Shown: piece after piece, positions 1 through 57,061 of the stretch
How positions within the stretch are numbered: the stretch's first letter is position 1
Layout of the letters: each line of letters opens with the position of its first letter
NCBI GenBank assembly: GCA_049515895.1
Contig: JBEKTQ010000027.1
Coordinates: forward strand, 1-57,061
Direction: 5' to 3'
DNA length: 57,061 nt
DNA from: Candidatus Bathyarchaeia archaeon
GTDB taxonomy: Archaea > Thermoproteota > Bathyarchaeia > Bathyarchaeales > Bathycorpusculaceae
Position numbers and translations under genes: made by a program
Notes under the pieces: generated by a model
Database searches by the model: none
The model's input: the letters and a program-made list of their open reading frames with translations, nothing else
What the model was told of the DNA's origin: nothing

Positions 1-1760
1 GCAGCGTTGAACATCCTTTCCGTGCGGCACAAACCAATTCCTTCCGCCCCGAACCTAAGCGCCTTCGCCGCGTCAGACGGAGTATCCACGTTAGTTCGCA
101 CTCCCAATCTGCGGAACTCATCAGCCCACTTCAGGATGGTGTTCATATCCTTTGAGAATTCTGGCTCCACCATCGAAACCTCACCCAGCCAAACCTTGCC
201 AGAAGTACCATCTATCGTGATAACATCACCGTGAATGATTTTGTGGTCGCCAATCGTCGCACTCTCGTCTACAACATTAATCTTGATGCCCCCTGCTCCG
301 GTTACGCATGGCTTACCCATACCCCTAGCAACGACGGCGGCGTGACTCGTCTTCCCACCAACAGTGGTCAGGACGCCCTGCGCCGCAAAAAACCCGTGAA
401 TATCCTCAGGCTTAGTCTGCTCTCTGAGCAGGATAATTTTTTTGCCGTGCGTCTTGCTCTGCCGCTCAGCCTCATCTGCGTCAAACACTACTTCGCCCGA
501 AGCAGCGCCGGGCGAAACCCCCAACCCAACCGTAACGGGCGGAGTTTTGTTTTCCGGGTCTATTTGGCTATACATCAATTGAGTAAGCTGGGCTGCATCC
601 AGCCTCGTCAGCGCTTGTTCCTTCGTAATCAAGCCTTCATTAACCAAGTCAACCGAGGTCTTCATCCCAGCCGCGATGTTCATTTTTGCAGAACGAGTCT
701 GAAGTATGAACAGCTTTCCATTCTCCACCGTGAACTCCATATCCTGAATTTCCCGAAAATGCGTCTCAAGCGTCTCCCGAACCTTCAACAATTCCCCATG
801 AACTTCGGGCATGACGTGTTTCATCTCAAGGATGGGCTTTGGGGTTCGAATACCGGCCACAATGTCCTCACCCTGCGCCCGCTCTAAGTAATCTCCAAAA
901 AGCACGTTTTCGCCGGTGCTAGGATTCCTCGTGAAAACTACTCCAGTTGCAGAATGCTCACCAACGTTGCCAAAAACCATCGCCTGTACGTTCACCGCAG
1001 TGCCATTAGCAATCTCCGGGGTGATTTTGAATTCCCGCCTATAATCTACAGCTCTCTTTCCATTCCAAGAAGCAAACACCGCTTCTATAGCCATAAATAG
1101 CTGCTCATATGGGTCATTAGGGATAGGCTTGCCGACGTTATCCTCAATTATACGCTTGAAAGTTTCAACAAGCCCCTGAAGGTCGAACGAAGAAAGGGTC
1201 GTGTCATATGCCGCATTCCTTTCCTTCTTCAGGGCTTCCATCGCATTGTGGAAAAGGTCACTGCTAATTTTCAGTACGATCTCGCCAAAAAGCGAGATGA
1301 ATCGGCGGTACGAATCCCAGCCGAAGCGTTCATCTCCGCTTCTCTTGATTAGTCCACGGACGGTCTCGTCGTTGAGTCCCAAATTGAGGACCGTATCCAT
1401 CATGCCGGGCATTGAAATTGCCGCGCCACTTCTGATGGAAACCAGAAGCGGCTTCTCAGAATCACCAAAGCCCAGGTTCATGGATTTCTCCAGCTGAGAC
1501 ATCGCGTGCCTAACCTGGTCCGCAAGTCCCTCTGGCAGCTTGAAGCCGCCATCAAAATACTCGAGGCAAGTTTGGGTTGTTATCACGAACCCTGGGGGAA
1601 CGGGTAAACCAATCTGGGTCATTTCGCAAAGACCGGCGCCTTTACCTCCTAAAAGTTTCTTGTTTTTTCCATCCCCTTCAGAGAAGAGATATAAGTAGAC
1701 TGGAGGTATTTTGATGGGTTTTGATTCCGCCGCATAATTAGGACTATTTTGCGTAGTCAT
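1..1760 (-). CDS. ppdK: Pyruvate, phosphate dikinase (N-terminal ~586 aa; runs off the window start, so absent from the ORF track)
   Basis: Manual minus-strand translation from ATG 1760 gives LLGGKGAGLCEMT..GLPVPPGF, LLVSIRSGAAISMPGMMDTVLNLG, GGKTSHAAVVARGMGKPCV (phospho-His) and GAEGIGLCRTE. Confidence 0.97.
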   Translation of the reverse strand, partial: MTTQNSPNYAAESKPIKIPPVYLYLFSEGDGKNKKLLGGKGAGLCEMTQIGLPVPPGFVITTQTCLEYFDGGFKLPEGLADQVRHAMSQLEKSMNLGFGDSEKPLLVSIRSGAAISMPGMMDTVLNLGLNDETVRGLIKRSGDERFGWDSYRRFISLFGEIVLKISSDLFHNAMEALKKERNAAYDTTLSSFDLQGLVETFKRIIEDNVGKPIPNDPYEQLFMAIEAVFASWNGKRAVDYRREFKITPEIANGTAVNVQAMVFGNVGEHSATGVVFTRNPSTGENVLFGDYLERAQGEDIVAGIRTPKPILEMKHVMPEVHGELLKVRETLETHFREIQDMEFTVENGKLFILQTRSAKMNIAAGMKTSVDLVNEGLITKEQALTRLDAAQLTQLMYSQIDPENKTPPVTVGLGVSPGAASGEVVFDADEAERQSKTHGKKIILLREQTKPEDIHGFFAAQGVLTTVGGKTSHAAVVARGMGKPCVTGAGGIKINVVDESATIGDHKIIHGDVITIDGTSGKVWLGEVSMVEPEFSKDMNTILKWADEFRRLGVRTNVDTPSDAAKALRFGAEGIGLCRTERMFNA

Positions 1761-1916
1761 AAATTAGCATCCTCAACGATAGGCTACTTTCCTAAGTGAG
1801 ATAAAAATGTGTGTGCATTCAGAATTAACAACGAAAGTAACCAGTTGAAAAAAGAGTTAAATTACTCGCACACCAAAGCATAATAAGGTGTTTTTATAAG
1901 CGGTCTTGAAAGCCGA

Positions 1917-3929
1917 TTGATCCGTCTGATGAGAAGCGATTCGTATCTCGCGCCGTTTTCTGATCAGATTCAACATCGCTTGGAGCGTATCGAAGAGACA
2001 GAGCAGCGTCTCACACAAGGGAAAATGAGCCTTGCAGAGTTTGCGTCCGGCCACGAATATTTCGGTCTACATTTCCAACGAGGCGAATGGGTTTTCCGTG
2101 AATGGGCGCCAAATGCAACGACGATTTACCTTATAGGCGACATGAGCAAATGGCAAGAGCAAAGAGAATTTGAGCTGGAAAAGATCAACGATCATGGTGC
2201 CTGGGAAATTCGCCTAGCTGCCGACAAATTGGCGCATGGCGATCTGTTTCGACTCCGTATTCATTGGGCAGGGGGGGAAGGAGATCGCATTCCCGCTTAT
2301 GCTAGACGGGTTGTTCAAGATCCCAAAACTTTGATTTTCAACGCCCAAGTATGGTCACCACTGGAGTCGTATTGTTGGAAGATCGATTTCAAACGACCTA
2401 AAGAGGCTCCATTAATCTATGAAGCGCATATCGGTATGGCGCAGGAAGAAGAAAAAATCGGTTCCTTCCGTGAATTTACTCTCGGAGTGCTTCCGCGTAT
2501 CGTCAATGCCGGCTACAACACCTTACAGTTAATGGCCATTCAAGAACATCCCTACTACGGATCATTTGGATATCAGGTATCAAGCTTTTTCGCCCCTTCA
2601 TCGCGATACGGGACGCCTGAAGACTTGAAACTCCTGATTGACACGGCTCACGCCCAAGGCCTCACCGTTTTCATGGATTTGATCCATTCCCACTCCGTAT
2701 CCAATGAAGTGGAGGGATTGAGCTGCTTCGACGGAACACTTTTTCAGTATTTTCATGAAGGTCCGCGCGGAAAACACAAGGCATGGGATTCACGCTGCTT
2801 TGATTACAATAAACCTCAGGTTCTACATTTTTTACTTTCCAATTGCCGATACTGGCTAGACGAATTCCACTTTGACGGTTTTCGATTCGACGGCGTTACC
2901 AGCATGATTTACCTGGAACACGGGCTTAAGAGAGTATTCACTTCATACAACGATTACTTCGATAGCGGCGTGGATGAGGATGCCTTGACCTATTTGGCTC
3001 TGGCCAACCGAGTGATTCATGATATCCGACCTGGCGCCGTTACCATAGCCGAAGATGTCAGCGGCATGCCAGGTTTGGCGGTTTCTCAGTCAGACGGCGG
3101 GTTCGGTTTTGACTATCGCTTTGCAATGGGGGTGCCTGATTACTGGATCCGCTTAATAAAAGATTTCAAAGATGAAGACTGGCCTATCGGTCATCTTTGG
3201 TTTGAACTTAATAACCGCAGGAAAGATGAGAAAACCATTAGTTATGCCGAATCTCACGACCAGGCGTTAGTTGGAGACCAGACGCTTATTTTCCGACTAA
3301 TCGGTGAAGACATGTACCAGCACATGGGAATCGATGATGACAACTCAAAGGTCGCCCGAGGAATAGCTTTACACAAGATGATTCGATTGATAACCCTGTG
3401 CACGGCAAGCAACGGGTATCTGAACTTTATGGGCAATGAATTTGGCCACCCAGACTGGATAGATTTTCCCCGAGAGGGAAACAACTGGTCATTTAAGCAT
3501 GCACGTCGACAATGGCATCTCGCAAACGACACCCACCTAAAGTATCATTTACTAGCCCGATTCGACCGCGACATGATTGCACTGACCAAGTCACACCACC
3601 TACTTGAAACATCCCTTCCGCAGCTCATGCATGAAGATTCCGCAAAAAAATTAATTGTGTTCAAAAGGGCTGATCTGATTTTTGTCTTCAATTTTAATCC
3701 TCATCAATCCTTTGCTGATTATCGATTTGAAGCTCCTCCTGGAAAATACCGGATGATCCTAGATTGTGATGCACCAAAGTACGGGGGACACGGTCTGTTG
3801 GTCCCCCAGCAGGCCCACTTCACTATTGTAGAAAATACTGAAGGAAAAAATAAACATATGCTCAGTCTTTATCTCCCAGCTCGCTCCGCTTTTGTTCTGT
3901 GCCTGGCCGAAAAAGATCCACAATTATGA
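1917..3929 (+). CDS. glgB: 1,4-alpha-glucan branching enzyme, GH13 (GH13_8/GBE1-like)
   Basis: FREWAPNA, IYEAHIGMA, QEHPYYGSFGYQV, FDGFRFDGVTSM, AEDVSGMP, YAESHDQALVGD, NFMGNEFGHP motifs; exact start uncertain (1896 ATA, 1917 TTG or 1929 ATG). Confidence 0.95.
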   Translation: MIRLMRSDSYLAPFSDQIQHRLERIEETEQRLTQGKMSLAEFASGHEYFGLHFQRGEWVFREWAPNATTIYLIGDMSKWQEQREFELEKINDHGAWEIRLAADKLAHGDLFRLRIHWAGGEGDRIPAYARRVVQDPKTLIFNAQVWSPLESYCWKIDFKRPKEAPLIYEAHIGMAQEEEKIGSFREFTLGVLPRIVNAGYNTLQLMAIQEHPYYGSFGYQVSSFFAPSSRYGTPEDLKLLIDTAHAQGLTVFMDLIHSHSVSNEVEGLSCFDGTLFQYFHEGPRGKHKAWDSRCFDYNKPQVLHFLLSNCRYWLDEFHFDGFRFDGVTSMIYLEHGLKRVFTSYNDYFDSGVDEDALTYLALANRVIHDIRPGAVTIAEDVSGMPGLAVSQSDGGFGFDYRFAMGVPDYWIRLIKDFKDEDWPIGHLWFELNNRRKDEKTISYAESHDQALVGDQTLIFRLIGEDMYQHMGIDDDNSKVARGIALHKMIRLITLCTASNGYLNFMGNEFGHPDWIDFPREGNNWSFKHARRQWHLANDTHLKYHLLARFDRDMIALTKSHHLLETSLPQLMHEDSAKKLIVFKRADLIFVFNFNPHQSFADYRFEAPPGKYRMILDCDAPKYGGHGLLVPQQAHFTIVENTEGKNKHMLSLYLPARSAFVLCLAEKDPQL

Positions 3930-3975
3930 ACATACCCCAAACAGACAAAAAGAAAGAACAAGTTTCCGTGTCTCT

Positions 3976-5220
3976 CTAGATTAGTGATTCGTAGATTTTT
4001 AGTGTCTCGTCAGCAGCTTTGTGCCATGTGAAGTACTCTAGCACCCTTTTGCGACCGTTCTCACCCCAATTTCTAGCTTTTTCGGGGTTCCGCAGGGTCA
4101 ATTTTATCCCCCAAGCAATATCAAGGGGATCTCCGCCGTTAACATGCACGCCGTTCTGGTCTGGGCCAGAGCTTAATACTTGTTCTCTGAAACCTACCAC
4201 CCCGCTTGCGCCTACAACAACTGGTTTCTCCATTGCCATGGCCTCCAGACTAACTATTCCGAAGGGTTCATAGACTGATGGGAATATACATACGTCGGAA
4301 GCGGCGTAATGCATTATTCTTTCAGGTTCCGGAACAAAATCAAAGCGGCACGCTACGTTGTTCTTAATGTTTAGCCTATCTGCTGTCTCAGTTATGTCTT
4401 GTTCGTCCCCTTTGCCCAGAATTACGAGTTTAGTGTTAGGGAATTCCTTCAAGACAGAGGGCATTGCTAACAAAAGGTTTCTGGCCCCCTTTACCCAAGA
4501 TAACCTTCCAACGAACAGAAGCATGTTCCAGTCCTTTGGAACGCCATATTTTTCCCGAGTCGCTGCAATGTCCTTTGGATCGCATTTTGCCATATCGTAA
4601 CGTTCGGGGTCCACGCCGTTCCAAACCGTGCTAATTTTTGATGACGCCCAACCGTGCCTCACTAGATCTTGTTGCATCGCGAAACTGACGGTGATTATTC
4701 TGTCTGAATTTTGGGCCATGGCGTCTTCAAAATGCGACACTACTTCTGATCCTTGACCCTCGCTTCTTCCCCATTCAGTGCTGTGTGTATGGAAGACCAC
4801 TGGGATTTTTGTTTCATTCTTTATTATAAGACCAGAAATACTGCTTAACCAATCGTGCACGCACACAACGTCAAAATGGTATTTCTCCTTTTTTATCAGA
4901 CCGTTGATAAATTTTGTAGCGCTGAGAATATTGTATATGAAAATGTCGTTGAAGAATTTTATGTTGGTACCCCATTTCTTTAAATCGTCAACCACGAAAA
5001 ATGGAAAAACGTTGCTAGCGTCAGCAATCAAGGGCCGATGAACCTCAACTCCTTTGATGATTTCTCTGGTTTTCAAATTTCCCCCATTTAGCGTGAAGAC
5101 TGAAACGTCATGTCCTAAGTCGATATATTGCTGAGTTACATTTTCAGCATACGTACCTAAACCACCAACAATCGCCGGCGGATATTCATAAACAAAAAAG
5201 CCAATCCTCAAAATATTCAC
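3976..5220 (-). CDS. GT4 family glycosyltransferase (glycogen synthase-like)
   Basis: EYPPAIVGGLG, HDW, HSTEWGR, NGVD, PSVYEPFGIVSLEAMA; adjacent to the branching enzyme. Confidence 0.9.
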   Translation of the reverse strand: MNILRIGFFVYEYPPAIVGGLGTYAENVTQQYIDLGHDVSVFTLNGGNLKTREIIKGVEVHRPLIADASNVFPFFVVDDLKKWGTNIKFFNDIFIYNILSATKFINGLIKKEKYHFDVVCVHDWLSSISGLIIKNETKIPVVFHTHSTEWGRSEGQGSEVVSHFEDAMAQNSDRIITVSFAMQQDLVRHGWASSKISTVWNGVDPERYDMAKCDPKDIAATREKYGVPKDWNMLLFVGRLSWVKGARNLLLAMPSVLKEFPNTKLVILGKGDEQDITETADRLNIKNNVACRFDFVPEPERIMHYAASDVCIFPSVYEPFGIVSLEAMAMEKPVVVGASGVVGFREQVLSSGPDQNGVHVNGGDPLDIAWGIKLTLRNPEKARNWGENGRKRVLEYFTWHKAADETLKIYESLI

Positions 5221-5379
5221 CCGAGTTATAGCACCAGACTAATTACGAGTTGTATCCATAGGTTTCACAAGTACTTAAATGAATAAAAAATTCACATAAC
5301 TACCGATCAGAAATAAGTAATTTGCGTGAATCTTGTTCCCAGGCTTCTTTTGGATCCTAAGCCTGCGGAAGTGTCCCGC

Positions 5380-6411
5380 CTATCCGAAGAATGTTGCCGC
5401 TATTTCATAAAGCTTTGAATCAACAGTTTTCCGCTTGCCGATGACGTCCTTCAAGGGCACGGATACAATGGCGTTTCCTTGTATGGCAACCATCTGGCCG
5501 AATTTGCCTTCGTGTACTAGGTCAATTGCGGCGATTCCAAATCGGGTAGCTAAGACTCGATCATAAGCGTTCGGAGAGCCGCCGCGTTGAAGATGCCCAA
5601 GAACCACTGCCCTGGTTTCAATGTTTTCAAATCTCTTCTCTATTTCTTTTCCTATGTAGTAGCCTACACCACCAAATCTTGCGTGCCCAAACTCGTCTAC
5701 CCCGCTGCTATAAACGATTTCTTCGCCTCCTTTTGGTTTGGCGCCTTCGGCAGCGACGATTATGCTGAAGTTTCGACCGCGTTTTTGCCTCTTGCTTATG
5801 CATTCGCAGACTTCTTCAACATCAAATGGCTTCTCAGGAATTAGGATTACGTCTGCCCCTCCGGCAATTCCTGCCTCTAAGGCGATCCAACCGGTGTATC
5901 TGCCCATAACTTCAAGGATTAACACCCTATGATGCGATTCTGCCGTTGTGTGAAGCCTATCAAGTGCTTCACAAGCAATGGCAACTGCCGTTTGGAACCC
6001 AAAGGTATAGTCAGTGCCAACCAGGTCGTTGTCGATCGTTTTGGGGACTCCGACCACAGGAAGCCCCATTTCGCAGAGTTTGGAGGCTACGCCAAGCGTG
6101 TCCTCTCCGCCTATTGCGATGACCGCTCCAATTCCCTGTTCGGAAACGTTTCTCAGAATACACTTTGCTCCGTCTTTGCTCTTGAACGGATTAGTCCTCG
6201 ACGTGCCTAGTATGGAACCTCCCTTAGGGAGCAAACCTACAAGAGACTTCAAGTCTAACGGGATGAATTCACCTTCAACTAATCCTTTCCAACCGTCTTT
6301 AATTCCTACAGTTTCATATCCGTAGTCTTGAATTGCCTTTCTAACGATGGCTCTCAGGACGGCGTTGATGCCAGGTGCATCTCCCCCACCGCTCAATATA
6401 CCAACTTTTAT
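5380..6411 (-). CDS. pfkA: PfkA-family 6-phosphofructokinase, probably PPi-dependent; apparent ATA start
   Basis: (I)KVGILSGGGDAPGIN, GGEDT and PKTIDND (Asp/Lys signature of PPi-type), EVMGR, LGHLQRGG; frame open to ATA 6411 with GGAGG 7 nt upstream. Confidence 0.93.
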   Translation of the reverse strand: MKVGILSGGGDAPGINAVLRAIVRKAIQDYGYETVGIKDGWKGLVEGEFIPLDLKSLVGLLPKGGSILGTSRTNPFKSKDGAKCILRNVSEQGIGAVIAIGGEDTLGVASKLCEMGLPVVGVPKTIDNDLVGTDYTFGFQTAVAIACEALDRLHTTAESHHRVLILEVMGRYTGWIALEAGIAGGADVILIPEKPFDVEEVCECISKRQKRGRNFSIIVAAEGAKPKGGEEIVYSSGVDEFGHARFGGVGYYIGKEIEKRFENIETRAVVLGHLQRGGSPNAYDRVLATRFGIAAIDLVHEGKFGQMVAIQGNAIVSVPLKDVIGKRKTVDSKLYEIAATFFG

Positions 6412-6663
6412 TTAACATCCTCCCCTTCCCACTATCATTTAATCTCTTTAACAAAGGTACCGTGCCACTATTATAGATGAGGACTCGCTGGACATTAATT
6501 CAACAAGGTATGTGTACGAAAAATTGGGCTTTCACATTTGAGTCAATATTTTTAAGCGCAAACGAGAGCCTTGCTCTATAGAGACAAGAATCGGACATTA
6601 ACCTGATAGACTAATAAGAATGTTTTACTTAAGAAATAGAGCAGTCTACGATGGAGCAATTGT

Positions 6664-6960
6664 ATGCCTATTACAATAGGTTGCCTATTCAGACAAATTG
6701 TCAAAGAATTGAAGACTCGAGACAACAATCCACATAGCTACTTAAATAATCCAAACAGCGACTTCTACAATCCAAATTACGACATCAACAATCCATGTAG
6801 CAGGATCAACAATCAAAATAGCGGAATCAACAATGCATCAAATAACCAATACAACAAGGAACTGCGAAGAACCGCTTTGAGAGAACTCATTCAGATATTT
6901 CTGGCAGATTACCTGTCTAAAGAACAAGCAGAGAAGCTTGTTAACGAGTGTATCCCGTGA
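6664..6960 (+). CDS. Small hypothetical protein with Asn-rich heptad repeats
   Basis: GGAG SD upstream; six NNPxSxx-like heptads. Confidence 0.6.
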   Translation: MPITIGCLFRQIVKELKTRDNNPHSYLNNPNSDFYNPNYDINNPCSRINNQNSGINNASNNQYNKELRRTALRELIQIFLADYLSKEQAEKLVNECIP

Positions 6961-7636
6961 CGTAATATTAGGACTTTTAAAGTCAGTTAATACCTCAAAT
7001 GATGTGCAATTACTTGGTTTTGGAAGATGATATAGCCATAAAAGGGCTGGCGATCCTTTGAACTGCAACAGATGTTGACTAGCTTGCGCGCTTTTGTTAC
7101 GAGGAAACAGCGTAAACGGGAATGCGACCCGTGGAGCCACATCAGAGGTAAATTTAAAGACATCTCTTTGAAACTGCCGGGACAGTGGGTAAAACTTTGC
7201 TGTTTAAGCCCTGATTGGGATGTTTTTCGTCGATAAGGCATGCTGTTGCCTTGAATTCTTGTTGTTGTTGTGAACTAACATTCTTTAGCCAAGTAGTCGG
7301 ATAAGAAGCCATATCGGGTTTTCACCTGTTTTGGTTTGTTAGTTGTAGTTGTTTGATTTTTGATAATTCGTTTGGCTATCATTGCCAGGTGTTTGCTTGG
7401 GAACCCCAAAAAGCGCCTCAAAAACACAATAAAAAGAGCACGCTACTGGCAGACAAAGTCTACTGCCGCAGCCACTCAGAAAACAGCCGAAACAGAACCA
7501 ACAAAAGTTAAAAAAAGAAACAGAAACCGTTACAATCGAGCTACCCTGCAATACGCTTTGATAATTGTTCTGCGCGTCACAATTAATAACTACCAGTTAA
7601 TCACATAATTCAGTTGGTCTTTCAGGAGGGACGAAC

Positions 7637-8095
7637 TTGGAGAACAAAAAGAAAGTTGAAACAAGCAGTTATGACCCTTATGGTCGTGGCAGAGAAACGT
7701 TGCCGTTCAAGGTTGTTGTGAAGCCGCGGTCGGTTATGGGCGATTACATTGCACTTCACGGTTTGTGTCCGCAGAACGAGTTGCCTGAGAACCTGCGTCA
7801 CAAGATTCCCGAGGATGAAATATGGATGAGAGAGGACGTATTTGACGATCCGAAAAGAAGAGAGCGTATTCTTCAGGGCCACGAGAAATACGAACTCACG
7901 TTGATGGAGACAGAGGGTTTGACCTATAAGGAAGCGCATCGTAGAGCAGAATTGCATGAGAAATTCTATCTGCTTGAACAAGACTTCGAAAAACTTGACA
8001 GAAATCTTAAGATAAGAAACTATGAGCCTGTGCACATTGTGGAACCGAAGCGGAAACCACAAGTGAAAACCAAAAGACAGAACAAACAAACTTAA
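7637..8095 (+). CDS. Hypothetical protein with HExxE...AH metal-binding-like motif
   Basis: GGAGG SD before TTG; GHEKYELTLM..GLTYKEAH. Confidence 0.7.
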   Translation: MENKKKVETSSYDPYGRGRETLPFKVVVKPRSVMGDYIALHGLCPQNELPENLRHKIPEDEIWMREDVFDDPKRRERILQGHEKYELTLMETEGLTYKEAHRRAELHEKFYLLEQDFEKLDRNLKIRNYEPVHIVEPKRKPQVKTKRQNKQT

Positions 8096-8340
8096 AAAAC
8101 AACATGTTAGTGCACATGGTATCAATATATCATTACTGAAGTGATTATTACAAAGACAATGGGTATACGAGAGCATTGTAACAAAAGTTACTCCTTTATT
8201 TGTAAAATTTCTCTTCGTTTGTCTCGACAGTTTTTGTAGGAGAGAAAATCCAGTCAAGTGAATACAGCATTCACAACACGTGCTCTTGGGAGAAACGCAG
8301 AGGCAATCTACCATTTTATTAGACAAGTTTTATTGTTATA

Positions 8341-8826
8341 ATGGCGAGGAAAATGGAAACAAGACATCGCTCAATCATTAGGCCAGCCAGCGGCAACGAT
8401 TTAGATGCTATTTCGGAAATAGAGCAAAAATGCTTTGCAGGACCTATTGCCTACTCCAAACGTCAATTGGCGTACCTAATCTTACACGCTAACAGTACTA
8501 GCTTCGTTGAAAGCTGTGGAGGCGTGATAAGAGGTTTCGTGATAGTGACTTATCGCCAGCGTAGCCTAATCAGTCACATCGAAACCATTGATGTGGACCC
8601 GACCTACACCAAACTAGGGATAGGATTGAGGCTGTTGACATTCGCGGAGGAGGATATGCGGAAGCGGGGGAAACGCTGGTCGCAGTTGGAAGTCTCGGAG
8701 AGCAACAAAATTGCATTTAAGCTTTACAACAAAGCTGGATATATGCTTAAAGAAAGGGTCAAACGATATTACAAGTACGAACATGGAGGTACCCGTGACG
8801 CGATGCGCATGGTCAAAGCTCTTTAG
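8341..8826 (+). CDS. GNAT N-acetyltransferase (RimI-like)
   Basis: IETIDVDP..KLGIGLRLL, LEVSESNKIAFKLYNKAGY, RYY..DAMRM. Confidence 0.9.
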   Translation: MARKMETRHRSIIRPASGNDLDAISEIEQKCFAGPIAYSKRQLAYLILHANSTSFVESCGGVIRGFVIVTYRQRSLISHIETIDVDPTYTKLGIGLRLLTFAEEDMRKRGKRWSQLEVSESNKIAFKLYNKAGYMLKERVKRYYKYEHGGTRDAMRMVKAL

Positions 8827-10244
8827 GCGAATTCACAGCTCTTCCAAGGGTCTCCTTCTAGCTTGGTGAAACCCTTTGTGTATTCCGCCATAATTTTGAG
8901 AAGAGGGACCCGAAAACGAGCCGGTATGAGTTCGATGTCGCTTGTGGGTTTATTCAAGTGTATTGTTTCTACGTGAGAATATTCCTTTCCGACTAAGCCA
9001 GGTAGTTTTGAAAGAAATAGGGAATGCTCTCGTTCGTCTTCATCGAGTCTGAGTGTTCCTTCTGACACTCGTTTAGGAAATGCGCTGATGTCTTCTTTGC
9101 GATATTCCATAATCGACGGGTCCACTTGGTTTGCCAAAAGAAAGAGGAGCACTCCTTGGCATTTGCTGCAATGGCCACACGGGACTATCTTGCCTTTTTC
9201 GAAGCGACAACTGTGGCATGATCGCTGAACTCTCGCCAGTTCAGGGTATCTATTTGTTAGCACTCTTTCGACGATCAAGCCTGAGATTGGCCGAACGGCG
9301 CTCCACTGTCGCATCCCTGGCAGCCTCTTCATATACCATTGTTCCATTCTTAGGTCAAAATCCTGTGTCTGATCGTAGACGCCGAAGTAGTGTTTTATTC
9401 CTTTGAAAAGGGGCGAGGCACGGGGGTCATCTAGTTCACTTCCGATTAGGAGATTCCCTATTTTTCTATGCACAAAAATAGGAAGGAGGAGAAAAACGTA
9501 GATCGGAAAAATGCAGAGTCTTATCGGGTAAGTATCTGACCAGACTTTTCTGTGATCAGACCTTATGATTCTCATGTGGTCCAACATGAAAGTGTAAAAA
9601 CGATCCACATTGGTCCATACTCTCGTGGTGTTCGGTTCATTCTTTACAAATTGGCGGTAAGCAGTTAATGCTGTTCGCCAATGCCCTCCGCTTTCGTTGA
9701 TGTATAATGGGTGGACTTCAGCGCCGATTTCTTTGAGCATCGCATACGTCAGTAAGCTTTCTTTTCCTCCGCTAGATAGCACGCCGCAAGAGTTGTCGGT
9801 GAATTCCTGCGAGATTGGAACATCTTCGAAAAGCGCTGAAGGAATTATCTTTGCTAAGGGGCGAACATTTTCATGCGTTACCTCGCATTCAAGGGGTAGA
9901 AAATTAGGCAAAATGTAGGGGTTACTCCTCCGAACAAGTTTATTGACGAAAATGTCTGTAGTGAATATTTCCAGGAGATCATTTAGTAGGGAAATATCCG
10001 AAGCGCTGACAGGGAACGTAAGTCTAATTTCTTTTGAGAATAGACCATAATTGAGAACTGGCATGACCGAGGCAAGCCGGATTAAAGGCAAGTCTTCCGG
10101 AATGAGAGGCTCTCCATATTTAAATGAAAGGGGAAAATTATGCTTCTTTACTTTAATGTCAGTGCACGATACTTGAGTGGTTACTCTTTTCCCTTGGAGA
10201 ATAGGATCCGAGACTTCAATAGACTGAAAACATTGGAGGTTCGT
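8823..10244 (-). CDS. PP-loop ATPase, MurL/QueC-like, with C-terminal Cys cluster; probable ACG start
   Basis: VLSSGGKES PP-loop; CHSC..PCGHCSKC; frame open 51 codons upstream of the TTG at 10091 to ACG 10244, directly after the TAA of the upstream gene, with a GGTGA SD. Confidence 0.75.
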   Translation of the reverse strand, partial: TNLQCFQSIEVSDPILQGKRVTTQVSCTDIKVKKHNFPLSFKYGEPLIPEDLPLIRLASVMPVLNYGLFSKEIRLTFPVSASDISLLNDLLEIFTTDIFVNKLVRRSNPYILPNFLPLECEVTHENVRPLAKIIPSALFEDVPISQEFTDNSCGVLSSGGKESLLTYAMLKEIGAEVHPLYINESGGHWRTALTAYRQFVKNEPNTTRVWTNVDRFYTFMLDHMRIIRSDHRKVWSDTYPIRLCIFPIYVFLLLPIFVHRKIGNLLIGSELDDPRASPLFKGIKHYFGVYDQTQDFDLRMEQWYMKRLPGMRQWSAVRPISGLIVERVLTNRYPELARVQRSCHSCRFEKGKIVPCGHCSKCQGVLLFLLANQVDPSIMEYRKEDISAFPKRVSEGTLRLDEDEREHSLFLSKLPGLVGKEYSHVETIHLNKPTSDIELIPARFRVPLLKIMAEYTKGFTKLEGDPWKSCEFA

Positions 10245-11306
10245 TTAGTCACCTTCTCGGAGAGCTTCGATCGCATCTACTAATTTTCCTACGCCGTCAG
10301 AAACGGGGTCTTCCACCGTTACTTTGAATCTCCTGTGTAGTCTTGCTTTGGCTTTGCTCGCTTCTTCTGGTGATAAGTTCTCGTGGTTTAATCCTATTCC
10401 AATAAGAGGACATTGGGACAGCAACTTTGCAATTTTAATCACTCGCCCCGGGTCTGGCATCGGATAATCTGGGAATCCGTCTAGATGTGACCGCCCAGGA
10501 GCATCTTGCAAGGCGAAACCGTGGATCTTGCCAGCTGCCATTATTTCAAACCCGCCTGGGAAGAAAGGATGTACGAGGCTGCCTTGACCATTTATTATCA
10601 TATAGTCCGGTTTTTCATCCTTCCATGAATCCAATATGGCGCCTTCAATGCCGCCGGATACGAAGTCATTTATCATTGCATCCATAACTATGCCGTGTGG
10701 CCAACCTTGCATCCACCCTGTCTGTCCAGTAAATATCATGTCTGCTTTTCGGCCGCGCCGTCTGAGCTCTTGAACTAACATTACACATGTAGTTCTCTTG
10801 CCGACTGCTGAATCGGTTCCCAAAACTGCAATCCTGGTTGACCCAACTTGGCTGATTTCACCTGTGTAAAATCGCTTGTGATCGCGGAACAATTTGCGAA
10901 CATCCACGATTTTACAGCCGTTCTTCGCGGCTAAGCCGACAAATCGCTCATCATCAGAGATGAAATGATGCAGCCCGGAAACGATGTCAAGTCCATGTGA
11001 CAAAGCCCAGGTGATGGCTCCGTCGTACCCTTCTGGCAAGAATCCGCCCTCTGAAACGGCACCAACTATGAAAACCTCTGGTTTCGTTTTCCTGAAAGCT
11101 TCTTCTAGACCAGAAAACAGAGGGATGCCTCGGGGATTTCCATCCAATACTTCCCCTGCGTCACCGGATGGCGCGGTTGAATCGACTACTCCAACAATAT
11201 CGTATCTGGTCGTGTGACGCACAAGTCCGTGGGCAGTCTTACCGTTAGCTGTTAGGTATTCACGTTCGCAATAGACTAACGCCTTTCCCCCGGGCATAAG
11301 GGTCAT
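10245..11306 (-). CDS. DUF1611 family protein (DgcN-like)
   Basis: GKTAHGLVR, IVSGLH, GTDSAVGKRTT, TGQTG, DFVSGGIE, GQGSLVHP. Confidence 0.9.
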   Translation of the reverse strand: MTLMPGGKALVYCEREYLTANGKTAHGLVRHTTRYDIVGVVDSTAPSGDAGEVLDGNPRGIPLFSGLEEAFRKTKPEVFIVGAVSEGGFLPEGYDGAITWALSHGLDIVSGLHHFISDDERFVGLAAKNGCKIVDVRKLFRDHKRFYTGEISQVGSTRIAVLGTDSAVGKRTTCVMLVQELRRRGRKADMIFTGQTGWMQGWPHGIVMDAMINDFVSGGIEGAILDSWKDEKPDYMIINGQGSLVHPFFPGGFEIMAAGKIHGFALQDAPGRSHLDGFPDYPMPDPGRVIKIAKLLSQCPLIGIGLNHENLSPEEASKAKARLHRRFKVTVEDPVSDGVGKLVDAIEALREGD

Positions 11307-12445
11307 GCTTTCCGTCCGGTTAAGATTACCACGTATCGATCACCTGGAAAAGGTTCCTTTCGATGGCGATCTACGAGCGCCACAAGACCCGCAGTCGACG
11401 CGGGTAGCACACTCAAGCCTTCCTTTTCGCGTATTAATCGGGCATAATCCAGAAGTATCTTGTCAGTCGTGAACGATGCCCATCCTCGAGTCTGTCTAAT
11501 GACTGAAAGGGCATACTCTCCGTCTATTGAGCGCCAGTTAATAAGGGGTTCATTAACTGAAGTGTTCCTTATTCGCTCAGGCTTCAAATCGATACACTTT
11601 GAAGAATTTTTGACGAAAGAGTGAATTATCGGATTCATGCCGTATGAAGAGCCTGCGATAAAACGGGGAATGCGAGACGTCTTTCCACGATTATAAAGGC
11701 TTACGAAGCCTTTGTATATCCCTACCAAAGTAGACCCATTCGATACTGGAACAGCGACTGCAGCAGGCGCGTCGCGAAGCTCGTCGTAAATTTCGTAGGC
11801 AATTTCACCGTATGCTTTTAACTGCAGGTTGGTGTTTAACCCTCCTGGATTAGCATCATAGTACCCTTCTTTTTCCGCTTCAAGGCGCGAAACCTTCACC
11901 GCCTCTTCATAATCTCCAGGCACTCTGATGATCTCGGCCCCAAAACGTGCAATTTCCTTCACCCTGTGGGCGTAATACCCCGATGGAATGTAAATTAAAC
12001 AGCCCAAACCTGCTAAGGATGCAGCAAGCGCCACCGCCGTACCATAGTTGCCGCATGAAGCCACTGTTATCTCATCATACCCTCTTCGCAATGCGTCTAA
12101 AGCTTGTGCGAAAGCTATGCGGTCTTTCTGCGTACCAGTGGGGTTACCACCCTCGAATTTTAAGTATATCTGCCTAAGCCCGATCTCTCTTTCTATGTTT
12201 CTGGCTCGAGTAAGACTAGTGTCACCAACCTCTGAGTCAAGAATTATCTCATAACTCTCCAAACGTTCAGGAAGTGACCTAGTGTGATCAGACGCGATCT
12301 TGCTAAGAGAATACAATTCAGGAGTGATAACCGGGATTTGGGCAGTGGCCCCGTCCAAAAGCGATAGAGAACCATTGCTCTTAACTAGCCCGTCAAAAGT
12401 CTTCTCTTGACCGTGACTGGAACTTTCCTTGTCCCCATCATCCAT
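11303..12445 (-). CDS. Fold-type II PLP-dependent enzyme (threonine synthase-like)
   Basis: LKFEGGNPTGTQKDR (PLP Lys), ASCGNYG, VPVSNGSTL, VLPAST; 4-nt overlap with the DUF1611 gene. Confidence 0.9.
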   Translation of the reverse strand: MDDGDKESSSHGQEKTFDGLVKSNGSLSLLDGATAQIPVITPELYSLSKIASDHTRSLPERLESYEIILDSEVGDTSLTRARNIEREIGLRQIYLKFEGGNPTGTQKDRIAFAQALDALRRGYDEITVASCGNYGTAVALAASLAGLGCLIYIPSGYYAHRVKEIARFGAEIIRVPGDYEEAVKVSRLEAEKEGYYDANPGGLNTNLQLKAYGEIAYEIYDELRDAPAAVAVPVSNGSTLVGIYKGFVSLYNRGKTSRIPRFIAGSSYGMNPIIHSFVKNSSKCIDLKPERIRNTSVNEPLINWRSIDGEYALSVIRQTRGWASFTTDKILLDYARLIREKEGLSVLPASTAGLVALVDRHRKEPFPGDRYVVILTGRKA

Positions 12446-12575
12446 TAGCTATTCCTTATTCCGAGCAATGTGTCATAAACTGGATTATTAATTTTCCTAT
12501 TTTGGCACGTTTTTCTTAGCGCGCACGTAAATGGAATGTAAATAATATTGCAACCAGGGCATCTTTTTTATTCAG

Positions 12576-12674
12576 TTAAATGGTACTATTTTGAATAACT
12601 TGTAATTTGGAGCGCGTGCATTTTCAAAAATAGACCATGCGTTAAGCGGCATTTCTGAAAATATTACCATTTAA
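12576..12674. promoter_or_regulatory. Three related ~16-20 bp sites (one forward, two inverted) upstream of the PLP/DUF1611 operon
   Basis: TTAAATGGTACTATTTTGAA (12576), TTCAAAAATAGACCAT (12623), CTGAAAATATTACCATTTAA (12655). Confidence 0.4.
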
Positions 12675-12861
12675 TTTTGGTTTTCTAAGACGTCATGACA
12701 CATTCATAACATGACCTCGGAAAAATCCGAGGACTCTTGGGTACACTACCAAAACGCAATGGAGGGTAGCGGTTTTAATAGCGTTCCAGCTACTCCTTAA
12801 TCTCAAATTGATAGTAATTGGAAAATGTTTGAACGAGAGTTTGAACCTATCCCGGGCTAAA

Positions 12862-13623
12862 TTAAACTGTAGACAGGTTGACTTTCAACCTCTCGCGTAG
12901 CCCGCTGAAAGAGAATTTTATGGCTTTCTTTGGGCAGGTGTCCACGCAAGAGCCGCATAAGATACACTCAGTATTCGCCATGGATTTGTTCTGAACCATT
13001 TCGTTTACATTAAGGCTCATTGGGCAATGGTTGCTGCATTGCTTGCACTCAACACAAAGGCTCTTGTCTGCCTCTAAGTGTAGCGATGGGTATCCTATCC
13101 CGTTCTTGATTTTGGTTCCTGCTATCATGAAAGGGGCCATCCAACAGATAGTATGACAAGCTGCGCGTCTGCCCGTTGCGAGGGAAAAAACTGCAATGGA
13201 GCCTGCAATTACTGCGAACATTATAGCTGAGGCCACGTTTTGGATTGAAATGCCGTTCCATGTCTGGTAAAATAGGTCAACTGATTTTACTCCTCCCGCT
13301 TGTATAAACAAAACGATGGTCAAGGATAGCCATGGTGCCCAAATGAAGTATTTTACGAGGTTGCATTTTTTGCCGTTAAAGCGTTTGCTGTTGACTTTGA
13401 TGCAGAGTTCCTGTATCGCTCCGGCGGGACAAATCCATCCACACCAAACTCGTCCGAGAAACAGCGAAGATACGAATAGCCCTGCGAAGACTATGGCGTC
13501 GCCGGCGATAATTCCTGCAGTTGCACCCATGATGATCACGTAGGGCGACAGGTAGTAGTAAATTAGCGGGAACAGAAAGACCATACCTATTGCAAGTGCA
13601 AGTCTTGCTTTTTGCCTATTCAT
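12862..13623 (-). CDS. Membrane 4Fe-4S binding protein (NapH/MauN-like)
   Basis: GRVWCGWICPAG, CHTICWMAP, two CxxCxxCxxxCP motifs, TM helices; GGAGGTGA SD. Confidence 0.9.
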   Translation of the reverse strand: MNRQKARLALAIGMVFLFPLIYYYLSPYVIIMGATAGIIAGDAIVFAGLFVSSLFLGRVWCGWICPAGAIQELCIKVNSKRFNGKKCNLVKYFIWAPWLSLTIVLFIQAGGVKSVDLFYQTWNGISIQNVASAIMFAVIAGSIAVFSLATGRRAACHTICWMAPFMIAGTKIKNGIGYPSLHLEADKSLCVECKQCSNHCPMSLNVNEMVQNKSMANTECILCGSCVDTCPKKAIKFSFSGLRERLKVNLSTV

Positions 13624-13882
13624 GGCGCTCACCTCCGAGGGCTACAGCTTTTTCAACTTCAAGGCAGCCTTTCAAGTCTTCTTGGGTAATGTCAACCCTT
13701 AACACGCCATTTGAGCCTTCGATTTGCAACATTAGACCTTCAACGAGGGAGATTTCTTTGAGTTCGCCCAAGAAGCCTTCAAATAAAACATTAGCGTTTT
13801 CCTTGTCAAGAAAAGACATTCGCCTGATGGAGCTTTGTGACTTCATTTCGACGGAGAATGAATGTTCTTCAACTTTTTTCAT
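13616..13882 (-). CDS. Hypothetical protein
   Basis: GAGG SD; translationally coupled to the downstream Fe-S gene. Confidence 0.75.
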   Translation of the reverse strand: MKKVEEHSFSVEMKSQSSIRRMSFLDKENANVLFEGFLGELKEISLVEGLMLQIEGSNGVLRVDITQEDLKGCLEVEKAVALGGERHE

Positions 13883-13984
13883 TTGTCTTTACCTCAACAA
13901 GCATCGTGACTGTTCAGAATGATAAGGTAGCCTCAACAGAAAATATGAAATATCACAATCGATTATGAAGTTAAAGTCAAAGCA

Positions 13985-14803
13985 TTGAGTGGAAGGCGTT
14001 TGGATAATTTCTGCAATCTTCTTTTCGAGTTTTCAAGCGTCGACCGCTTAGACATTCTGCTGTTGCTCAAGAAGTCGCCTTTGAAGCTTTCGCATATTTC
14101 AAGCGATCTTGCCTTCACTGTTCAAGAAACCTCGCGGAACGTTGCAAGGCTTGCTGACGCTAAATTGATAGCTAAGGATGTTGATGGATTGTTTCACCTT
14201 ACTGCGTACGGGAAAGAGGCGTTGTCGCAGCTTTCGGGGTTTAGGTTTCTTTTCAAGAATAGAGAATACTTTACAGCCCACTCGGCTAAAGACTTACCGA
14301 AGCAGTTTGATTTGAGCCTTGGGATGCTTGAGAACTGTGAACTAGTCGAAGATGTAATGGTTGTTTTCCGCAATGTTGAAGAGATGATTTCTAACGCCGA
14401 AGAACATGTTTGGATTCTGACAAATCAGGTCTTGGCTAGCACCATTCCGTATTTGATTTCAGCGTTGGAGCGTGGAGCGGAATTTCGGCTTGTGATGCAG
14501 AAAGACTATAACCCAACCAAGAGTATACGCGAATTAGTCAGCAACCCAGTTTTTGCAAAGTCGTCGCGAACCCACAAAACGAATTTCCGATTTCTGGTCA
14601 AAGTACCTGCCCTCCTGTGCCTTTCAGAAAAGAACGTTGCAGCTTTGGCTTTTCCTGACACACAAGAAAAACTGGACTACACTGGGTTTAAGTCAGAGAA
14701 CAGAGACGCCCTCAACTGGTCGAGTGCATTGTATGATTTTTACTGGAGCAGGGCTTCGCACCAGATTCCCGACCAATTAATTAGCCCCAAACCAAACCTT
14801 TGA
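13985..14803 (+). CDS. Winged-helix transcriptional regulator (ArsR-like HTH plus archaeal C-terminal domain)
   Basis: RLDILLLL..SHISSDLAFTVQETSRNVARL..FHLTAYG; C-terminal ALNWSSALYDFYW. Confidence 0.8.
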   Translation: MSGRRLDNFCNLLFEFSSVDRLDILLLLKKSPLKLSHISSDLAFTVQETSRNVARLADAKLIAKDVDGLFHLTAYGKEALSQLSGFRFLFKNREYFTAHSAKDLPKQFDLSLGMLENCELVEDVMVVFRNVEEMISNAEEHVWILTNQVLASTIPYLISALERGAEFRLVMQKDYNPTKSIRELVSNPVFAKSSRTHKTNFRFLVKVPALLCLSEKNVAALAFPDTQEKLDYTGFKSENRDALNWSSALYDFYWSRASHQIPDQLISPKPNL

Positions 14804-15058
14804 CTTTCGTTTTCTCTCTAACTAACTCGGAGTCAGCCAAAAAACGAAAAGATAAACGAGTAACGAAAGGTGCGCGGTTAAAAAATCTTGTATCCCCACC
14901 CCGCTACTAACCTAAGGTTGCCCAAAGAACTGCAAAACGTTGTAGACATAACCAGAGCTACGAGGAAGAAGAAGAAGTGTGCACACTGCCATTATCTTCT
15001 TCTGTTTGACCAGTAAGATTTCTCTGCTAAAGATTCAAAAAAAGAGGACTCGAGGCCC

Positions 15059-15397
15059 TCACTGTTTTTCAGCAAGGTCCTTCAGTTGCTTCTTGTTTAA
15101 ACCAACTCCAGGCTCTGCATCCAAGCGCTTGTGCACTTTCCCGTTTTTGAACATGATCACCGTTGGATAATATTCTATGGCGTATTCTTCGCAGACATCA
15201 GGCTCGTCGTCGACAATTACGCTTAGACACTCTTCGGGATTGCTCTTTGAGTATTCTTCAAAGACCGGCAAGAACCGCTGGGAAAACGGGCACCAAGTGG
15301 CGTAGAAGAGAACAAATGCCTTGTCTTTTTTCTTTATTTTTTCGTGAAAAGTGCTTTTTCCTTTTGTTTTCGATTCATGTTTTTTAGCTTTGCTCAT
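15059..15397 (-). CDS. Thioredoxin family protein (CxxS variant)
   Basis: FYATWCPFS, YYPTVIMFKNG. Confidence 0.85.
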   Translation of the reverse strand: MSKAKKHESKTKGKSTFHEKIKKKDKAFVLFYATWCPFSQRFLPVFEEYSKSNPEECLSVIVDDEPDVCEEYAIEYYPTVIMFKNGKVHKRLDAEPGVGLNKKQLKDLAEKQ

Positions 15398-15442
15398 GAG
15401 TTTTTACCTCAATATATTTAACTTCAACTGAGTCACGTTGAT

Positions 15443-15919
15443 CTATTTAGACAGACCAAGCTGCTTCATAAATCCCATAACGTCATAGAATAGCCTTTCC
15501 TCGACGATTTCACCGTTCTTTCAGGTGGCAACGGTACAAAATTCAAGCTTTGCTGTTTTTCCAGTCGGTTGGATCATCTTTCCATCTTCGCCCTTCACGG
15601 TCCCTTTCATGGTCACAGTCCAATCAGCAACAGTACACGTGTAGTCTCCTTGTCCGAAGGCGATCTTGTAGGGGTTGTTTACTAATCGGTTGTCAAAGGT
15701 TTTGAAGAACTCAGTGGCCTCAACGTCATAATCGTGTCTTCCCCTTGTTGGGTCAGGTTGAGCAGGCCAGTAAACGGCGACGTCTTCTCTAAGCCGTTTC
15801 TTGAATGTCTCCCAAAGCGGACTGTTAGGTCCCGCATTCCAGGCATCATCAAATGTTTTCATCAACCGAAGGTTTTCCTTCGCCCCCAAATCGTTCGCCT
15901 CACTCTTTTGAGGAGACAA
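15443..15919 (-). pseudogene. SnoaL-like ester cyclase with an in-frame TGA at a conserved Trp
   Basis: LEFCTVAT-TGA(15521-15523)-KNGEIVEERLFYDVMGFMKQLGLSK-TAG; frame continues intact past the stop. Confidence 0.8.
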
Positions 15920-16001
15920 TTAATATTAATAAACTTATGAAATACGTATCAATTTGGATGGGAGCTAAATTGTCAAACGAAAAAACAATCAAATATTGAA
16001 T

Positions 16002-16106
16002 CTACAGGAACAGCAGCAGAACCACAAGCTCCACTATTACCGCCACTGTCAGGATTTTGTTTAGTCGCTCAACTCTTTTGATTGTCTTTTCAACAGTATT
16101 TTCCAT
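16002..16106 (-). CDS. 34-aa tail-anchored membrane microprotein (not in ORF track)
   Basis: GGGGTGA SD; MENTVEKTIKRVERLNKILTVAVIVELVVLLLFL*. Confidence 0.65.
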   Translation of the reverse strand: MENTVEKTIKRVERLNKILTVAVIVELVVLLLFL

Positions 16107-16151
16107 TTTTCTTCACCCCTTACAAAAGTTGTTTTTCTTCGTTCATCGGTT

Positions 16152-16313
16152 TTACAGCAGGGAGATTCCTATTATAACGGCGAGGAGAGCTATTCCGAGA
16201 CCTGCTGCTGCGTAGCTTAGTAGTTCAGCTCGCCTCATTGCTCTCTCCAATCGTGCTGACTGATCTTCGCTTTGCTTATTTGGCGGAGTGGCTGACTCTT
16301 GCGAAGTAGACAT
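16152..16313 (-). CDS. 53-aa tail-anchored membrane microprotein (not in ORF track)
   Basis: AGGAG upstream; MSTSQESATPPNKQSEDQSARLERAMRRAELLSYAAAGLGIALLAVIIGISLL*. Confidence 0.65.
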   Translation of the reverse strand: MSTSQESATPPNKQSEDQSARLERAMRRAELLSYAAAGLGIALLAVIIGISLL

Positions 16314-16529
16314 TTCAAATTTTTCTCCTTGAATGTTTAAATGGAACAGAATTCATCTGCGATTAAAGGTTTTCTATCAAGCGACTCCGCGTAATCGAGT
16401 ATCTTTTTTCAAGATTTGACTGATAAATTGGTGGTTCGTTCAAAATGCTTTTTGTTTGGATTTCTCGGGGTTTAGGGAATTTACCGCAAAGAATAAATCG
16501 CAAGTTAAACAGAATCGTCGCTCCTATCC

Positions 16530-17468
16530 ATGGGAAAGCCAATGAAGCTGGTGTTATCTAAAAAGACAGCTATCATTTTAGTTATTGTCTTATTGGTTTT
16601 CCTGAACTTTAGCATCTTCGTTTTCGCCTATCCTCAAACTTTCAAGCCGGAATCAGCCACGCTGGCGCGGGATTTTTCAGCCTACTACATCGGGGAATGG
16701 CGGCTGCTTCATAATCCAACTCAAATCTACTCCGCGAGCGTTCAACCTGGCGACTATCAGATTCAGGGTCAGCCGCAACCATTCAAGTACACGCCTTCTT
16801 TTCTGATTCTTTTGTGGCCTTTCCTCGCGTTAAGCTATCAGAGGGCGCTTAACGCCTTTGACATAATACAATTTCTCTTAATTCTATCCTTAGCCTTCTT
16901 CGTCTACAAGCTAATAGAAGGCAAAAACCTCTTCCTTAGCGTTGCAGCAGCGGTTATTGTCTTGGTTGACCCAATTCTCATTGCGCCTTCAGCAAGTTAC
17001 TCCATTGCCGGCTTTTTCCATTATCGCATGCTGAGTCTGCATGTTCAGACGTTCTCGCCTAGCTACTACTGCGGGTACCTATTAGCAAACGCCCACATCC
17101 TTCAAACTGTCCTTCTAATAGGCGCTTTGTATTTTGCGTTTGTTAGAAAGCCATGGCTTTCAGCATTGCTCTTCACGTTTGGCGTTTTCGACCCACGGGT
17201 GGCTTTGTTTGCGCTGCCTTTGTTACTTTGGTATAACAGAGGTTCGCTTTGGAAATTCGTCGGTGGGTCTGCTGCTTTTCTCGCCGCCTCAAATCTCCCA
17301 TTCTTCTTCTACAAGGGTGTAGGCTTAGCGTTCTTGACGACAGAGCTTAATGCCTCCACCGTGTCGCAGATGTACTTGTATGATTGGATTCCGCTTTATT
17401 CGATTGCGGCCTTGTCGATACTTGAGTTGGTGACTGTACTGTATAATCGTAAACCCAGAAGCTTTTAG
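16530..17468 (+). CDS. Polytopic membrane protein, GT87/DUF2029-like glycosyltransferase
   Basis: RDFSAYY..IY..FKYTPSF motif and many TM helices. Confidence 0.7.
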   Translation: MGKPMKLVLSKKTAIILVIVLLVFLNFSIFVFAYPQTFKPESATLARDFSAYYIGEWRLLHNPTQIYSASVQPGDYQIQGQPQPFKYTPSFLILLWPFLALSYQRALNAFDIIQFLLILSLAFFVYKLIEGKNLFLSVAAAVIVLVDPILIAPSASYSIAGFFHYRMLSLHVQTFSPSYYCGYLLANAHILQTVLLIGALYFAFVRKPWLSALLFTFGVFDPRVALFALPLLLWYNRGSLWKFVGGSAAFLAASNLPFFFYKGVGLAFLTTELNASTVSQMYLYDWIPLYSIAALSILELVTVLYNRKPRSF

Positions 17469-17481
17469 CTGTTTCAACAGT

Positions 17482-19872
17482 CTATGCTTGGCTGAGTTGA
17501 AGCGTTTTCTTTACGAGTTGGTACGCTTCCTTACCGAGTTTATAAAGAAGGCTGCTTATGGCGATGGCGAAGGCAGGAAGAACCGGGATTATGTACCATT
17601 CAAGTTTTGTCTGAGCAACAGTGAACACCAACAGCACGATTGCCATCCACAAGAAAATCAACGTGTCCTCTTTTATCCGCTTCCAAACCGCGTTGACCAG
17701 GCAGAGCAACGCTGCAAAAGGTAACAGTACAACTAACAAAGGGCTTTCGTTGTGTGCTAAGTAGTTGAAGTAGAACAGGTAACTTCCAACGTGATTCTCA
17801 AGAGAACCAACGGACCTTGAAACGCCGTTGTAAACGAAGTACCACTGCCAGAACTGTGATCCGAAACGGACATCCATATAAATTAGCCAAGGAGAAAAAA
17901 CCAGAAGCCCGACTCCCCAAAAAAGAGTGAAATGTTTCGTAAAAAGAAACTTGAAGCTTTTTCTTGTCGCCAAAATATAAGCGAATAGGATTAGCAGAAC
18001 CAGCAAAGCTTCAATCTGCTTTGTCATCAATGCCAACCCGAAGAACAAACCACTTAGTGCCGCGTATCGATTGGTGTGCTGTGTTTTTTCGCTTAATACA
18101 AAAAAGTATATGCTGCCCAAAATGAAGAAAACCAGGGCAATATCGGTCATTGCGAGTCTGGCAAACGCGTAAAAGGTTGCGAATGACCCCAAGACAAGAG
18201 CGGACAGGAATCCCACGTACGGGTTGTAAAGTCTCTTTCCCAAGTAGTAGACGAGAACCAAGGACAAGGCGCCAAATATTGCACTCCAGAGTCTTGTGGC
18301 AAAATTGGTTATTCCAAAGACCTGATAGGACAGAGACATTAACCACATGTCGAGCGGCGGCTTACCAATCCAAAACAAGTTTCCGTAAGCCCAAGGCGTA
18401 AAGTAGTCTCCAGTTTTGATCATGTGGTAAGTCCATTGGGAATAAGTTTGCTCATCAGCAGCAATGAGATGCCCGTTTCCCAAATTAACGAAGAATATCG
18501 TTGAAAAAGCCAGAATCGCCAGAATGCAAACGGCATCAATGTGCCTCGATAGCCAAGACGAATTTTTGGCCGATTGATTTGCGGCTTGGGCATCTTGTTT
18601 AGCTCGTTTGGTTGAGCGGATAAAGAGTAAGCTTGCGAACCCAATCAAGCCACCGAGTGCACAAGCTCCTGCATCAAGGACTATAGTAGCCGACTGCAAT
18701 GTTGTTGTGGATTGCACGGATAAAGTTTCAGAGCTTGAATTGGTCAATGCTAGAACGTAGATGTGGTCGTCGTCGGAGCCAACGTAAAGAGTATTATTTA
18801 CTATGGCGGGGGAAGATTCTACATAATTTCCTGTTTGGTAAACCCATTCCTTGGCTCCAGTAGCTGCATTAAGGCAGTAGATGTTGTCGTCTTCGGAGCC
18901 TATGTAAACGTTGCCGCCTGCCACTGCCGGAGAAGACGTAACCCAGTACCCAGTTGGACTCTGCCAAATCCTGCTGCCCGTCGAGGCGTTAAGGCAATAA
19001 ACATTGTTGTCCTCGGAGCCAAAGTAAACGCAGCCGTAAGCGACAACTGGAGAAGAAGTGACCGTGTCCGGGGTTTGATACTTCCAGACTTTGGCGCCTG
19101 TGGAAGCATTTAAGCAGCAAACATAGCCGTCGTATGAGCCTATGTAAACACGGCCATTGCATACGCTGGGAGAAGAAATGGTGCTTCCAGTAGGTGTTTG
19201 CCATAACTCTTTTCCTGTGGACTCGTTGAGAGCGTAAACGAAAAAGTTGTCAGACGCAAAGTAAACCACGCCGCCTGAGACCGCTGGAGACGACTCAACC
19301 TCGCTACCAGTTTGGAAACTCCAAAGCCTTGCGCCAGTTTCATCGTTCAAAGCATAAAGGTTCCCGTCTCGTGAGCCAAAATAAACTGCGCCGTCTGCAA
19401 CGGCCGGAGATGAACCGACCCAGCCGCCTGTAGTGTAATTCCAGAGTTGCCTGCCGTTGCTCTCGTTTAACGCATAAATGTCGCCGTTGTTGCAGCCGAC
19501 GAAAACAGAATCGTTGCTCACAGCAGGGGACGACTCCATTTCAGTTTTGTTCTGGTAAAAGAACCATAAAATTTTTCCGTTGGATGGATTAAGACAGTAG
19601 ACGGCGCCGTCATTGCAGCCTACGAAAACGGAGTTGTCCGCTACCGCTGGGGACGACACAACTTCATCCATCGTAGTTGCTTTCCACAGAAGCTTAGCAG
19701 AATTCGTTGAGCCTTCATCGCTTGCCGTGCCACCGTGACTTGCATCGTGGAGGAACATCTTCCAAGCGAATTGGCTGGAACTGGCCGTTGCACTTGAGCT
19801 TAACAACGTAAAGCACGACAGAAATAGAATGGTAGAAACGAGAACAATCAGCATCCAAACGTGCTTTTTCAT
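17482..19872 (-). CDS. Signal peptide + PQQ-like beta-propeller repeats fused to an ArnT/PMT_2 (GT-C) glycosyltransferase
   Basis: Eight SSPAV..VYxGSxD..YxLN..TG..W repeats, then DEQTY, KPPL, ALMTK, QTKLEWYIIP. Confidence 0.88.
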   Translation of the reverse strand: MKKHVWMLIVLVSTILFLSCFTLLSSSATASSSQFAWKMFLHDASHGGTASDEGSTNSAKLLWKATTMDEVVSSPAVADNSVFVGCNDGAVYCLNPSNGKILWFFYQNKTEMESSPAVSNDSVFVGCNNGDIYALNESNGRQLWNYTTGGWVGSSPAVADGAVYFGSRDGNLYALNDETGARLWSFQTGSEVESSPAVSGGVVYFASDNFFVYALNESTGKELWQTPTGSTISSPSVCNGRVYIGSYDGYVCCLNASTGAKVWKYQTPDTVTSSPVVAYGCVYFGSEDNNVYCLNASTGSRIWQSPTGYWVTSSPAVAGGNVYIGSEDDNIYCLNAATGAKEWVYQTGNYVESSPAIVNNTLYVGSDDDHIYVLALTNSSSETLSVQSTTTLQSATIVLDAGACALGGLIGFASLLFIRSTKRAKQDAQAANQSAKNSSWLSRHIDAVCILAILAFSTIFFVNLGNGHLIAADEQTYSQWTYHMIKTGDYFTPWAYGNLFWIGKPPLDMWLMSLSYQVFGITNFATRLWSAIFGALSLVLVYYLGKRLYNPYVGFLSALVLGSFATFYAFARLAMTDIALVFFILGSIYFFVLSEKTQHTNRYAALSGLFFGLALMTKQIEALLVLLILFAYILATRKSFKFLFTKHFTLFWGVGLLVFSPWLIYMDVRFGSQFWQWYFVYNGVSRSVGSLENHVGSYLFYFNYLAHNESPLLVVLLPFAALLCLVNAVWKRIKEDTLIFLWMAIVLLVFTVAQTKLEWYIIPVLPAFAIAISSLLYKLGKEAYQLVKKTLQLSQA

Positions 19873-19952
19873 CGTTATCAATGAATAAAATTATACCTGA
19901 TAGTTGGGTATATTAGACTATCCAAACTTTGAGGAACATCCGAGTTCAATAG

Positions 19953-21305
19953 CTATTTCGTTCCTGTTTCTGAATTTGTCGGGTTAGAGCCCGCTGATTC
20001 TTGAACTTTCTCAACCGTCACCACAAGACCCTTCACCGCTTTAACCGTGACCCGCTCACCCTTCCTAGTGTCCCCTGACGAAGATTCCGCGCGCCAGATT
20101 ATTCCTTCTACCCTGACTTCGCCTTTAGGTGTCAAGTCGGTGATGGCGATGCCTGTTTTGCCTAGCAAGGCTTCGGCGCCAGTGAGTTTGGTGCGTCTCC
20201 GGATCGGACCGATAACCCATCTGATGTATAGACCCGCGAGCACTCCAAATATAACCACTAAACTAAGCTCAAATATTGCTAAGTTACCTATGGGCGAAGG
20301 CGAATACTGCAGATTGAAAGAGAGGAAGTAGATTCCGAAGGCACCAAGAATCACTCCTGCCATAATTGCAAAGCCATGTCCAAGCTTCAACTCAACGACA
20401 ATCAACGCCGCCGCCACGATTAATATGATGATGCCCAGCGATGAGGCGCCAACAACTTCTGCCCCTACTAAGCCTGCAACTATTGCGATGACGCCCAGTA
20501 TAGTCAGCACGATGGTTGGGTGCAAGAAATCAAGAACGATTGCGACGATTCCAATGAGGAAGAGGATACCGTCAAGGATGGTGTTGCTTAAAGCGCTAAG
20601 CAGCTGTTCATAGAGGTTTTCGCTGAGCGTTGTCTGAGGGTTATTAGCCAAACCAAGCTGATTGATCGCGTCAGACAATGAATTTGCTGTGCCGTCAGCC
20701 ACGTGGTACTCGACCGCCTGAGTTGCTGAAAATGCTTCATCAGATTGAACCATGTAATAAACAGCGGTAGTGTTTCGTCCCCACTCCGTTGCCAGAGCTT
20801 GCATGTAACTGAGGAAAAAAGCTTGGGTATGATTTTGTTCTAAGGTTGTGCCTCCTACAACGATGGGTGTGCTAGGGCCAATAGCTGAGCCCGGAGCCAT
20901 GAGAATCTTGTTTGAGGCCATGGCTATGTAACTGCCAGCGGAAGCGCCAAAACCATCGGGCACGATGAAAGTATAAGTTGGAATACCAGTAGAGTTCGCC
21001 GCCTTTATGGATGAAACAACGGATTGCATATCGCTGACAAGCCCGCCTGGAGTATTCATCTCAATAACTATAGCCGCTGCTTTCTGACCATCTGCAGTGG
21101 AGACGACGCGCGCCATGAATGTGGATGAGCCTGGGTCAACAGGCGCGTTGAAGTTGGCAATGATGACGGGTCCACTGGCTGAGGCAGGCTGGGCAGACGC
21201 TACAGCCGTGGAACCTTGGAAGCAGCTTGCAGCAAGCAAGAAAAGCAGTGCACAAACGAAGCCTAAGATGGAGATCCGAAGAATTTTTCCCTTATGTTTT
21301 AGCAA
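19953..21305 (-). CDS. nfeD: NfeD-family membrane-bound ClpP-like serine protease
   Basis: MNTPGG, ASAGSYI, MAPGSAIG, GRN, TM block, C-terminal OB domain (G+V+VEGIIWRA). Confidence 0.88.
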   Translation of the reverse strand: MLKHKGKILRISILGFVCALLFLLAASCFQGSTAVASAQPASASGPVIIANFNAPVDPGSSTFMARVVSTADGQKAAAIVIEMNTPGGLVSDMQSVVSSIKAANSTGIPTYTFIVPDGFGASAGSYIAMASNKILMAPGSAIGPSTPIVVGGTTLEQNHTQAFFLSYMQALATEWGRNTTAVYYMVQSDEAFSATQAVEYHVADGTANSLSDAINQLGLANNPQTTLSENLYEQLLSALSNTILDGILFLIGIVAIVLDFLHPTIVLTILGVIAIVAGLVGAEVVGASSLGIIILIVAAALIVVELKLGHGFAIMAGVILGAFGIYFLSFNLQYSPSPIGNLAIFELSLVVIFGVLAGLYIRWVIGPIRRRTKLTGAEALLGKTGIAITDLTPKGEVRVEGIIWRAESSSGDTRKGERVTVKAVKGLVVTVEKVQESAGSNPTNSETGTK

Positions 21306-21334
21306 GTTTCTTCCGTTGTTGCCTATTTAGCAAG

Positions 21335-22060
21335 CTACCTATAAGCTTTGGCATAACGGTTGCCAACATTCGGCTCAAGGGTTTCTTGAAGCTGGGGGCG
21401 GCTGAAGCCTTTTTTGCGCAGAACAAGACGCAAAACTAGACCCGCTAAAATCGCCACAACTCCGATTATCGAAAGCGCCAGCGCGTAAAACAGGGTTCGA
21501 TTTAAGCCTAGAATCTGTGGCGCCCAAATGTTAGTGGAGCTTGTTGTGGTATGCATTACACAGCCTGGCAGGTTTGAGGTTGCTGAAACCATGATGCCGG
21601 TTTGCTTGTCCCAGTTGTAGATGCTTTGGCTTGTTACGCCCACGAGCACATCCCGTTTTGCACCGCCAGCCTGCGTTTTTTCTACGCCAGTCATGTTTAT
21701 GATACCCTCATATTCGGTGGAGTATTGATCGCCCGGTTTTAGTGTGATAGGCACAAAGAAGCCGTCTCCGATCGCCCCGGTTGCAACGTTAAGGTGTATC
21801 CCGTTTTCAGGAAGCAGGGTTCCGTTGCTGTATTGGGTCAGAACGTTGACGGTTATGACTTCGCCCTGCACATTTGTGATGTCCATTTTTGCCCAAGTAA
21901 TATTGTATTCCGAGATGGGGGTGCCTGCCTCCTTAACTGAGTAGCGAATCCAATCGCCTGCTCGAACGCCGACCACACTGCTTTGGGCAAACGCTACGCT
22001 AAGCAGTGGGCTCACCGTCAACAGGACTAAGGCAACTGCGAGGATAGCACATCTACGCAT
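21335..22060 (-). CDS. Secreted, C-terminally anchored hypothetical protein
   Basis: Signal peptide, GVRAGDWIRY, WDKQTGIMV, C-terminal TM helix. Confidence 0.8.
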   Translation of the reverse strand: MRRCAILAVALVLLTVSPLLSVAFAQSSVVGVRAGDWIRYSVKEAGTPISEYNITWAKMDITNVQGEVITVNVLTQYSNGTLLPENGIHLNVATGAIGDGFFVPITLKPGDQYSTEYEGIINMTGVEKTQAGGAKRDVLVGVTSQSIYNWDKQTGIMVSATSNLPGCVMHTTTSSTNIWAPQILGLNRTLFYALALSIIGVVAILAGLVLRLVLRKKGFSRPQLQETLEPNVGNRYAKAYR

Positions 22061-22172
22061 AGCGAATCAAGTTGTATGCTGCCGAACTGTTTAAAAAAAG
22101 TTGCCACAATTGAGGTACTTAGTAGTGGACTTCTAAAAGAGGAACTTCTTGAAGCCAACCCAAACGAAAAGG

Positions 22173-23123
22173 TTAGAACGAAGCGCCTTGTTGCTGAGTT
22201 TTGCGAGAGAATAGCAGCGGCAATCCAAGCATCGGAAGCGACAGAGCCCACAAGTCTTCGTTGTGCCCAAGGAACCAGGCGAACCAGTTACTCCAGCCTC
22301 CGAAGAAAATCCACGTTAAGTAGTTCCAGAGGAAATATATGCCGAGGGCCAGGATGATGACGCCGACGGTTTTGAGGCGTAGTTCTTGCAGAGTTTCCGC
22401 CCTTCTCGATTTTACCGTAAATCCCGCAGCGTAAATTCCCAGAAGCAACAGTCCAATCGCGCTCAAAATGAAACTGAGAAAGTACTGAGGATAGGAGGTC
22501 AGATAAGCTGTTCCTTTTCCTGGCTCGTTTATCACCGAGATCCAGATGGTTGTGTTAAGCAGCCAAAACACGAAGACATAGAGCGTTCCCGTAATCATTC
22601 CCCAGCGAATCCCTACCTTCAAAGGTTTGCTCGGGCTGAGTTTGTAAGCAAGGATGAAGAGGAAGATGGGGAGGGCTATAGATTCAACTAGGACGGGTAG
22701 AGCGTTTGTTGCAAAAGAATTCAGGAAAGCCATTGTCGAGAGATGCCCAAAGGTTCTGGTGAAGAACATGTTTTTGACTTCAAAGTATGCTGTTGGAAGA
22801 AACGCCAGTGCCCAATAGATTCCTTCGAAAACGACAACAAGCCGTATTGCGTTGAAGGTTGCAGGTTTAGAGAGAACTTTTTTGGCGAAGAAGCAGATGA
22901 CAACGGCGATGGCTATGATGCCGGCTGCGAATCGGAAAAGAGTCCCGACGAAGCCGATTATATCTTCAGCGTAGACCTCAAATATAAAGTGTCCTGCGAA
23001 GAAGCGGTTCCATTCGCCAATCCATGACAGAGTGAAGGTGTCATGCAGAGCAAACAGGAAATAAGACAAGACAACTATGAATAAACCTGCTTTCAGCGGC
23101 GAATAGAATTTCTGTGTAGCCAT
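22173..23123 (-). CDS. Polytopic membrane hypothetical protein
   Basis: GGTGAGG SD before ATG 23123; about 8 hydrophobic segments. Confidence 0.8.
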   Translation of the reverse strand: MATQKFYSPLKAGLFIVVLSYFLFALHDTFTLSWIGEWNRFFAGHFIFEVYAEDIIGFVGTLFRFAAGIIAIAVVICFFAKKVLSKPATFNAIRLVVVFEGIYWALAFLPTAYFEVKNMFFTRTFGHLSTMAFLNSFATNALPVLVESIALPIFLFILAYKLSPSKPLKVGIRWGMITGTLYVFVFWLLNTTIWISVINEPGKGTAYLTSYPQYFLSFILSAIGLLLLGIYAAGFTVKSRRAETLQELRLKTVGVIILALGIYFLWNYLTWIFFGGWSNWFAWFLGHNEDLWALSLPMLGLPLLFSRKTQQQGASF

Positions 23124-23290
23124 AGCCTCACCGACAATGCAGCAAAACTCGGCGTCCAACCTATATTACATTTGCGGCTTAAAGCAGACACGCCGGTACG
23201 TCTGTATGGATTGCCAGCTTAATGCCAACAAAGGTTAACGTTAAATACAAACTAAGCTTAATTGTTAAGCACCCAAAAGAAGAATCTGAC

Positions 23291-23512
23291 ATGGCATTAG
23301 ACAACAAGAACCTAACGGCGGTGTTGTACTCTATTGAGGGAGTTGGGGCGGTTTTCGTAGTTATTTTCTTAGCCGCCTACCTAGGCGGGATACCGACAAC
23401 TAACGTTCTGCAGAACCAGCCAGCCTTCAGGATTCCCCTCACCGTACTAGGCGTGGTGATCCTGATTCTTATTCTGGCAGGAACCATCTTAGCAGTCAAA
23501 TACCGCAAATAA
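23291..23512 (+). CDS. Small two-TM membrane protein
   Basis: MALDNKNLTAVLY...; two hydrophobic helices. Confidence 0.7.
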   Translation: MALDNKNLTAVLYSIEGVGAVFVVIFLAAYLGGIPTTNVLQNQPAFRIPLTVLGVVILILILAGTILAVKYRK

Positions 23513-23527
23513 AACGGCGCTTTCGGT

Positions 23528-24424
23528 TTAGGGTTTAAGCATTATAGCGGTTTCGTCTTTTTCTTGTCCCAGAAAGTGTTTTTCTCCTGTTAAGCTGAGT
23601 CGGTAACTCACGTTTAAGCCGTCGCAAAGCAGAAAATAGTTAATTAGAGATGCAGGCATAAATTTACCTTGATGGATTTCGGCGCCCAAATATTTTAGAA
23701 AATCCACGAATTCACCGAAATCCATGTTCGACGGAGTAACAAGTAGAACATCGAAGTTTCTTATTGTTGGTTTCCAATTGAACGTTTGCATCCCGCTGGT
23801 TAATTCGCCGAGTTCTTCGTCCAAAGAGACTCTTTTCATGCTCCTTTGCATTGTAAGTTTAACCAGATTAAGGCCTTCGCCGTGCACTGAGACGTCCGCG
23901 CGTAGCGATTGCTCGCTGCCTAAGTCGGGGCTAATGTTTTCAATTTCCGCAGTGGCTTGGGCTAAATTATGCGATATGTTAAGCGAAGATTTTTCAATGC
24001 CTATCTTCAATGGAAACCAGGGTGAACGAAGCAGGAAAACCCACAGGTCATATGCGTGAGGCAGATCGAAATGGATTGCGGGGGCAATAATCTCGCCGTT
24101 TAAGCTTGGATCTATAAGTCCCGAGACTGGAAACATTTTGTCGCCCAAGTTGACATTAATAATTTGTGTTTGCCCATTGTCCGCCGACGCTTCGGAGTAT
24201 TGAGCACGAGTTGGGTCCAAAATTGTCGGAGTAAACCGCCAATACCGACTCTTACCGTCTGAATCCCAACCGAACGCTAAGCTAGCTGCTCCAATATAGA
24301 TTCCTCTGAAATTCAACGGCTTAATGCTATGAACAGCCACTGCGGTGTTTCCATCCTGCGAGACGCCGTACGATGCCTCATGACCACTCGCCATATTGAA
24401 TGAAGGAACCAGCATTAGCATCAT
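23528..24424 (-). CDS. Hypothetical protein
   Basis: 298-aa ORF, no recognised motif. Confidence 0.7.
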   Translation of the reverse strand: MMLMLVPSFNMASGHEASYGVSQDGNTAVAVHSIKPLNFRGIYIGAASLAFGWDSDGKSRYWRFTPTILDPTRAQYSEASADNGQTQIINVNLGDKMFPVSGLIDPSLNGEIIAPAIHFDLPHAYDLWVFLLRSPWFPLKIGIEKSSLNISHNLAQATAEIENISPDLGSEQSLRADVSVHGEGLNLVKLTMQRSMKRVSLDEELGELTSGMQTFNWKPTIRNFDVLLVTPSNMDFGEFVDFLKYLGAEIHQGKFMPASLINYFLLCDGLNVSYRLSLTGEKHFLGQEKDETAIMLKP

Positions 24425-24544
24425 CTCTTAATGACATCAGTCATCTGGGTTTGCTTTTAAGTTTTAAGCTTAGCATTCTATTGACTTCAGCGAAAAAAGC
24501 AAAGAAACCCTTGCACTTGAAGAAAAGGAAAGCTTGGGGGAATC

Positions 24545-25195
24545 CTAACTGCTAGATCCAGAGAGGTGAACCTGATTTTTTTGGCCGTCCTCAAAAATGT
24601 AAGCCGATCCAATGACTGAGCGGACGCCGTAATCATAAACAATCGCTGATTTCGAGGGAACAGCGTAGATTTTCTCGCCTTTCGAAAGAAGCTGCAACGC
24701 AGGGTCTTTTTGTGGTTTGTAATGTGCCTTAAATGAAAGATCGGCTAAGCCAAGACCATCAACTAAACTTACTTTTTGATTGCAGCGGCAGGTTATTACG
24801 CATTTTTTGCAAAGAGCCAACGCGCCAGCGCTTCTGCCGACAATAACTCCAGGGTACTCCCGGAGTAGCTCCTCTGCACCTCTTTTTCTTAGACGCTCCA
24901 CTAACGCGTTAACGTATCCGCCTGTTAGGTAGATTAGGTTTGACGAAGATATTTTTTGAGCAATTGATTCGATCGGGTCAGAATATTCTACAAAATCCAC
25001 GTTGCCAGCGCCCAGGCTAAGGAAGTAATCAGTAAGGATCTTTCTTTTCTGGTATTTTCTGTCAAATGAAGCTCTTGCCCAAGGGAACACAACCACTGAA
25101 CAAGGCATTTCTGCGTCTTGGAATGCGCGCTCATTAACTTCCAATGCGCTTCGTTTGACAACGTTTTCTCCGCCTAGAAGATACAGCTTGGGCAT
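24545..25195 (-). CDS. Peptidase S51 / class I glutamine amidotransferase-like protein
   Basis: LIYLTGG, GRSAGA nucleophile elbow, GLGL..FKAHY. Confidence 0.85.
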   Translation of the reverse strand: MPKLYLLGGENVVKRSALEVNERAFQDAEMPCSVVVFPWARASFDRKYQKRKILTDYFLSLGAGNVDFVEYSDPIESIAQKISSSNLIYLTGGYVNALVERLRKRGAEELLREYPGVIVGRSAGALALCKKCVITCRCNQKVSLVDGLGLADLSFKAHYKPQKDPALQLLSKGEKIYAVPSKSAIVYDYGVRSVIGSAYIFEDGQKNQVHLSGSSS

Positions 25196-25282
25196 GCTGC
25201 AACAAATCGAAAAGCCGCCTTAAAAGCATGTCCAAAACAAGGCTTATTAAGTCTAAATGTAGAGTTAGGCACCGATGAAAAA

Positions 25283-25642
25283 ATGACGTTTGAAGGATTC
25301 GTCGAATACAAGCGAAGAGAATTCTGCAAGGACGTAAAATGCCCAGTTCAAATAGAGTTAGGAGGGATTTTGGAGGCTTCACCTGCTTACGAGCAGACAA
25401 GAAAGAAATGCAGCAGCGGCTGCCTTTATACTACTTGGCAGTTTCACCACTGGCTTATAGAAAAAGGATACATGATAATAGTTAGCGCACAATTGAAGGA
25501 TAACGAACGGAGTTTGTTAGTGAACTTGGACAAGTCTTGGGTTGACTGGGCTGATCAGCAGGTCGGTAAGGGGAAATTTAGAGACCGAAACCACTTGATC
25601 AAGAGTGCGATGGCTCAATACAAGCTAAAACATGATAAGTGA
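25283..25642 (+). CDS. Cys-rich domain fused to a ribbon-helix-helix-like domain
   Basis: FCKDVKCPVQ..C...C..WQFHHWL, then VNLD..VDWADQQVGKGKFRDRNHLIKSAM. Confidence 0.75.
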   Translation: MTFEGFVEYKRREFCKDVKCPVQIELGGILEASPAYEQTRKKCSSGCLYTTWQFHHWLIEKGYMIIVSAQLKDNERSLLVNLDKSWVDWADQQVGKGKFRDRNHLIKSAMAQYKLKHDK

Positions 25643-25825
25643 GCTACCCGTGATGACGCTCCACTAACTCGACGGACAAAAAGAGAACAAAAAAATAGTA
25701 ACGTTAAGGCATGTGTCCGAGCATAGACCTTTTAAAAGATATTTCGAAAATCAGAATATTCTATCGGTCAGAACAAACCATTAAATCAATTCTCTTATCT
25801 TATGACTTGAGCAGGGAGAAGGCAT

Positions 25826-26410
25826 TTGGAGAAAACTGCAGCAAGCATCCAAGAGGAAATAAAAGAACACGCAATTTGCTTCTTAAAAACCGAGTACGGC
25901 GACCAAGCGGTAAAAAAACTGGCGGCGCTGGACATAGTAGCCGTTGATGCCTACGACAGTGGAGGAATATCGGAAGCCACCGAAAAATACATTAAAATTG
26001 CGGTCAAACGGGACATAAACGCGGGTAAACTCACAAACACTACCAAACTAATAATAAGACACGAACTCGGGCACATCCTCGACGAAAATTCGCCGGCGTT
26101 CCCTGAATTCGACGAGGAAATTAAGCATGAGAAAATAGCTTGGGTAAACGCAAAGCCGAAAACTCCAGCGGAAAACTGGTACAAAAACATCTCGATAAGA
26201 ACACATATTGATCCCCTAAAAATGCAATCTCTCGGTTTTCCAAGACCAGAAACCAAAGTTGCCCCAGATTTGCTCGAGCTGGGAACAAGCGTTGAAATGA
26301 AACGAATGAAAAAAGACAGCGCTTTTCCAGACAGAATCTTGGCAGAAAGATTTACAATGGCAAACCTAATTGAAAACCCCGATTTTTACGATCTGAAAAG
26401 AGATTCTTAG
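25826..26410 (+). CDS. Hypothetical protein with HExxH motif (zincin-like)
   Basis: IIRHELGHIL..E. Confidence 0.7.
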   Translation: MEKTAASIQEEIKEHAICFLKTEYGDQAVKKLAALDIVAVDAYDSGGISEATEKYIKIAVKRDINAGKLTNTTKLIIRHELGHILDENSPAFPEFDEEIKHEKIAWVNAKPKTPAENWYKNISIRTHIDPLKMQSLGFPRPETKVAPDLLELGTSVEMKRMKKDSAFPDRILAERFTMANLIENPDFYDLKRDS

Positions 26411-26542
26411 CCTTTTGGAACTGGAATACTTCAGCAACGGAAAGACCGCTTAGAGCCTTAGGCGCGAGAGATAATCGCCAAAAGGTTCAACTTTAAATCT
26501 TTAAAAAGCATCTTAAAGACAAGAATCAGCAGGGCGTCGATT

Positions 26543-26863
26543 GTGGTAAAGAAAAAATCTGAAAAACTCAAAACTCATGATGCATGCGTAAGAACTATTG
26601 CCGAAGACCTCAAAAAAGACAACTGGCTGGTAAAGGCGAATACTGAAGGCTGGGAAAAACCTTCTGAGATCGGCGGCGTCATTCCAGACGTTTTGGCGCA
26701 TAAAGGTTGCCTAAAACGAATTTGTCAAATAGTAAGTGAAAAAGATTTTGAAGGGAACAAAACGCAGTACAGAGATTTCAAGAACTATTGTAGAGAATAT
26801 GACTTTCAATTATACATTACAGATAAAAATGGAAAACTCAAGCCCTTTGACCCGAAACTTTGA
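26543..26863 (+). CDS. Hypothetical protein, possible degenerate PD-(D/E)xK fold
   Basis: HDACVRTIA..IPDVLAHKG..ICQIVS. Confidence 0.65.
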   Translation: MVKKKSEKLKTHDACVRTIAEDLKKDNWLVKANTEGWEKPSEIGGVIPDVLAHKGCLKRICQIVSEKDFEGNKTQYRDFKNYCREYDFQLYITDKNGKLKPFDPKL

Positions 26864-26945
26864 CAAAAAATAATTCGATCTGGGTGTGCTAAGACAAAGC
26901 TTTTGTTCAAGCAAAAACAGACTGAGAATTGGGGTTAAAGCAAAA

Positions 26946-27146
26946 ATGAAATGTCCTGCGTGTGGAAAAGAGCAGTATGACACTGATTTTTGCAAAGACT
27001 GCGGAAAACAGCTTTGGTACCAATGTGGCAAATGCGGTAGGATAATGGCTGTTTACGATAAATTCTGCGCAATTTGTGGAACCACAAACCCCAAACTACT
27101 ACAATTACCCAAAACCTTGAAAACAACAAGCGTAGAAGTACCATGA
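26946..27146 (+). CDS. Double zinc ribbon protein
   Basis: CPACG, FCKDCG, CGKCG, FCAICG. Confidence 0.85.
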   Translation: MKCPACGKEQYDTDFCKDCGKQLWYQCGKCGRIMAVYDKFCAICGTTNPKLLQLPKTLKTTSVEVP

Positions 27147-27231
27147 AAGTATGTGAAAAACATAGCTCACAACAAATATAAAATTAAAATACCTTTTTAG
27201 CCTGATTAAGGCGCGAGGGGAAAGAAGAAGT

Positions 27232-27480
27232 ATGAGCGAAAATAATGCAGCAAAGAAAGCACGAAGGAAAAAATACCAAAGAAAAGTAGGGCAAGATTTA
27301 GATGATTTGAAAAAGAATCAAATTCAATCTCAGTCCCTCGAAAGCAAAATATTTGATAAAGAAAAGGAAATACGTTTTACAATAGAACTCATCAAGTACT
27401 TAACTGTTGAATTGGCAAATACAAAAGCAGAATTGGCGCTTCTAAAAGAACGCGCGCAATCAACTACAGAATCACAATAA
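27232..27480 (+). CDS. Small coiled-coil hypothetical protein
   Basis: Purine-rich leader; charged helical composition. Confidence 0.6.
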   Translation: MSENNAAKKARRKKYQRKVGQDLDDLKKNQIQSQSLESKIFDKEKEIRFTIELIKYLTVELANTKAELALLKERAQSTTESQ

Positions 27481-27950
27481 GTCCAAGCTTCTTTCTATCT
27501 GTAAAGTACGTGAAACGGTTAGAGCTATTAACGAGTACATTCAACAGAATGAAAACTTTTGCTCAGAATACATCAAGTCGCATGTAGTGGCTCAAGAAGG
27601 TTCAGTTTTATTCTTGAGATTAAGGTTTTCGATTTGGCTCTCAAATGAATATTTGGATGTTGCTTCATTTGATACGCATGTCTTCTTCTATTACATAATT
27701 TAACTGACTTGTTTCAAACTCGCTTGTTTCAACAGTCATGATTTATCGACTTCCTTTTTCTTTTTTTAGTCAAGTTAATCTTCGCAGTTGTTTGACTATG
27801 AATCATTCAGACTTACACTTCGAAATTGGTTGCCGAAGTCTTTCAATGATTACAGATTCGGAGTCGATACTCTTCCATTTGATTAAAGATGATTACAAGG
27901 ATAAAGTTATTTAATCCTCAGACCAAAGAGTCCCACTCGGAGAAATTGTT

Positions 27951-28745
27951 ATGGAGTGGGGTATGAAAAACAGATTAAGTCGACTCATCCAGAGAGATGG
28001 AAAAGCAGTCTTTTTACCCGTTGACCATGGCTACTTCCAAGGACCAACCCATTGCCTTGAGAAGCCCGCAGAAACAATCAAGAATATCTACCAGTACGCT
28101 GACGCACTAATGCTTACGCGGGGTGTTTTGCGGAACTGCGTTGACCCAACTATTGAGAAGCCAATCATACTGCGAGTTTCAGGCGCAGTGTCAGTTGTGG
28201 GTGAAGATTTGTCAAACGAGAGCTTGGTTACTTCAATCCGCGAAATTCTACGATTAAACGCGATGGCCGTTTCAATGTCAGTGTTCGTTGGCACAAAAAA
28301 CGAGAACAAAAGCCTGAGCAATCTGGCGAAGCTAGTTGACACCTGCGAGGATTATGGTGTTCCAGTGATGGCGGTTACTTCGGTTGGAAGAGAACTGGAA
28401 AAAAGGGAAGCCCGCTACTTAGCATTGGTTGCAAGAATCTCAGCGGAAATCGGCGCTCGCGTCGTTAAAACTTACTACTGTGAAAACTTCCAAAAAGTTG
28501 TGGAAGGATGCCCAGTGCCGGTCGTCATTGCAGGTGGACCAAAAACTGAAACGCAGAAAGAAGTATTCGACTTCGTCTATGACGGCATGCAGGCTGGAGC
28601 CATCGGAGTTAACTTAGGCAGGAACGTTTGGCAAACCGAGAATCCAGTCGGCGCAATACGCGGGATAAGAGCCATAGTTCATGACAATTACACTTCGCAA
28701 GAAGCATTCGATCTGTATAATGAGGTGAAAGCTGGCAAAGCTTAA
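27951..28745 (+). CDS. lsrF: LsrF-like thiolase / class I aldolase
   Basis: WGMKNRL, DHGYFQGPT, VVKTYYC, PVVIAGGPK, GRNVWQ. Confidence 0.88.
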   Translation: MEWGMKNRLSRLIQRDGKAVFLPVDHGYFQGPTHCLEKPAETIKNIYQYADALMLTRGVLRNCVDPTIEKPIILRVSGAVSVVGEDLSNESLVTSIREILRLNAMAVSMSVFVGTKNENKSLSNLAKLVDTCEDYGVPVMAVTSVGRELEKREARYLALVARISAEIGARVVKTYYCENFQKVVEGCPVPVVIAGGPKTETQKEVFDFVYDGMQAGAIGVNLGRNVWQTENPVGAIRGIRAIVHDNYTSQEAFDLYNEVKAGKA

Positions 28746-28778
28746 CCAGCAACTTTCCTTTTTCTTGGTGAAACCCTT

Positions 28779-29816
28779 TTGCTCACCGCCGTCTACTACA
28801 ACAATCATGACATCCGCATTCAAGAAGAGCCTATCCCGAAAATCGGAGAGGATGAGGCGTTGCTTAAGGTCATGGCGAGCGGCATTTGCGGCAGCGACGT
28901 TATAGAATGGTACCGTGTGCCTAAGGCTCCGATTGTTTTGGGTCACGAGGCAACAGGGGTCATCGACAAAGTCGGCAGCAAAGTTAAAAGCGTAAAAGTG
29001 GGCGACCGAGTTTTCGTTTCTCACCATATGCCCTGCAATCAGTGCCGTTACTGCAAAAGGGGCTACCACACTGCATGCCACACATTGCACACGACAAACT
29101 ACTATCCAGGCGGCTTCTCCCAGTACATACGGATACCGAAGATAAATGTCGACTTCGGCATCTACAAGTTGCCAGACGACATGTCTTTTGAAGAAGGTAC
29201 ATTTATTGAGCCCTTAGCGTGTGCTTCGCGAGGTCAACGCTTGGCTGACCTGCAAAAAGATGATACACTACTGATTATCGGTAGCGGCATCGCAGGAATC
29301 TTACACACACTGCTTGCCAAGTTCAAAGGCGTACAAAACATAATTGTCTCTGATATTAACCCCTACAGGCTGGAGCTTGCGAAAAAATTCGGTGCAATCC
29401 ACACGCTAAGCGCCAAAGACAACCTTCCAGCCAAACTCAAAGAAGTGAACAATGGAAGGTTAGCTGACCAAGTTGTAGTATGCACAGGAGCCACATCGGC
29501 TTCAATGTCAGCGTTAGACTGCGTTGACAAAGGTGGAACCATCCTATTCTTTGCCGTTCCCGACCCAACTTTTAGGCTGCCAGTTCCGATTAACCAGTTC
29601 TGGAGAAACGAAATAAAAATGCAAACAAGCTACGGCGCTGCGCCAAACGACTTGAAAGATTCGCTGCGGGTTTTGGCCACAAAGCGTTTGGATGTCATAG
29701 ACATGATTACGCATAGGCTAAGTTTATGCGAGGCGCAGGAAGGTTTCGTGTTGATGGCTGAAGCAGGAAAATCGCTCAAAGTTATTTTGGAGCCTAACAA
29801 GGCTGCAGAGCATTAA
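28779..29816 (+). CDS. Zinc-dependent alcohol/polyol dehydrogenase
   Basis: GICGSD, LGHE, CxxCxxC structural Zn site, EPLAC, GSGIAG. Confidence 0.92.
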   Translation: MLTAVYYNNHDIRIQEEPIPKIGEDEALLKVMASGICGSDVIEWYRVPKAPIVLGHEATGVIDKVGSKVKSVKVGDRVFVSHHMPCNQCRYCKRGYHTACHTLHTTNYYPGGFSQYIRIPKINVDFGIYKLPDDMSFEEGTFIEPLACASRGQRLADLQKDDTLLIIGSGIAGILHTLLAKFKGVQNIIVSDINPYRLELAKKFGAIHTLSAKDNLPAKLKEVNNGRLADQVVVCTGATSASMSALDCVDKGGTILFFAVPDPTFRLPVPINQFWRNEIKMQTSYGAAPNDLKDSLRVLATKRLDVIDMITHRLSLCEAQEGFVLMAEAGKSLKVILEPNKAAEH

Positions 29817-29849
29817 GAGATAAAAAGAAAAGGCGACATACAATCTTTC

Positions 29850-30467
29850 ATGTCAAACTTGTTAGATGAGCTTAAGGGGAGGCGGAGCGTCAGGAAGTAT
29901 CAAGCCCGTCCCGTCCCAGAAGGGCTAATCAGGAAGGTATTGGAGGCGGCAGGCTTGGCACCTTCAGCGCATAACGCTCAACCGTGGCGATTCATTGTTT
30001 TGGCGAACCCGCAGGTTAAAAGGCAACTGGCGGAGGCTATGGCGAGGGCTTGGGCTGCCGACATGGCTAAGGACGGCGTCTCCGTTGAGCCCGAAAAGTT
30101 TAACCTCCGCGTTGAAAGGTTCTCAGACGCGCCTGCGCTGCTTCTTGCGTGCTTCTGCATGGAGGGCATGGCGACTTTTGCCGACGTTAAAAGGCAGAGG
30201 CTGGAGCGGGATTTGGCTATGCAGAGTTTAGCAGCTGCCACCGAGAATTTGCTTTTAGCAGCGCATTCAATGGGTTTAGGGGCATGTTGGATTTGTGCGC
30301 CTGCTTTCTGTAAAGAAACCGTGAGGCAAACACTTAAAATTCCCAGCGAAGTTGAGCCCGAGGCTCTGATTTCGTTGGGTTTCCCAGCTGAGGAGCCAGT
30401 GGCGCCAGTGAGGAAACGGCTTGGCGATTATTGTTTTTGGGAAAGGTGGGGCGACAGCTTAGTCTAA
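29850..30467 (+). CDS. Nitroreductase family protein
   Basis: RRSVRKY, APSAHNAQPW, GLGACW. Confidence 0.92.
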   Translation: MSNLLDELKGRRSVRKYQARPVPEGLIRKVLEAAGLAPSAHNAQPWRFIVLANPQVKRQLAEAMARAWAADMAKDGVSVEPEKFNLRVERFSDAPALLLACFCMEGMATFADVKRQRLERDLAMQSLAAATENLLLAAHSMGLGACWICAPAFCKETVRQTLKIPSEVEPEALISLGFPAEEPVAPVRKRLGDYCFWERWGDSLV

Positions 30468-30560
30468 AGCAGCGCGAAACAAGCTGGACGGAAATTCCTC
30501 TGCTTGTAGAGGTACCACATTATTGTGACAAAAAATAACAAGAAAAAATGAAGGCAGCCC

Positions 30561-30956
30561 TTACTCCTTTTTGTCAGGGATAAAATCCATGGAAATGGAG
30601 TTCACGCAGTGCCTAGTGTCTTTTTTAGTAAAGTGCTCTCCCGTGAAAACATGACCCAAGTGGGCTCCGCAGTTGGCGCATTGAATCTCCGTCCTCATCC
30701 CGTCAGGGTCAGGCAGACGCCGAACTGCACCTGGAATTTCATCGTCGAAGCTTGGCCACCCACAGTTCGCTTCAAACTTGTTTTCTGATCGGTAAAGCGG
30801 CGTGCGGCAGCGTTTGCAGACATAGGTGCCTTTGTCCCAAAACGCAAAGTATTTGCCTGTGAAGGGGGACTCGGTGCCTTTATCCACAATGACATGTTCC
30901 TCTTGAGGGGTAAGCTTAACTATTGGTTTCTGAGAAGAAGCAGACACAAAAATCAC
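30561..30956 (-). CDS. msrB: Methionine-R-sulfoxide reductase
   Basis: [35 protein letters not shown]. Confidence 0.95.
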
Positions 30957-31055
30957 AGTTTAAAATATGTCTTGGCGTGTAAAAAGGCTTCTGTAAGACT
31001 TTGTGCCCGACAAGCAAATATAGGCGTTCTCAAATTACCTTATTGGTTTTCATGT

Positions 31056-31337
31056 ATGGTTGAAATTACTAGGGTCTTTTGGAAAAGAGCTTTCACCTCT
31101 GACGGTTTTTTGCTAGGCGAAATAGAAAGCGCTGAAGTCGACATGACCACTTGGCAGGTAACGAGCCTCTACGTTGCCCTAACTGATGAAGCAACGAAGT
31201 CGCTGGGATTTAAAGTACCGTTTCTCGGCAAAGTGGTCGTTTGCCTCCCCGTGTCTACAATCAAAATAATCCAGGATACCGCTGTCTTAAACAAATCCAT
31301 GGCTGAACTACGCGACCTTAAACAATGCAAAGAATAA
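31056..31337 (+). CDS. PRC-barrel domain protein
   Basis: TSDGFLLGEI..VDMTTWQVTSL..LPVSTI. Confidence 0.75.
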   Translation: MVEITRVFWKRAFTSDGFLLGEIESAEVDMTTWQVTSLYVALTDEATKSLGFKVPFLGKVVVCLPVSTIKIIQDTAVLNKSMAELRDLKQCKE

Positions 31338-31393
31338 CAGTATTTTTAACCCGTTTTTTTGAAAAATACAAGAGTAAATCCACGGCGGCCACA

Positions 31394-31690
31394 TTAGTCG
31401 ATGGCCCAAAAACGCTCGCCTACCCTTTTATTTTCGGTTTGACTTGTACGTCGTCCACGCAGGCAAAACGAGAGTAGAGCACCAAAAACAGCTACTAAAA
31501 CAATAATCCACGCGGCAACTGTAAGCGGCGACGGTAGTGACGACGACTTGACGGAGGGGGCAGCCTGTGAGGGGGAGGTTGGCTGTGACAGGACTGAAGG
31601 ATTGGATGGGGAATTGGCACGGACAAGCACGATGTCGCTCAATGCTGTTACCATGAGCATAAGGAGCAGCGCGATGACGGGCTTCTTCAT
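31394..31690 (-). CDS. Small secreted/membrane-anchored Ser/Pro-rich protein
   Basis: Signal peptide, SP-rich linker, C-terminal TM helix. Confidence 0.6.
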   Translation of the reverse strand: MKKPVIALLLMLMVTALSDIVLVRANSPSNPSVLSQPTSPSQAAPSVKSSSLPSPLTVAAWIIVLVAVFGALLSFCLRGRRTSQTENKRVGERFWAID

Positions 31691-31743
31691 TTTTCCACTG
31701 TTCTTAGGGGCGTTTCTTGCCGATAAAAGCCTTATTGTCAACA

Positions 31744-31794
31744 TTTCTTGACTAAACTGTTATTTTTTAGTCAAGGTTTCTTGACTGAACGGTT
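31744..31794. promoter_or_regulatory. Three CTTGACT(A/G)AA sites in alternating orientation upstream of radA
   Basis: CTTGACTAAA 31747, TTTAGTCAAG 31766, CTTGACTGAA 31780; outer 18-mers 16/18 identical and 33 bp apart. Confidence 0.5.
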
Positions 31795-31856
31795 GGGATA
31801 TGAAATGTCACTTTCAGTAACCTCTCCACTATGCAATCTGTCTTGTTGTTCGGTTA

Positions 31857-31893
31857 TTTTAAATACCCAACATTACACATGTTGCAACGTGTG
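31857..31893 (+). promoter_or_regulatory. radA TATA-like box plus an 18-bp palindrome over the expected TSS
   Basis: TTTTAAATA 31857-31865; CACATGTTGCAACGTGTG 31876-31893 (8 of 9 pairs). Confidence 0.5.
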
Positions 31894-31899
31894 AAACCA

Positions 31900-32943
31900 A
31901 TGACTGAAGAAGATGAAGAAGACCAAAACCAGGAAACCTCAGAGCAACAGACTGAAGCGAGCAAGCCAAAATATGAGTTCATAGAGGACCTGCCAGGGGT
32001 CGGACCAGCCACTGCGCAAAAGCTCCGAGAACTCGGCTACCATACAGTGGAATCCTTAGCCATGGCCACTTCGCGAGAACTGGAGCCGGTTGGAGTAAGC
32101 GAGAAAAAAGCCTTCCAAATCATACAAGCAGCACGCTCGGCCATCGGCGTGTCATTCATCCGTGCAGATGAGCTTTTCAAGATGCGAAAAAACGTTTTGC
32201 GCCTAACAACGGGCAGCAAAGCCTTAGACAAGGTGCTTGACGGCGGAATAGAAACTCAGACCATAACAGAGTTTTACGGCGAATACGGCAGTGGGAAAAG
32301 CCAAATCTGCCACCAACTTTGCGTCAACGTCCAGTTGCCTCCTGAGAGAGGCGGACTCAACGGTGCAGCATTATATGTAGACACAGAAAACACTTTCAGG
32401 CTTGAACGCATCGTGCAGATGTCCAGGTTTTTAGGTTTAGACCCTGATACAGTGGTGAAAAACATCATTTACGCTGAAGCTTACACCTCAGATCATCAAA
32501 TGTTCCTTCTGGAAAACGCAGATGAAATAATCAAAGCAAACAACATTAAACTGATCATAGTTGACTCGTTAACGGCGCATTTCCGAAGCGAATACCTCGG
32601 AAGAGAAATGCTGGCTTCAAGACAACAGAAACTCAACAAACACATGCACAAACTGATCGGTTTAGCACGGGCATTCAACGCCGTGGCGGTTGTAACTAAC
32701 CAGGTGATGGCCAAGCCAGACCAATTCTTCGGCGACGCAATCCACCCCATCGGCGGAAACATCGTGGGACACACGAGTCACACACGCCTTTACCTAAGAA
32801 AGGCACCGCATGGTCCAATACGAATTGCAAGGCTAGTTTCAAGCCCATATTTGCCCGAGGGAGAGGAAATACTTAAAGTAACCGAGAACGGAATAGAAGA
32901 TGTCTCTGAAGAAGAGAAAGCAACCAAAACCCGCGGACGCTAA
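31900..32943 (+). CDS. radA: DNA repair and recombination protein RadA
   Basis: HhH LPGVGPATA, GEYGSGKSQ, YVDTENTFR, IIVDSLTAHFRSEY, RQQKLN, GGNIVGH. Confidence 0.98.
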   Translation: MTEEDEEDQNQETSEQQTEASKPKYEFIEDLPGVGPATAQKLRELGYHTVESLAMATSRELEPVGVSEKKAFQIIQAARSAIGVSFIRADELFKMRKNVLRLTTGSKALDKVLDGGIETQTITEFYGEYGSGKSQICHQLCVNVQLPPERGGLNGAALYVDTENTFRLERIVQMSRFLGLDPDTVVKNIIYAEAYTSDHQMFLLENADEIIKANNIKLIIVDSLTAHFRSEYLGREMLASRQQKLNKHMHKLIGLARAFNAVAVVTNQVMAKPDQFFGDAIHPIGGNIVGHTSHTRLYLRKAPHGPIRIARLVSSPYLPEGEEILKVTENGIEDVSEEEKATKTRGR

Positions 32944-32946
32944 AAC

Positions 32947-33405
32947 ATGCCGATTTCACAAGCCTTAGTGACACGGTACTTTCAACTCATAATAAGCAGG
33001 CAATTCAGCGAAGCAGAACGAGAGTTGGAACGGGTAAAGCAGAAAATGCAAAAAACCGAGTGGAACAGGGGATACTTCCGAGCGCTTTACGGCATTTACC
33101 TTGCACGGAAAAACAGCGCTACCGACGACTACACGTTTCTTTCAAAAATCGACCTAAGCGACAAAGTAGCCCTGCACAACTACAGGAAAGAGTTTCTTGA
33201 ACACATGGGCAACGGTTTGCACGGAGACTTCGACCGCGGATATTTCTCAGCATGGGCAGACTGCATGCGAATCCTAACACGTATGGACATTGGAGCACCG
33301 CAAAACGGAAATGAAAAAGTAAACGACGAAGAAAAAATAGAAACCCTGCGAAGCGATAAGAGCCAAGCTACCATCGCCAATTTCCTGCAGAAAAGCAAAG
33401 AATAA
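32947..33405 (+). CDS. Hypothetical protein co-transcribed with radA
   Basis: Starts 3 nt after radA; repeated W/FxRGYF motif. Confidence 0.8.
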   Translation: MPISQALVTRYFQLIISRQFSEAERELERVKQKMQKTEWNRGYFRALYGIYLARKNSATDDYTFLSKIDLSDKVALHNYRKEFLEHMGNGLHGDFDRGYFSAWADCMRILTRMDIGAPQNGNEKVNDEEKIETLRSDKSQATIANFLQKSKE

Positions 33406-33419
33406 TTTTTTCAGAAAAA

Positions 33420-33710
33420 TTACGCGTAGATTTTGAATAATGTGAAGAATAAGACGAAGAAGGGCAGCCAAGCGAAGAAATACATTACTATTCCTGTGCT
33501 AAGTACTTTTGATTGTTTTTCTATCTTTTTTGCGAATATTGCCTTCAGCGGATAGTAAGACGCCAAATAAACAAGAAGGGCAATCGTGAAACTGTCAATC
33601 AAGCTGCTCAGTTCGTTTAAGGGCAAGTACAAAGCCAACGTTGCACTTATGACTGCCGAAACTACTCCCAACGAAACTCGAATCCAATAAAGCTGCACTA
33701 TAGGCGTCAT
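33420..33710 (-). CDS. EMC6-like (Rab5ip-family-like) three-TM membrane protein
   Basis: LYWIRVSLG..; ..LLVYLASYY..K; ..STGIVMYFFAW..LFFT pattern. Confidence 0.6.
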   Translation of the reverse strand: MTPIVQLYWIRVSLGVVSAVISATLALYLPLNELSSLIDSFTIALLVYLASYYPLKAIFAKKIEKQSKVLSTGIVMYFFAWLPFFVLFFTLFKIYA

Positions 33711-33876
33711 GTCTTATGTAACCTTTGGCAATGTATATTTTGTCCTTACTTAAAAAACATGTCTAGGTATAAATCGTTTCTGCCTTCGAAAACTCAACGT
33801 CTGCGCAAATACATGTCTGTGAAAAGGTTTTATTACAAACAAGTTATTTGTTAAAACCAACCATGATGATGCGGGC

Positions 33877-35934
33877 ATGGGCAAAAAAGAATTCACAAGC
33901 TTCGACATTGCAGCCACCATCAAAGAACTAAAGCAGGTGATAACCGATTCCAGAGTGAATAACATCTACCAGCTAGACGAGAAAACCCTGGTTTTCAAGC
34001 TTCATAAAACTGATTCGCCGCCCATAAGACTTATCATGGAAGCAGGCAGGAGATTGCACTCCACCGTCTACGCGCCTGAGAGCCCCGCTGTCCCGCCGGA
34101 GTTTTGCATGTCGCTAAGAAAGTATCTACGTAGCGCATGGCTCATAGGTATAGACCAGTACGAGTTTGAACGGATCGTAACCTTGACCTTCAGAACTAAA
34201 GATGGCCTACTCAAGCTGACCGCCGAGCTTTTCGGAGAAGGCAATCTAATCCTAGCAAACGAGACAAACCAGATCCTGCAGGCTTTGTTCTTTAAGCGCA
34301 TGCGCGACCGAAACATTCTGCGAAACGAAACCTTGGTGCTTCCTCCTCCAAGCGGCAAAAACCCCTTCAGACTTTCTTTACCTGAACTGCAGGACGGCTT
34401 GGAAAAGGCAGGTGAAGCCGAAGTGGTGAGGGCGATGGCACGTTATTTAGGAATCGGCGGAGTCTACGCGGAAGAGATGTTGCTTAGGGCAAGGGTGGAT
34501 AAATCCAAGCCGTGCAAAAACTTAACTGCCGAGGAAGCCCAAGGAATTTTTGATGAACTTCAAGGTTTGCTTTCTAAGCTTACAAAGGGCAATTTGGAGC
34601 CGAACATAGTTCTTGATCAAGACGGAAGCTTCTTGGATGTTGTTCCTCTCAAGCTTAAACGTTATGAAGGCTTCAAAACTCAGGATTACAAGAATTTCAA
34701 CGAGGCATCGGATGAATTCTTCCTTCGAGTAACAGCCGCCGAAAAAGCGCTGGCCAGTGTCGAAGTTGGCAAACTTAAGCAGGAAGCTGAAAGGCTCAAA
34801 CGGATAGTCGCCGACCAAGAAAAATCCATAAGTCAAGAAGAGAAAAAAACTGAAGTCGACAAAGAAATTGGCAACACCATCTACAGCCACTTAAACGAAC
34901 TCCAAACCTTCACGGAATCGCTGCTGAAGGCAAACAGGGAAGGAAAAGACTGGAACACAATAGTATCCGAGATTTTGGAGGCCAAGAAAGGTGCCAAAAC
35001 ACCCGAGGCTTGGGTTGAATCTTTTGATGGTCGAAACCTCGCGTTGAACATGAGTATTGATAACTTGCACATCAGCATTAACTTGCGTCACTCGCTTTTC
35101 GAAAACGCCAATGAATACTACGAGCGTGGTAAAAAGGCAAAACAGAAAACCGCTGGAGCCCAAGCGGCACTAGGGGAGTCGAAGAAACGTTTAGTTCAAA
35201 TCGAAAAAGAGCTAAGAAGAGCCGAGGAGTTGAAGACCCTGAAGCCAATGGAGATTATGGAAGCGCTCGCTAAACGCAAGTTAGAGCGGGAGAATAAGGA
35301 ATGGTACGAAAAATTCCGTTGGTTCACCTCTTCCGACGGTTTCTTGGTGGTTGCAGGTAAAGACACGGTAAGCAACGAAGTACTCATAAAAAAATACACT
35401 ACCCAAGATGACGTTGTGTTTCACGCTGAAATTTCAGGAGCACCATTTACGGTTGTAAAGTCAGAGGGCAAAATCATACCCGAACAAACGCTTCGTGAAG
35501 CCGGCGAGTTCGCCGCTTCCTTTTCCCGTGCCTGGCGAGAAAACGCAGGTTCAGCCGACGTCTACTGGGTCAAAGTCGACCAGCTCAGCAAAAGCGGCCC
35601 TTCAGGCGAATCCGTTCCCCATGGTGCCTTCGCAGTAGTCGGCAAACGCAACTGGACAAGAGGTGTACCGCTCAAGGTCGCTGTAGGTGCAGTCATCAAC
35701 GAGGAAACCAGCTTTATCGGTGGACCCATCGAATCAGTGAAAGCAAAGACCAAAGCCTACGTTGTCTTGATGCCGGGCGACTACATGGGCAAGGAGCTTC
35801 TTCAACGGGTCCTTAGATCGCTGATGCTCAAGTTGCCGAAGGAGCAACGGGAAAAATCTGGGAAGACTTCAATTGAGCAAATCAGAGAGTTTGTGCCCTA
35901 CACAAAGGGAACAATAGATGAAAAGTCAAAATAG
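33877..35934 (+). CDS. rqcH: Ribosome quality-control protein Rqc2/NEMF/RqcH (FbpA/NFACT family)
   Basis: FCMSLRKYL, ELFGEGNLIL, WYEKFRWF, AGKD..NE, FHAE..GAP, SKSGPSGE. Confidence 0.95.
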   Translation: MGKKEFTSFDIAATIKELKQVITDSRVNNIYQLDEKTLVFKLHKTDSPPIRLIMEAGRRLHSTVYAPESPAVPPEFCMSLRKYLRSAWLIGIDQYEFERIVTLTFRTKDGLLKLTAELFGEGNLILANETNQILQALFFKRMRDRNILRNETLVLPPPSGKNPFRLSLPELQDGLEKAGEAEVVRAMARYLGIGGVYAEEMLLRARVDKSKPCKNLTAEEAQGIFDELQGLLSKLTKGNLEPNIVLDQDGSFLDVVPLKLKRYEGFKTQDYKNFNEASDEFFLRVTAAEKALASVEVGKLKQEAERLKRIVADQEKSISQEEKKTEVDKEIGNTIYSHLNELQTFTESLLKANREGKDWNTIVSEILEAKKGAKTPEAWVESFDGRNLALNMSIDNLHISINLRHSLFENANEYYERGKKAKQKTAGAQAALGESKKRLVQIEKELRRAEELKTLKPMEIMEALAKRKLERENKEWYEKFRWFTSSDGFLVVAGKDTVSNEVLIKKYTTQDDVVFHAEISGAPFTVVKSEGKIIPEQTLREAGEFAASFSRAWRENAGSADVYWVKVDQLSKSGPSGESVPHGAFAVVGKRNWTRGVPLKVAVGAVINEETSFIGGPIESVKAKTKAYVVLMPGDYMGKELLQRVLRSLMLKLPKEQREKSGKTSIEQIREFVPYTKGTIDEKSK

Positions 35935-35999
35935 ATACCGCTTGCTAGGTTGCGGAAAATATAGAAAAGAAAAAGGGTTAGATTAACTCCGAAATGAGT

Positions 36000-36512
36000 T
36001 TATTTGGATTTGGCTTCTGCTTCTGCCGCTTGGAACAGGTTTTTGACGGCTTTCTGCCGGTATTTCTGCGCTAGTGTTTCGGCGGTAACGTAGGTCAATG
36101 CTTCTTCGGGGCACCATTTGACGCATTGTGGCTCCTTTGTGTCGTTGTCTGTGCAGCTGTTGCATGTGAAGACGATTTTCTTTTCCGGATGCATGTTCAT
36201 GGCGCCGAATTGGCATGCGCTGATGCACCATCCGCAGCCGTTGCATGCGTTCTCGTCAACACGGATTATTCCTGAGTCGTCTTCTTGGCTTAGGGCGTCT
36301 CTTGGGCAAGCCGCAACGCAAGCCGGGTCTTCGCAGTGTCTGCATGTGATTGCCATGTTTATGAGCGGCCCCATTCTCATGGCGCGTATTCGAGATTTAG
36401 TCGGGTTGAAGGTTTTCTCGTTAACCATGCTGCAAGCGTATTCGCAGACAACGCAGCCGATGCATTTCTCTGGGTCAGCTGTCACGAATTTTCTGTCTTG
36501 TGGTCGAACCAT
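36000..36512 (-). CDS. 4Fe-4S dicluster protein (AOR partner subunit)
   Basis: Four Cys clusters including CIGCVVCEYAC, CRHCEDPACVAACP, CNGCGWCISAC. Confidence 0.93.
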   Translation of the reverse strand: MVRPQDRKFVTADPEKCIGCVVCEYACSMVNEKTFNPTKSRIRAMRMGPLINMAITCRHCEDPACVAACPRDALSQEDDSGIIRVDENACNGCGWCISACQFGAMNMHPEKKIVFTCNSCTDNDTKEPQCVKWCPEEALTYVTAETLAQKYRQKAVKNLFQAAEAEAKSK

Positions 36513-36513
36513 T

Positions 36514-38433
36514 TTAGTTTCCTCCTTGAGCCATTGCTTCAGGGGCAGCTTGAGGCTTAGCTTCTGCGGCAGCTTTCATTGCGTCTTCGGCAATGTAAGC
36601 TAAGTCACCGAGGCCTACCTGTTGCAGGCGTTCAACCGTTGGGATGCCGTCGACTGTCCATCCTCTTGAAGCGTAGTAGTCATCTAATCCGACTGCCATT
36701 TCTTCGTCGTTTACGCAGGCGCCTTTGGCTGGTCCTTCATCTGGGACTGGGAAATGCTTTATTTTGTATGGTACATCGTCGTATTTGCGTGTGCCTTTGC
36801 CTTCTCGGATGTTGAAGAGTCGTGCCAAGTTTTCGATTCTGTCTCCGTCTTTAATCATTTCTTCAGGTGTGATTGGGATTCCTGTTGCCAATGTGTAGTA
36901 GTTGGTTAGGTCTTTCCAGCCGTCGTAGTATGTGCCCCTGCTGAACTTGCAGACGATGAGTGAGTCGATAATGTTGTACATGTAGCTTTCGTCAGTGATG
37001 ATTTTGCCTCTGCCTTTCTCAATCTTGAACCGGTTTACTTTGCCTTTTACGTCAGGTGAGTAAGCGCCGTTTCTGAGGTGGCATGCTCCACGGAACGATA
37101 CACTAAAGCCCAATGCAGCTGTCTTTAAGGTTCTCAGGTCGTAGCCTGGCAGCTCTAAGCCTTTGATGTGGCAAGCATATTTGTACGCGTCTCCGCCGAT
37201 GATTTCTGCGGCCCTTGCTACACCTTCAGCAAGTGCATTGCCTAGCCAGCCTTCACGTTTACCAATTTTGTGAATTATGGCGATTAATGCTTCAGCGTTG
37301 CCGAATTTGAGGTCAATTCCGTCAGTTTGTTCCTTTGTGATAATACCGTGTTCATAGAGGTCCATTGCGAATGCAACGACGACACCGATGGATATGCCAT
37401 CCATACCGTATTCGTTTACAATGCGCATTGCTTCAATAATTGCGTCTAACCTGTCTACGCCGCACAGTGGTCCCATGCTCCAAAGACACTCGAATTCAAG
37501 CCTTGAAGTTGAGCCCTTGTATGGTCCTTCTGGAACAACGCCGATGTGGTCGCAACGCATACCGCAAGTTGCGCAGCCGACGATTTTCTTAACATAATGC
37601 TCGTTAAAGTATTCGCCGCTGACTTTGTCGGCGCCTTCAAAAGTTGCGTTCGTCCAGTTCCTCGTAGCCAGCGCTGAGAGTGAATTGAGGACAAGAACGT
37701 TTTCGGGTGTTCCCAAGGTTTTATATTTCTTGGTTGATGGACCCTTCATGCGTTCATAAATAAGTTTAACGAATTCTTTGAAGCCGTCAAGGTTTGCAAC
37801 GTTAACGTCATGTGTTCCTCGAACAGCAACTGCTTTGAGATTTTTAGAGCCCATGACTCCACCCATGCCGCTTCTTCCTATGGCACGGAACTCGTCATTT
37901 ATGATCGCGGCAAACCTGCAAAGTTTCTCGCCAGCTTCGCCGATGGCTGAAACTCTGATGTAGAAGTCGCCTAGTTCAGCTCGGATTTTATCATCAGTTT
38001 CCTTGACTGTTGCGCTCTTTAGGTACTCAGCGTTTCTGATTTCAACTTTGTCATCGTCAACCCACAAGTAAGAAAGCTTCGGAGCTTTCCCAGTGATGAC
38101 GATAGCGTCGTATCCTGCGCGTTTCAGGTCTGGACCAAAGAAGCCGTGGGCTTCCGCATTACCAATACCGCCCGTGGCCGGAGATTTGGACACGACGGCG
38201 TAGCTGTTTCCGCCTGTTGGGCCCATGGTGCCGCTGAGTGGACCTGTTAAATAGATTATTGGGTTATCAGGGGCATAAGCGTCAGTTCCTGGTTTGGAAT
38301 TGTCAAAAAGCAGGCGGATGCCTAAGCCTATGCCGCCGATATAATCTTTCGCCATCTGTTCTGATAATGGCTCGTTTCTCATTTCCCCAGTTGTGAGGTT
38401 AACATGTAAAATCTTTCCTGCGTAAGCAAACAT
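36514..38433 (-). CDS. aor: Aldehyde:ferredoxin oxidoreductase (tungsten-pterin)
   Basis: YIGGIG, SKSPATGG, GRSGMGGVMGSKNLKAV, CATCGMRC, KGLELPGYD, RGACH. Confidence 0.95.
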   Translation of the reverse strand: MFAYAGKILHVNLTTGEMRNEPLSEQMAKDYIGGIGLGIRLLFDNSKPGTDAYAPDNPIIYLTGPLSGTMGPTGGNSYAVVSKSPATGGIGNAEAHGFFGPDLKRAGYDAIVITGKAPKLSYLWVDDDKVEIRNAEYLKSATVKETDDKIRAELGDFYIRVSAIGEAGEKLCRFAAIINDEFRAIGRSGMGGVMGSKNLKAVAVRGTHDVNVANLDGFKEFVKLIYERMKGPSTKKYKTLGTPENVLVLNSLSALATRNWTNATFEGADKVSGEYFNEHYVKKIVGCATCGMRCDHIGVVPEGPYKGSTSRLEFECLWSMGPLCGVDRLDAIIEAMRIVNEYGMDGISIGVVVAFAMDLYEHGIITKEQTDGIDLKFGNAEALIAIIHKIGKREGWLGNALAEGVARAAEIIGGDAYKYACHIKGLELPGYDLRTLKTAALGFSVSFRGACHLRNGAYSPDVKGKVNRFKIEKGRGKIITDESYMYNIIDSLIVCKFSRGTYYDGWKDLTNYYTLATGIPITPEEMIKDGDRIENLARLFNIREGKGTRKYDDVPYKIKHFPVPDEGPAKGACVNDEEMAVGLDDYYASRGWTVDGIPTVERLQQVGLGDLAYIAEDAMKAAAEAKPQAAPEAMAQGGN

Positions 38434-38606
38434 GATTTTTCCCTCGTTCCTTAGGTAGGGAAGGCAATTAAAAAGTATATTAAGTTAATGGATAATTCTC
38501 TAAAAAATTCACGGCTAAAATCGACCTGTTTTTCCTTGCATAACGCGAAAAAAGAAGCGAAAACTTAAAGCAACCTGAAACCATCTTTTCCTCAGAAGGC
38601 GAAAAA

Positions 38607-39671
38607 ATGAACCGAACCGAAGCCCTAAAAAAATCAGCGGCTGAACATGGCATAGCATGCGACTTTTTGATTTTCAACCCCTTCAACCTAATCTATTTTA
38701 CAGGTCTTTCCGGCGCAGCCGCGCTGCTCATCCCCTGCCAAGGCGAAAACGTCCTTTTTGTCGGAGGAGTCAACTATGAGCAAGCCAAAAACGAAGCCAA
38801 AGGCCTAACGGTTGAGCTCTTAAGGCGGGGCGAGAACTTGATGGAAAAAATCACAAGTCGGGAAAACGCCAAAAAGTACGCCGTAGACGCATTGCCGATT
38901 GAGAGTTGGCGGGCCCTTGCTAAAGCGGTCGGTGGAGAAGAAAAATTGGAACCTGCAAGCAGCCTAATTGCGAAGCTGCGAAGTGTCAAGGATGAAGTGG
39001 AAATCGGGTTGATTCGGGAAGCATGCAAATTGGCGGCTGAGGGCATGCGGGTGGCTTCTGAAGTCGTCCGTCCAGGCGTGAGGGAGAAGGATGTGGCGGC
39101 CGAGGTTGAGTATGCCATGCGGAAGAAAGGTTCAGATGGAACAAGTTTCGACACCATCGTTGCTTCAGGACCGACGTCAGCGTTTCCACATGGGTCCTGC
39201 TCAAGCAGAACGATCGCCGAAGGGGATTTGGTGGTGGTTGATTTAGGCGCAACCTATGGCTACTACCGCTCAGACATGACCCGAACATTCGTTGCGGGAA
39301 AACCTGATGAGCGGCAGATGAAAATCTATGAAACCGTGAAGCAGGCGCATCAGAAAGCCTTCGAAACGATAAAGCCCGGCGTTTCAGCCATAGAAGCTGA
39401 TGCTGCGGCAAGACGAGTGATTGAGGCGGCTGGTTCGGGCGATTTTTTTGTTCATAACCTTGGCCACGGCGTAGGCTTGGAGATTCATGAGGCGCCTGTT
39501 TTGAGCCCTGACAGCAAAGACACCCTGTCAGCGGGGAATGTGGTGACGGATGAGCCTGGAATCTACATCCCAGGCTACGGCGGAGTCAGAATTGAAGACA
39601 CCGTCCTAGTCACCCGATCTGGCGCTGAGAAACTCACCGTTGCCCCCTACCAGGCAGCATGCATAGGCTAA
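38607..39671 (+). CDS. Xaa-Pro peptidase (M24)
   Basis: DLGA..YRSDMTRT, HNLGHGVGLEIHE, EPGIY, GVRIED. Confidence 0.95.
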   Translation: MNRTEALKKSAAEHGIACDFLIFNPFNLIYFTGLSGAAALLIPCQGENVLFVGGVNYEQAKNEAKGLTVELLRRGENLMEKITSRENAKKYAVDALPIESWRALAKAVGGEEKLEPASSLIAKLRSVKDEVEIGLIREACKLAAEGMRVASEVVRPGVREKDVAAEVEYAMRKKGSDGTSFDTIVASGPTSAFPHGSCSSRTIAEGDLVVVDLGATYGYYRSDMTRTFVAGKPDERQMKIYETVKQAHQKAFETIKPGVSAIEADAAARRVIEAAGSGDFFVHNLGHGVGLEIHEAPVLSPDSKDTLSAGNVVTDEPGIYIPGYGGVRIEDTVLVTRSGAEKLTVAPYQAACIG

Positions 39672-39723
39672 GGGAAACCTAAATAGAGTCAGCCTCTCTC
39701 TATTTTTCGAAGCGTGAAACCAG

Positions 39724-40287
39724 TTGGACAGACCCGCCCTCATACTTGTAGATTTGCAGAACGATTTTGTTTCGGGACCGATGAAGGTTGACCGCGCCAT
39801 GGCCATCGTAGCGCCACTTCAAAGACTCGTCACCACCTCCCACCTGAACAACATCCCCGTCGTATACAGTGTCGACTCACATTACCCTCAGGACGTTGAA
39901 GTCGTGATGAAGTGGGGCAAACACGCCATAAAAGGCACCGAGGGCGCGCAGGTCATAGCCGAGTTGAAACCCGACGAAGCCAAAGACTACATCGTCGAGA
40001 AACGGACCTACAGTGGCTTCTTCGAGACCGGTTTAGACTCGCTTCTGCGGAGCCTGTACAGGGGTGAAGGCGCAAAAACCGTGGTCCTCGGCGGCCTACA
40101 TACACAGTTGTGCATACGCCACACCGCAGCCGACGCCTTCTTTCGCGGATACCGAATAGTCGTAGTTAAAGACGGCGTTGAAGCATTCACCAAAGAAGAC
40201 CAAGAGCAAGGCCTAAAGTACCTAGAGCACGTTTATGGCGCAAGAATCTTGCCCGTTGACGAAGTAATATGGGAACTTGTCAGGTAA
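39724..40287 (+). CDS. Isochorismatase / cysteine hydrolase
   Basis: VDLQNDF, KRTYSGF, GLHTQLCIRHTA. Confidence 0.92.
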   Translation: MDRPALILVDLQNDFVSGPMKVDRAMAIVAPLQRLVTTSHLNNIPVVYSVDSHYPQDVEVVMKWGKHAIKGTEGAQVIAELKPDEAKDYIVEKRTYSGFFETGLDSLLRSLYRGEGAKTVVLGGLHTQLCIRHTAADAFFRGYRIVVVKDGVEAFTKEDQEQGLKYLEHVYGARILPVDEVIWELVR

Positions 40288-40388
40288 GCAAACGCGGGGA
40301 GTCTTCGCGCGGTGGAAACTCCGGGAAATTTGTTCTTTGTGTTTTGGGTTGCTTTTTTGGAGTGGGGCTCGAATCGGCTGCAACCGTC

Positions 40389-40428
40389 ATCTAGAAACAT
40401 CTAAAAACATCTAGAAAGATCTAAAAAA
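40389..40428. repeat. 10-bp tandem repeat x4 (ATCTARAAAV)
   Basis: atctagaaac atctaaaaac atctagaaag atctaaaaaa. Confidence 0.85.
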
Positions 40429-40550
40429 ATCGCGGGGAAATGCTTGTCGAGAAGTGGAAGTTGACTTGGTTTTGCGATGTTTGTCGCAGAAATTTGTTCA
40501 TTGTGAAATGGGTTGCTTTCTTGCAGCAAAGCTTGGATTGGTTGCAGGTT

Positions 40551-40650
40551 GCGTCAACTAAAGTCAACTATCGTCTGCTAAAGTCAACTAAAGTCTACTA
40601 ACGTCAACAAAAGTCAATAGAAGTCAATAGAAGTCTGAAAAAGTCAATAA
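40551..40650. repeat. 10-bp tandem repeat x10 (consensus AAGTCAACTA)
   Basis: gcgtcaacta aagtcaacta tcgtctgcta aagtcaacta aagtctacta acgtcaacaa aagtcaatag aagtcaatag aagtctgaaa aagtcaataa. Confidence 0.92.
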
Positions 40651-40655
40651 ATCAT

Positions 40656-41039
40656 TTAGATAACAAATTCAACGCCTTCCAAGCCTTTGAACCATTTGTC
40701 CCCAGTCAGAAATTTTATGTTAGACTTTTTTGCAAGATAATATCCCAACGCATCGGCATAAGATATGTCACGACCATTTTTCTTTAGCTTTAACCAAAGT
40801 TTCATTGCGCCCTCAATATCGGCTACCCCGAAATCCGTCACAAATTTAGCAAACGCTTTAACCACCTGAGAGGCGGCTTGTGCTCCGTGAACTTCAAGAG
40901 TTCGATAGTATATTTCCATTAAATTTAGCTTGGTTAAAATGCCGTCATTTTCTTCGAAAAAAGGCCTGTATTTTGGGTTGTCACTAAGATAAGCAAGAAC
41001 AGCATAGCTGTCATAGAAGAACCGTTTAGCTTTCTGCAA
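40656..41039 (-). CDS. vapC: VapC/PIN toxin
   Basis: FFYDSYAVL, NLME, ISYADAL, FLTGD. Confidence 0.9.
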   Translation of the reverse strand: MQKAKRFFYDSYAVLAYLSDNPKYRPFFEENDGILTKLNLMEIYYRTLEVHGAQAASQVVKAFAKFVTDFGVADIEGAMKLWLKLKKNGRDISYADALGYYLAKKSNIKFLTGDKWFKGLEGVEFVI

Positions 41040-41040
41040 A

Positions 41041-41247
41041 TCATGCCCAGCCGATTTTCATTTCGTCTTTCTCATGCTGCAAGTCCTTGAAAGGATATTT
41101 GCCTCTGAGACAACTCACGTCAGATGATTTTCTCACTATTACTTCTACTTCTTCGTCTTCTTTGAGCCCTTCTTCGTCAACCAGTGTTTTCGGCAACACG
41201 ATGCCTAACGAATTTCCCCAACGCTTGACTTTTGTCTTCGCTATCAT
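41041..41247 (-). CDS. AbrB/MazE-family antitoxin
   Basis: KVKRWGNSLGIVLPK; directly upstream of the PIN gene. Confidence 0.9.
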   Translation of the reverse strand: MIAKTKVKRWGNSLGIVLPKTLVDEEGLKEDEEVEVIVRKSSDVSCLRGKYPFKDLQHEKDEMKIGWA

Positions 41248-41312
41248 AATTAGACATGTATAACTACACAGATTTAAAACTTGCTGACCGCTGCATAAAG
41301 ATAGAGACAAAA

Positions 41313-41350
41313 TGGGCCCGCTGGGAACCGACTCTGTGCAGCCGCCTTTT
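41313..41350 (-). repeat. tRNA-3'-end-like att remnant, copy A
   Basis: Minus strand ..GGTTCCCAGCGGGCCCA; 27/38 ungapped identity to 49978-50015. Confidence 0.5.
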
Positions 41351-41390
41351 ATACTATTTTTCCTGTTTTTTGTTTTTTTATTTTTGTCCT

Positions 41391-41885
41391 TTAGATTTGC
41401 TTATCCCAGCCTTCGCCGAATTTCTCGTCTGCTCGCTTTTTTTGCTCTCTCAGATGAACCATAGCGTCATCCAGCCGCAATACACCTGCAAATAAGTCAA
41501 CATTTTCAGCGATGGCACAGACATTTGCTTCCCACTTGCTGTTCGCATCGAATCTATGAACATCTAAGTTAACCAAGTGCTCGAGTAGTTTTCCGCCCTT
41601 AGTAACTAAGTCAACCGAAATGAAGTAGGCGTCGCCCACCTGAGACTTTACCTTCCTAACCGCCATTTCTTGTTCATTTGCATGTTCTTTGTACCAATGC
41701 TCCTTGTACGCCTCATAGCCGCTTAAGGTTTTGGGCGCAGTAAAGTTGCAATTTTCCCACAAAGGTTGTCCCGGAGTAGGCGTCAAATATCTTTTGTTTG
41801 TGCAATATAGTTTATCATAATTATTAGAAGGCTTTGGAGCACCATCCAGCAACTTCCTAACGCTAAATTCTTCCTTTTTAGACAA
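41391..41885 (-). CDS. Hypothetical protein with a putative C2H2-type zinc finger
   Basis: YC..CNF..Y..HW..EH; purine-rich SD. Confidence 0.65.
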   Translation of the reverse strand: MSKKEEFSVRKLLDGAPKPSNNYDKLYCTNKRYLTPTPGQPLWENCNFTAPKTLSGYEAYKEHWYKEHANEQEMAVRKVKSQVGDAYFISVDLVTKGGKLLEHLVNLDVHRFDANSKWEANVCAIAENVDLFAGVLRLDDAMVHLREQKKRADEKFGEGWDKQI

Positions 41886-42020
41886 CTGAATTTCCCCTCT
41901 CTTCTTCCTCTTTTAATTATTTACTTTTTGTAAAACTGTATTTCAATTTAACGCATGTCCGACACTCTTCCCCATCATCGTCAGGTTCTTGTTCTATTCC
42001 AGTCGGGAAATTTATGATTT

Positions 42021-42419
42021 TTATTTCCCAATATCATTTAGCACTGATGCTTTAATGGCGGGTGTTGCCTTTTTGATTAGCTGGAGGTCTTCGGTTATTA
42101 GTTGCAATTCTTTGAGTCTGGCCAGGTAAACGTATGAGGCATCGTAAAATGTGGTTTTCAATTGCATTGCCGATTCCAGTATTTCTTCTTCATTGCCCTC
42201 TATCGGTATGACTTCCATTAGATTTAGCGTGTGCTTTATTGACTTTAAGATCATTTTTGCTTCGTCTTTTGAGATTTTGGCCTGCAAGAAATAATTTTTC
42301 CAAACAATGTTTCCCAGTTCATACCTTGCTAGCTCCAAAGTAAAGTTTCCAACTAACAGGTCGATTTTGTTTTCTTTAACAACTCTAAATATGGCTGAAG
42401 AATCAAACAGGTACTTCAT
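42021..42419 (-). CDS. vapC: VapC/PIN toxin
   Basis: YLFDSSAI, YELGN, TFYDASY, LITED. Confidence 0.92.
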   Translation of the reverse strand: MKYLFDSSAIFRVVKENKIDLLVGNFTLELARYELGNIVWKNYFLQAKISKDEAKMILKSIKHTLNLMEVIPIEGNEEEILESAMQLKTTFYDASYVYLARLKELQLITEDLQLIKKATPAIKASVLNDIGK

Positions 42420-42646
42420 TGGCTTTCTCTATCTTCTCTTATGCTACTAACTATATCTTCCATGCCTACTTTCTCGAGAATGGGTTTTAATCTGATTATT
42501 TCTTGCTTAAGTTGTTCCGCTTCTTTCCTTTTTATTTCATCTTCGATAGCTTTTCGCAATATTTTGGATGGTTTGATCTTGAGGGTTCTCATTTTTTCTT
42601 TGAGTTGTTTAGGAATTTTTGTAGAAACTGTTACGCATTCGGGCAA
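42416..42646 (-). CDS. RHH-type antitoxin (VapB)
   Basis: VTVSTKIPKQLKEKM..SKILRKAIEDEI..IREDRE; ATGA overlap with vapC. Confidence 0.85.
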   Translation of the reverse strand: MPECVTVSTKIPKQLKEKMRTLKIKPSKILRKAIEDEIKRKEAEQLKQEIIRLKPILEKVGMEDIVSSIREDRESQ

Positions 42647-42873
42647 TTTCTCACAAAAAGGTAGTAATGAAAGTAAGTAAAAAATGTTTCCAATTTTTCT
42701 TACCTTTTGAGTTTTCTTATCGCGACATAAATATGGCAGCAGAGCCGATGCTTGGAAGCTGAAGCAATTCATGGGTTTAAAACCATTTGACAGCACAGCT
42801 AGTCTTGTTCAACGGAGCTGGGAAGAAAACGAGAAGACATTTACCCGCCTTAGCGGGGAACTTCGTTCAAAAA

Positions 42874-43161
42874 TTAAAGCTTTAGCGTTTCGTTTCTCTC
42901 TTCAACATTCATGTATCTTCTTAAACACAACTCGTAGTCGCTACATTTTCCTGGCTCCGAGCAGCTGAAAAATCCGACGCAATCATTGAGGGATTCCTCC
43001 ACTTTCAAGTCGGTCAATACAGGTAAATTTATCTCAAATTCTTGAGGTTTTGCTTTTTGAGGGGCCTTCCCTTTACCCCTAGATTCAAAATATTCCTCAA
43101 CTTTTAAGTCAGTTAACATCGCTAAATCTGTGTCAAATTCTTGGGTTTTACGAGAGGCCAC
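42874..43161 (-). CDS. Small protein with an internal ~20-aa duplication and a C-terminal Cys cluster
   Basis: QEFDTDLAMLTDLKVEE / QEFEINLPVLTDLKVEE; CVGFFSC..C..YELC. Confidence 0.65.
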   Translation of the reverse strand: MASRKTQEFDTDLAMLTDLKVEEYFESRGKGKAPQKAKPQEFEINLPVLTDLKVEESLNDCVGFFSCSEPGKCSDYELCLRRYMNVEERNETLKL

Positions 43162-43174
43162 TCCATTTCTTCCC

Positions 43175-43330
43175 CTATTCTATAAGTCCGTGTTTTTGGA
43201 GGACCTCTACAACATACCTATTGTATCTCTCTTCTTCTACCCGCTGTTGCAGGAAGGCTCTAGCTTGTGCCAGAACCTCGTTTCTTTGAGAATCAGAGAG
43301 TTCAAGCAAATTAACCGTTATTTTCTCCAT
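43175..43330 (-). CDS. 51-aa microprotein, paralog B (not in ORF track)
   Basis: MEKITVNLLELSDSQRNEVLAQARAFLQQRVEEERYNRYVVEVLQKHGLIE*. Confidence 0.7.
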   Translation of the reverse strand: MEKITVNLLELSDSQRNEVLAQARAFLQQRVEEERYNRYVVEVLQKHGLIE

Positions 43331-43352
43331 TCCAATTTCACCACATTAAGGT

Positions 43353-43538
43353 TCAATAATTTTCTTCTAACTCGTTTAAATCAGCTACGACTTCATCCTC
43401 GTCTAGAATTGACGCTGAAATACGCCTATAATATCTCTCTTCTTCAACTTGCTCGTGCAGATAGGCTCTAGCTTGCGTCAATACTTCGTTTCTTTGAGAA
43501 TCAGAGAGTTCAAGCAGATTAACCGTTATTTTCTCCAT
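43353..43538 (-). CDS. 61-aa microprotein, paralog A
   Basis: MEKITVNLLELSDSQRNEVLTQARAYLHEQVEEERYY...; DNA near-duplicate of 43255-43333. Confidence 0.7.
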   Translation of the reverse strand: MEKITVNLLELSDSQRNEVLTQARAYLHEQVEEERYYRRISASILDEDEVVADLNELEENY

Positions 43539-44081
43539 TCCATTTCGCCCATACATAATGAATATGATATCTTAATAAATCACTTATTTCAACTACAAAC
43601 ATATATCCAAATTTGATACATCCTAAAAGCTATGGAATTTTTTCAGAGACTTTCCCCGCATTAGCGTTTCCTTTGATCGTTGAAACTCCCCAAAACTCCG
43701 CCTGCACCACAACAAACTTAACATCATCCAAAAATTGTAGAAACAGTTTGCCTGTACTAACTCTAAGAAATCTCAGGTGCGTCTTCCAATGCCTAATTCA
43801 AAAGGAGCGCGCGCTCCCCCTTAAAAATCTCCCATTCAGTAGTGGCATCTTAAGCTAAAATAACTTTTGCTTTGAGCGCGCATTCACATGGTGCACGATG
43901 TATATCGCTACATGTGAAGAACGTTTAATAGGTAAAACCATCAGCTAACAGGTAGTCCCAAAAACCCTCAAGTGGACTAAAGGACAAGTCAGTGGTTTGG
44001 CTCCCTTATAATCTCCCTTCTCCCCCGCCAAACCACTTTCTTGCTCTTTCCCTCATTTCAAACATAAGGAAGAAAATAAGA

Positions 44082-44492
44082 ATGATGAAACTGACCCCTT
44101 ATCTTCTATTCAATGGCACTTGTAAACTTGCGATGGAGTTCTATCAATCTTGTTTTGGAGGAGAACTGAATCTCCAAAAAGTTGGTGACTCTGCCATGAA
44201 GGATCAGATGTCGCTTGCAACGCATCAAAAAGTACTCAATGCACATCTCAAAAGCAAGGTTGTCGAAATTTCAGCCTCAGATTGGCTGCGACCGGACCGA
44301 ACACCGATACAGGGCAATACGGTGTGTCTTTACCTTAGCGGCGGAACTCCAAAGGAACTCAGAGAATTCTTTGGCAAACTTTCAGATGGAGCCGATGTAA
44401 CTGACCCTCTTAAAGAGATGTTTTTTGGCATCTACGGGGCGCTGAACGATAAATTTGGTGTCCGATGGATGTTCCAAGCAAACAAGAGTTAA
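44082..44492 (+). CDS. VOC/PhnB-like glyoxalase family protein
   Basis: LTPYLLFNG.C..AMEFYQSCFGG, FFG.YG...DKFGVRWM. Confidence 0.92.
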   Translation: MMKLTPYLLFNGTCKLAMEFYQSCFGGELNLQKVGDSAMKDQMSLATHQKVLNAHLKSKVVEISASDWLRPDRTPIQGNTVCLYLSGGTPKELREFFGKLSDGADVTDPLKEMFFGIYGALNDKFGVRWMFQANKS

Positions 44493-44649
44493 ATCGACAG
44501 CGTGAAAGGGTATTTGGCACTGTGTAAAACTGAGCTGAGCCGAACTTGAACGGGTTAAAGCCACTCTTTTAGTCAACAATTTCCTACAGGTCTAAGCAGG
44601 ACTGCCCGTTACTGAATCCAAAAGGAATAAGCATTAGAGGTGTCGTCAA

Positions 44650-44803
44650 TTGGGTTGTTATCTTGGGTTTACTACAGTGAAAAGAGTGGCACGATCATTG
44701 CAGAGCTTATGATGTCAGCTACCATGTGTGTGAACCGACTAACTGCGACATTGCGGCTTCTCGCAAATATGAAGCCGTAAAAGAGGCTGTCAAGAAACGT
44801 TAG
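44650..44803 (+). pseudogene. Putative 50-aa Cys/His microprotein with a +1 frameshift
   Basis: GAGGTG SD; removing one A from GTGAAAAGAG gives MGCYLGFTTVKEWHDHCRAYDVSYHVCEPTNCDIAASRKYEAVKEAVKKR*. Confidence 0.4.
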
Positions 44804-44866
44804 GCGATATCTGCTCCTACGATTAAAGGGTGCCCCGAGAAAAGAAAAAAAGAGAAATTTTTACTA

Positions 44867-45070
44867 TTAATGTTTAGATTTTTGCGCCAACGCCGCTGCT
44901 GCTACAATTGCAATTATCACACCAAGTCCGATAACTGTCCAGTATAGGTAGGTAATGCTCTCCTTAGGGATGACATAGCACCAAAGCAACGAAACAAGTA
45001 CCACCAAGATACCCAAAAAAAGTTCTGCCCCTGCAAAAGCCTTATTTGCTGCCAATCTTTTTTCCCCCAA
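44867..45070 (-). CDS. Small two-TM membrane protein
   Basis: Two hydrophobic helices. Confidence 0.6.
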   Translation of the reverse strand: MGEKRLAANKAFAGAELFLGILVVLVSLLWCYVIPKESITYLYWTVIGLGVIIAIVAAAALAQKSKH

Positions 45071-45183
45071 AAAAATATGACGGCATCATCTTTTATGTTT
45101 TGCTATGCTATCCTTGCGCTGCGGGATGCCACTTAGCGCGTGCCAATTTGGTGTCAGGTGTAGGCGCCTGTTGACATGTTTTG

Positions 45184-45663
45184 TTACGCTGGTTGTGCTA
45201 CTGGCGGCATTAGTTTTGCATTATCCAAACCATAGCATAAGTGGTTGTCATAGTCTCTGAAGGTGAATATGGTTCCTGAAAAGGAGACTACTTCTGGTCC
45301 GTTTGCAAAGGTTGGAGCACTCAATCCCTCTGATACTGATGAAGACAGATCTGTGATGAAATTTGAGGAGGATGTTATATTTGTTGATGAAACAATGTAA
45401 ATTATTGTTCCGTTGGGCAAACTCAGACCTGAGTACACATCGTTGCTTATTGTTATTCCCCAAACCAAAGGAACGGATGTGTTTGTTCCAGGCTGCGCAA
45501 GCTGTGGCGGTGATACTGAACTCAACGTGCCTTGGTAGGTGCCGGCTGGCAACGTTGGACTAAAAGCGAAGGGATGAGGATGCAAAACCAATTCAATGAC
45601 TACGAGAAGCAATATTATTGCAATAATTATTATGAAAATCGAAATAATGTTCTTCTTGTTCAT
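45184..45663 (-). CDS. N-terminally anchored extracellular hypothetical protein
   Basis: Hydrophobic N-terminus, Ser/Thr-rich body with NxS/T sites. Confidence 0.7.
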   Translation of the reverse strand: MNKKNIISIFIIIIAIILLLVVIELVLHPHPFAFSPTLPAGTYQGTLSSVSPPQLAQPGTNTSVPLVWGITISNDVYSGLSLPNGTIIYIVSSTNITSSSNFITDLSSSVSEGLSAPTFANGPEVVSFSGTIFTFRDYDNHLCYGLDNAKLMPPVAQPA

Positions 45664-45884
45664 TTTCTTTCTCTGAACTCTTAATCTAACTAAGCCAATA
45701 TTAGCTTATACTTTTGAATTCATGTTTGGAGCCAGTTGGCAAACCTTTTATTCGCTACATTTAAGCAAGCACAACGGGGTAATAAGATGGATGGAAAAAA
45801 CTCCAATTTCTAATCTTACTCGCAAGATTAGCAAAATAAGCAACGCACTGGCGCGCGAAGAAGCCTGAGCCGTGAAGTTGCTGC

Positions 45885-46280
45885 TCAGGTGCCTGACTTT
45901 GGCGGCATCATGCTGCCTAGCAATTCGGTCAGAGGCGGCGTACTTATCGGTTCGTCTTCCACGATTTTTTCGTCAGCGAGACGGTAATAGGTGATGACTC
46001 GTGCAGAGGCCTTTTTTCCGCTGGCGAGGGTGATGTTCATGTTGCCCCGAAATACGACCGCATCGCCTTCGGCTACTATATCCGCGATTTCAAAATCGCG
46101 GGTCGGCGCAGCGGCCTTCAGACCGGAAATCATAGCCTTGAAACCAGTGCGATTGGTGACGCCCATACTCGGATTCACATAATTTGGCGCAAGCAATTCG
46201 TCGATAAGGTCGATATTGCCACCGCCCAACACCTCTGTGATGAATCTGCGGACGATGGCTTTGTTCCTATCAGTAGTCAT
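45885..46280 (-). CDS. SnoaL-like / NTF2-family protein
   Basis: RNKAIVRRF, DELLAP, IVAEGDAVV, YRLADEKIVE; GGAG SD. Confidence 0.88.
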   Translation of the reverse strand: MTTDRNKAIVRRFITEVLGGGNIDLIDELLAPNYVNPSMGVTNRTGFKAMISGLKAAAPTRDFEIADIVAEGDAVVFRGNMNITLASGKKASARVITYYRLADEKIVEDEPISTPPLTELLGSMMPPKSGT

Positions 46281-46540
46281 TTAAAATTCTCCTATACCGT
46301 GAGATGGTCACGCAGTCAATATAACTCTATTGGCTCACATTGTCACGGAAGGCAAAGGAATCGTAACCACCAAGAATCAAGAGCACACAATTACGCCTGG
46401 AATGATAGTTTTTGTTTCTCCGGGAGAGGAGCATTAGCACGGAGCCACCAAAGATTCATCCTTTGCCCACCTATCCATAATCGGCCAGCCTCATGAAATG
46501 AAGACAGTGGAAAAATAATCAGATTCGGGCCTGCGCAATG

Positions 46541-46804
46541 TCAAATGGCGCATACCGGTCCTTTTTGAGCGCTCAATATGACTGAAGTTACTGTGCTCTT
46601 AATGCCCTTGATCTTCATTATTCTTTTTTTCAGGACATCGCTTAATGCCTCAATATCCGAGGCCGACACAATCGCAACGACGTCAAATTCGCCTGTTACC
46701 TCGTAAAGTTCCTCTACTACGTCTATCTGAGAAAGAGATTCAATCACCTCATCCATTTGCGACGACTCGACAAAAATGTTTACCAAAGCATGTAATTCAT
46801 GCAC
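46541..46804 (-). CDS. Lrp/AsnC ligand-binding domain protein
   Basis: YEVTGEFDVVA..IKGIKSTVTS. Confidence 0.9.
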   Translation of the reverse strand: MHELHALVNIFVESSQMDEVIESLSQIDVVEELYEVTGEFDVVAIVSASDIEALSDVLKKRIMKIKGIKSTVTSVILSAQKGPVCAI

Positions 46805-47138
46805 TTAACTCACCAACAAATTCGCAGAAACTCTTTAATCTTCCACTGACGAGGCAACTATTGTACTTTTCCTAGACCATCTTGGCTCGCGAGAATAAAA
46901 TTGGAAGGGAAAGTGGGACGTGAGTGCCATTCACTTATAACTTTGGGATCCATCAAAGCCGATTTAGTCCTGGTTCTGCCAGCGAACTACGGCTGGGGAG
47001 CCCGATGGGCGACAGACCATAGTTTTCTGAGTTTAACGAGATTTTGATTAGTTTTCTTCAATATCCAGCTATCAGAAGATATTGTTAAGTGATTTGTGGA
47101 AGTTAATGTCAACCAGCAATCAATTTTGATGAATAACT

Positions 47139-47551
47139 CTAACTATTCAGAACATTTAGCATTTCCTCAACTGTTAGGATTTTTATCCCTTTGAATTCTT
47201 TCAACGAAAGCAGGTGCCTGTCGCCTGAAACAATGTAGTCAGCTTTGCCATCATAAGCAGCTCGTATAATAATGTCATCGTCAGGGTCTTCCGCTATAAC
47301 CCTAAACTTGGACTTTACTTGCGTAAATTTGCCTATTCGACTCAAGTCAGCTAAGAACAACTTAACATCAATTTCTGTCACATATTTTTCAAACTTTTTA
47401 CGGCTCACAACATTAACGAACTCTGAAGACATTTCTTCCGATAATTCGAGAGTAAACTCATTGTTTTTTGCCCTGCGCCAAAGTTCCTGAGGCTTCCTAC
47501 GACTATCAAACTGGAAACCAGCACATTAATGTCGAAAACTACGACAATCAA
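47139..47551 (-). pseudogene. PIN-family toxin with a 1-nt deletion near 47495
   Basis: MIVVVFDINVLVSSLI in one frame and KPQELW...EDPDDDIII..ADYIVSGDRHLL in the next; span 413 nt. Confidence 0.85.
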
Positions 47552-47565
47552 GTAATTCCCGATTC

Positions 47566-47865
47566 CTATGCCTTTTTAGCTCTTGCAGCCTTCTCTTTTC
47601 TGTATTTTTGTATTTCCTCTTCTATGTCATCTTGCGTTAACTCGCCGTATTTTGCTATTCTTTCATCGACTCTTTTGTACATGGCTTCAATCTCTTTCGA
47701 GAAGTCCGGCTCTTCAAATTTCTTCAGTATCACCGCGTCGTCGCATTCATATACTAAGAATTTAGTTTTAGGTTTGAGACCCATCCGTAATCTTATTTTT
47801 GCAGGTATGACAACTTGACCTTTTTCGCTGAGAATCGTAAGTTCTGCCTTTTCACTTTGAGTCAT
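47566..47865 (-). CDS. AbrB/MazE-family antitoxin
   Basis: LSEKGQVVIPAKIR..GLKP. Confidence 0.9.
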   Translation of the reverse strand: MTQSEKAELTILSEKGQVVIPAKIRLRMGLKPKTKFLVYECDDAVILKKFEEPDFSKEIEAMYKRVDERIAKYGELTQDDIEEEIQKYRKEKAARAKKA

Positions 47866-48114
47866 TCGTTGCTCCAATTATCATCTTACATTCTTACCTA
47901 AATAGCTATCTGTGGCAAAGAAATTCTTCAGGTAGGCCTGGTGAAGAATTCCCTGCGCTTTAGACAGTGGATTGAATTGCTGTTATGTCCTGAACTCACC
48001 TGTGCAAGGTATTTTTCGTTGGCCAAATTTTTCATGTCAACAATACCTTAAAATATTTTAGTGTTACTTTGCATTATACGCTGTATTTGCGCGTAATTAA
48101 CAGGTGATGGCTTC

Positions 48115-48351
48115 ATGGTAAAAAATGTTATAAATTTGGATGAAAGAGAAAACCGAGTTATCAATATAGTCAAAGCAAAGTATGGGCTGAAGGATAAAAA
48201 TCAAGCTTTAAGCATAATTATTAAGCGATACGAAGAGTGTGAGCTTGAACCTGAGCTTAGACCCGAATTTGTTAAGGGAATAGAGGAAACTGTGAAGAAA
48301 GGCAAATTCATCAAAGTCAAGGATTTCGCGGAAGAGTATGGGCTAAAGTGA
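48115..48351 (+). CDS. DUF2683-like antitoxin
   Basis: NRVINIVKAKYGLKDK..EPELRPEF; GGTGA SD. Confidence 0.85.
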   Translation: MVKNVINLDERENRVINIVKAKYGLKDKNQALSIIIKRYEECELEPELRPEFVKGIEETVKKGKFIKVKDFAEEYGLK

Positions 48352-48355
48352 TAGC

Positions 48356-48616
48356 TTGTACAGCCTTGAAATCGAGGAAGAGGTTTCTAAGACTTTTCGG
48401 AAGCTCCTTAAGAAAGACAGAATGCAATTAGAGGCCGTAAATAAGAAAATCAACCAAATCCGTTCCGATCCATACCAATTCAAACCCCTAAAACATCCCT
48501 TGGAAGGTCTCCGCAGAGTGCACATTGGATCTTTTGTGCTCATATACAGAGTAATAGAAAGCCCACCAACTGTTCAAATAATAAAGTATGCACATCATGA
48601 CGAAGCATACATCTGA
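48356..48616 (+). CDS. RelE/ParE-family toxin
   Basis: FKPLK..LEGLRRVHIGSFVLIY..HHDEAY. Confidence 0.9.
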   Translation: MYSLEIEEEVSKTFRKLLKKDRMQLEAVNKKINQIRSDPYQFKPLKHPLEGLRRVHIGSFVLIYRVIESPPTVQIIKYAHHDEAYI

Positions 48617-48720
48617 CATTTTTCGACTTACTCCAATGGAGTTATTTTTGTATTTTAAACCGGGGTTCGAGGGTGTTTCCGCTGAGTTCTATGTTTCATT
48701 GTTCTGCAGAAAGCTTTGTT

Positions 48721-48760
48721 TTAGGTGACAAATTCAACACTTTCCAAGCCTTTGAACCTC
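48721..48760 (-). pseudogene. 3' remnant of a vapC paralog
   Basis: Encodes RFKGLESVEFVT*, matching WFKGLEGVEFVI* at the end of vapC 40656; DNA near-identical over ~30 bp. Confidence 0.6.
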
Positions 48761-48830
48761 GGCCCGGTCTTGTGAGACTGGTGCGCGGTGTTATAATAAT
48801 GATTACAAAAGAGTAGTATTAGCAAATGTT

Positions 48831-48851
48831 TTATAGTAATTTGAACTATAA
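48831..48851. promoter_or_regulatory. Inverted-repeat operator before the AbrB-VapC pair
   Basis: TTATAGT-N7-ACTATAA immediately upstream of the antitoxin start. Confidence 0.45.
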
Positions 48852-48859
48852 TATAGTAG

Positions 48860-49129
48860 GTGAATATAGTGGCTTATGAAGTTAAAGTCACCCGACAATG
48901 CCAAACAACGATCCCCAGTGCAATCAGAAAAAAATATAAAATTGATGAGGGAGACAGCATAATCTACGTTGACTTAGGCGACCATATAGCTATCGTGCCA
49001 GTATCAAAACAGCCCCTTAAAGATTTGAAAAATCTAAAAATAGACGTTAAAGAATCCGTTTCCGAAATGCGTGCAGAGGCACTGCAGACAGCGCAAAGGC
49101 TTGCAGATAGCAAACTAAAAGGTGACTAA
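48860..49129 (+). CDS. AbrB/MazE-family antitoxin
   Basis: VKVTRQCQTTIPSAIRKKYKIDEGD. Confidence 0.88.
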   Translation: MNIVAYEVKVTRQCQTTIPSAIRKKYKIDEGDSIIYVDLGDHIAIVPVSKQPLKDLKNLKIDVKESVSEMRAEALQTAQRLADSKLKGD

Positions 49130-49547
49130 AATCCTAATCGCATCGGATCTCTTGCTGGCAATTATCAAAAAAGAGGACCGATTAAAACCCGTTGCCGAGA
49201 GAATCCTTGAGAAGATAGATTCAGGGGAACTCAAAGGCGTCTACGCCTCGACAGCGGTCCTTCAAGAAATCATATTTTGGTTTTACAACAGACAATTGCA
49301 CAGTGAACTTGCCAAAGCCGTGAACGTCCTATCGCATTTGCATAACGTAGAGTGGATTCCAATAACCCCCGAGGTATGTCTTACTGCTTCACTGTTGATT
49401 AACGAATACAATACCTCACCCTTCGATGCCTACCATGTGGCGACTGCAATACCCAGAGACAAAACAATCCTAAGCACGGAACACATATACGATAAAATCA
49501 AGGGAATAACAAGAGTAGAACCGGCCGAGTTTTCTAAAAATCTCTAA
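49122..49547 (+). CDS. vapC: VapC/PIN toxin
   Basis: VYASTAVLQE, SPFDAYHVA, ILSTE..YD; the usual first Asp appears replaced (ILIASD). Confidence 0.85.
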   Translation: MTKILIASDLLLAIIKKEDRLKPVAERILEKIDSGELKGVYASTAVLQEIIFWFYNRQLHSELAKAVNVLSHLHNVEWIPITPEVCLTASLLINEYNTSPFDAYHVATAIPRDKTILSTEHIYDKIKGITRVEPAEFSKNL

Positions 49548-49558
49548 CTTGCAAAATG

Positions 49559-49599
49559 TGGCGGGCGGCGAGGGATTTAAGCCCTCATTTGAACCCTCG
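49559..49599 (-). other. tRNA 3'-end fragment (att-like) with a 12-bp internal duplication
   Basis: Minus strand CGAGGGTTCAAAT[GAGGGCTTAAAT]CCCTC GCCGCCC G CCA = T-arm, acceptor strand, G73 and CCA. Confidence 0.75.
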
Positions 49600-49623
49600 G
49601 GTATGGGTCGGGTCGGAAGAGCT

Positions 49624-49876
49624 AAAAACAAAGAAAATACCGCCGATTCCCGAGCTAATCAACGAACTCAAACTCTACGGGTACAAGACAACGCCAAGCG
49701 GAAACCTGCAGTATGGAGCGCCAGAGCGCTACCATGACGACTGCGTTACAGCTTTAGCATTAGCTGCATGGCAATTACAGCGCACTCCGCCTCAAGGAGT
49801 AGGCGCATTCTTCCTTCAACACCAAGAACTAAAGAAAAAAGGCAACATATTCGACCACCCCTTCTTTCACCAATAA
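49624..49876 (+). pseudogene. Terminase large subunit, C-terminal nuclease fragment
   Basis: ELINELKLYGY..PSGNLQYGAP..YHDDCVTALALA; no ATPase domain upstream. Confidence 0.8.
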
Positions 49877-49972
49877 AAGCTACAGCTTAATCAGCGACCG
49901 CTCGAAAAAATATGGCTCTTAAAAAATAAGAAAAGAGGATGGATAAATGAGGCTACAGAAATTCGCAATTAG

Positions 49973-50015
49973 AAAGGCGGGTTCGATGGGAACCGATGCT
50001 GAACGACCGCCTTTG
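49973..50015 (-). repeat. tRNA-3'-end-like att remnant, copy B (hairpin-forming)
   Basis: AAAGGCGG...CCGCCTTT inverted ends; minus strand GGTTCCCATCGAACCCGCC; homologous to 41313-41350. Confidence 0.5.
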
Positions 50016-50366
50016 TAATGTTAATTTCCCTCTTTTTCTTAAAAGCAGGTCAAAAAACAATATTTAATGGCACTATTGGAGCTTTTAAATAAGCCATAAC
50101 TGCATTATCGAGTTATCGTAGATTAAAAAATTTTGTATTTTTGTCAAATTCACTAAGGATAACAATTGAAATGATGTAAGCAAAGACAGAGCAATTCCAT
50201 TTTAGAACACTCGCATCGTAGTTCCTACGTAATGTCCCACCAAAACCCTCCCAAAAACCGCTTCGCTTGTGAGAGCGACACTTTCAGGAGATGGCTTTTG
50301 GAAAACAAACAAACAAGCAATTTGAACTTTTATATATACGAAAAGCTGATAGAATTTCAGGTTGAT

Positions 50367-52085
50367 TTGGAGAGTATGACAACTATCATAAATCTTCTTG
50401 AGCGTATAAAAAATGGCGAAATAGTACTTCCTGCAATTCAACGAGATTTCGTGTGGCCTGAAAATAAAATTGAAAAGTTACTTGATTCGGTAATGAGAGG
50501 ATATCCCATAGGCATTGTCTTTCTGTGGGAAACATACAATGATGTTCAATACAGAGATTTCGCTTTAGATTATTTGTCAGATTCAAGATTTGTTTTTCAC
50601 GATAATGAAAAACAAAAAAGACTAAATTTGGTCTTAGATGGTCAACAACGACTTCAATCATTGTATGTTGCTTTGTACGGGACGCATGAGGGTAAAGATT
50701 GCTATTTTGACGTTCTGAGTGGTCGAGAGACTGAAGATTTCCGGGAGGACAAATATGTTTTTAGCTTTTTAGCTGCAGAACAAGCGAAACAATTGAACGA
50801 CTTTTTTGTATCTAGTTCTCAGGAGAAGGAGGTCAGAGAAGGCGACAAGTATGAACCTTCTTATTATTACAAAACTAAAGATTTGCTTACAATGGGAGCC
50901 AGAGAAACCCAACAATTACAAATTGAACTCGGCAAGAAACTTGGCCTAACAGAAGAAGACCAGTTGAGACTAAATCTGAATTTTAACCTCCTGCGCAATA
51001 CATTTGCTTCAGAGCCTCAAATTTTAACAGCGACAATACTGGATGAAAACAAACCTAAAGATAGCCCTGACCGAAAATCAGAATCTGATGTATTGGAAGC
51101 ATTCGTGAGAATTAATCGAGAAGGGACTCCATTAACTAGGTCCGACCTGATATTTTCTATGCTGAAATTGACTTGGAAGGAATCAGCGAGATCTTTGCCA
51201 GACTTCGTGGACAACATAAATAAGGGCAACAATTTTGAGTTAGATTCAGACTTTGTGATTCGGTGCTTATTTGCTGTTTCCGATTTGGGTACAAAGTTTG
51301 ACGTTGACTTATTGAGAAAAAAATCTAATGTTCAAGCCATTAGGGGAAATTTCAATAAATGTTGTGATGCGATATCCTCTACTTTTGATTTTGTGCAAGA
51401 CGACTGTTGGATCTTGAGCAGCAGACTTCTTGGAGGATACTATAATCTTGTCCCAATAGTCTATTACTTGTTCCATGCGAAAAGCCACCAAGTACCTATA
51501 AACGAAGTTGAAAATGTCCGTAAAGCCGTCTACATTTTTGGTTTTACGTCGCCGTTCTCCAGGTACGCGGACAGCAGACTTGGAGGAATCATACGCAATG
51601 CACTGAAACCTACTATTGAAAGAAACGACACGAGATTTCCACTGAAACTAGCAATTTCGTGGGTCAAATATTGGGAGAATATTACAGATTATGGTCCGGC
51701 GCTTCTTCAGAATAATCCATTACTCACCTTGCACTTAGTTCAAAGACGTTCAGGCGCGAAAGTGCATTATGATAAGAATACTCCTCAGATTGACCACATT
51801 TTTCCAGCATCAGTCTTACGAGGCATGGGATATGATGAGATGACAATAAACAATTTTGCTAATTTCTGGATATTGGCAAAAAACCTGAATCAAAATGATA
51901 AGCGTGCGAAGGACCCAGCAACGTACTTCGCCAATGTTGATGATTCAATCCTTTCGGAAGCATTCATCGACCGAAAGCTGCTAGATTACGGCTCATTCAC
52001 AACATTCCTTGCAAAACGACAACAAGCTATCTTAGATCACGTCAAAAGAGAATTGAAAATTACAAGTGCTGATTTCATAACTTAA
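50367..52085 (+). CDS. GmrSD-like (DUF262 + DUF1524/HNH) restriction endonuclease
   Basis: LPAIQRDFVW, LDGQQRL, FVRINREG..L, IDHIFP..NFANF..LN; start 50367 TTG or 50376 ATG. Confidence 0.9.
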   Translation: MESMTTIINLLERIKNGEIVLPAIQRDFVWPENKIEKLLDSVMRGYPIGIVFLWETYNDVQYRDFALDYLSDSRFVFHDNEKQKRLNLVLDGQQRLQSLYVALYGTHEGKDCYFDVLSGRETEDFREDKYVFSFLAAEQAKQLNDFFVSSSQEKEVREGDKYEPSYYYKTKDLLTMGARETQQLQIELGKKLGLTEEDQLRLNLNFNLLRNTFASEPQILTATILDENKPKDSPDRKSESDVLEAFVRINREGTPLTRSDLIFSMLKLTWKESARSLPDFVDNINKGNNFELDSDFVIRCLFAVSDLGTKFDVDLLRKKSNVQAIRGNFNKCCDAISSTFDFVQDDCWILSSRLLGGYYNLVPIVYYLFHAKSHQVPINEVENVRKAVYIFGFTSPFSRYADSRLGGIIRNALKPTIERNDTRFPLKLAISWVKYWENITDYGPALLQNNPLLTLHLVQRRSGAKVHYDKNTPQIDHIFPASVLRGMGYDEMTINNFANFWILAKNLNQNDKRAKDPATYFANVDDSILSEAFIDRKLLDYGSFTTFLAKRQQAILDHVKRELKITSADFIT

Positions 52086-52158
52086 CTTGTTCTTTTTTCT
52101 TTTTTTGTAGACTTGACTAAGAAGCAGCGAAAAGCACAAGTAATATCAAATGTGTCGT

Positions 52159-52685
52159 TCAAGTTAACCCATACTCTTTTCCTTGTTCAATCTCCTGCAT
52201 TTGGCTGCAGAATGTTTTGAACAATCGTTGATTCTCTGTATGGACTGGAAAAGCCTTCTTGGGTTGAATTTCATTGACCACTTCGACCAATTGTTCCTTG
52301 CTCATATGCCCTGATGCATGAACTTGATGGAAGTGCATTTTAAAGTGGTCAAGCCAATTATGCATGACTCGGTCTTCAATATCTTCCTCGCTAAACGGTT
52401 CACTCATACTGTGGATAAACTCGCTTCCTGCTTTTGGTTTTATATCAATAAGTTCAGCAAACTGGTAGAAGTCCAAGTCCATTATGAGTTTGCCTTGATT
52501 CCTGTAAACATACTTACAGTCAACCATCTTATTCATGAACTTGCGTTCCCAAGCGAAATAATCCTTCTCATCGTAAGTCCCAGACTTCTTTTTCTTGTAA
52601 TACACGCGAATGCAATCATCTTTAAGCGGGTCTGGAACGTTTAGGTGCTCATCTCCCAAAAGTTTGGTCAAGAGGTAAGCAGATT
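52159..52685 (-). pseudogene. C-terminal fragment of an MBL/beta-CASP RNase J-like hydrolase
   Basis: FIHSMSEPF, VHASGH, PVHTE present; N-terminal HxHxDH half absent. Confidence 0.8.
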
Positions 52686-52956
52686 CCAATAATCTCTCCA
52701 ACGCCCACGAAACCTTCGCCAACACCAGAGTTTCCTACTTTTATTGCCGCTGCAATGGTTTTCATAGCATCAACAGCAGGAATATTATTCTGCAAAAAGA
52801 AAAGCATACCAAACTCTAACTATAAGGATTTAAAGAATTGATAAACTATAAGATGAGAGGCAGACTGTATCTAAAATTTTGTGAAGTTAAGGCAGTCCAA
52901 GATTTCAAAGAACGAAAAATTCTAAGGCAAAAACTCTAAGGCAAGTTTTTGTTTCA

Positions 52957-53748
52957 TCATTCTTTAAGTCCTAGTATATGAGCGATGTATCTGCCTGATT
53001 CGGTTACGTCGATGTAGTTTAGCCGACCAAGCTTTTCTCTTGTAATGTAACCATTTTTCTCGAGTTTGCTCAAGACGGCTTTGTTAAGGTTTACAAGATT
53101 CTTTTGTTGAGCCTTTCGCCTTTTTCCTTGCTCAATCTTGCCTTCATCCTCAAAGAGCTCTATCTTCTTCGAGACGAGAAGCTTAACAATCTCATCGGTT
53201 CGCATATGTTTGCCCTTCAAACATAGATTGACTAATACTATTCTGCCCATGACGTCAGGCAAGCTTATTTGGAAATTCTGAATAAGTTTAAGGTTCAATT
53301 TATCGCAAACACTTAATCCGTGGAGATTCTCTTCTTCAGCTGTGCTCGGATATCCATCGGCTGATACATAATACACTTTAGCATTATGAGCCATCCCAGC
53401 TAGACTTGCACCTAAAGAGGTTAGTTTACCTGCAGCAGACATGTTAACATAGACATCATTTCCTTTACTCTTTTCAAGCCTAACAAGCTCGGCCACTCTC
53501 TTCATTACTTTCAAAATATCGAAAATATCTATGGTCGTCTCTAAGTAGACATCTATGCCCTTCTCTTTCAGAGCGTTTTCAACGGCTTTATTGTAGTACT
53601 CTTGTTTGCGGTTCATTTCTTTTGGATAATCTGAGCTTAAAGTGGTGAGAAGATAGACTCGATTTGCCTTGAACCTTTCAAATGGTTTTACAGCTCTATC
53701 TATTTCAAACCCTAATGGAATAATGTGGACGTTTTCTCCAAAGTCCAA
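52957..53748 (-). CDS. DUF6293 / HFX_2341-like CARF-related wHTH regulator
   Basis: VHIIPLGFEIDR, YVNMSAAGKL, C-terminal LSKLEKNGYI..VTESG. Confidence 0.8.
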   Translation of the reverse strand: MDFGENVHIIPLGFEIDRAVKPFERFKANRVYLLTTLSSDYPKEMNRKQEYYNKAVENALKEKGIDVYLETTIDIFDILKVMKRVAELVRLEKSKGNDVYVNMSAAGKLTSLGASLAGMAHNAKVYYVSADGYPSTAEEENLHGLSVCDKLNLKLIQNFQISLPDVMGRIVLVNLCLKGKHMRTDEIVKLLVSKKIELFEDEGKIEQGKRRKAQQKNLVNLNKAVLSKLEKNGYITREKLGRLNYIDVTESGRYIAHILGLKE

Positions 53749-53849
53749 TTAAATCACCCAATGTTAAACTTGTTTAACTCGTTTTGTTCGTTTTCCAAGA
53801 CACTGCTATCTTGCCTGATTTCGTTAATTAAATTATTGGAGGAAAAAAA

Positions 53850-54193
53850 ATGCAAAAAAACATCAACCCATTTGACCGTAAGCTACCACAAATATCAGGC
53901 AGGAAATTGGTCGAAATACTGTGCAATGGCTTTGGCTGCCAAGTGATTAACATCCGAGGAAGTCACTTTACGTTAACCCGCAGGATTCACCTATCCAAAA
54001 TTTTTTTGTCGTACCAATGCACCAAAAAATAGAGACTGGAACACTTAGCAGAATTCTGAGAAATTCGGGCATAACTAGAACTGAATTCTTTGAATACTTT
54101 CTTCAACTATCTGGAAAAAAGAGTACTCCGAAAATTAAACCATCAAACTCTTATGGAGGTGAAAACTATTGGACTCAATCGAATTCTCAGTAG
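53850..54193 (+). pseudogene. hicA: HicA-family toxin with a -1 frameshift near 53980
   Basis: KLPQISGRKLVEIL..GF..RGSHFTL in one frame; VVPMH..IETGTLSRILRNSGITRTEF in the next. Confidence 0.8.
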
Positions 54194-54522
54194 ATGGTTT
54201 TCCACCAGCATACGACTCAGCACTTTCAATTTCGAACAAGAACCACAAACGTTACCCATTGGTAGTAAAATTGCAAGAGGTAGCGAGAGCTGCAATGAAT
54301 GGAAATGAACTAATCCAAGGAGACTTAAAAATGGAAGTTAAGTGTGAAGCAACTTTGGAACATATGGGAACAGATTGCATTAACCTGATAGGTGGAATCG
54401 GAAACAGTCTTCAAGGAGTTATTTACTCAAACGACAATCAGATAAAAGGAATACACTTCAAGCAACTTCTTTCCAATCAAAATCGATACACCATCAGAAT
54501 AAGCAAAGTTGGGCATTATTAA
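54169..54522 (+). CDS. RusA-like fold protein with a degenerate active site
   Basis: GGAGGTGA SD; DCINLIGGIGNSLQGVIYSNDNQI resembles RusA DxDN..K..DAL.G..Y.DDxQI. Confidence 0.65.
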   Translation: MDSIEFSVDGFPPAYDSALSISNKNHKRYPLVVKLQEVARAAMNGNELIQGDLKMEVKCEATLEHMGTDCINLIGGIGNSLQGVIYSNDNQIKGIHFKQLLSNQNRYTIRISKVGHY

Positions 54523-54697
54523 GATTCAATCAATCTTGAATCAACGCTTAACCTTTTTTTAATATTACTACTGAACAAACACTAACCAGATTACATATGC
54601 CAAAAGATAACTTCGATGAGCTATGGATCAACTGCAGATTCCGTTAACAAAATTATTATAATGCACCTTTCAAATAACAATCAGCAAGGTGCATACT

Positions 54698-55474
54698 TTG
54701 AAGCAATTCGTAATTACTCCAGCGGCGGGAAAACGTTTAATTGCCAAAACCTTGGCGAACCACCCTGCAGTAAGAAAAGCGCTCAAAAGCGGGACACTTG
54801 TTATTGTCGCTGGAACAACCAACGGGTACGTAGCTGAAGAAATACTAAAAACGCACCGGATCGCGGCTGATTTCTCGAGGAAACATTTTTTCCGGGGCAT
54901 AACCTTGCCTTCAAAAAGATCCGTGACTGGAACGGGTCGATTGCCCGACGTGAGCGCTTTCCCGGGTGATGTTGTGATAGTTAATGGTGTTTGGCAAAAA
55001 GGCAAGTCGATTGAAGATGTCGTTGACTCTCTTAGGGAGGGCGACGTCATCTTGAAGGGTGCAAACGCCCTGGATTTAAATCGTAAACAAGCCGCGATTT
55101 TGATTGGTCACCCGAAGGCTGGAACCATAGGTTTAGCTTTGCCAGCGGTTGTCGGTCGCCGGGTAAAACTCATCATACCCGTGGGCTTGGAGAAACGGGT
55201 GAACGGCGATTTATTTGCGCTTGCTGAGAAGCTTAACGCGCCCGGTGCTGGCGGAAGCCGTTTGCTGCCGGTTCCCGGAGAAGTGTTCACCGAGCTTGAT
55301 GCGTTGGCTGCTTTAACTGGCGCATGTGTTGAGTTGATTGCTTCCGGCGGAGTCTGCGGCGCAGAGGGGGCATGCTGGCTTGCAGTCACCGGCAACGAAG
55401 AACAAGAAGAATACGCCGAACAAATATTCGCTTCAGTAGCCAATGAACCAGCGTTCGGATTAGAAAACATATAG
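54698..55474 (+). CDS. Conserved hypothetical protein
   Basis: AAGGTG SD; [43 protein letters not shown]. Confidence 0.85.
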
Positions 55475-55499
55475 TTTCCAGAAGAACCTTATTTTGCCG

Positions 55500-55731
55500 T
55501 TAGTGGTTTGAAAATTCTTGTGTGTCATGTCTAACTTTTTGTCGTGAACTACTTCTTAAAACCAAAAAGAATTTCCCTGGTGGCTCAAACTGTATCTCCC
55601 TGTTTTTCCAGAGTAACTCGTGGCAATCTGCGCAATAACACTTCTCGACATCGTTCACAATAATAAAATAATACTTTTTATTCCCACATTTCTTTGCAGG
55701 GCTTTTTTCTTGTTAGTGTGGTTGCGGTCAT
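55500..55731 (-). pseudogene. Zinc-ribbon microprotein with a +1 frameshift
   Basis: Removing one A near 55694 gives MTATTLTRKKPCKKCGNKKYYFIIVNDVEKCYCADCHELLW...; span 232 nt. Confidence 0.5.
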
Positions 55732-56083
55732 TTACCGCTTAGGTTTTAGAGATTTTTTCGTTTTGTGTGAGGGGTCATCCACTTGTTTTTTCCTTTGAGT
55801 TTGGGATTAAATTTTAATTTAGCCCGCAAGTTTACGGGTTTCCCAAATTTAGTTTAAACCTCACCGATTAAGAGTAAGTTGTCCTGCCATTTGTGGTCTT
55901 CGGCAAATTTGGCATGGCTTCAGCATCAATTCAAAAACTCTTGGCCTAATCAACACAGATTTCTTCCTTTTGGCTGGATGGATTAAGGTGATATTCTGGA
56001 TTCAGTTTTTAAATATATTTTAGAAAATCATAAGAATCTTAAATACAGATGCGGGTAAATATACATATGCGTCGCGGTCGCGG

Positions 56084-56869
56084 ATGTCAAACGATGAAAA
56101 CACGGATCTTCTACTCGGTCTGGGTTTAACTCTTAATCAGGCAAGGGTGTACTTAGCAATACTTAAGTTGGAAAAAACTACGGTGGGACAGGTAGCAAAG
56201 TTTTCAAAAGTGCGCAGGGAAGACGTCTATAGAGTTCTGCCGTCACTCGAAAAAATGGGCTTGATCGAAAGATTGATGGGTAAACCAACTGAGATCAGGG
56301 CCACTCTTATTTCGGATTCCTTAAATTCGCTAGTGATGGAAGAAAAAAATAGATCCGAAGAACGGTTGTCGGATATGAGAAGCAGGGTCCAGAAGTTATC
56401 CCTCAAAGATTGGAAGCAGCCGCCTCCTGGAGAAGGAAGCATCTATATTCTGATAGCAGAAAAGAAAGCAATTTTGGCAAAGACTTCAGAACTAGTTGGA
56501 AACTCGAGAAACGAAGCTGCACTGATCGCAGACAAAGCGAGGATCCTACCGATTTTGTATCAGTTTTCAGATGAATACAAGCATGCAATAAAGAAAGGTG
56601 CACAGATTCGAATAATTTTTGAAGGAGAAAGCCCGGACGGTTTGCTCAACGACAAAGTGAAAAAACTTATCGGATGCGCTTCGGTTAGCGTCAAGTTTCA
56701 TCGTGAAGCCTTGAATCACTTCATAATGTCTGATGACAAAGAAGCATTGATTACTACTTCCAAAGAAAGCGGATTAGGCGAAAGCCCTTCTTTATGGACA
56801 AACAACAGCAACCTTATAGGCGTACTCAGAACAAGTTTTGAATCCGACTGGAAAAAAGCTGAAGACTAA
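56084..56869 (+). CDS. TrmB-family transcriptional regulator
   Basis: LGLTLNQARVYLAIL..VRREDVYRVL..LEKMGLI; C-terminal effector domain. Confidence 0.9.
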   Translation: MSNDENTDLLLGLGLTLNQARVYLAILKLEKTTVGQVAKFSKVRREDVYRVLPSLEKMGLIERLMGKPTEIRATLISDSLNSLVMEEKNRSEERLSDMRSRVQKLSLKDWKQPPPGEGSIYILIAEKKAILAKTSELVGNSRNEAALIADKARILPILYQFSDEYKHAIKKGAQIRIIFEGESPDGLLNDKVKKLIGCASVSVKFHREALNHFIMSDDKEALITTSKESGLGESPSLWTNNSNLIGVLRTSFESDWKKAED

Positions 56870-57061
56870 AGCGTGCGCAGATAGCTATCCTCTCACATCG
56901 CCCTACGTTGAACATGCACTTTCGAAGAATGTTTCAAATAACTTTGCGCAAGCCTTAGGGTTAATTCTGACATTAGCTAAATTGTTGAAAAACTTATCTC
57001 GATGAGGGGCGGTATATGTCAAACGGGACAGATCTGTGGGTGTTGCACCACAGTCACACAC

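Follow-up and report, generated by a model that had tools for sequence, protein, structure and literature searches.

A conserved archaeal gene pair of a DUF1611 protein and a MurL-superfamily PP-loop enzyme: a possible ATP-driven amino-acid stereo-inversion module

Results

Organization of the gene cluster

The stretch of archaeal DNA analysed here (the window, 57,061 nucleotides) was found to carry a cluster of four genes (Table 1). The genes of a PLP enzyme, a DUF1611 protein and a PP-loop protein lay on the minus strand and converged on a GNAT gene, and the open reading frame list placed all of them where an earlier note on this DNA had reported them. The motifs that the note had pointed to in the PP-loop protein were recovered as SSGGKES and SCHSC...PCGHCSKC. 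The stop codon of the PLP enzyme gene overlapped the DUF1611 start codon within ATGA, the PP-loop coding sequence began in frame and with zero gap after the DUF1611 stop TAA (10247-10245), and the stop codons of the PP-loop gene (8823-8825) and the GNAT gene (8824-8826) overlapped on opposite strands. Such an arrangement was not a matter of chance, since 80 fetched loci, spread over several archaeal phyla, repeated the gene order.

Table 1. Features of the four-gene cluster (positions in the window)
Feature	Position	Strand	Basis
GNAT acetyltransferase, 161 aa	8341..8826	+	ORF; PF00583
MurL-superfamily PP-loop ATP pyrophosphatase, 473 aa counted from ACG	8823..10244	-	ORF; profile, fold
TAA-ACG junction, DUF1611 stop / PP-loop gene	10242..10247	-	sequence reading
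DUF1611 protein, 353 aa, DgcN-like, putative amino-acid N-acyltransferase	10245..11306	-	PF07755 + PF17396
Fold-type II PLP enzyme, threonine-synthase-family paralogue, 380 aa, first gene of the operon	11303..12445	-	PF00291

Properties of the PP-loop protein

No sequence matches to the PP-loop protein were obtained in Pfam, NCBIfam or PDB. Its AlphaFold (AF2) model had a pLDDT of 93.9 and predicted an N-terminal domain (residues ~1-150), a QueC-like core (~150-380) holding the SGGKES motif and Cys343/356/359/362, and a C-terminal extension. Within the core, a strand (149-157) was followed by a helix (161-172), which puts the SGGxDS-type loop where the PP-loop superfamily has it, at the end of strand one in a Rossmann-like fold. 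The residues S158, G159, G160, K161 and S163 were nearly invariant in the family, for which 234 representative clusters were collected at E<=1e-3. The Foldseek list was dominated by PP-loop enzymes, among them QatC (1.4e-5), Cap9 (1.9e-4) and QueC (3.1e-4, target TM 0.60).

The earlier note had described this protein as MurL-like, which held at the level of the superfamily but not at that of the equivalog. An hhalign comparison of the PP-loop family (A2) with family A3 gave a probability of 99.95 and an E-value of 2.7e-38 over 301 columns, and the 150 N-terminal residues of the PP-loop protein stayed outside the alignment. Both the protein and family A3 carried S-x-G-K-[DE]-S, GNE/GSE, DQ[ST] and C...CxxCSKC. 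The MurL model NF041275 matched all 15 distant A3-type relatives tested (5.9e-12 to 5.5e-3) and the fusion proteins P0137 and P0138, and the precomputed MurL_epimerase_C domain (PF26298.1) was found on 3 of 120 A3 relatives among the matches listed. At E<=1, NF041275 also matched 11 of 25 members of the window protein's own family (best E 1.2e-4), and it was the only NCBIfam family matched repeatedly by PP-loop relatives; at E<=0.01 none of six closer relatives was matched. With the window protein itself the model reached 11.6 bits (E 0.073), its cut-off being 700. In the ESM Atlas, 28 of the 30 clusters nearest to it were MurL clusters (score 0.96). Judged by profiles and embeddings, the protein is a member of the MurL superfamily with detectable homology to MurL-domain proteins, and its tie to MurL itself is remote.

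It was further verified that the protein is not QueC by profile, an identity that the earlier note had named as the competing one: neither PF06508 nor TIGR00364 matched it at E<=0.01, nor any of the 25 family members at E<=1, and scans of the window detected no QueD, QueE or TGT genes. Identity with QatC of a qatABCD system was rejected too, since six proteins gave no PADLOC match and the neighbours were DUF1611, PLP enzyme and GNAT genes. A MurL-MurD2 type of pairing was likewise discarded, as no Mur-ligase domain occurred in the scanned open reading frames of the window or in the neighbour families sampled across the 80 loci.

Properties of the DUF1611 protein, the PLP enzyme and the GNAT

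The DUF1611 protein exceeded the gathering scores of both PF07755 (188.3 bits, 1.3e-55) and PF17396 (77.2 bits, 1.2e-21). It consisted of a Rossmann-like N domain and a P-loop C domain with GTDSAVGKRTT, and it matched the PDB entries 2g0t (1e-39), 7xrj (5.6e-34) and 2obn (1.9e-29); its N-terminus showed no conservation and no Gly motif. By NCBIfam names, a characterised DUF1611 member is the N-acetyltransferase DgcN, partnered by the N-acetyl-D-Glu racemase DgcA. The protein was no DgcN equivalog: NF041892 has its cut-off at 480 and gave 162 bits, hence the substrate may differ from that of DgcN.

The PLP enzyme belonged to PF00291 (3.9e-56) and passed NF004996, 'PRK06381 threonine synthase' (426 bits, cut-off 266). 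We know of no assay behind the name of that model. The nearest solved structures were ThrCs (1e-25 to 9e-29). Identity as threonine synthase was nevertheless rejected, since the score with TIGR00260 (thrC) was 95.9 against 167.1 bits, and the segment NSVNPxR[IL]EGQK, common to four solved ThrCs, was replaced by NPGGLNTNLQLKAYGE.

The GNAT contained the general domain PF00583 (1.3e-12, 48.5 bits). Its nearest relatives were N-alpha-acetyltransferases (RimI, NAA20, Ard1; in PDB, NAA20 at 4.7e-8 and RimI at 1.2e-6), and its assignment as RimI was rejected by TIGR01575 (64.7 bits, under the cut-off of 86.4).

Conservation of the cluster

The linkage was analysed in the 80 fetched loci, which came from Bathyarchaeia, Thermoplasmatota and Thermococci. 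The association with DUF1611 reported for the window was retained: a DUF1611 gene immediately preceded the PP-loop gene in 78 of the 80 loci, with a gap to the called PP-loop start of <=20 nt in 66 of 76, and P0138 was a natural fusion of DUF1611 with a MurL-like protein. The PLP enzyme gene was upstream in 62 of the 80 loci, and the GNAT gene was present in 56, downstream in 55 of them (52 convergent, 3 co-directional). Only the DUF1611 and PP-loop pair was retained in some Thermoplasmata (10 loci). The cluster was conserved in sediment and hot-spring archaea, the family of the PP-loop protein occurred in no fewer than 590 stretches of the collection of species-representative genomes, and the module was chromosomal, its inheritance broadly tracking taxonomy in a quick tree.

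When 14 representatives, long or partial, were scanned, 7 proved to be fusions of a MurL-like protein with a creatininase-type amidohydrolase, and P0384 brought the total to eight; the best NCBIfam match of the fused hydrolase domain was the peptidyl-dipeptidase MftE (161 bits). No conserved deacylase was found near the module: neighbour families occurring in 7 to 12 loci were unrelated, and the operon of the window was without one.

In one Thermoplasmata clade the pair was situated among the genes of KsgA, Pus10, RpoF and S13, and at locus L079 beside those of a D-aminoacyl-tRNA deacylase and Tsr3.

In 26 of the 80 loci the GNAT gene was immediately followed by genes of an enolase-type epimerase and an M14 carboxypeptidase fold. 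The former gave 249 bits with NF041118 (L-Ala-D/L-Glu epimerase), was 30% identical to E. coli YcjG (E 6e-26) and reached 157 bits as DgcA, under the cut-off of 400. The M14-fold peptidase was 451 aa long and extended at its C-terminus by a helical part; its hhalign probability with MpaA was 2.3%, so that orthology was not demonstrable. The same kind of pair, ycjG-mpaA, serves the recycling of murein peptides in E. coli and lies there next to a murein tripeptide transporter gene; the pair was missing from the window, where tblastn over the whole 57 kb detected no enolase-superfamily gene. The expectation that DgcA-like and MurL-like enzymes exclude each other was therefore contradicted by these 26 loci, and the idea that MurL replaces DgcA is too simple. 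The ATP-independent enolase-type epimerase would leave the MurL-like enzyme there either redundant or with another substrate. Family assignments support the view that the added neighbours work on D-Glu-type peptide chemistry, pointing to the breakdown of D-Glu-containing peptides.

Discussion

According to the accounts in PMC5808125 and PMC8788868, MurL is an epimerase that depends on ATP and Mg, forms AMP and acts in one direction only on the C-terminal Glu of an N-acylated dipeptide; adenylation of the alpha-carboxylate was proposed for it. Reviews describe it as devoid of known conserved or cofactor-binding domains. The DgcN-DgcA pathway is presented as an irreversible conversion of D-Glu to L-Glu (PMC12363236, PMC10845958). 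By analogy with both, we proposed that the core unit, DUF1611 and the MurL-like PP-loop enzyme, could be an ATP-driven amino-acid stereo-inversion module; each catalytic step, substrate and direction in the scheme is one that we infer. A free amino acid, in the first place D-glutamate or another D-amino acid from bacterial debris, would be N-acylated by DUF1611, as the family name DgcN suggests. By the precedent of MurL, the PP-loop enzyme would then spend ATP on adenylating an alpha-carboxylate, either on the N-acyl amino acid or on the residue at the C-terminus of a short peptide, which would labilise the alpha-proton, possibly through an oxazolone. Hydrolysis would free AMP and the inverted product and would therefore make the conversion one-way. 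Finally, the acyl group would be cleaved off by an amidohydrolase presumably encoded elsewhere, a role that the creatininase or MftE-like hydrolase fused to the MurL-like enzyme could play in other lineages. The amino-acid/dipeptide pool of the module may also be used by the ThrC-like PLP enzyme and by the GNAT with its likeness to N-alpha-acetyltransferases. The probability that N-acylation by DUF1611 is followed by ATP-dependent inversion of the alpha-carbon via an acyl-adenylate, most likely in D-amino-acid salvage, was estimated at roughly 40%.

To our knowledge, MurL is the sole characterised enzyme of its kind. The PP-loop protein resembles it in superfamily and in length (473 aa, against a model of 447 positions), and by analogy the expected chemistry would be ATP-dependent activation of the alpha-carboxylate on an N-acylated residue. 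It differs in being archaeal, in its DUF1611 partner, in the lack of a Mur ligase in the window and in an N-terminal domain that cannot be aligned to A3; a UDP-MurNAc peptide is an implausible substrate for it. The likeness to DgcN-DgcA would lie in a partner of DUF1611 that presumably inverts an N-acyl amino acid, for a net conversion in one direction, but this partner is here a PP-loop ATPase and not an enolase-superfamily enzyme. Industrial deracemisation by N-acylamino-acid racemase and L-aminoacylase (acylation, racemisation, stereoselective deacylation) shares the logic. There the racemase is cofactor-free and reversible, whereas in the archaeal module ATP would drive a one-way inversion.

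Several points count against an epimerase. The nearest solved folds, QatC, Cap9 and QueC, form amide bonds (PMC13279940), the tie to MurL is remote, the neighbourhood has no conserved deacylase, the scheme does not need both acyltransferases, DUF1611 and GNAT, and gives the PLP enzyme no step, and ATP plus an acyl donor is a costly outlay for a catabolic route. A ligase or amidotransferase was considered, in which an amine or ammonia attacks the activated carboxylate, perhaps one borne by the product of DUF1611 or of the GNAT; we regard this as unlikely. Equally unlikely in our judgement is the corresponding operon function, the synthesis of a metabolite in which an N-acyl amino acid is amide-linked, for instance an osmolyte, a chelator or part of a cofactor, the PLP enzyme then making an unusual amino acid. 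The closest folds, which also include N-acetyl-sugar amidotransferase, attach nitrogen to a carboxylate or carbonyl that has been adenylated, as far as described in PMC13279940 and PMC13329287; a ThrC-like enzyme as the first gene of the operon fits biosynthesis, and two acyltransferases fit a decorated product. However, both profiles and language-model features put the protein on the side of MurL rather than of QueC, the neighbour families of the 80 loci included no conserved gene for an amidotransferase or for the supply of an amine, and the carboxypeptidase and dipeptide epimerase of the 26 loci are degradative neighbours.

An anabolic epimerase working from L to D, as MurL does, would provide an undescribed archaeal metabolite or envelope component with its D-residue or N-acyl-D-amino acid. 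This would agree with the exclusive L to D direction of MurL given in PMC5808125, with the spending of ATP being commoner in biosynthesis, and with the broad inheritance of a chromosomal module. Yet no D-product-using ligase or glycosyl-carrier gene was conserved nearby, the role described for the characterised DUF1611 relative is D-Glu breakdown, and neighbours such as the carboxypeptidase and the dipeptide epimerase hint at catabolism, which makes an anabolic direction quite improbable.

Modification of a macromolecule, either a protein terminus (as by QatC and Cap9, possibly that of DUF1611) or a tRNA/rRNA base, with the RimI-like GNAT acting on the same target, is very improbable: the QatC-like order of N extension, QueC core and C extension (~470 aa, 471 aligned columns; PMC13279940), the N-terminal acetyltransferases nearest to the GNAT and the translation genes near the pair speak for it, but TM-scores against QatC were only 0.37-0.41 with an rmsd of 11 A, neither a PADLOC match nor QatA, QatB, QatD, CBASS genes or an RNA-binding domain were found, the DUF1611 N-terminus is unconserved, and the translation-gene surroundings are limited to one clade. 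The modelled likeness to QueC, Cap9 and QatC comprises the best solved structural matches, a predicted Zn-binding cysteine cluster and QatC-like extensions, whereas the QueC and QatC profiles fail to match and the 7-deazaguanine pathway and defence genes are absent nearby.

The placement of MurL and of the PP-loop protein's family in the QueC-like PP-loop fold provides a structural handle on the MurL mechanism. If archaeal N-acyl amino-acid inversion is true, it would explain how abundant sediment archaea draw on D-amino acids, which make up a large store of organic nitrogen that is recalcitrant. DUF1611 would then have a second type of partner, and heat-stable catalysts for one-way deracemisation would become available. 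A bolder statement, which we hold to be rather doubtful, is that these peptidoglycan-less archaea have the first MurL-type ATP-driven epimerase known outside bacterial cell-wall synthesis, a DUF1611-coupled or DUF1611-fused one-way machine that acylates, adenylates and inverts, by which Bathyarchaeia, Thermoplasmatota and Thermococci turn the D-amino acids of bacterial necromass into usable L-amino acids; such a conversion would be an enzymatic route unseen before in subsurface carbon and nitrogen turnover. If the product is an amide instead, a new archaeal metabolite is to be found.

A minor observation concerned the start of the PP-loop gene. The codon at 10244 was ACG and none of ATG, GTG and TTG, the earliest canonical start codon was TTG at 10091, and relatives of the gene carried ATG at the position equivalent to the ACG of the window.

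Organization of the gene module

The earlier note had proposed four genes at 8341-12445, and these were borne out, as the open reading frames, their overlaps and the motifs were all found. The stop codon of the PLP enzyme gene and the start codon of the DUF1611 gene formed an ATGA overlap, the PP-loop reading frame began directly after the TAA stop codon of the DUF1611 gene in the same frame, and the stop codons of the PP-loop and GNAT genes overlapped on opposite strands. Both the SGGKES and the CxxC...CGHCSKC motifs were present in the PP-loop protein.

Features of the module, of its surroundings in the window and of the related loci (L-numbers, loci from the genome scan; P-numbers, representative relatives of the PP-loop protein)
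Feature	Location	Strand	Basis or remark
PLP enzyme	11303-12445	-	ORF and PF00291
DUF1611 protein	10245-11306	-	ORF and both Pfam domains
PP-loop protein	8823-10244	-	ORF, ACG at 10244
GNAT	8341-8826	+	ORF, N-alpha-acetyltransferase-like
ACG junction	10242-10247	-	also L001, L003, L013, L010, L071
4Fe-4S membrane protein	12862-13632		flanking gene, kept with module in 0 of 80 loci
orf152	7637-8095		flanking gene, kept with module in 1 of 80 loci
Stretch of lower G+C	41000-54000		G+C 0.38-0.43
PIN-domain gene	49122-49547		inside lower-G+C stretch
GmrSD-like restriction gene	50232-52085		inside lower-G+C stretch
Epimerase-like/M14 pair	L005, L008, L009, L012, L014, L015, L018, L019, L021, L022, L024, L027, L028, L031, L034, L035, L037, L040, L045, L048-L050, L056-L059		adjacent, beyond GNAT
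Second PLP paralogue	L012, 10000-10980; L014, L015		Bathyarchaeia
D-aminoacyl-tRNA deacylase and Tsr3	L079, 5072-5818 and 9407-9922		near module
C-terminal creatininase/MftE-like amidohydrolase fusions	P0137, P0142, P0159, P0173, P0185, P0190, P0193, P0384

The window is archaeal DNA. Its genes had their closest relatives in Bathyarchaeia metagenome-assembled genomes, and its housekeeping genes included those for RadA, NFACT, aldehyde ferredoxin oxidoreductase, PFK and PEP synthase. No Rfam families were found in the window. The stretch of lower G+C carried many small open reading frames without a Pfam match and may represent an island of defence or mobile genes.

Conservation of the module

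The scan of one genome per species yielded at least 590 relatives of the PP-loop protein, and the best 80 loci were kept. By record title, about 22 of them were from Bathyarchaeia, about 52 were of Thermoplasmatota type, four were from Thermococci, one was from Thermoprotei and one was labelled Eubacteriales. Among these best 80 of at least 590, the DUF1611 gene lay directly upstream of the PP-loop gene in 78 loci, the PLP gene was found in 62 and the GNAT gene in 56. The two loci lacking the upstream DUF1611 gene were L056 and L062, the latter of which begins at the PP-loop gene. The gap between the DUF1611 and PP-loop genes was 20 nt or less in 66 of 76 loci. A GNAT gene placed downstream was convergent in 52 of 55 loci and co-directional in three, all Thermococcus. 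One Thermoplasmata clade of ten loci kept the DUF1611 and PP-loop genes alone, and this pair was therefore regarded as the core of the module.

The gene fusions pointed the same way. When 14 long or partial representatives were scanned, one of them (P0138, 855 aa) was a fusion of the DUF1611 and PP-loop proteins, seven carried a creatininase-family hydrolase, one a methyltransferase (P0140), and five had no extra domain. One further creatininase fusion came to light when longer forms were sought, giving eight in total. The best model for the hydrolase domain of P0137 was the peptidyl-dipeptidase MftE (161 bits).

Several loci differed in their surroundings or origin. A quick tree was built from 76 rows, which leave out any cluster member under 380 aa and the second copy where one locus had two. 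The Eubacteriales-titled L050 nested on a long branch within the Thermoplasmatota clade, which suggests a mis-binned contig. One metagenome-assembled genome held two copies of the module (L015 and L046), the matches of L046 being shorter and apparently degraded. In some Thermoplasmata the neighbours of the module were translation-related: KsgA, DUF655, RpoF, Pus10 and S13 genes in L060 and L067, and the deacylase and Tsr3 genes in L079. The D-aminoacyl-tRNA deacylase gene, notable for a D-amino-acid reading, was a neighbour in one locus only.

The PP-loop protein and its relation to MurL

The PP-loop protein gave no significant sequence match in Pfam, NCBIfam or PDB by either single or profile search, and the profile of 25 relatives returned sub-significant PP-loop and CxxC matches only. 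The family is small, amounting to 234 clusters at E ≤ 1e-3 when 1.84 billion representatives were searched. An AlphaFold2 model built from 25 sequences reached a pLDDT of 93.9 and a pTM of 0.92. Four PDB structures were matched by Foldseek at E ≤ 0.001, namely QatC twice (best E 1.4e-5, 471 columns, query TM 0.37), Cap9 (1.9e-4) and QueC (3.1e-4), followed in rank by NcsA, TtuA, ThiI, LarE and GMP synthetase. On the strength of these matches, a QueC-like PP-loop core was predicted at about residues 150-380, within which Cys343, Cys356, Cys359 and Cys362 were conserved. As in QatC (PMC13279940), the protein has N- and C-terminal extensions. Membership among QueC or tRNA enzymes was rejected, as no QueC HMM matched, and so was membership in a defence system, as no defence model matched.

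The description of the protein as MurL-like held at the superfamily level, on four lines of evidence, and failed for MurL proper, since the window protein scored 11.6 bits (E 0.073) on the MurL model of NCBIfam against a cut-off of 700. Of the 30 clusters nearest to the protein in the ESM Atlas, 28 were MurL clusters with PF26298/PF26299 (score 0.96). An hhalign comparison of the window's family with A3, an alignment of remote PP-loop relatives, gave a probability of 99.95 and an E of 2.7e-38 over 301 columns, the N-terminal 150 residues falling outside the match. The narrow NCBIfam MurL model was matched by all 15 A3-type proteins (5.9e-12 to 5.5e-3) and also by two proteins from the window's own family, and three of the 120 listed A3 relatives bore a precomputed PF26298.1 label. 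When 25 proteins of the window's family were compared with the models, 11 matched that of MurL at E ≤ 1, and no other family recurred; at E ≤ 0.01 the MurL model was matched by none of six closer relatives. Sequence comparison thus places the PP-loop protein in the MurL superfamily, as a member distinct from MurL. Proteins of the A3 family, about 450 aa long, were widespread in DPANN archaea (Aenigmarchaeota, Woesearchaeota, Nanoarchaeota) and in candidate-phyla bacteria.

The PLP enzyme, the DUF1611 protein and the GNAT

The PLP enzyme is of fold-type II (PF00291, 3.9e-56). It passed the NCBIfam model PRK06381 'threonine synthase' (426 bits, cut-off 266) and remained below the thrC equivalog TIGR00260 (95.9 vs 167.1 bits). 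The motif NSVNPxR[IL]EGQK, common to four matched solved threonine synthases, reads NPGGLNTNLQLKAYGE in this enzyme, which was treated as a putative ThrC-family paralogue with no reaction assigned. The DUF1611 protein contained both Pfam domains and the P-loop GTDSAVGKRTT, common to PDB 2g0t and 7xrj, and scored under the cut-off for DgcN, the characterised DUF1611 N-acetyltransferase (162 vs 480 bits). The GNAT was nearest to N-alpha-acetyltransferases (NAA20, 4.7e-8; RimI, 1.2e-6) and fell under the RimI cut-off (64.7 vs 86.4 bits).

Two further enzymes in the extended neighbourhood

Clustering of the open reading frames over the 80 loci revealed two extra families in 26 loci of Bathyarchaeia and Thermoplasmatota, always adjoining each other directly beyond the GNAT gene. 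Neither gene was found in the window. The first family belongs to the enolase superfamily. Its best model was the Thermotoga-type L-Ala-D/L-Glu epimerase (249 bits, cut-off 500), its score on the model of DgcA, the enolase-type N-acetyl-D-Glu racemase, was 157 (cut-off 400), and it shared 30% identity with E. coli YcjG (E 6e-26). Replacement of DgcA by a MurL-like enzyme had been suggested, and the mutual exclusivity of the two was rejected, as DgcA-like and MurL-like enzymes stood together in these 26 of 80 loci.

The second family, of 451 aa, matched Peptidase_M14 at E ≤ 1 in all but one of 25 members (best 3.2e-7) and showed an HSDE zinc motif and a helical C-terminal extension. Its model (pLDDT 83.2) gave 172 Foldseek matches in PDB at E ≤ 0.001, and those listed, most of the 172, were all carboxypeptidases; M14 clusters were also retrieved from the ESM Atlas (score 0.98). 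Sequence and model thus support an M14 fold alone. In E. coli, a like pair, ycjG-mpaA, adjoins mppA, the gene of the murein tripeptide binding protein. Orthology to MpaA was not supported (hhalign probability 2.3%).

In L056 the pair accompanied the GNAT and PP-loop genes without DUF1611. In three Bathyarchaeia loci the second PLP paralogue was inserted between the GNAT gene and the pair, together with deoxyhypusine-synthase-like genes (NF002294, 439.7 bits). The neighbour families found in between 7 and 12 of the loci (geranylgeranyl reductase, endonuclease dU, NAD kinase, LuxC/LuxE, F420 ligase, copper ATPase and deoxyhypusine synthase) are lineage-specific and unrelated.

Proposed function

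Judged by their families, all enzymes of the enlarged set would act on either end, amino or carboxyl, of an amino acid or a short peptide, and two of the families have characterised members that invert a C-terminal or N-acylated residue. In the most economical scheme, an amino acid would be N-acylated by the DUF1611 protein, and its alpha-carboxylate would then be adenylated by the MurL-like enzyme, with inversion and hydrolysis following. Activated N-acyl amino acids racemise readily by way of oxazolones. The acyl group would finally be removed by a hydrolase, fused to the PP-loop protein in some lineages and unlinked in the window. Salvage of D-amino acids was favoured because of the peptidase and dipeptide-epimerase neighbours and because of a precedent, the DgcN-DgcA system, which converts D-Glu to L-Glu irreversibly (PMC12363236 and PMC10845958). 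D-Glu would be the first candidate substrate. The catalytic steps of the scheme are inferred throughout, and its probability was put at about 0.4. Several points speak against it: a third of the loci also encode an epimerase that would need no ATP, the module has two acyltransferases, the scheme gives the PLP enzyme no step, energy is spent, and no conserved deacylase was recognized among the neighbour families of the 80 loci.

It is unlikely that the PP-loop enzyme is a ligase or an amidotransferase, as its structural neighbours are, when the relation to MurL is set beside them. Somewhat less likely still is that it runs from L to D and makes a D-containing product; the precedent and neighbours that favour salvage speak against this direction. 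Modification of a protein or RNA is very improbable.

The favoured salvage scheme would pair known chemistries in a new way, DgcN-like acylation with MurL-like ATP-driven inversion; the domain of life and the non-cell-wall setting would also be new for them. The literature search returned no paper on the PP-loop family, on archaeal DUF1611 proteins or on archaeal relatives of MurL, and nothing relevant on Bathyarchaeota and D-amino acids. The 2026 survey of the QueC family (PMC13329287), supplements aside, did not cover DUF1611 or the PP-loop family in its available part.

Start of the PP-loop gene

The earlier note overlooked that the PP-loop gene lacks a canonical start codon at 10244, where ACG stands instead. 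The proteins of relatives start M-N-L-Q-C-F at exactly the equivalent position, with ATG there, and the next canonical start in the window is TTG at 10091. ACG occupied this position in nine of 78 loci, five of which had no canonical start nearby. The junction could reflect initiation or re-initiation at ACG, or read-through of the TAA codon to a fusion like that of P0138. The reading frame is unbroken through codons 1-51, for which the AlphaFold2 model predicts a folded structure. Compared with L001, these codons carried 5 synonymous and 11 non-synonymous differences, against 52 and 31 in the remainder, so that this segment appears less constrained than the rest of the gene.

Follow-up and report, generated by a model that had tools for sequence, protein, structure and literature searches.

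A likely tRNA-Arg accretion array with integrase-less toxin-antitoxin mini-cassettes in a Bathyarchaeia chromosome

The DNA analyzed here is a 57,061-nt piece of a Bathyarchaeia chromosome (hereafter the window). Beginning at about 40.3 kb, its right third is variable and made up of toxin-antitoxin (TA) pairs, defence genes, and gene remnants (Table 1). We interpret 40.3-50.0 kb as an old and distal section of the type of accretion array that forms downstream of tRNA-Arg genes in Bathyarchaeia, with integrase-less mini-cassettes that were possibly moved in trans, and give this reading a probability of about 0.6; the array probably extends on to the end of the window. Site A, the site at 49559, and, less surely, site B are most readily interpreted as what is left of co-oriented tRNA-Arg 3' halves (old att sites), and the best reading of these scars is that they mark where small TA cassettes and a virus entered the chromosome one after another. 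The modules between them are mostly type II TA pairs, joined by a provirus terminase gene reduced to its last 79 codons and by further gene remnants. Since all of the scars are on the minus strand, the tRNA gene is expected to the right, outside the window; no tRNA gene was found inside it (ARAGORN, with intron-containing genes also sought).

Table 1. Features of the variable region (window coordinates).
Positions	Strand	Feature	Basis
40655..41282	-	AbrB-PIN (VapBC-type) TA cassette	Pfam PIN and MazE_antitoxin
41313..41349	-	Site A, putative decayed tRNA-Arg(GCG)-type 3'-half fragment (old att site)	Match to L014 and L005; position
41391..41885	-	Orphan ORF of 164 aa, located between site A and the RHH-PIN cassette	
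42002..42713	-	RHH(CcdA-like)-PIN TA cassette	Pfam
42751..42796	+	Possible tRNA-Arg(TCT)-like fragment, opposite orientation, uncertain	Smith-Waterman 28; nhmmer E = 0.97
46937..47020	+	Protein-coding gene remnant containing the 46994 site	tblastn, nucleotide identity
47107..47911	-	AbrB / PIN_3 TA module	Pfam; PIN_3 47139-47432, AbrB 47566-47877
48115..48616	+	DUF2683 / ParE TA pair	Pfam
48660..48758	-	Stump of second AbrB-PIN-type cassette, with strongly decayed tRNA-end-like stretch	Nucleotide identity
48860..49547	+	Second, unrelated AbrB-PIN pair	Pfam
49559..49598	-	Putative tRNA-Arg(TCT)-type 3' fragment	Smith-Waterman, nhmmer, match to L017/L019
49637..49876	+	Terminase large-subunit gene, C-terminal 79 codons	Relatives with Terminase_6N/6C
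49976..50014	-	Site B, plausible decayed tRNA-Arg-type 3'-half fragment	Likeness to site A, Smith-Waterman, nhmmer, L016 layout
50232..52085	+	GmrSD-family / HEC-05 candidate defence gene	Pfam GmrSD_N; PADLOC HEC-05, 1.5e-70

tRNA-Arg-like sites and modules in the window

An earlier note on this DNA described four minus-strand sequences resembling tRNA ends; its observations are partly confirmed and its interpretation is partly supported. The letters and strand of all four are as given (its site at 49978 begins at 49976), and A, 49559, and, less surely, B appear tRNA-derived. The fourth (CCCATCGGGCTCCCCA, 46994-47009, minus strand) was ruled out as a tRNA scar, as it lies inside a coding remnant homologous to a 454-aa ORF of a related locus, L006:11026-12390(-) (28 aa at 89%, E 5e-11, tblastn; 94.6% over 74 nt).

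Judged alone, the window sites are near noise and are not individually significant as tRNA fragments. Rfam gave nothing at the gathering score and no tRNA match at E ≤ 10 in 40000-57061, and nhmmer, with a profile of 19 good fragments from relatives, returned E-values of 0.23 (49559), 1.9 (B), and 7 (A). Smith-Waterman scores of the four sites against three tRNA-Arg 3' ends were 34, 22, 26, and 22, where 40 shuffled windows yielded 4.7 matches of at least 22 and 0.23 of at least 26 (one shuffle reached 35). Collectively, tRNA-Arg-like matches are enriched in the island: 41.2-50.1 kb contains 7 of the 11 that score at least 22 (null mean 0.9, maximum 3; binomial p 4e-4).

The best score in the window, 34, belongs to the site at 49559. 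On the minus strand, 49559-49586 consists of a 5-bp stem, a 7-nt loop, 7 nt, G, and CCA (T-arm and acceptor 3' strand), and the site matches the tRNA-Arg(TCT) 3' end of L017 and L019 at 19/21 positions; a T-arm 12-mer (5' half of the stem plus loop) is duplicated in tandem at 49587-49598 (10/12 identical), and the 16 nt next to the fragment resemble the flank of a pseudo-tRNA in L016. Site A comprises a T-stem/acceptor remnant (41313-41326; TCCCAGCGGGCCCA on the minus strand) and an adjoining "arm" (41327-41349). It matches the L014 tRNA-Arg(GCG) gene at 13/13 positions of the 3' part, and 41299-41326 is 27/28 identical (E 1.6e-7) to a fragment plus flank in L005 (9715-9742), which keeps its T-loop. 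Site A is positionally homologous to the better-preserved L005 fragment, and its position is that of the upstream tRNA-Arg gene or 3' fragment in 11 of 26 related loci.

Site B includes 49976-49991 (TCCCATCGAACCCGCC) and matches the terminal portion of the L003 and L013 tRNA-Arg(TCT) gene at 14/16 positions (hand count; Smith-Waterman 22 over 16 nt). The site is 100 nt from the terminase stop codon, a layout also found in L016, where a pseudo-tRNA (1705-1775) is followed by a terminase 3' end at 1810; that B is a tRNA-Arg scar is plausible. Two of the sites had been placed in hairpins. B lies in a 13-nt imperfect palindrome (49968-49980 / 50007-50019; 12/13; fold z-score -1.9, plus strand), the 46994 region folds well (z -3.6) but is a coding remnant, and A and 49559 fold no better than shuffles.

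The likeness of A to B stands, although an ungapped recount gives 27/36 (family D10) or 29/45 in place of 27/38. The common motif, GGGAACCGA-N2-CTG-N5-CCGCCTTT, occurs exactly twice, the pattern itself being derived from those two copies. Targeted local alignment scores 34 (shuffles: mean 17.4, maximum 24, 0 of 300 reaching 34); the pair is absent from a window-wide self-blastn at E ≤ 1. Another repeat, which is significant and formed by the PIN 3' end (39 nt at 90%), runs collinear with the A-B pair. The earlier note took the shared arm for non-tRNA sequence joined to different tRNA ends. The arm is real, but aligns to the anticodon-loop region via the near full-length L016 pseudo-tRNA, and probably represents, in decayed form, the stretch of the same tRNA half that runs from the anticodon loop to the variable part. 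Moreover, the arm (17/23) and the tRNA part (10/13) are equally diverged between A and B, so that the two look like copies of one already decayed fragment, with shared derived changes, rather than a single arm attached to different tRNA ends or the separate traces of a live tRNA.

The AbrB-PIN unit next to site A is about 0.65 kb long and without a recombinase. It is made up of PIN (40656-41039), an AbrB/MazE-fold antitoxin (41041-41247; ORF open to 41310), and a promoter region reaching to about 41282, and its proteins have more than 370 close relatives. Nucleotide comparison with 19 loci delimits a homology block that begins at 40649-40656 in 14 of them and ends at 41265-41326. The stump of a second such cassette retains the last 12 codons, the stop codon, and a 15-nt trailer (48705-48758; 90.7% identical over 54 nt to L005 10347-10400), and its 39-nt core (48720-48758) is 90% identical to 40655-40693 (E 7e-8); the tRNA-end-like stretch that follows (about 48660-48686) was recognised visually, by comparison with the fragments found after the PIN stop in L001 and L004, and carries no score. 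The place of the lost interior of this cassette is occupied by the unrelated AbrB-PIN pair, whose PIN has no similarity to the first.

The terminase gene is the remnant of a head-tailed provirus. Homology begins at residue 34 of its open frame and extends to 58 full-length relatives (202-430 aa, most about 400) with Terminase_6N/6C, and the same remnant is present in L010 (229-312). On the tRNA-proximal side of site B, the first module is the candidate defence gene. Among the remaining modules, the RHH-PIN cassette has 87% nucleotide identity to L006 8826-9537, there directly upstream of AbrB-PIN, and is also found in L010; the AbrB / PIN_3 module has homologues in L006, L002, and L010; and the DUF2683 / ParE pair was not found in the loci. 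The orphan ORF has no match in Pfam, PHROGs, or PADLOC, no usable Atlas match, and no tblastn match in the loci, and is missing at the corresponding place in L006, the closest array. The fragment of opposite orientation has no comparative support.

Cassette loci in relatives

The comparison set comprises 26 fetched cassette loci (456.7 kb), all from genomes other than that of the window and nearly all from Bathyarchaeia MAGs, with some Nitrososphaeria. The cassette at 40655-41282 is present at 67-91% nucleotide identity in 18 of the 26, with one partial match (L020). Six tRNAs were detected by ARAGORN, five of which are tRNA-Arg on the cassette strand and upstream of the cassette (TCT in L003, L013, L017, and L019; GCG in L014), abutting the cassette promoter in L014, L017, and L019; L001 and L004 have intron-containing tRNA-Arg(TCT) genes that ARAGORN missed. 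A scan with the last 48 nt of three tRNA-Arg genes gave 36 matches of at least 24 in the 456.7 kb, of which 29 share the strand of the cassette and 7 lie on the opposite one. A tRNA-Arg gene or 3' fragment ends 268-374 nt before the PIN start in 11/26 loci and a fragment lies 8-142 nt after the PIN stop in 5/26, these two zones together being 1.9% of the loci sequence; at the scan threshold, there is no fragment upstream in 15/26 and none downstream in 21/26. The cassette has one fixed orientation, directly behind differing tRNA-Arg genes or scars. In L003 the order is tRNA, 1.77 kb, 44-nt fragment, cassette, 39-nt fragment, and core genes; in L017 it is tRNA, cassette, 44-nt fragment, 2.3 kb, and fragment; and in L016 two tRNA-Arg(CCT)-like halves, spaced by 765 nt, enclose an unrelated PIN pair. 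In relatives, the repeats begin in the anticodon loop and reach the 3' end (44-45 nt at most); the earlier proposal of crossing over specifically in the T-loop is not supported.

When relatives are compared, synteny is lost at the 3' end of the tRNA and at tRNA-Arg fragments. Between L003 and L004, the upstream core and the tRNA are homologous, homology is absent from the tRNA 3' end to the fragment preceding the cassette, and it resumes in the cassette (89.7%) and the downstream core (83.7%); this pattern is repeated in L003/L013, L001/L004, and L001/L003. L005 has the cassette alone in common with L006 and with L015 (91-92%), the flanks being unrelated. L010 has the window array in compact, collinear form (terminase remnant, AbrB/PIN_3, RHH/PIN), which shows that entire modules have been gained or lost. 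The L001, L003, L004, and L013 cassettes are orthologous and thus represent one old insertion, and we infer about 4-6 independent insertions rather than 11. All direct repeats are diverged, with no sign of recent movement, and no empty site for the cassette itself, circular form, or free copy was seen, nor any match in phage or plasmid collections. The architecture of the serial accretion array proposed earlier is borne out in relatives, with synteny breaks at the repeats, but fragments do not mark every module junction, the other TA junctions of L006 being without one.

Its attribution to related integrases found no counterpart in the search for such enzymes. No recombinase was found among the window genes or in 77 stop-to-stop frames of at least 55 aa in the island (E ≤ 0.01), and no integrase in 71 + 72 ORFs of at least 170 aa in relatives (143), or in 29 small ORFs inside array modules.

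A possible route of assembly and its alternatives

A tRNA-Arg gene contains the 44-bp SSV1 site (PMC3293823), and tRNA fragments have been described as att scars (PMC9897764). Extending established tRNA-att integration to this region, circular DNA with a tRNA-like att site would recombine with the 3' half of a tRNA-Arg gene, such that the tRNA would be rebuilt with the newcomer directly behind it, and the displaced 3' half and all earlier insertions would be pushed away from the tRNA. Repetition would produce a row of modules separated by co-oriented tRNA-3'-half scars, which would then decay. The AbrB-PIN unit may be a non-autonomous mini-element inserted in trans by an integrase encoded elsewhere, e.g., by proviruses using the same tRNA-Arg att, and its TA genes may stabilise the captured DNA. 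The relatives establish that their scars are tRNA-derived, where these lie, and that synteny breaks there, and the searches found no integrase genes; the action of a recombinase, movement in trans, and the sequence of events within the window are what we infer.

Erosion alone is an unlikely explanation, in which larger integrase-bearing elements (proviruses, plasmids) entered tRNA-Arg serially and were shrunk by deletions, with TA pairs persisting because their loss kills the cell and cassettes never moving as units. Erosion is real in the window (terminase stump, PIN stump, coding remnant), and capsid or terminase genes lie near the cassette in L011 and L016; reports on archaea describe tandem integration and loss of the integrase gene after integration (PMC8371274, PMC6563490), and in Sulfolobales, elements trapped at tRNA genes are described as degenerating (PMC3119797). 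Against this, a unit of about 0.65 kb recurs in constant orientation, 16-62 nt behind at least three different tRNA-Arg (L003 TCT type, L017 TCT type, L014 GCG), and is all that L005, L006, and L015 have in common between unrelated flanks, whereas independent erosion would be expected to end at differing borders; in L016, a second, unrelated PIN pair fills the 765-nt interval between fragments.

We consider it improbable that homologous recombination alone built the array, with the 15-45-nt tRNA-like repeats as RadA-type substrates through which modules were excised, reinserted, and shuffled between tRNA-Arg loci with common T-arm/acceptor sequence. No site-specific enzyme would be needed after the first insertion, in line with the lack of any integrase found, the presence of GCG-type and TCT-type fragments together in the window array, and the comparison of A with L005, which are alike to the right of the T-loop (27/28) and dissimilar to its left; module exchange through homologous recombination between tandem archaeal elements has also been proposed (PMC8371274). 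However, the origin of the first tRNA-half duplication is left unexplained, the repeats are short and diverged, and the fixed orientation and tight borders of the cassette suit a defined att site equally well. Homologous recombination and the att-site mechanism are not mutually exclusive.

Accidental likeness in AT-rich intergenic DNA, the A-B match included, would fit the nhmmer E-values (0.23-7), the shuffle counts, the failure of self-blastn to recover the A-B pair, and the one site in four (46994) that is an accident inside a coding remnant, but is highly improbable given the homology in position of A to a better-preserved fragment where 11/26 relatives have a tRNA gene or fragment, the enrichment in the island, and the collinearity of A-B with the PIN 3' end repeat (E 7e-8).

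Relation to known integration systems

An array built by serial att-site integration would resemble tRNA-gene integration as described in archaea, in that the target is a tRNA 3' half (here tRNA-Arg), one complete tRNA is accompanied by co-oriented partial copies at borders, the site is re-used to give arrays, and old elements decay; the elements described there (PMC6563490, PMC8371274) range from kilobases to tens of kilobases and have, or at one time had, an integrase, whereas the units here are 0.65-0.77 kb and hold a TA pair only. In further contrast to such elements, no module of the arrays examined here has a recognisable recombinase. The cis-mobilizable elements (CIMEs) of Firmicutes are att-flanked, lack recombination genes, and are thought to rely on the integrase of a related element; they originate from ICEs or IMEs, exceed the present units in size, and are mobilised once accretion has joined them to a conjugative element. 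The cassettes share with them the flanking attL/attR-type repeats and the lack of an integrase of their own, but nothing conjugative was seen here and mobilisation is only proposed. As in integron arrays, including CALINs and archaeal integrons, the cassettes are small, mostly co-oriented, promoter-poor or self-contained, and have one recombination site each, and chromosomal integron arrays are described as commonly holding TA cassettes, often without a nearby integrase, with cassettes movable in trans (PMC9668308). Unlike integrons, which use IntI and attC sites that are folded imperfect palindromes, the sites here are tRNA-Arg 3' halves, palindromic only at B, insertion is at a tRNA gene rather than attI, and no PF00589 protein was found. 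The islands linked to ssrA (tmRNA) in Dehalococcoides have their own recombinases. Arrays of them are described as arising by serial site-specific insertion at the 3' end of a single small-RNA gene, with repeated end copies between islands, and differ in being bacterial, in using tmRNA rather than tRNA, and in having islands kilobases long (PMC3146451). Serial integration at a tRNA end is thus a known process, and what is unusual in these Bathyarchaeia is the very small size of the units and their lack of an integrase.

Setting of the cassette in the window and its relatives

The core genes of the window identify it as chromosome of archaeal type. Its RadA protein has relatives at 81-94% identity, including one from a Bathyarchaeia MAG; a relative labelled Limnocylindrales bacterium is taken to represent a mis-binned contig. 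A drop in G+C and a change of gene content both start at ∼40.3 kb, and the island to the right of this point includes five toxin-antitoxin (TA) pairs, a GmrSD/HEC-05 gene, a CARF-wHTH gene, RusA, and several gene stumps. In one of the pairs, termed the cassette here, an AbrB/MazE-fold antitoxin ORF abuts a PIN toxin ORF with 1 nt between them, an arrangement that makes the pair a predicted VapBC-type type II TA operon.

Features of the window and layout of three arrays in related loci
Feature	Coordinates	Remark
RadA	31831-32943	core gene
NFACT		core gene
Aldehyde:ferredoxin oxidoreductase	36514-38433	core gene
M24 peptidase		core gene
Isochorismatase	39724-40287	core gene
PIN, toxin of the cassette	40656-41039	match 1.5e-5
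MazE_antitoxin, antitoxin of the cassette	41041-41310	match 1.8e-9
Site A	41313-41349 (-)	tRNA-end-like
Site 46994	46994-47009 (-)	tRNA-end-like
Stump of a second AbrB-PIN cassette	48705-48758	last 12 codons, stop codon, trailer
Site 49559	49559-49598 (-)	tRNA-end-like
Site B	49976-50014 (-)	tRNA-end-like
GmrSD/HEC-05 gene	from 50232	right of site B
261-aa ORF	within 50232-55474	91% identical to the ORF just upstream of the cassette in L002
Truncated beta-CASP/RMMBL gene	52159-52725	
CARF3-wHTH gene	52957-53748	
RusA	54169-54522	
L003 array		tRNA, 1.77 kb, fragment, cassette, fragment, core genes
L017 array		tRNA, cassette, fragment, 2.3 kb, fragment
L016 array		unrelated PIN pair in 765 nt between two tRNA-Arg(CCT)-like halves

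Two stretches that separate the core genes of the window from the last cassette (40325-40427 and 40489-40650) each have a conserved ∼60-nt leader and, behind it, 4-10 tandem 10-nt units; the units start with GTC or ATC and vary in sequence between copies. This element has no Rfam match, recurs in related loci (L006, ∼2150-2620, two copies; L008, 9172-9330; L010, ∼17990-18125), and could be an iteron-type binding array or a new RNA gene.

The PIN toxin beside site A has more than 370 close relatives. A genome scan with this toxin as query yielded 26 loci (designated L001, L002, and so on), nearly all from Bathyarchaeia MAGs along with some from Nitrososphaeria; because the best protein identity was 90%, the window's own genome lies outside these loci. 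Eighteen of them have DNA homologous to the AbrB-PIN pair, and one more matches it in part. One border of the homology block is a few bases at most from the PIN stop codon (40649-40656) in 14 of these 19, and the other lies just upstream of the promoter (41265-41326). Read directly, the flanks of the cassette have tRNA-like sequence on both sides.

Six tRNAs were called by ARAGORN in the 26 loci, five of which (L003, L013, L014, L017, and L019) are tRNA-Arg genes on the cassette strand and upstream of the cassette, and three of these five abut the cassette promoter. Two tRNA-Arg(TCT) genes overlooked by ARAGORN, in L001 (∼4309-4407) and L004 (∼3519-3617), contain an intron that follows the anticodon. 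Each nevertheless stands at the head of an array of inserted modules, which is hard to square with the proposal in print that introns shield tRNA genes from integration (available text of PMC3119797). The downstream fragments in these two loci begin past the intron position.

Scanned with the 3′-terminal 48 nt of three tRNA-Arg genes, the loci gave 36 matches with a score of at least 24, a threshold on which these counts depend, and 29 of them are on the cassette strand. A fragment ends 268-374 nt before the PIN start in 11 of the 26 loci, and one occurs 8-142 nt past the PIN stop in 5 of the 26; the two zones together comprise 1.9% of the bases. The repeats in the relatives are 15-45 nt long and extend from the anticodon loop or the variable loop to the 3′ end. 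In the closest related array (L006), an ∼190-nt repeat precedes two different TA pairs (6900-7090 and 8560-8760).

The earlier note, which proposed a tRNA-att-based cassette array, had named a failure of the fragments to coincide with synteny breakpoints as part of what would refute it; among the relatives the outcome favours the note, with breaks at the att repeats in six locus pairs (L003/L004, L003/L013, L001/L004, L001/L003, L005/L006, and L005/L015). Between L003 and L004, homology covers the upstream core gene and the tRNA, is absent from the tRNA 3′ end to the pre-cassette fragment (1.9 kb vs 6.1 kb), and returns with the cassette (89.7%) and with the core genes downstream of it (83.7%). 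The same pattern occurs in L003/L013, L001/L004, and L001/L003; these four loci therefore point to one old cassette insertion, with differing younger insertions beside the tRNA. In L005, L006, and L015 only the cassette is shared (91-92%) and the surroundings are unrelated, while L017 and L019 have only the tRNA and the cassette in common. When 7810-7887 and 10389-10427 of L003 are compared, the oldest scar retains the acceptor-strand base of the living L001 and L004 tRNA genes, whereas both strands of that acceptor pair have changed in the L003 tRNA itself; compensatory evolution of the tRNA is thus recorded, fossil-like, in the scars.

The tRNA-like sites of the window

Four tRNA-end-like strings had been noticed on the minus strand of the island, and all are present at those positions and on that strand. 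Sites A and B are identical at 27/36 positions in an ungapped alignment, their targeted local alignment scores above all 300 shuffles, and the motif common to them occurs only at these two places in the window. A window-wide self-blastn at E ≤ 1 found the PIN stump and internal repeats but not the A-B pair, whose length is insufficient. As to hairpins, B is part of a 13-nt imperfect palindrome and the fold at 46994 is good, with A and 49559 folding no better than shuffles. A terminator or small-RNA reading of A and B was rejected because the hairpin is restricted to B.

As tRNA pieces, all four sites are weak when judged alone. ARAGORN finds 0 tRNA genes in the window, and Rfam finds no family there at the gathering score; at E ≤ 10, the region 40000-57061 has two marginal, unrelated matches only, and none to the tRNA model. 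The window contains no tRNA-Arg 5′ half, and the intact target tRNA gene of its array may be located beyond 57061. A profile built from 19 good fragments gave E-values of 0.23 (49559), 1.9 (B), and 7 (A). By Smith-Waterman, 49559 alone stands out (score 34); at a score of 22, the level of B and 46994, shuffled windows give 4.7 matches. Seven of the 11 matches scoring at least 22 fall within the 8.9 kb under study (null mean 0.9, maximum 3 in 40 shuffles; p 4e-4). A, 49559, and B are three decayed, co-oriented candidates, backed by position and homology and not by score alone; several alignments of the decayed sites were made by eye.

Comparison with the relatives separates the four sites. At site A, 41299-41326 is identical at 27/28 positions to the fragment, with its flank, that precedes the L005 cassette and has kept the T-loop; the 13 nt of T-stem and acceptor at site A are identical to the L014 tRNA-Arg(GCG) gene. 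From these likenesses, site A is best read as a decayed att scar. Left of the T-loop, A is unlike L005, which is compatible with exchange there or with differential decay.

Site 49559 is identical at 19/21 positions to the L017/L019 tRNA-Arg(TCT) 3′ end and has a 12-nt tandem duplication in its T-arm. Its position is the broken end of a stump of a terminase large-subunit gene, in which homology starts at ∼49637. In comparison with L010, the window has an additional 1.7 kb between the terminase stump and the AbrB/PIN_3 pair, and this block is bordered by the 49559 fragment. Site B, 100 nt from the terminase stop, has the same layout as a pseudo-tRNA-Arg in L016 (1705-1775). The latter is a near full-length, decayed tRNA-Arg(GCG)-like pseudogene that was not called by ARAGORN, in which the D-arm can be recognised and the anticodon loop is mutated; it adjoins the 3′ end of an intact-looking terminase gene. 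The L016 terminase was rejected as a close relative of the window's stump, as the two are only 27% identical, and the like layout therefore does not mean the same provirus. The terminase relative P0003 and the PIN relative P0073 are each listed with a longest contig of 46,739 nt and may share one contig.

Site 46994 was dropped as a tRNA scar: 46937-47020 codes for 28 residues with 89% identity to an internal part of a 454-aa ORF in L006. The stump of the second cassette is followed by a stretch that, judged by eye, resembles a very decayed fragment. At junctions other than A, 49559, and B no fragment was found, and across 50232-55474 no tRNA-like fragments were detected. The PIN ORF at 49122-49547 was considered as a family member of the L016 PIN cassette and rejected for lack of similarity.

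Beyond the T-loop, A and B have a further stretch in common, the arm (41327-41349 at A; 17/23 identical after aligning the tRNA-like parts), which the earlier note had regarded as non-tRNA. A fixed-spacing search for the arm motif with up to five mismatches gave 4 matches in the 26 loci against 3.5 expected, none of them real, and a wider family defined by the arm was rejected on this basis; this search missed the related L016 site, which alignment recovered. With MAFFT, the L016 pseudo-tRNA stretch related to the arm aligns with the anticodon loop of the L014 tRNA-Arg(GCG) gene, hinting that the arm may instead be the decayed anticodon-loop-to-variable part of the same tRNA half, a weak case because the alignment requires gaps. 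A and B are ∼75% identical in the arm and in the tRNA part alike, and each is without ∼5 nt of the T-loop. The two look as if copied from a single fragment that had decayed beforehand, and such copying fits an element-carried site or a duplication.

Other repeats occur within the island. Internal direct repeats at 42993-43149 (58 nt at 78%, within a 95-aa ORF, 42874-43161) and 43217-43545 (121 nt at 87%) belong to a region with no family; its matches to a phage baseplate-hub family are weak and below the cut-off. A 23-nt inverted repeat (43979-44049; 83% complementary, 25 nt apart), upstream of a glyoxalase-like gene, encloses a plus-strand stretch resembling a tRNA-Arg(TCT) 3′ end (score 24). 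Together with a plus-strand candidate at 42751-42796, this stretch might mark an inverted array segment.

Recombinases and likeness to known elements

The related integrases to which the array had been attributed did not materialize. No recombinase was found among the window genes by family, in the 77 stop-to-stop frames of its island, in 71 + 72 (143) ORFs of at least 170 aa from the loci, or in 29 small ORFs inside array modules. A 164-aa ORF adjoining site A, examined as a possible hidden recombinase, has no family and no look-alike. The sole mobility gene seen is a DDE (IS) transposase in L013, and capsid or terminase genes are present in L011 and L016. Searches of phage and plasmid collections for free forms of the cassette gave no match.

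An SSV-type split integrase was rejected: the ORFs overlapping fragments (for example, L017:10385-10693, and window 49538-49876, a terminase stump) have no integrase match. An integron or CALIN was rejected as well, as no tyrosine recombinase (IntI) was found among the window genes or the island frames and only site B is palindromic; site A, 49559, and the relatives' fragments do not fold above shuffles, with attC judged by eye and folding only. Att repeats on both sides and the absence of recombination genes, features of a CIME, are also those of the cassette in L001, L003, and L017; the CIME definition further includes mobilisation by a related element's integrase, a property that is putative for the cassette.

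Origin of the arrays and what they may mean

Serial insertion at tRNA genes is textbook knowledge, and the units inserted normally bring an integrase of their own, being whole viruses, plasmids, or islands. Here, the unit that recurs consists of just a TA operon and a tRNA-half site, and none of the arrays examined encodes a recombinase. We read the window as the decayed distal part of a tRNA-Arg accretion array, in which the AbrB-PIN unit would be a non-autonomous mini-element, possibly inserted in trans (probability roughly 0.6). The cassette is viewed as the moving unit because of its fixed orientation, its tight borders, and its presence behind at least three different tRNA-Arg sequences; this is unproven, because no integrase, empty site, circle, or identical repeats were found.

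Ordinary elements may alternatively have eroded, with the TA pairs surviving through addiction, an explanation that we consider unlikely. Tandem arrays and loss of the integrase gene are already known (available text of PMC6563490 and PMC8371274), as are tRNA fragments as scars (PMC9897764, likewise). That the repeats serve homologous recombination, which shuffles modules, is distinctly improbable, and chance, given the clustering of the matches, is harder still to credit.

In the available text of PMC6563490, PMC8371274, PMC3293823, PMC9897764, and PMC3119797, integration at tRNA 3′ halves and vapBC pairs in variable regions are already known; the SSV1 site in tRNA-Arg is 44-bp (PMC3293823). 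The corresponding text on Bathyarchaeia viruses and archaeal proviruses (PMC10848311 and PMC11705971) makes no mention of such cassettes. Searches of openly accessible articles turned up no account of TA mini-cassettes that lack an integrase and are bounded by tRNA-Arg halves, although the absence of one is unproven.

A broader and tentative proposal, which we hold to be possible at most, is an integron-like, tRNA-based gene capture in Bathyarchaeia and some Nitrososphaeria. Sub-kilobase, integrase-less cassettes, mostly TA pairs and each with a tRNA-Arg-half att site, would be inserted in series at tRNA-Arg genes by a recombinase encoded elsewhere; the resulting arrays would gather and reshuffle TA and defence genes, and their scars would also record the tRNA's past sequence. 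For the study of such arrays, it matters that decayed att scars are recognisable only through comparison with relatives, and that a standard tRNA finder overlooks intron-containing tRNA-Arg genes. The arrays offer a test bed in which both the att sequence and the cassette are defined and natural variants are numerous. If the cassettes are moved in trans, they would represent an archaeal cassette-capture route parallel to integrons, and this, if true, would help explain the pile-up of TA and defence genes at particular chromosomal spots.
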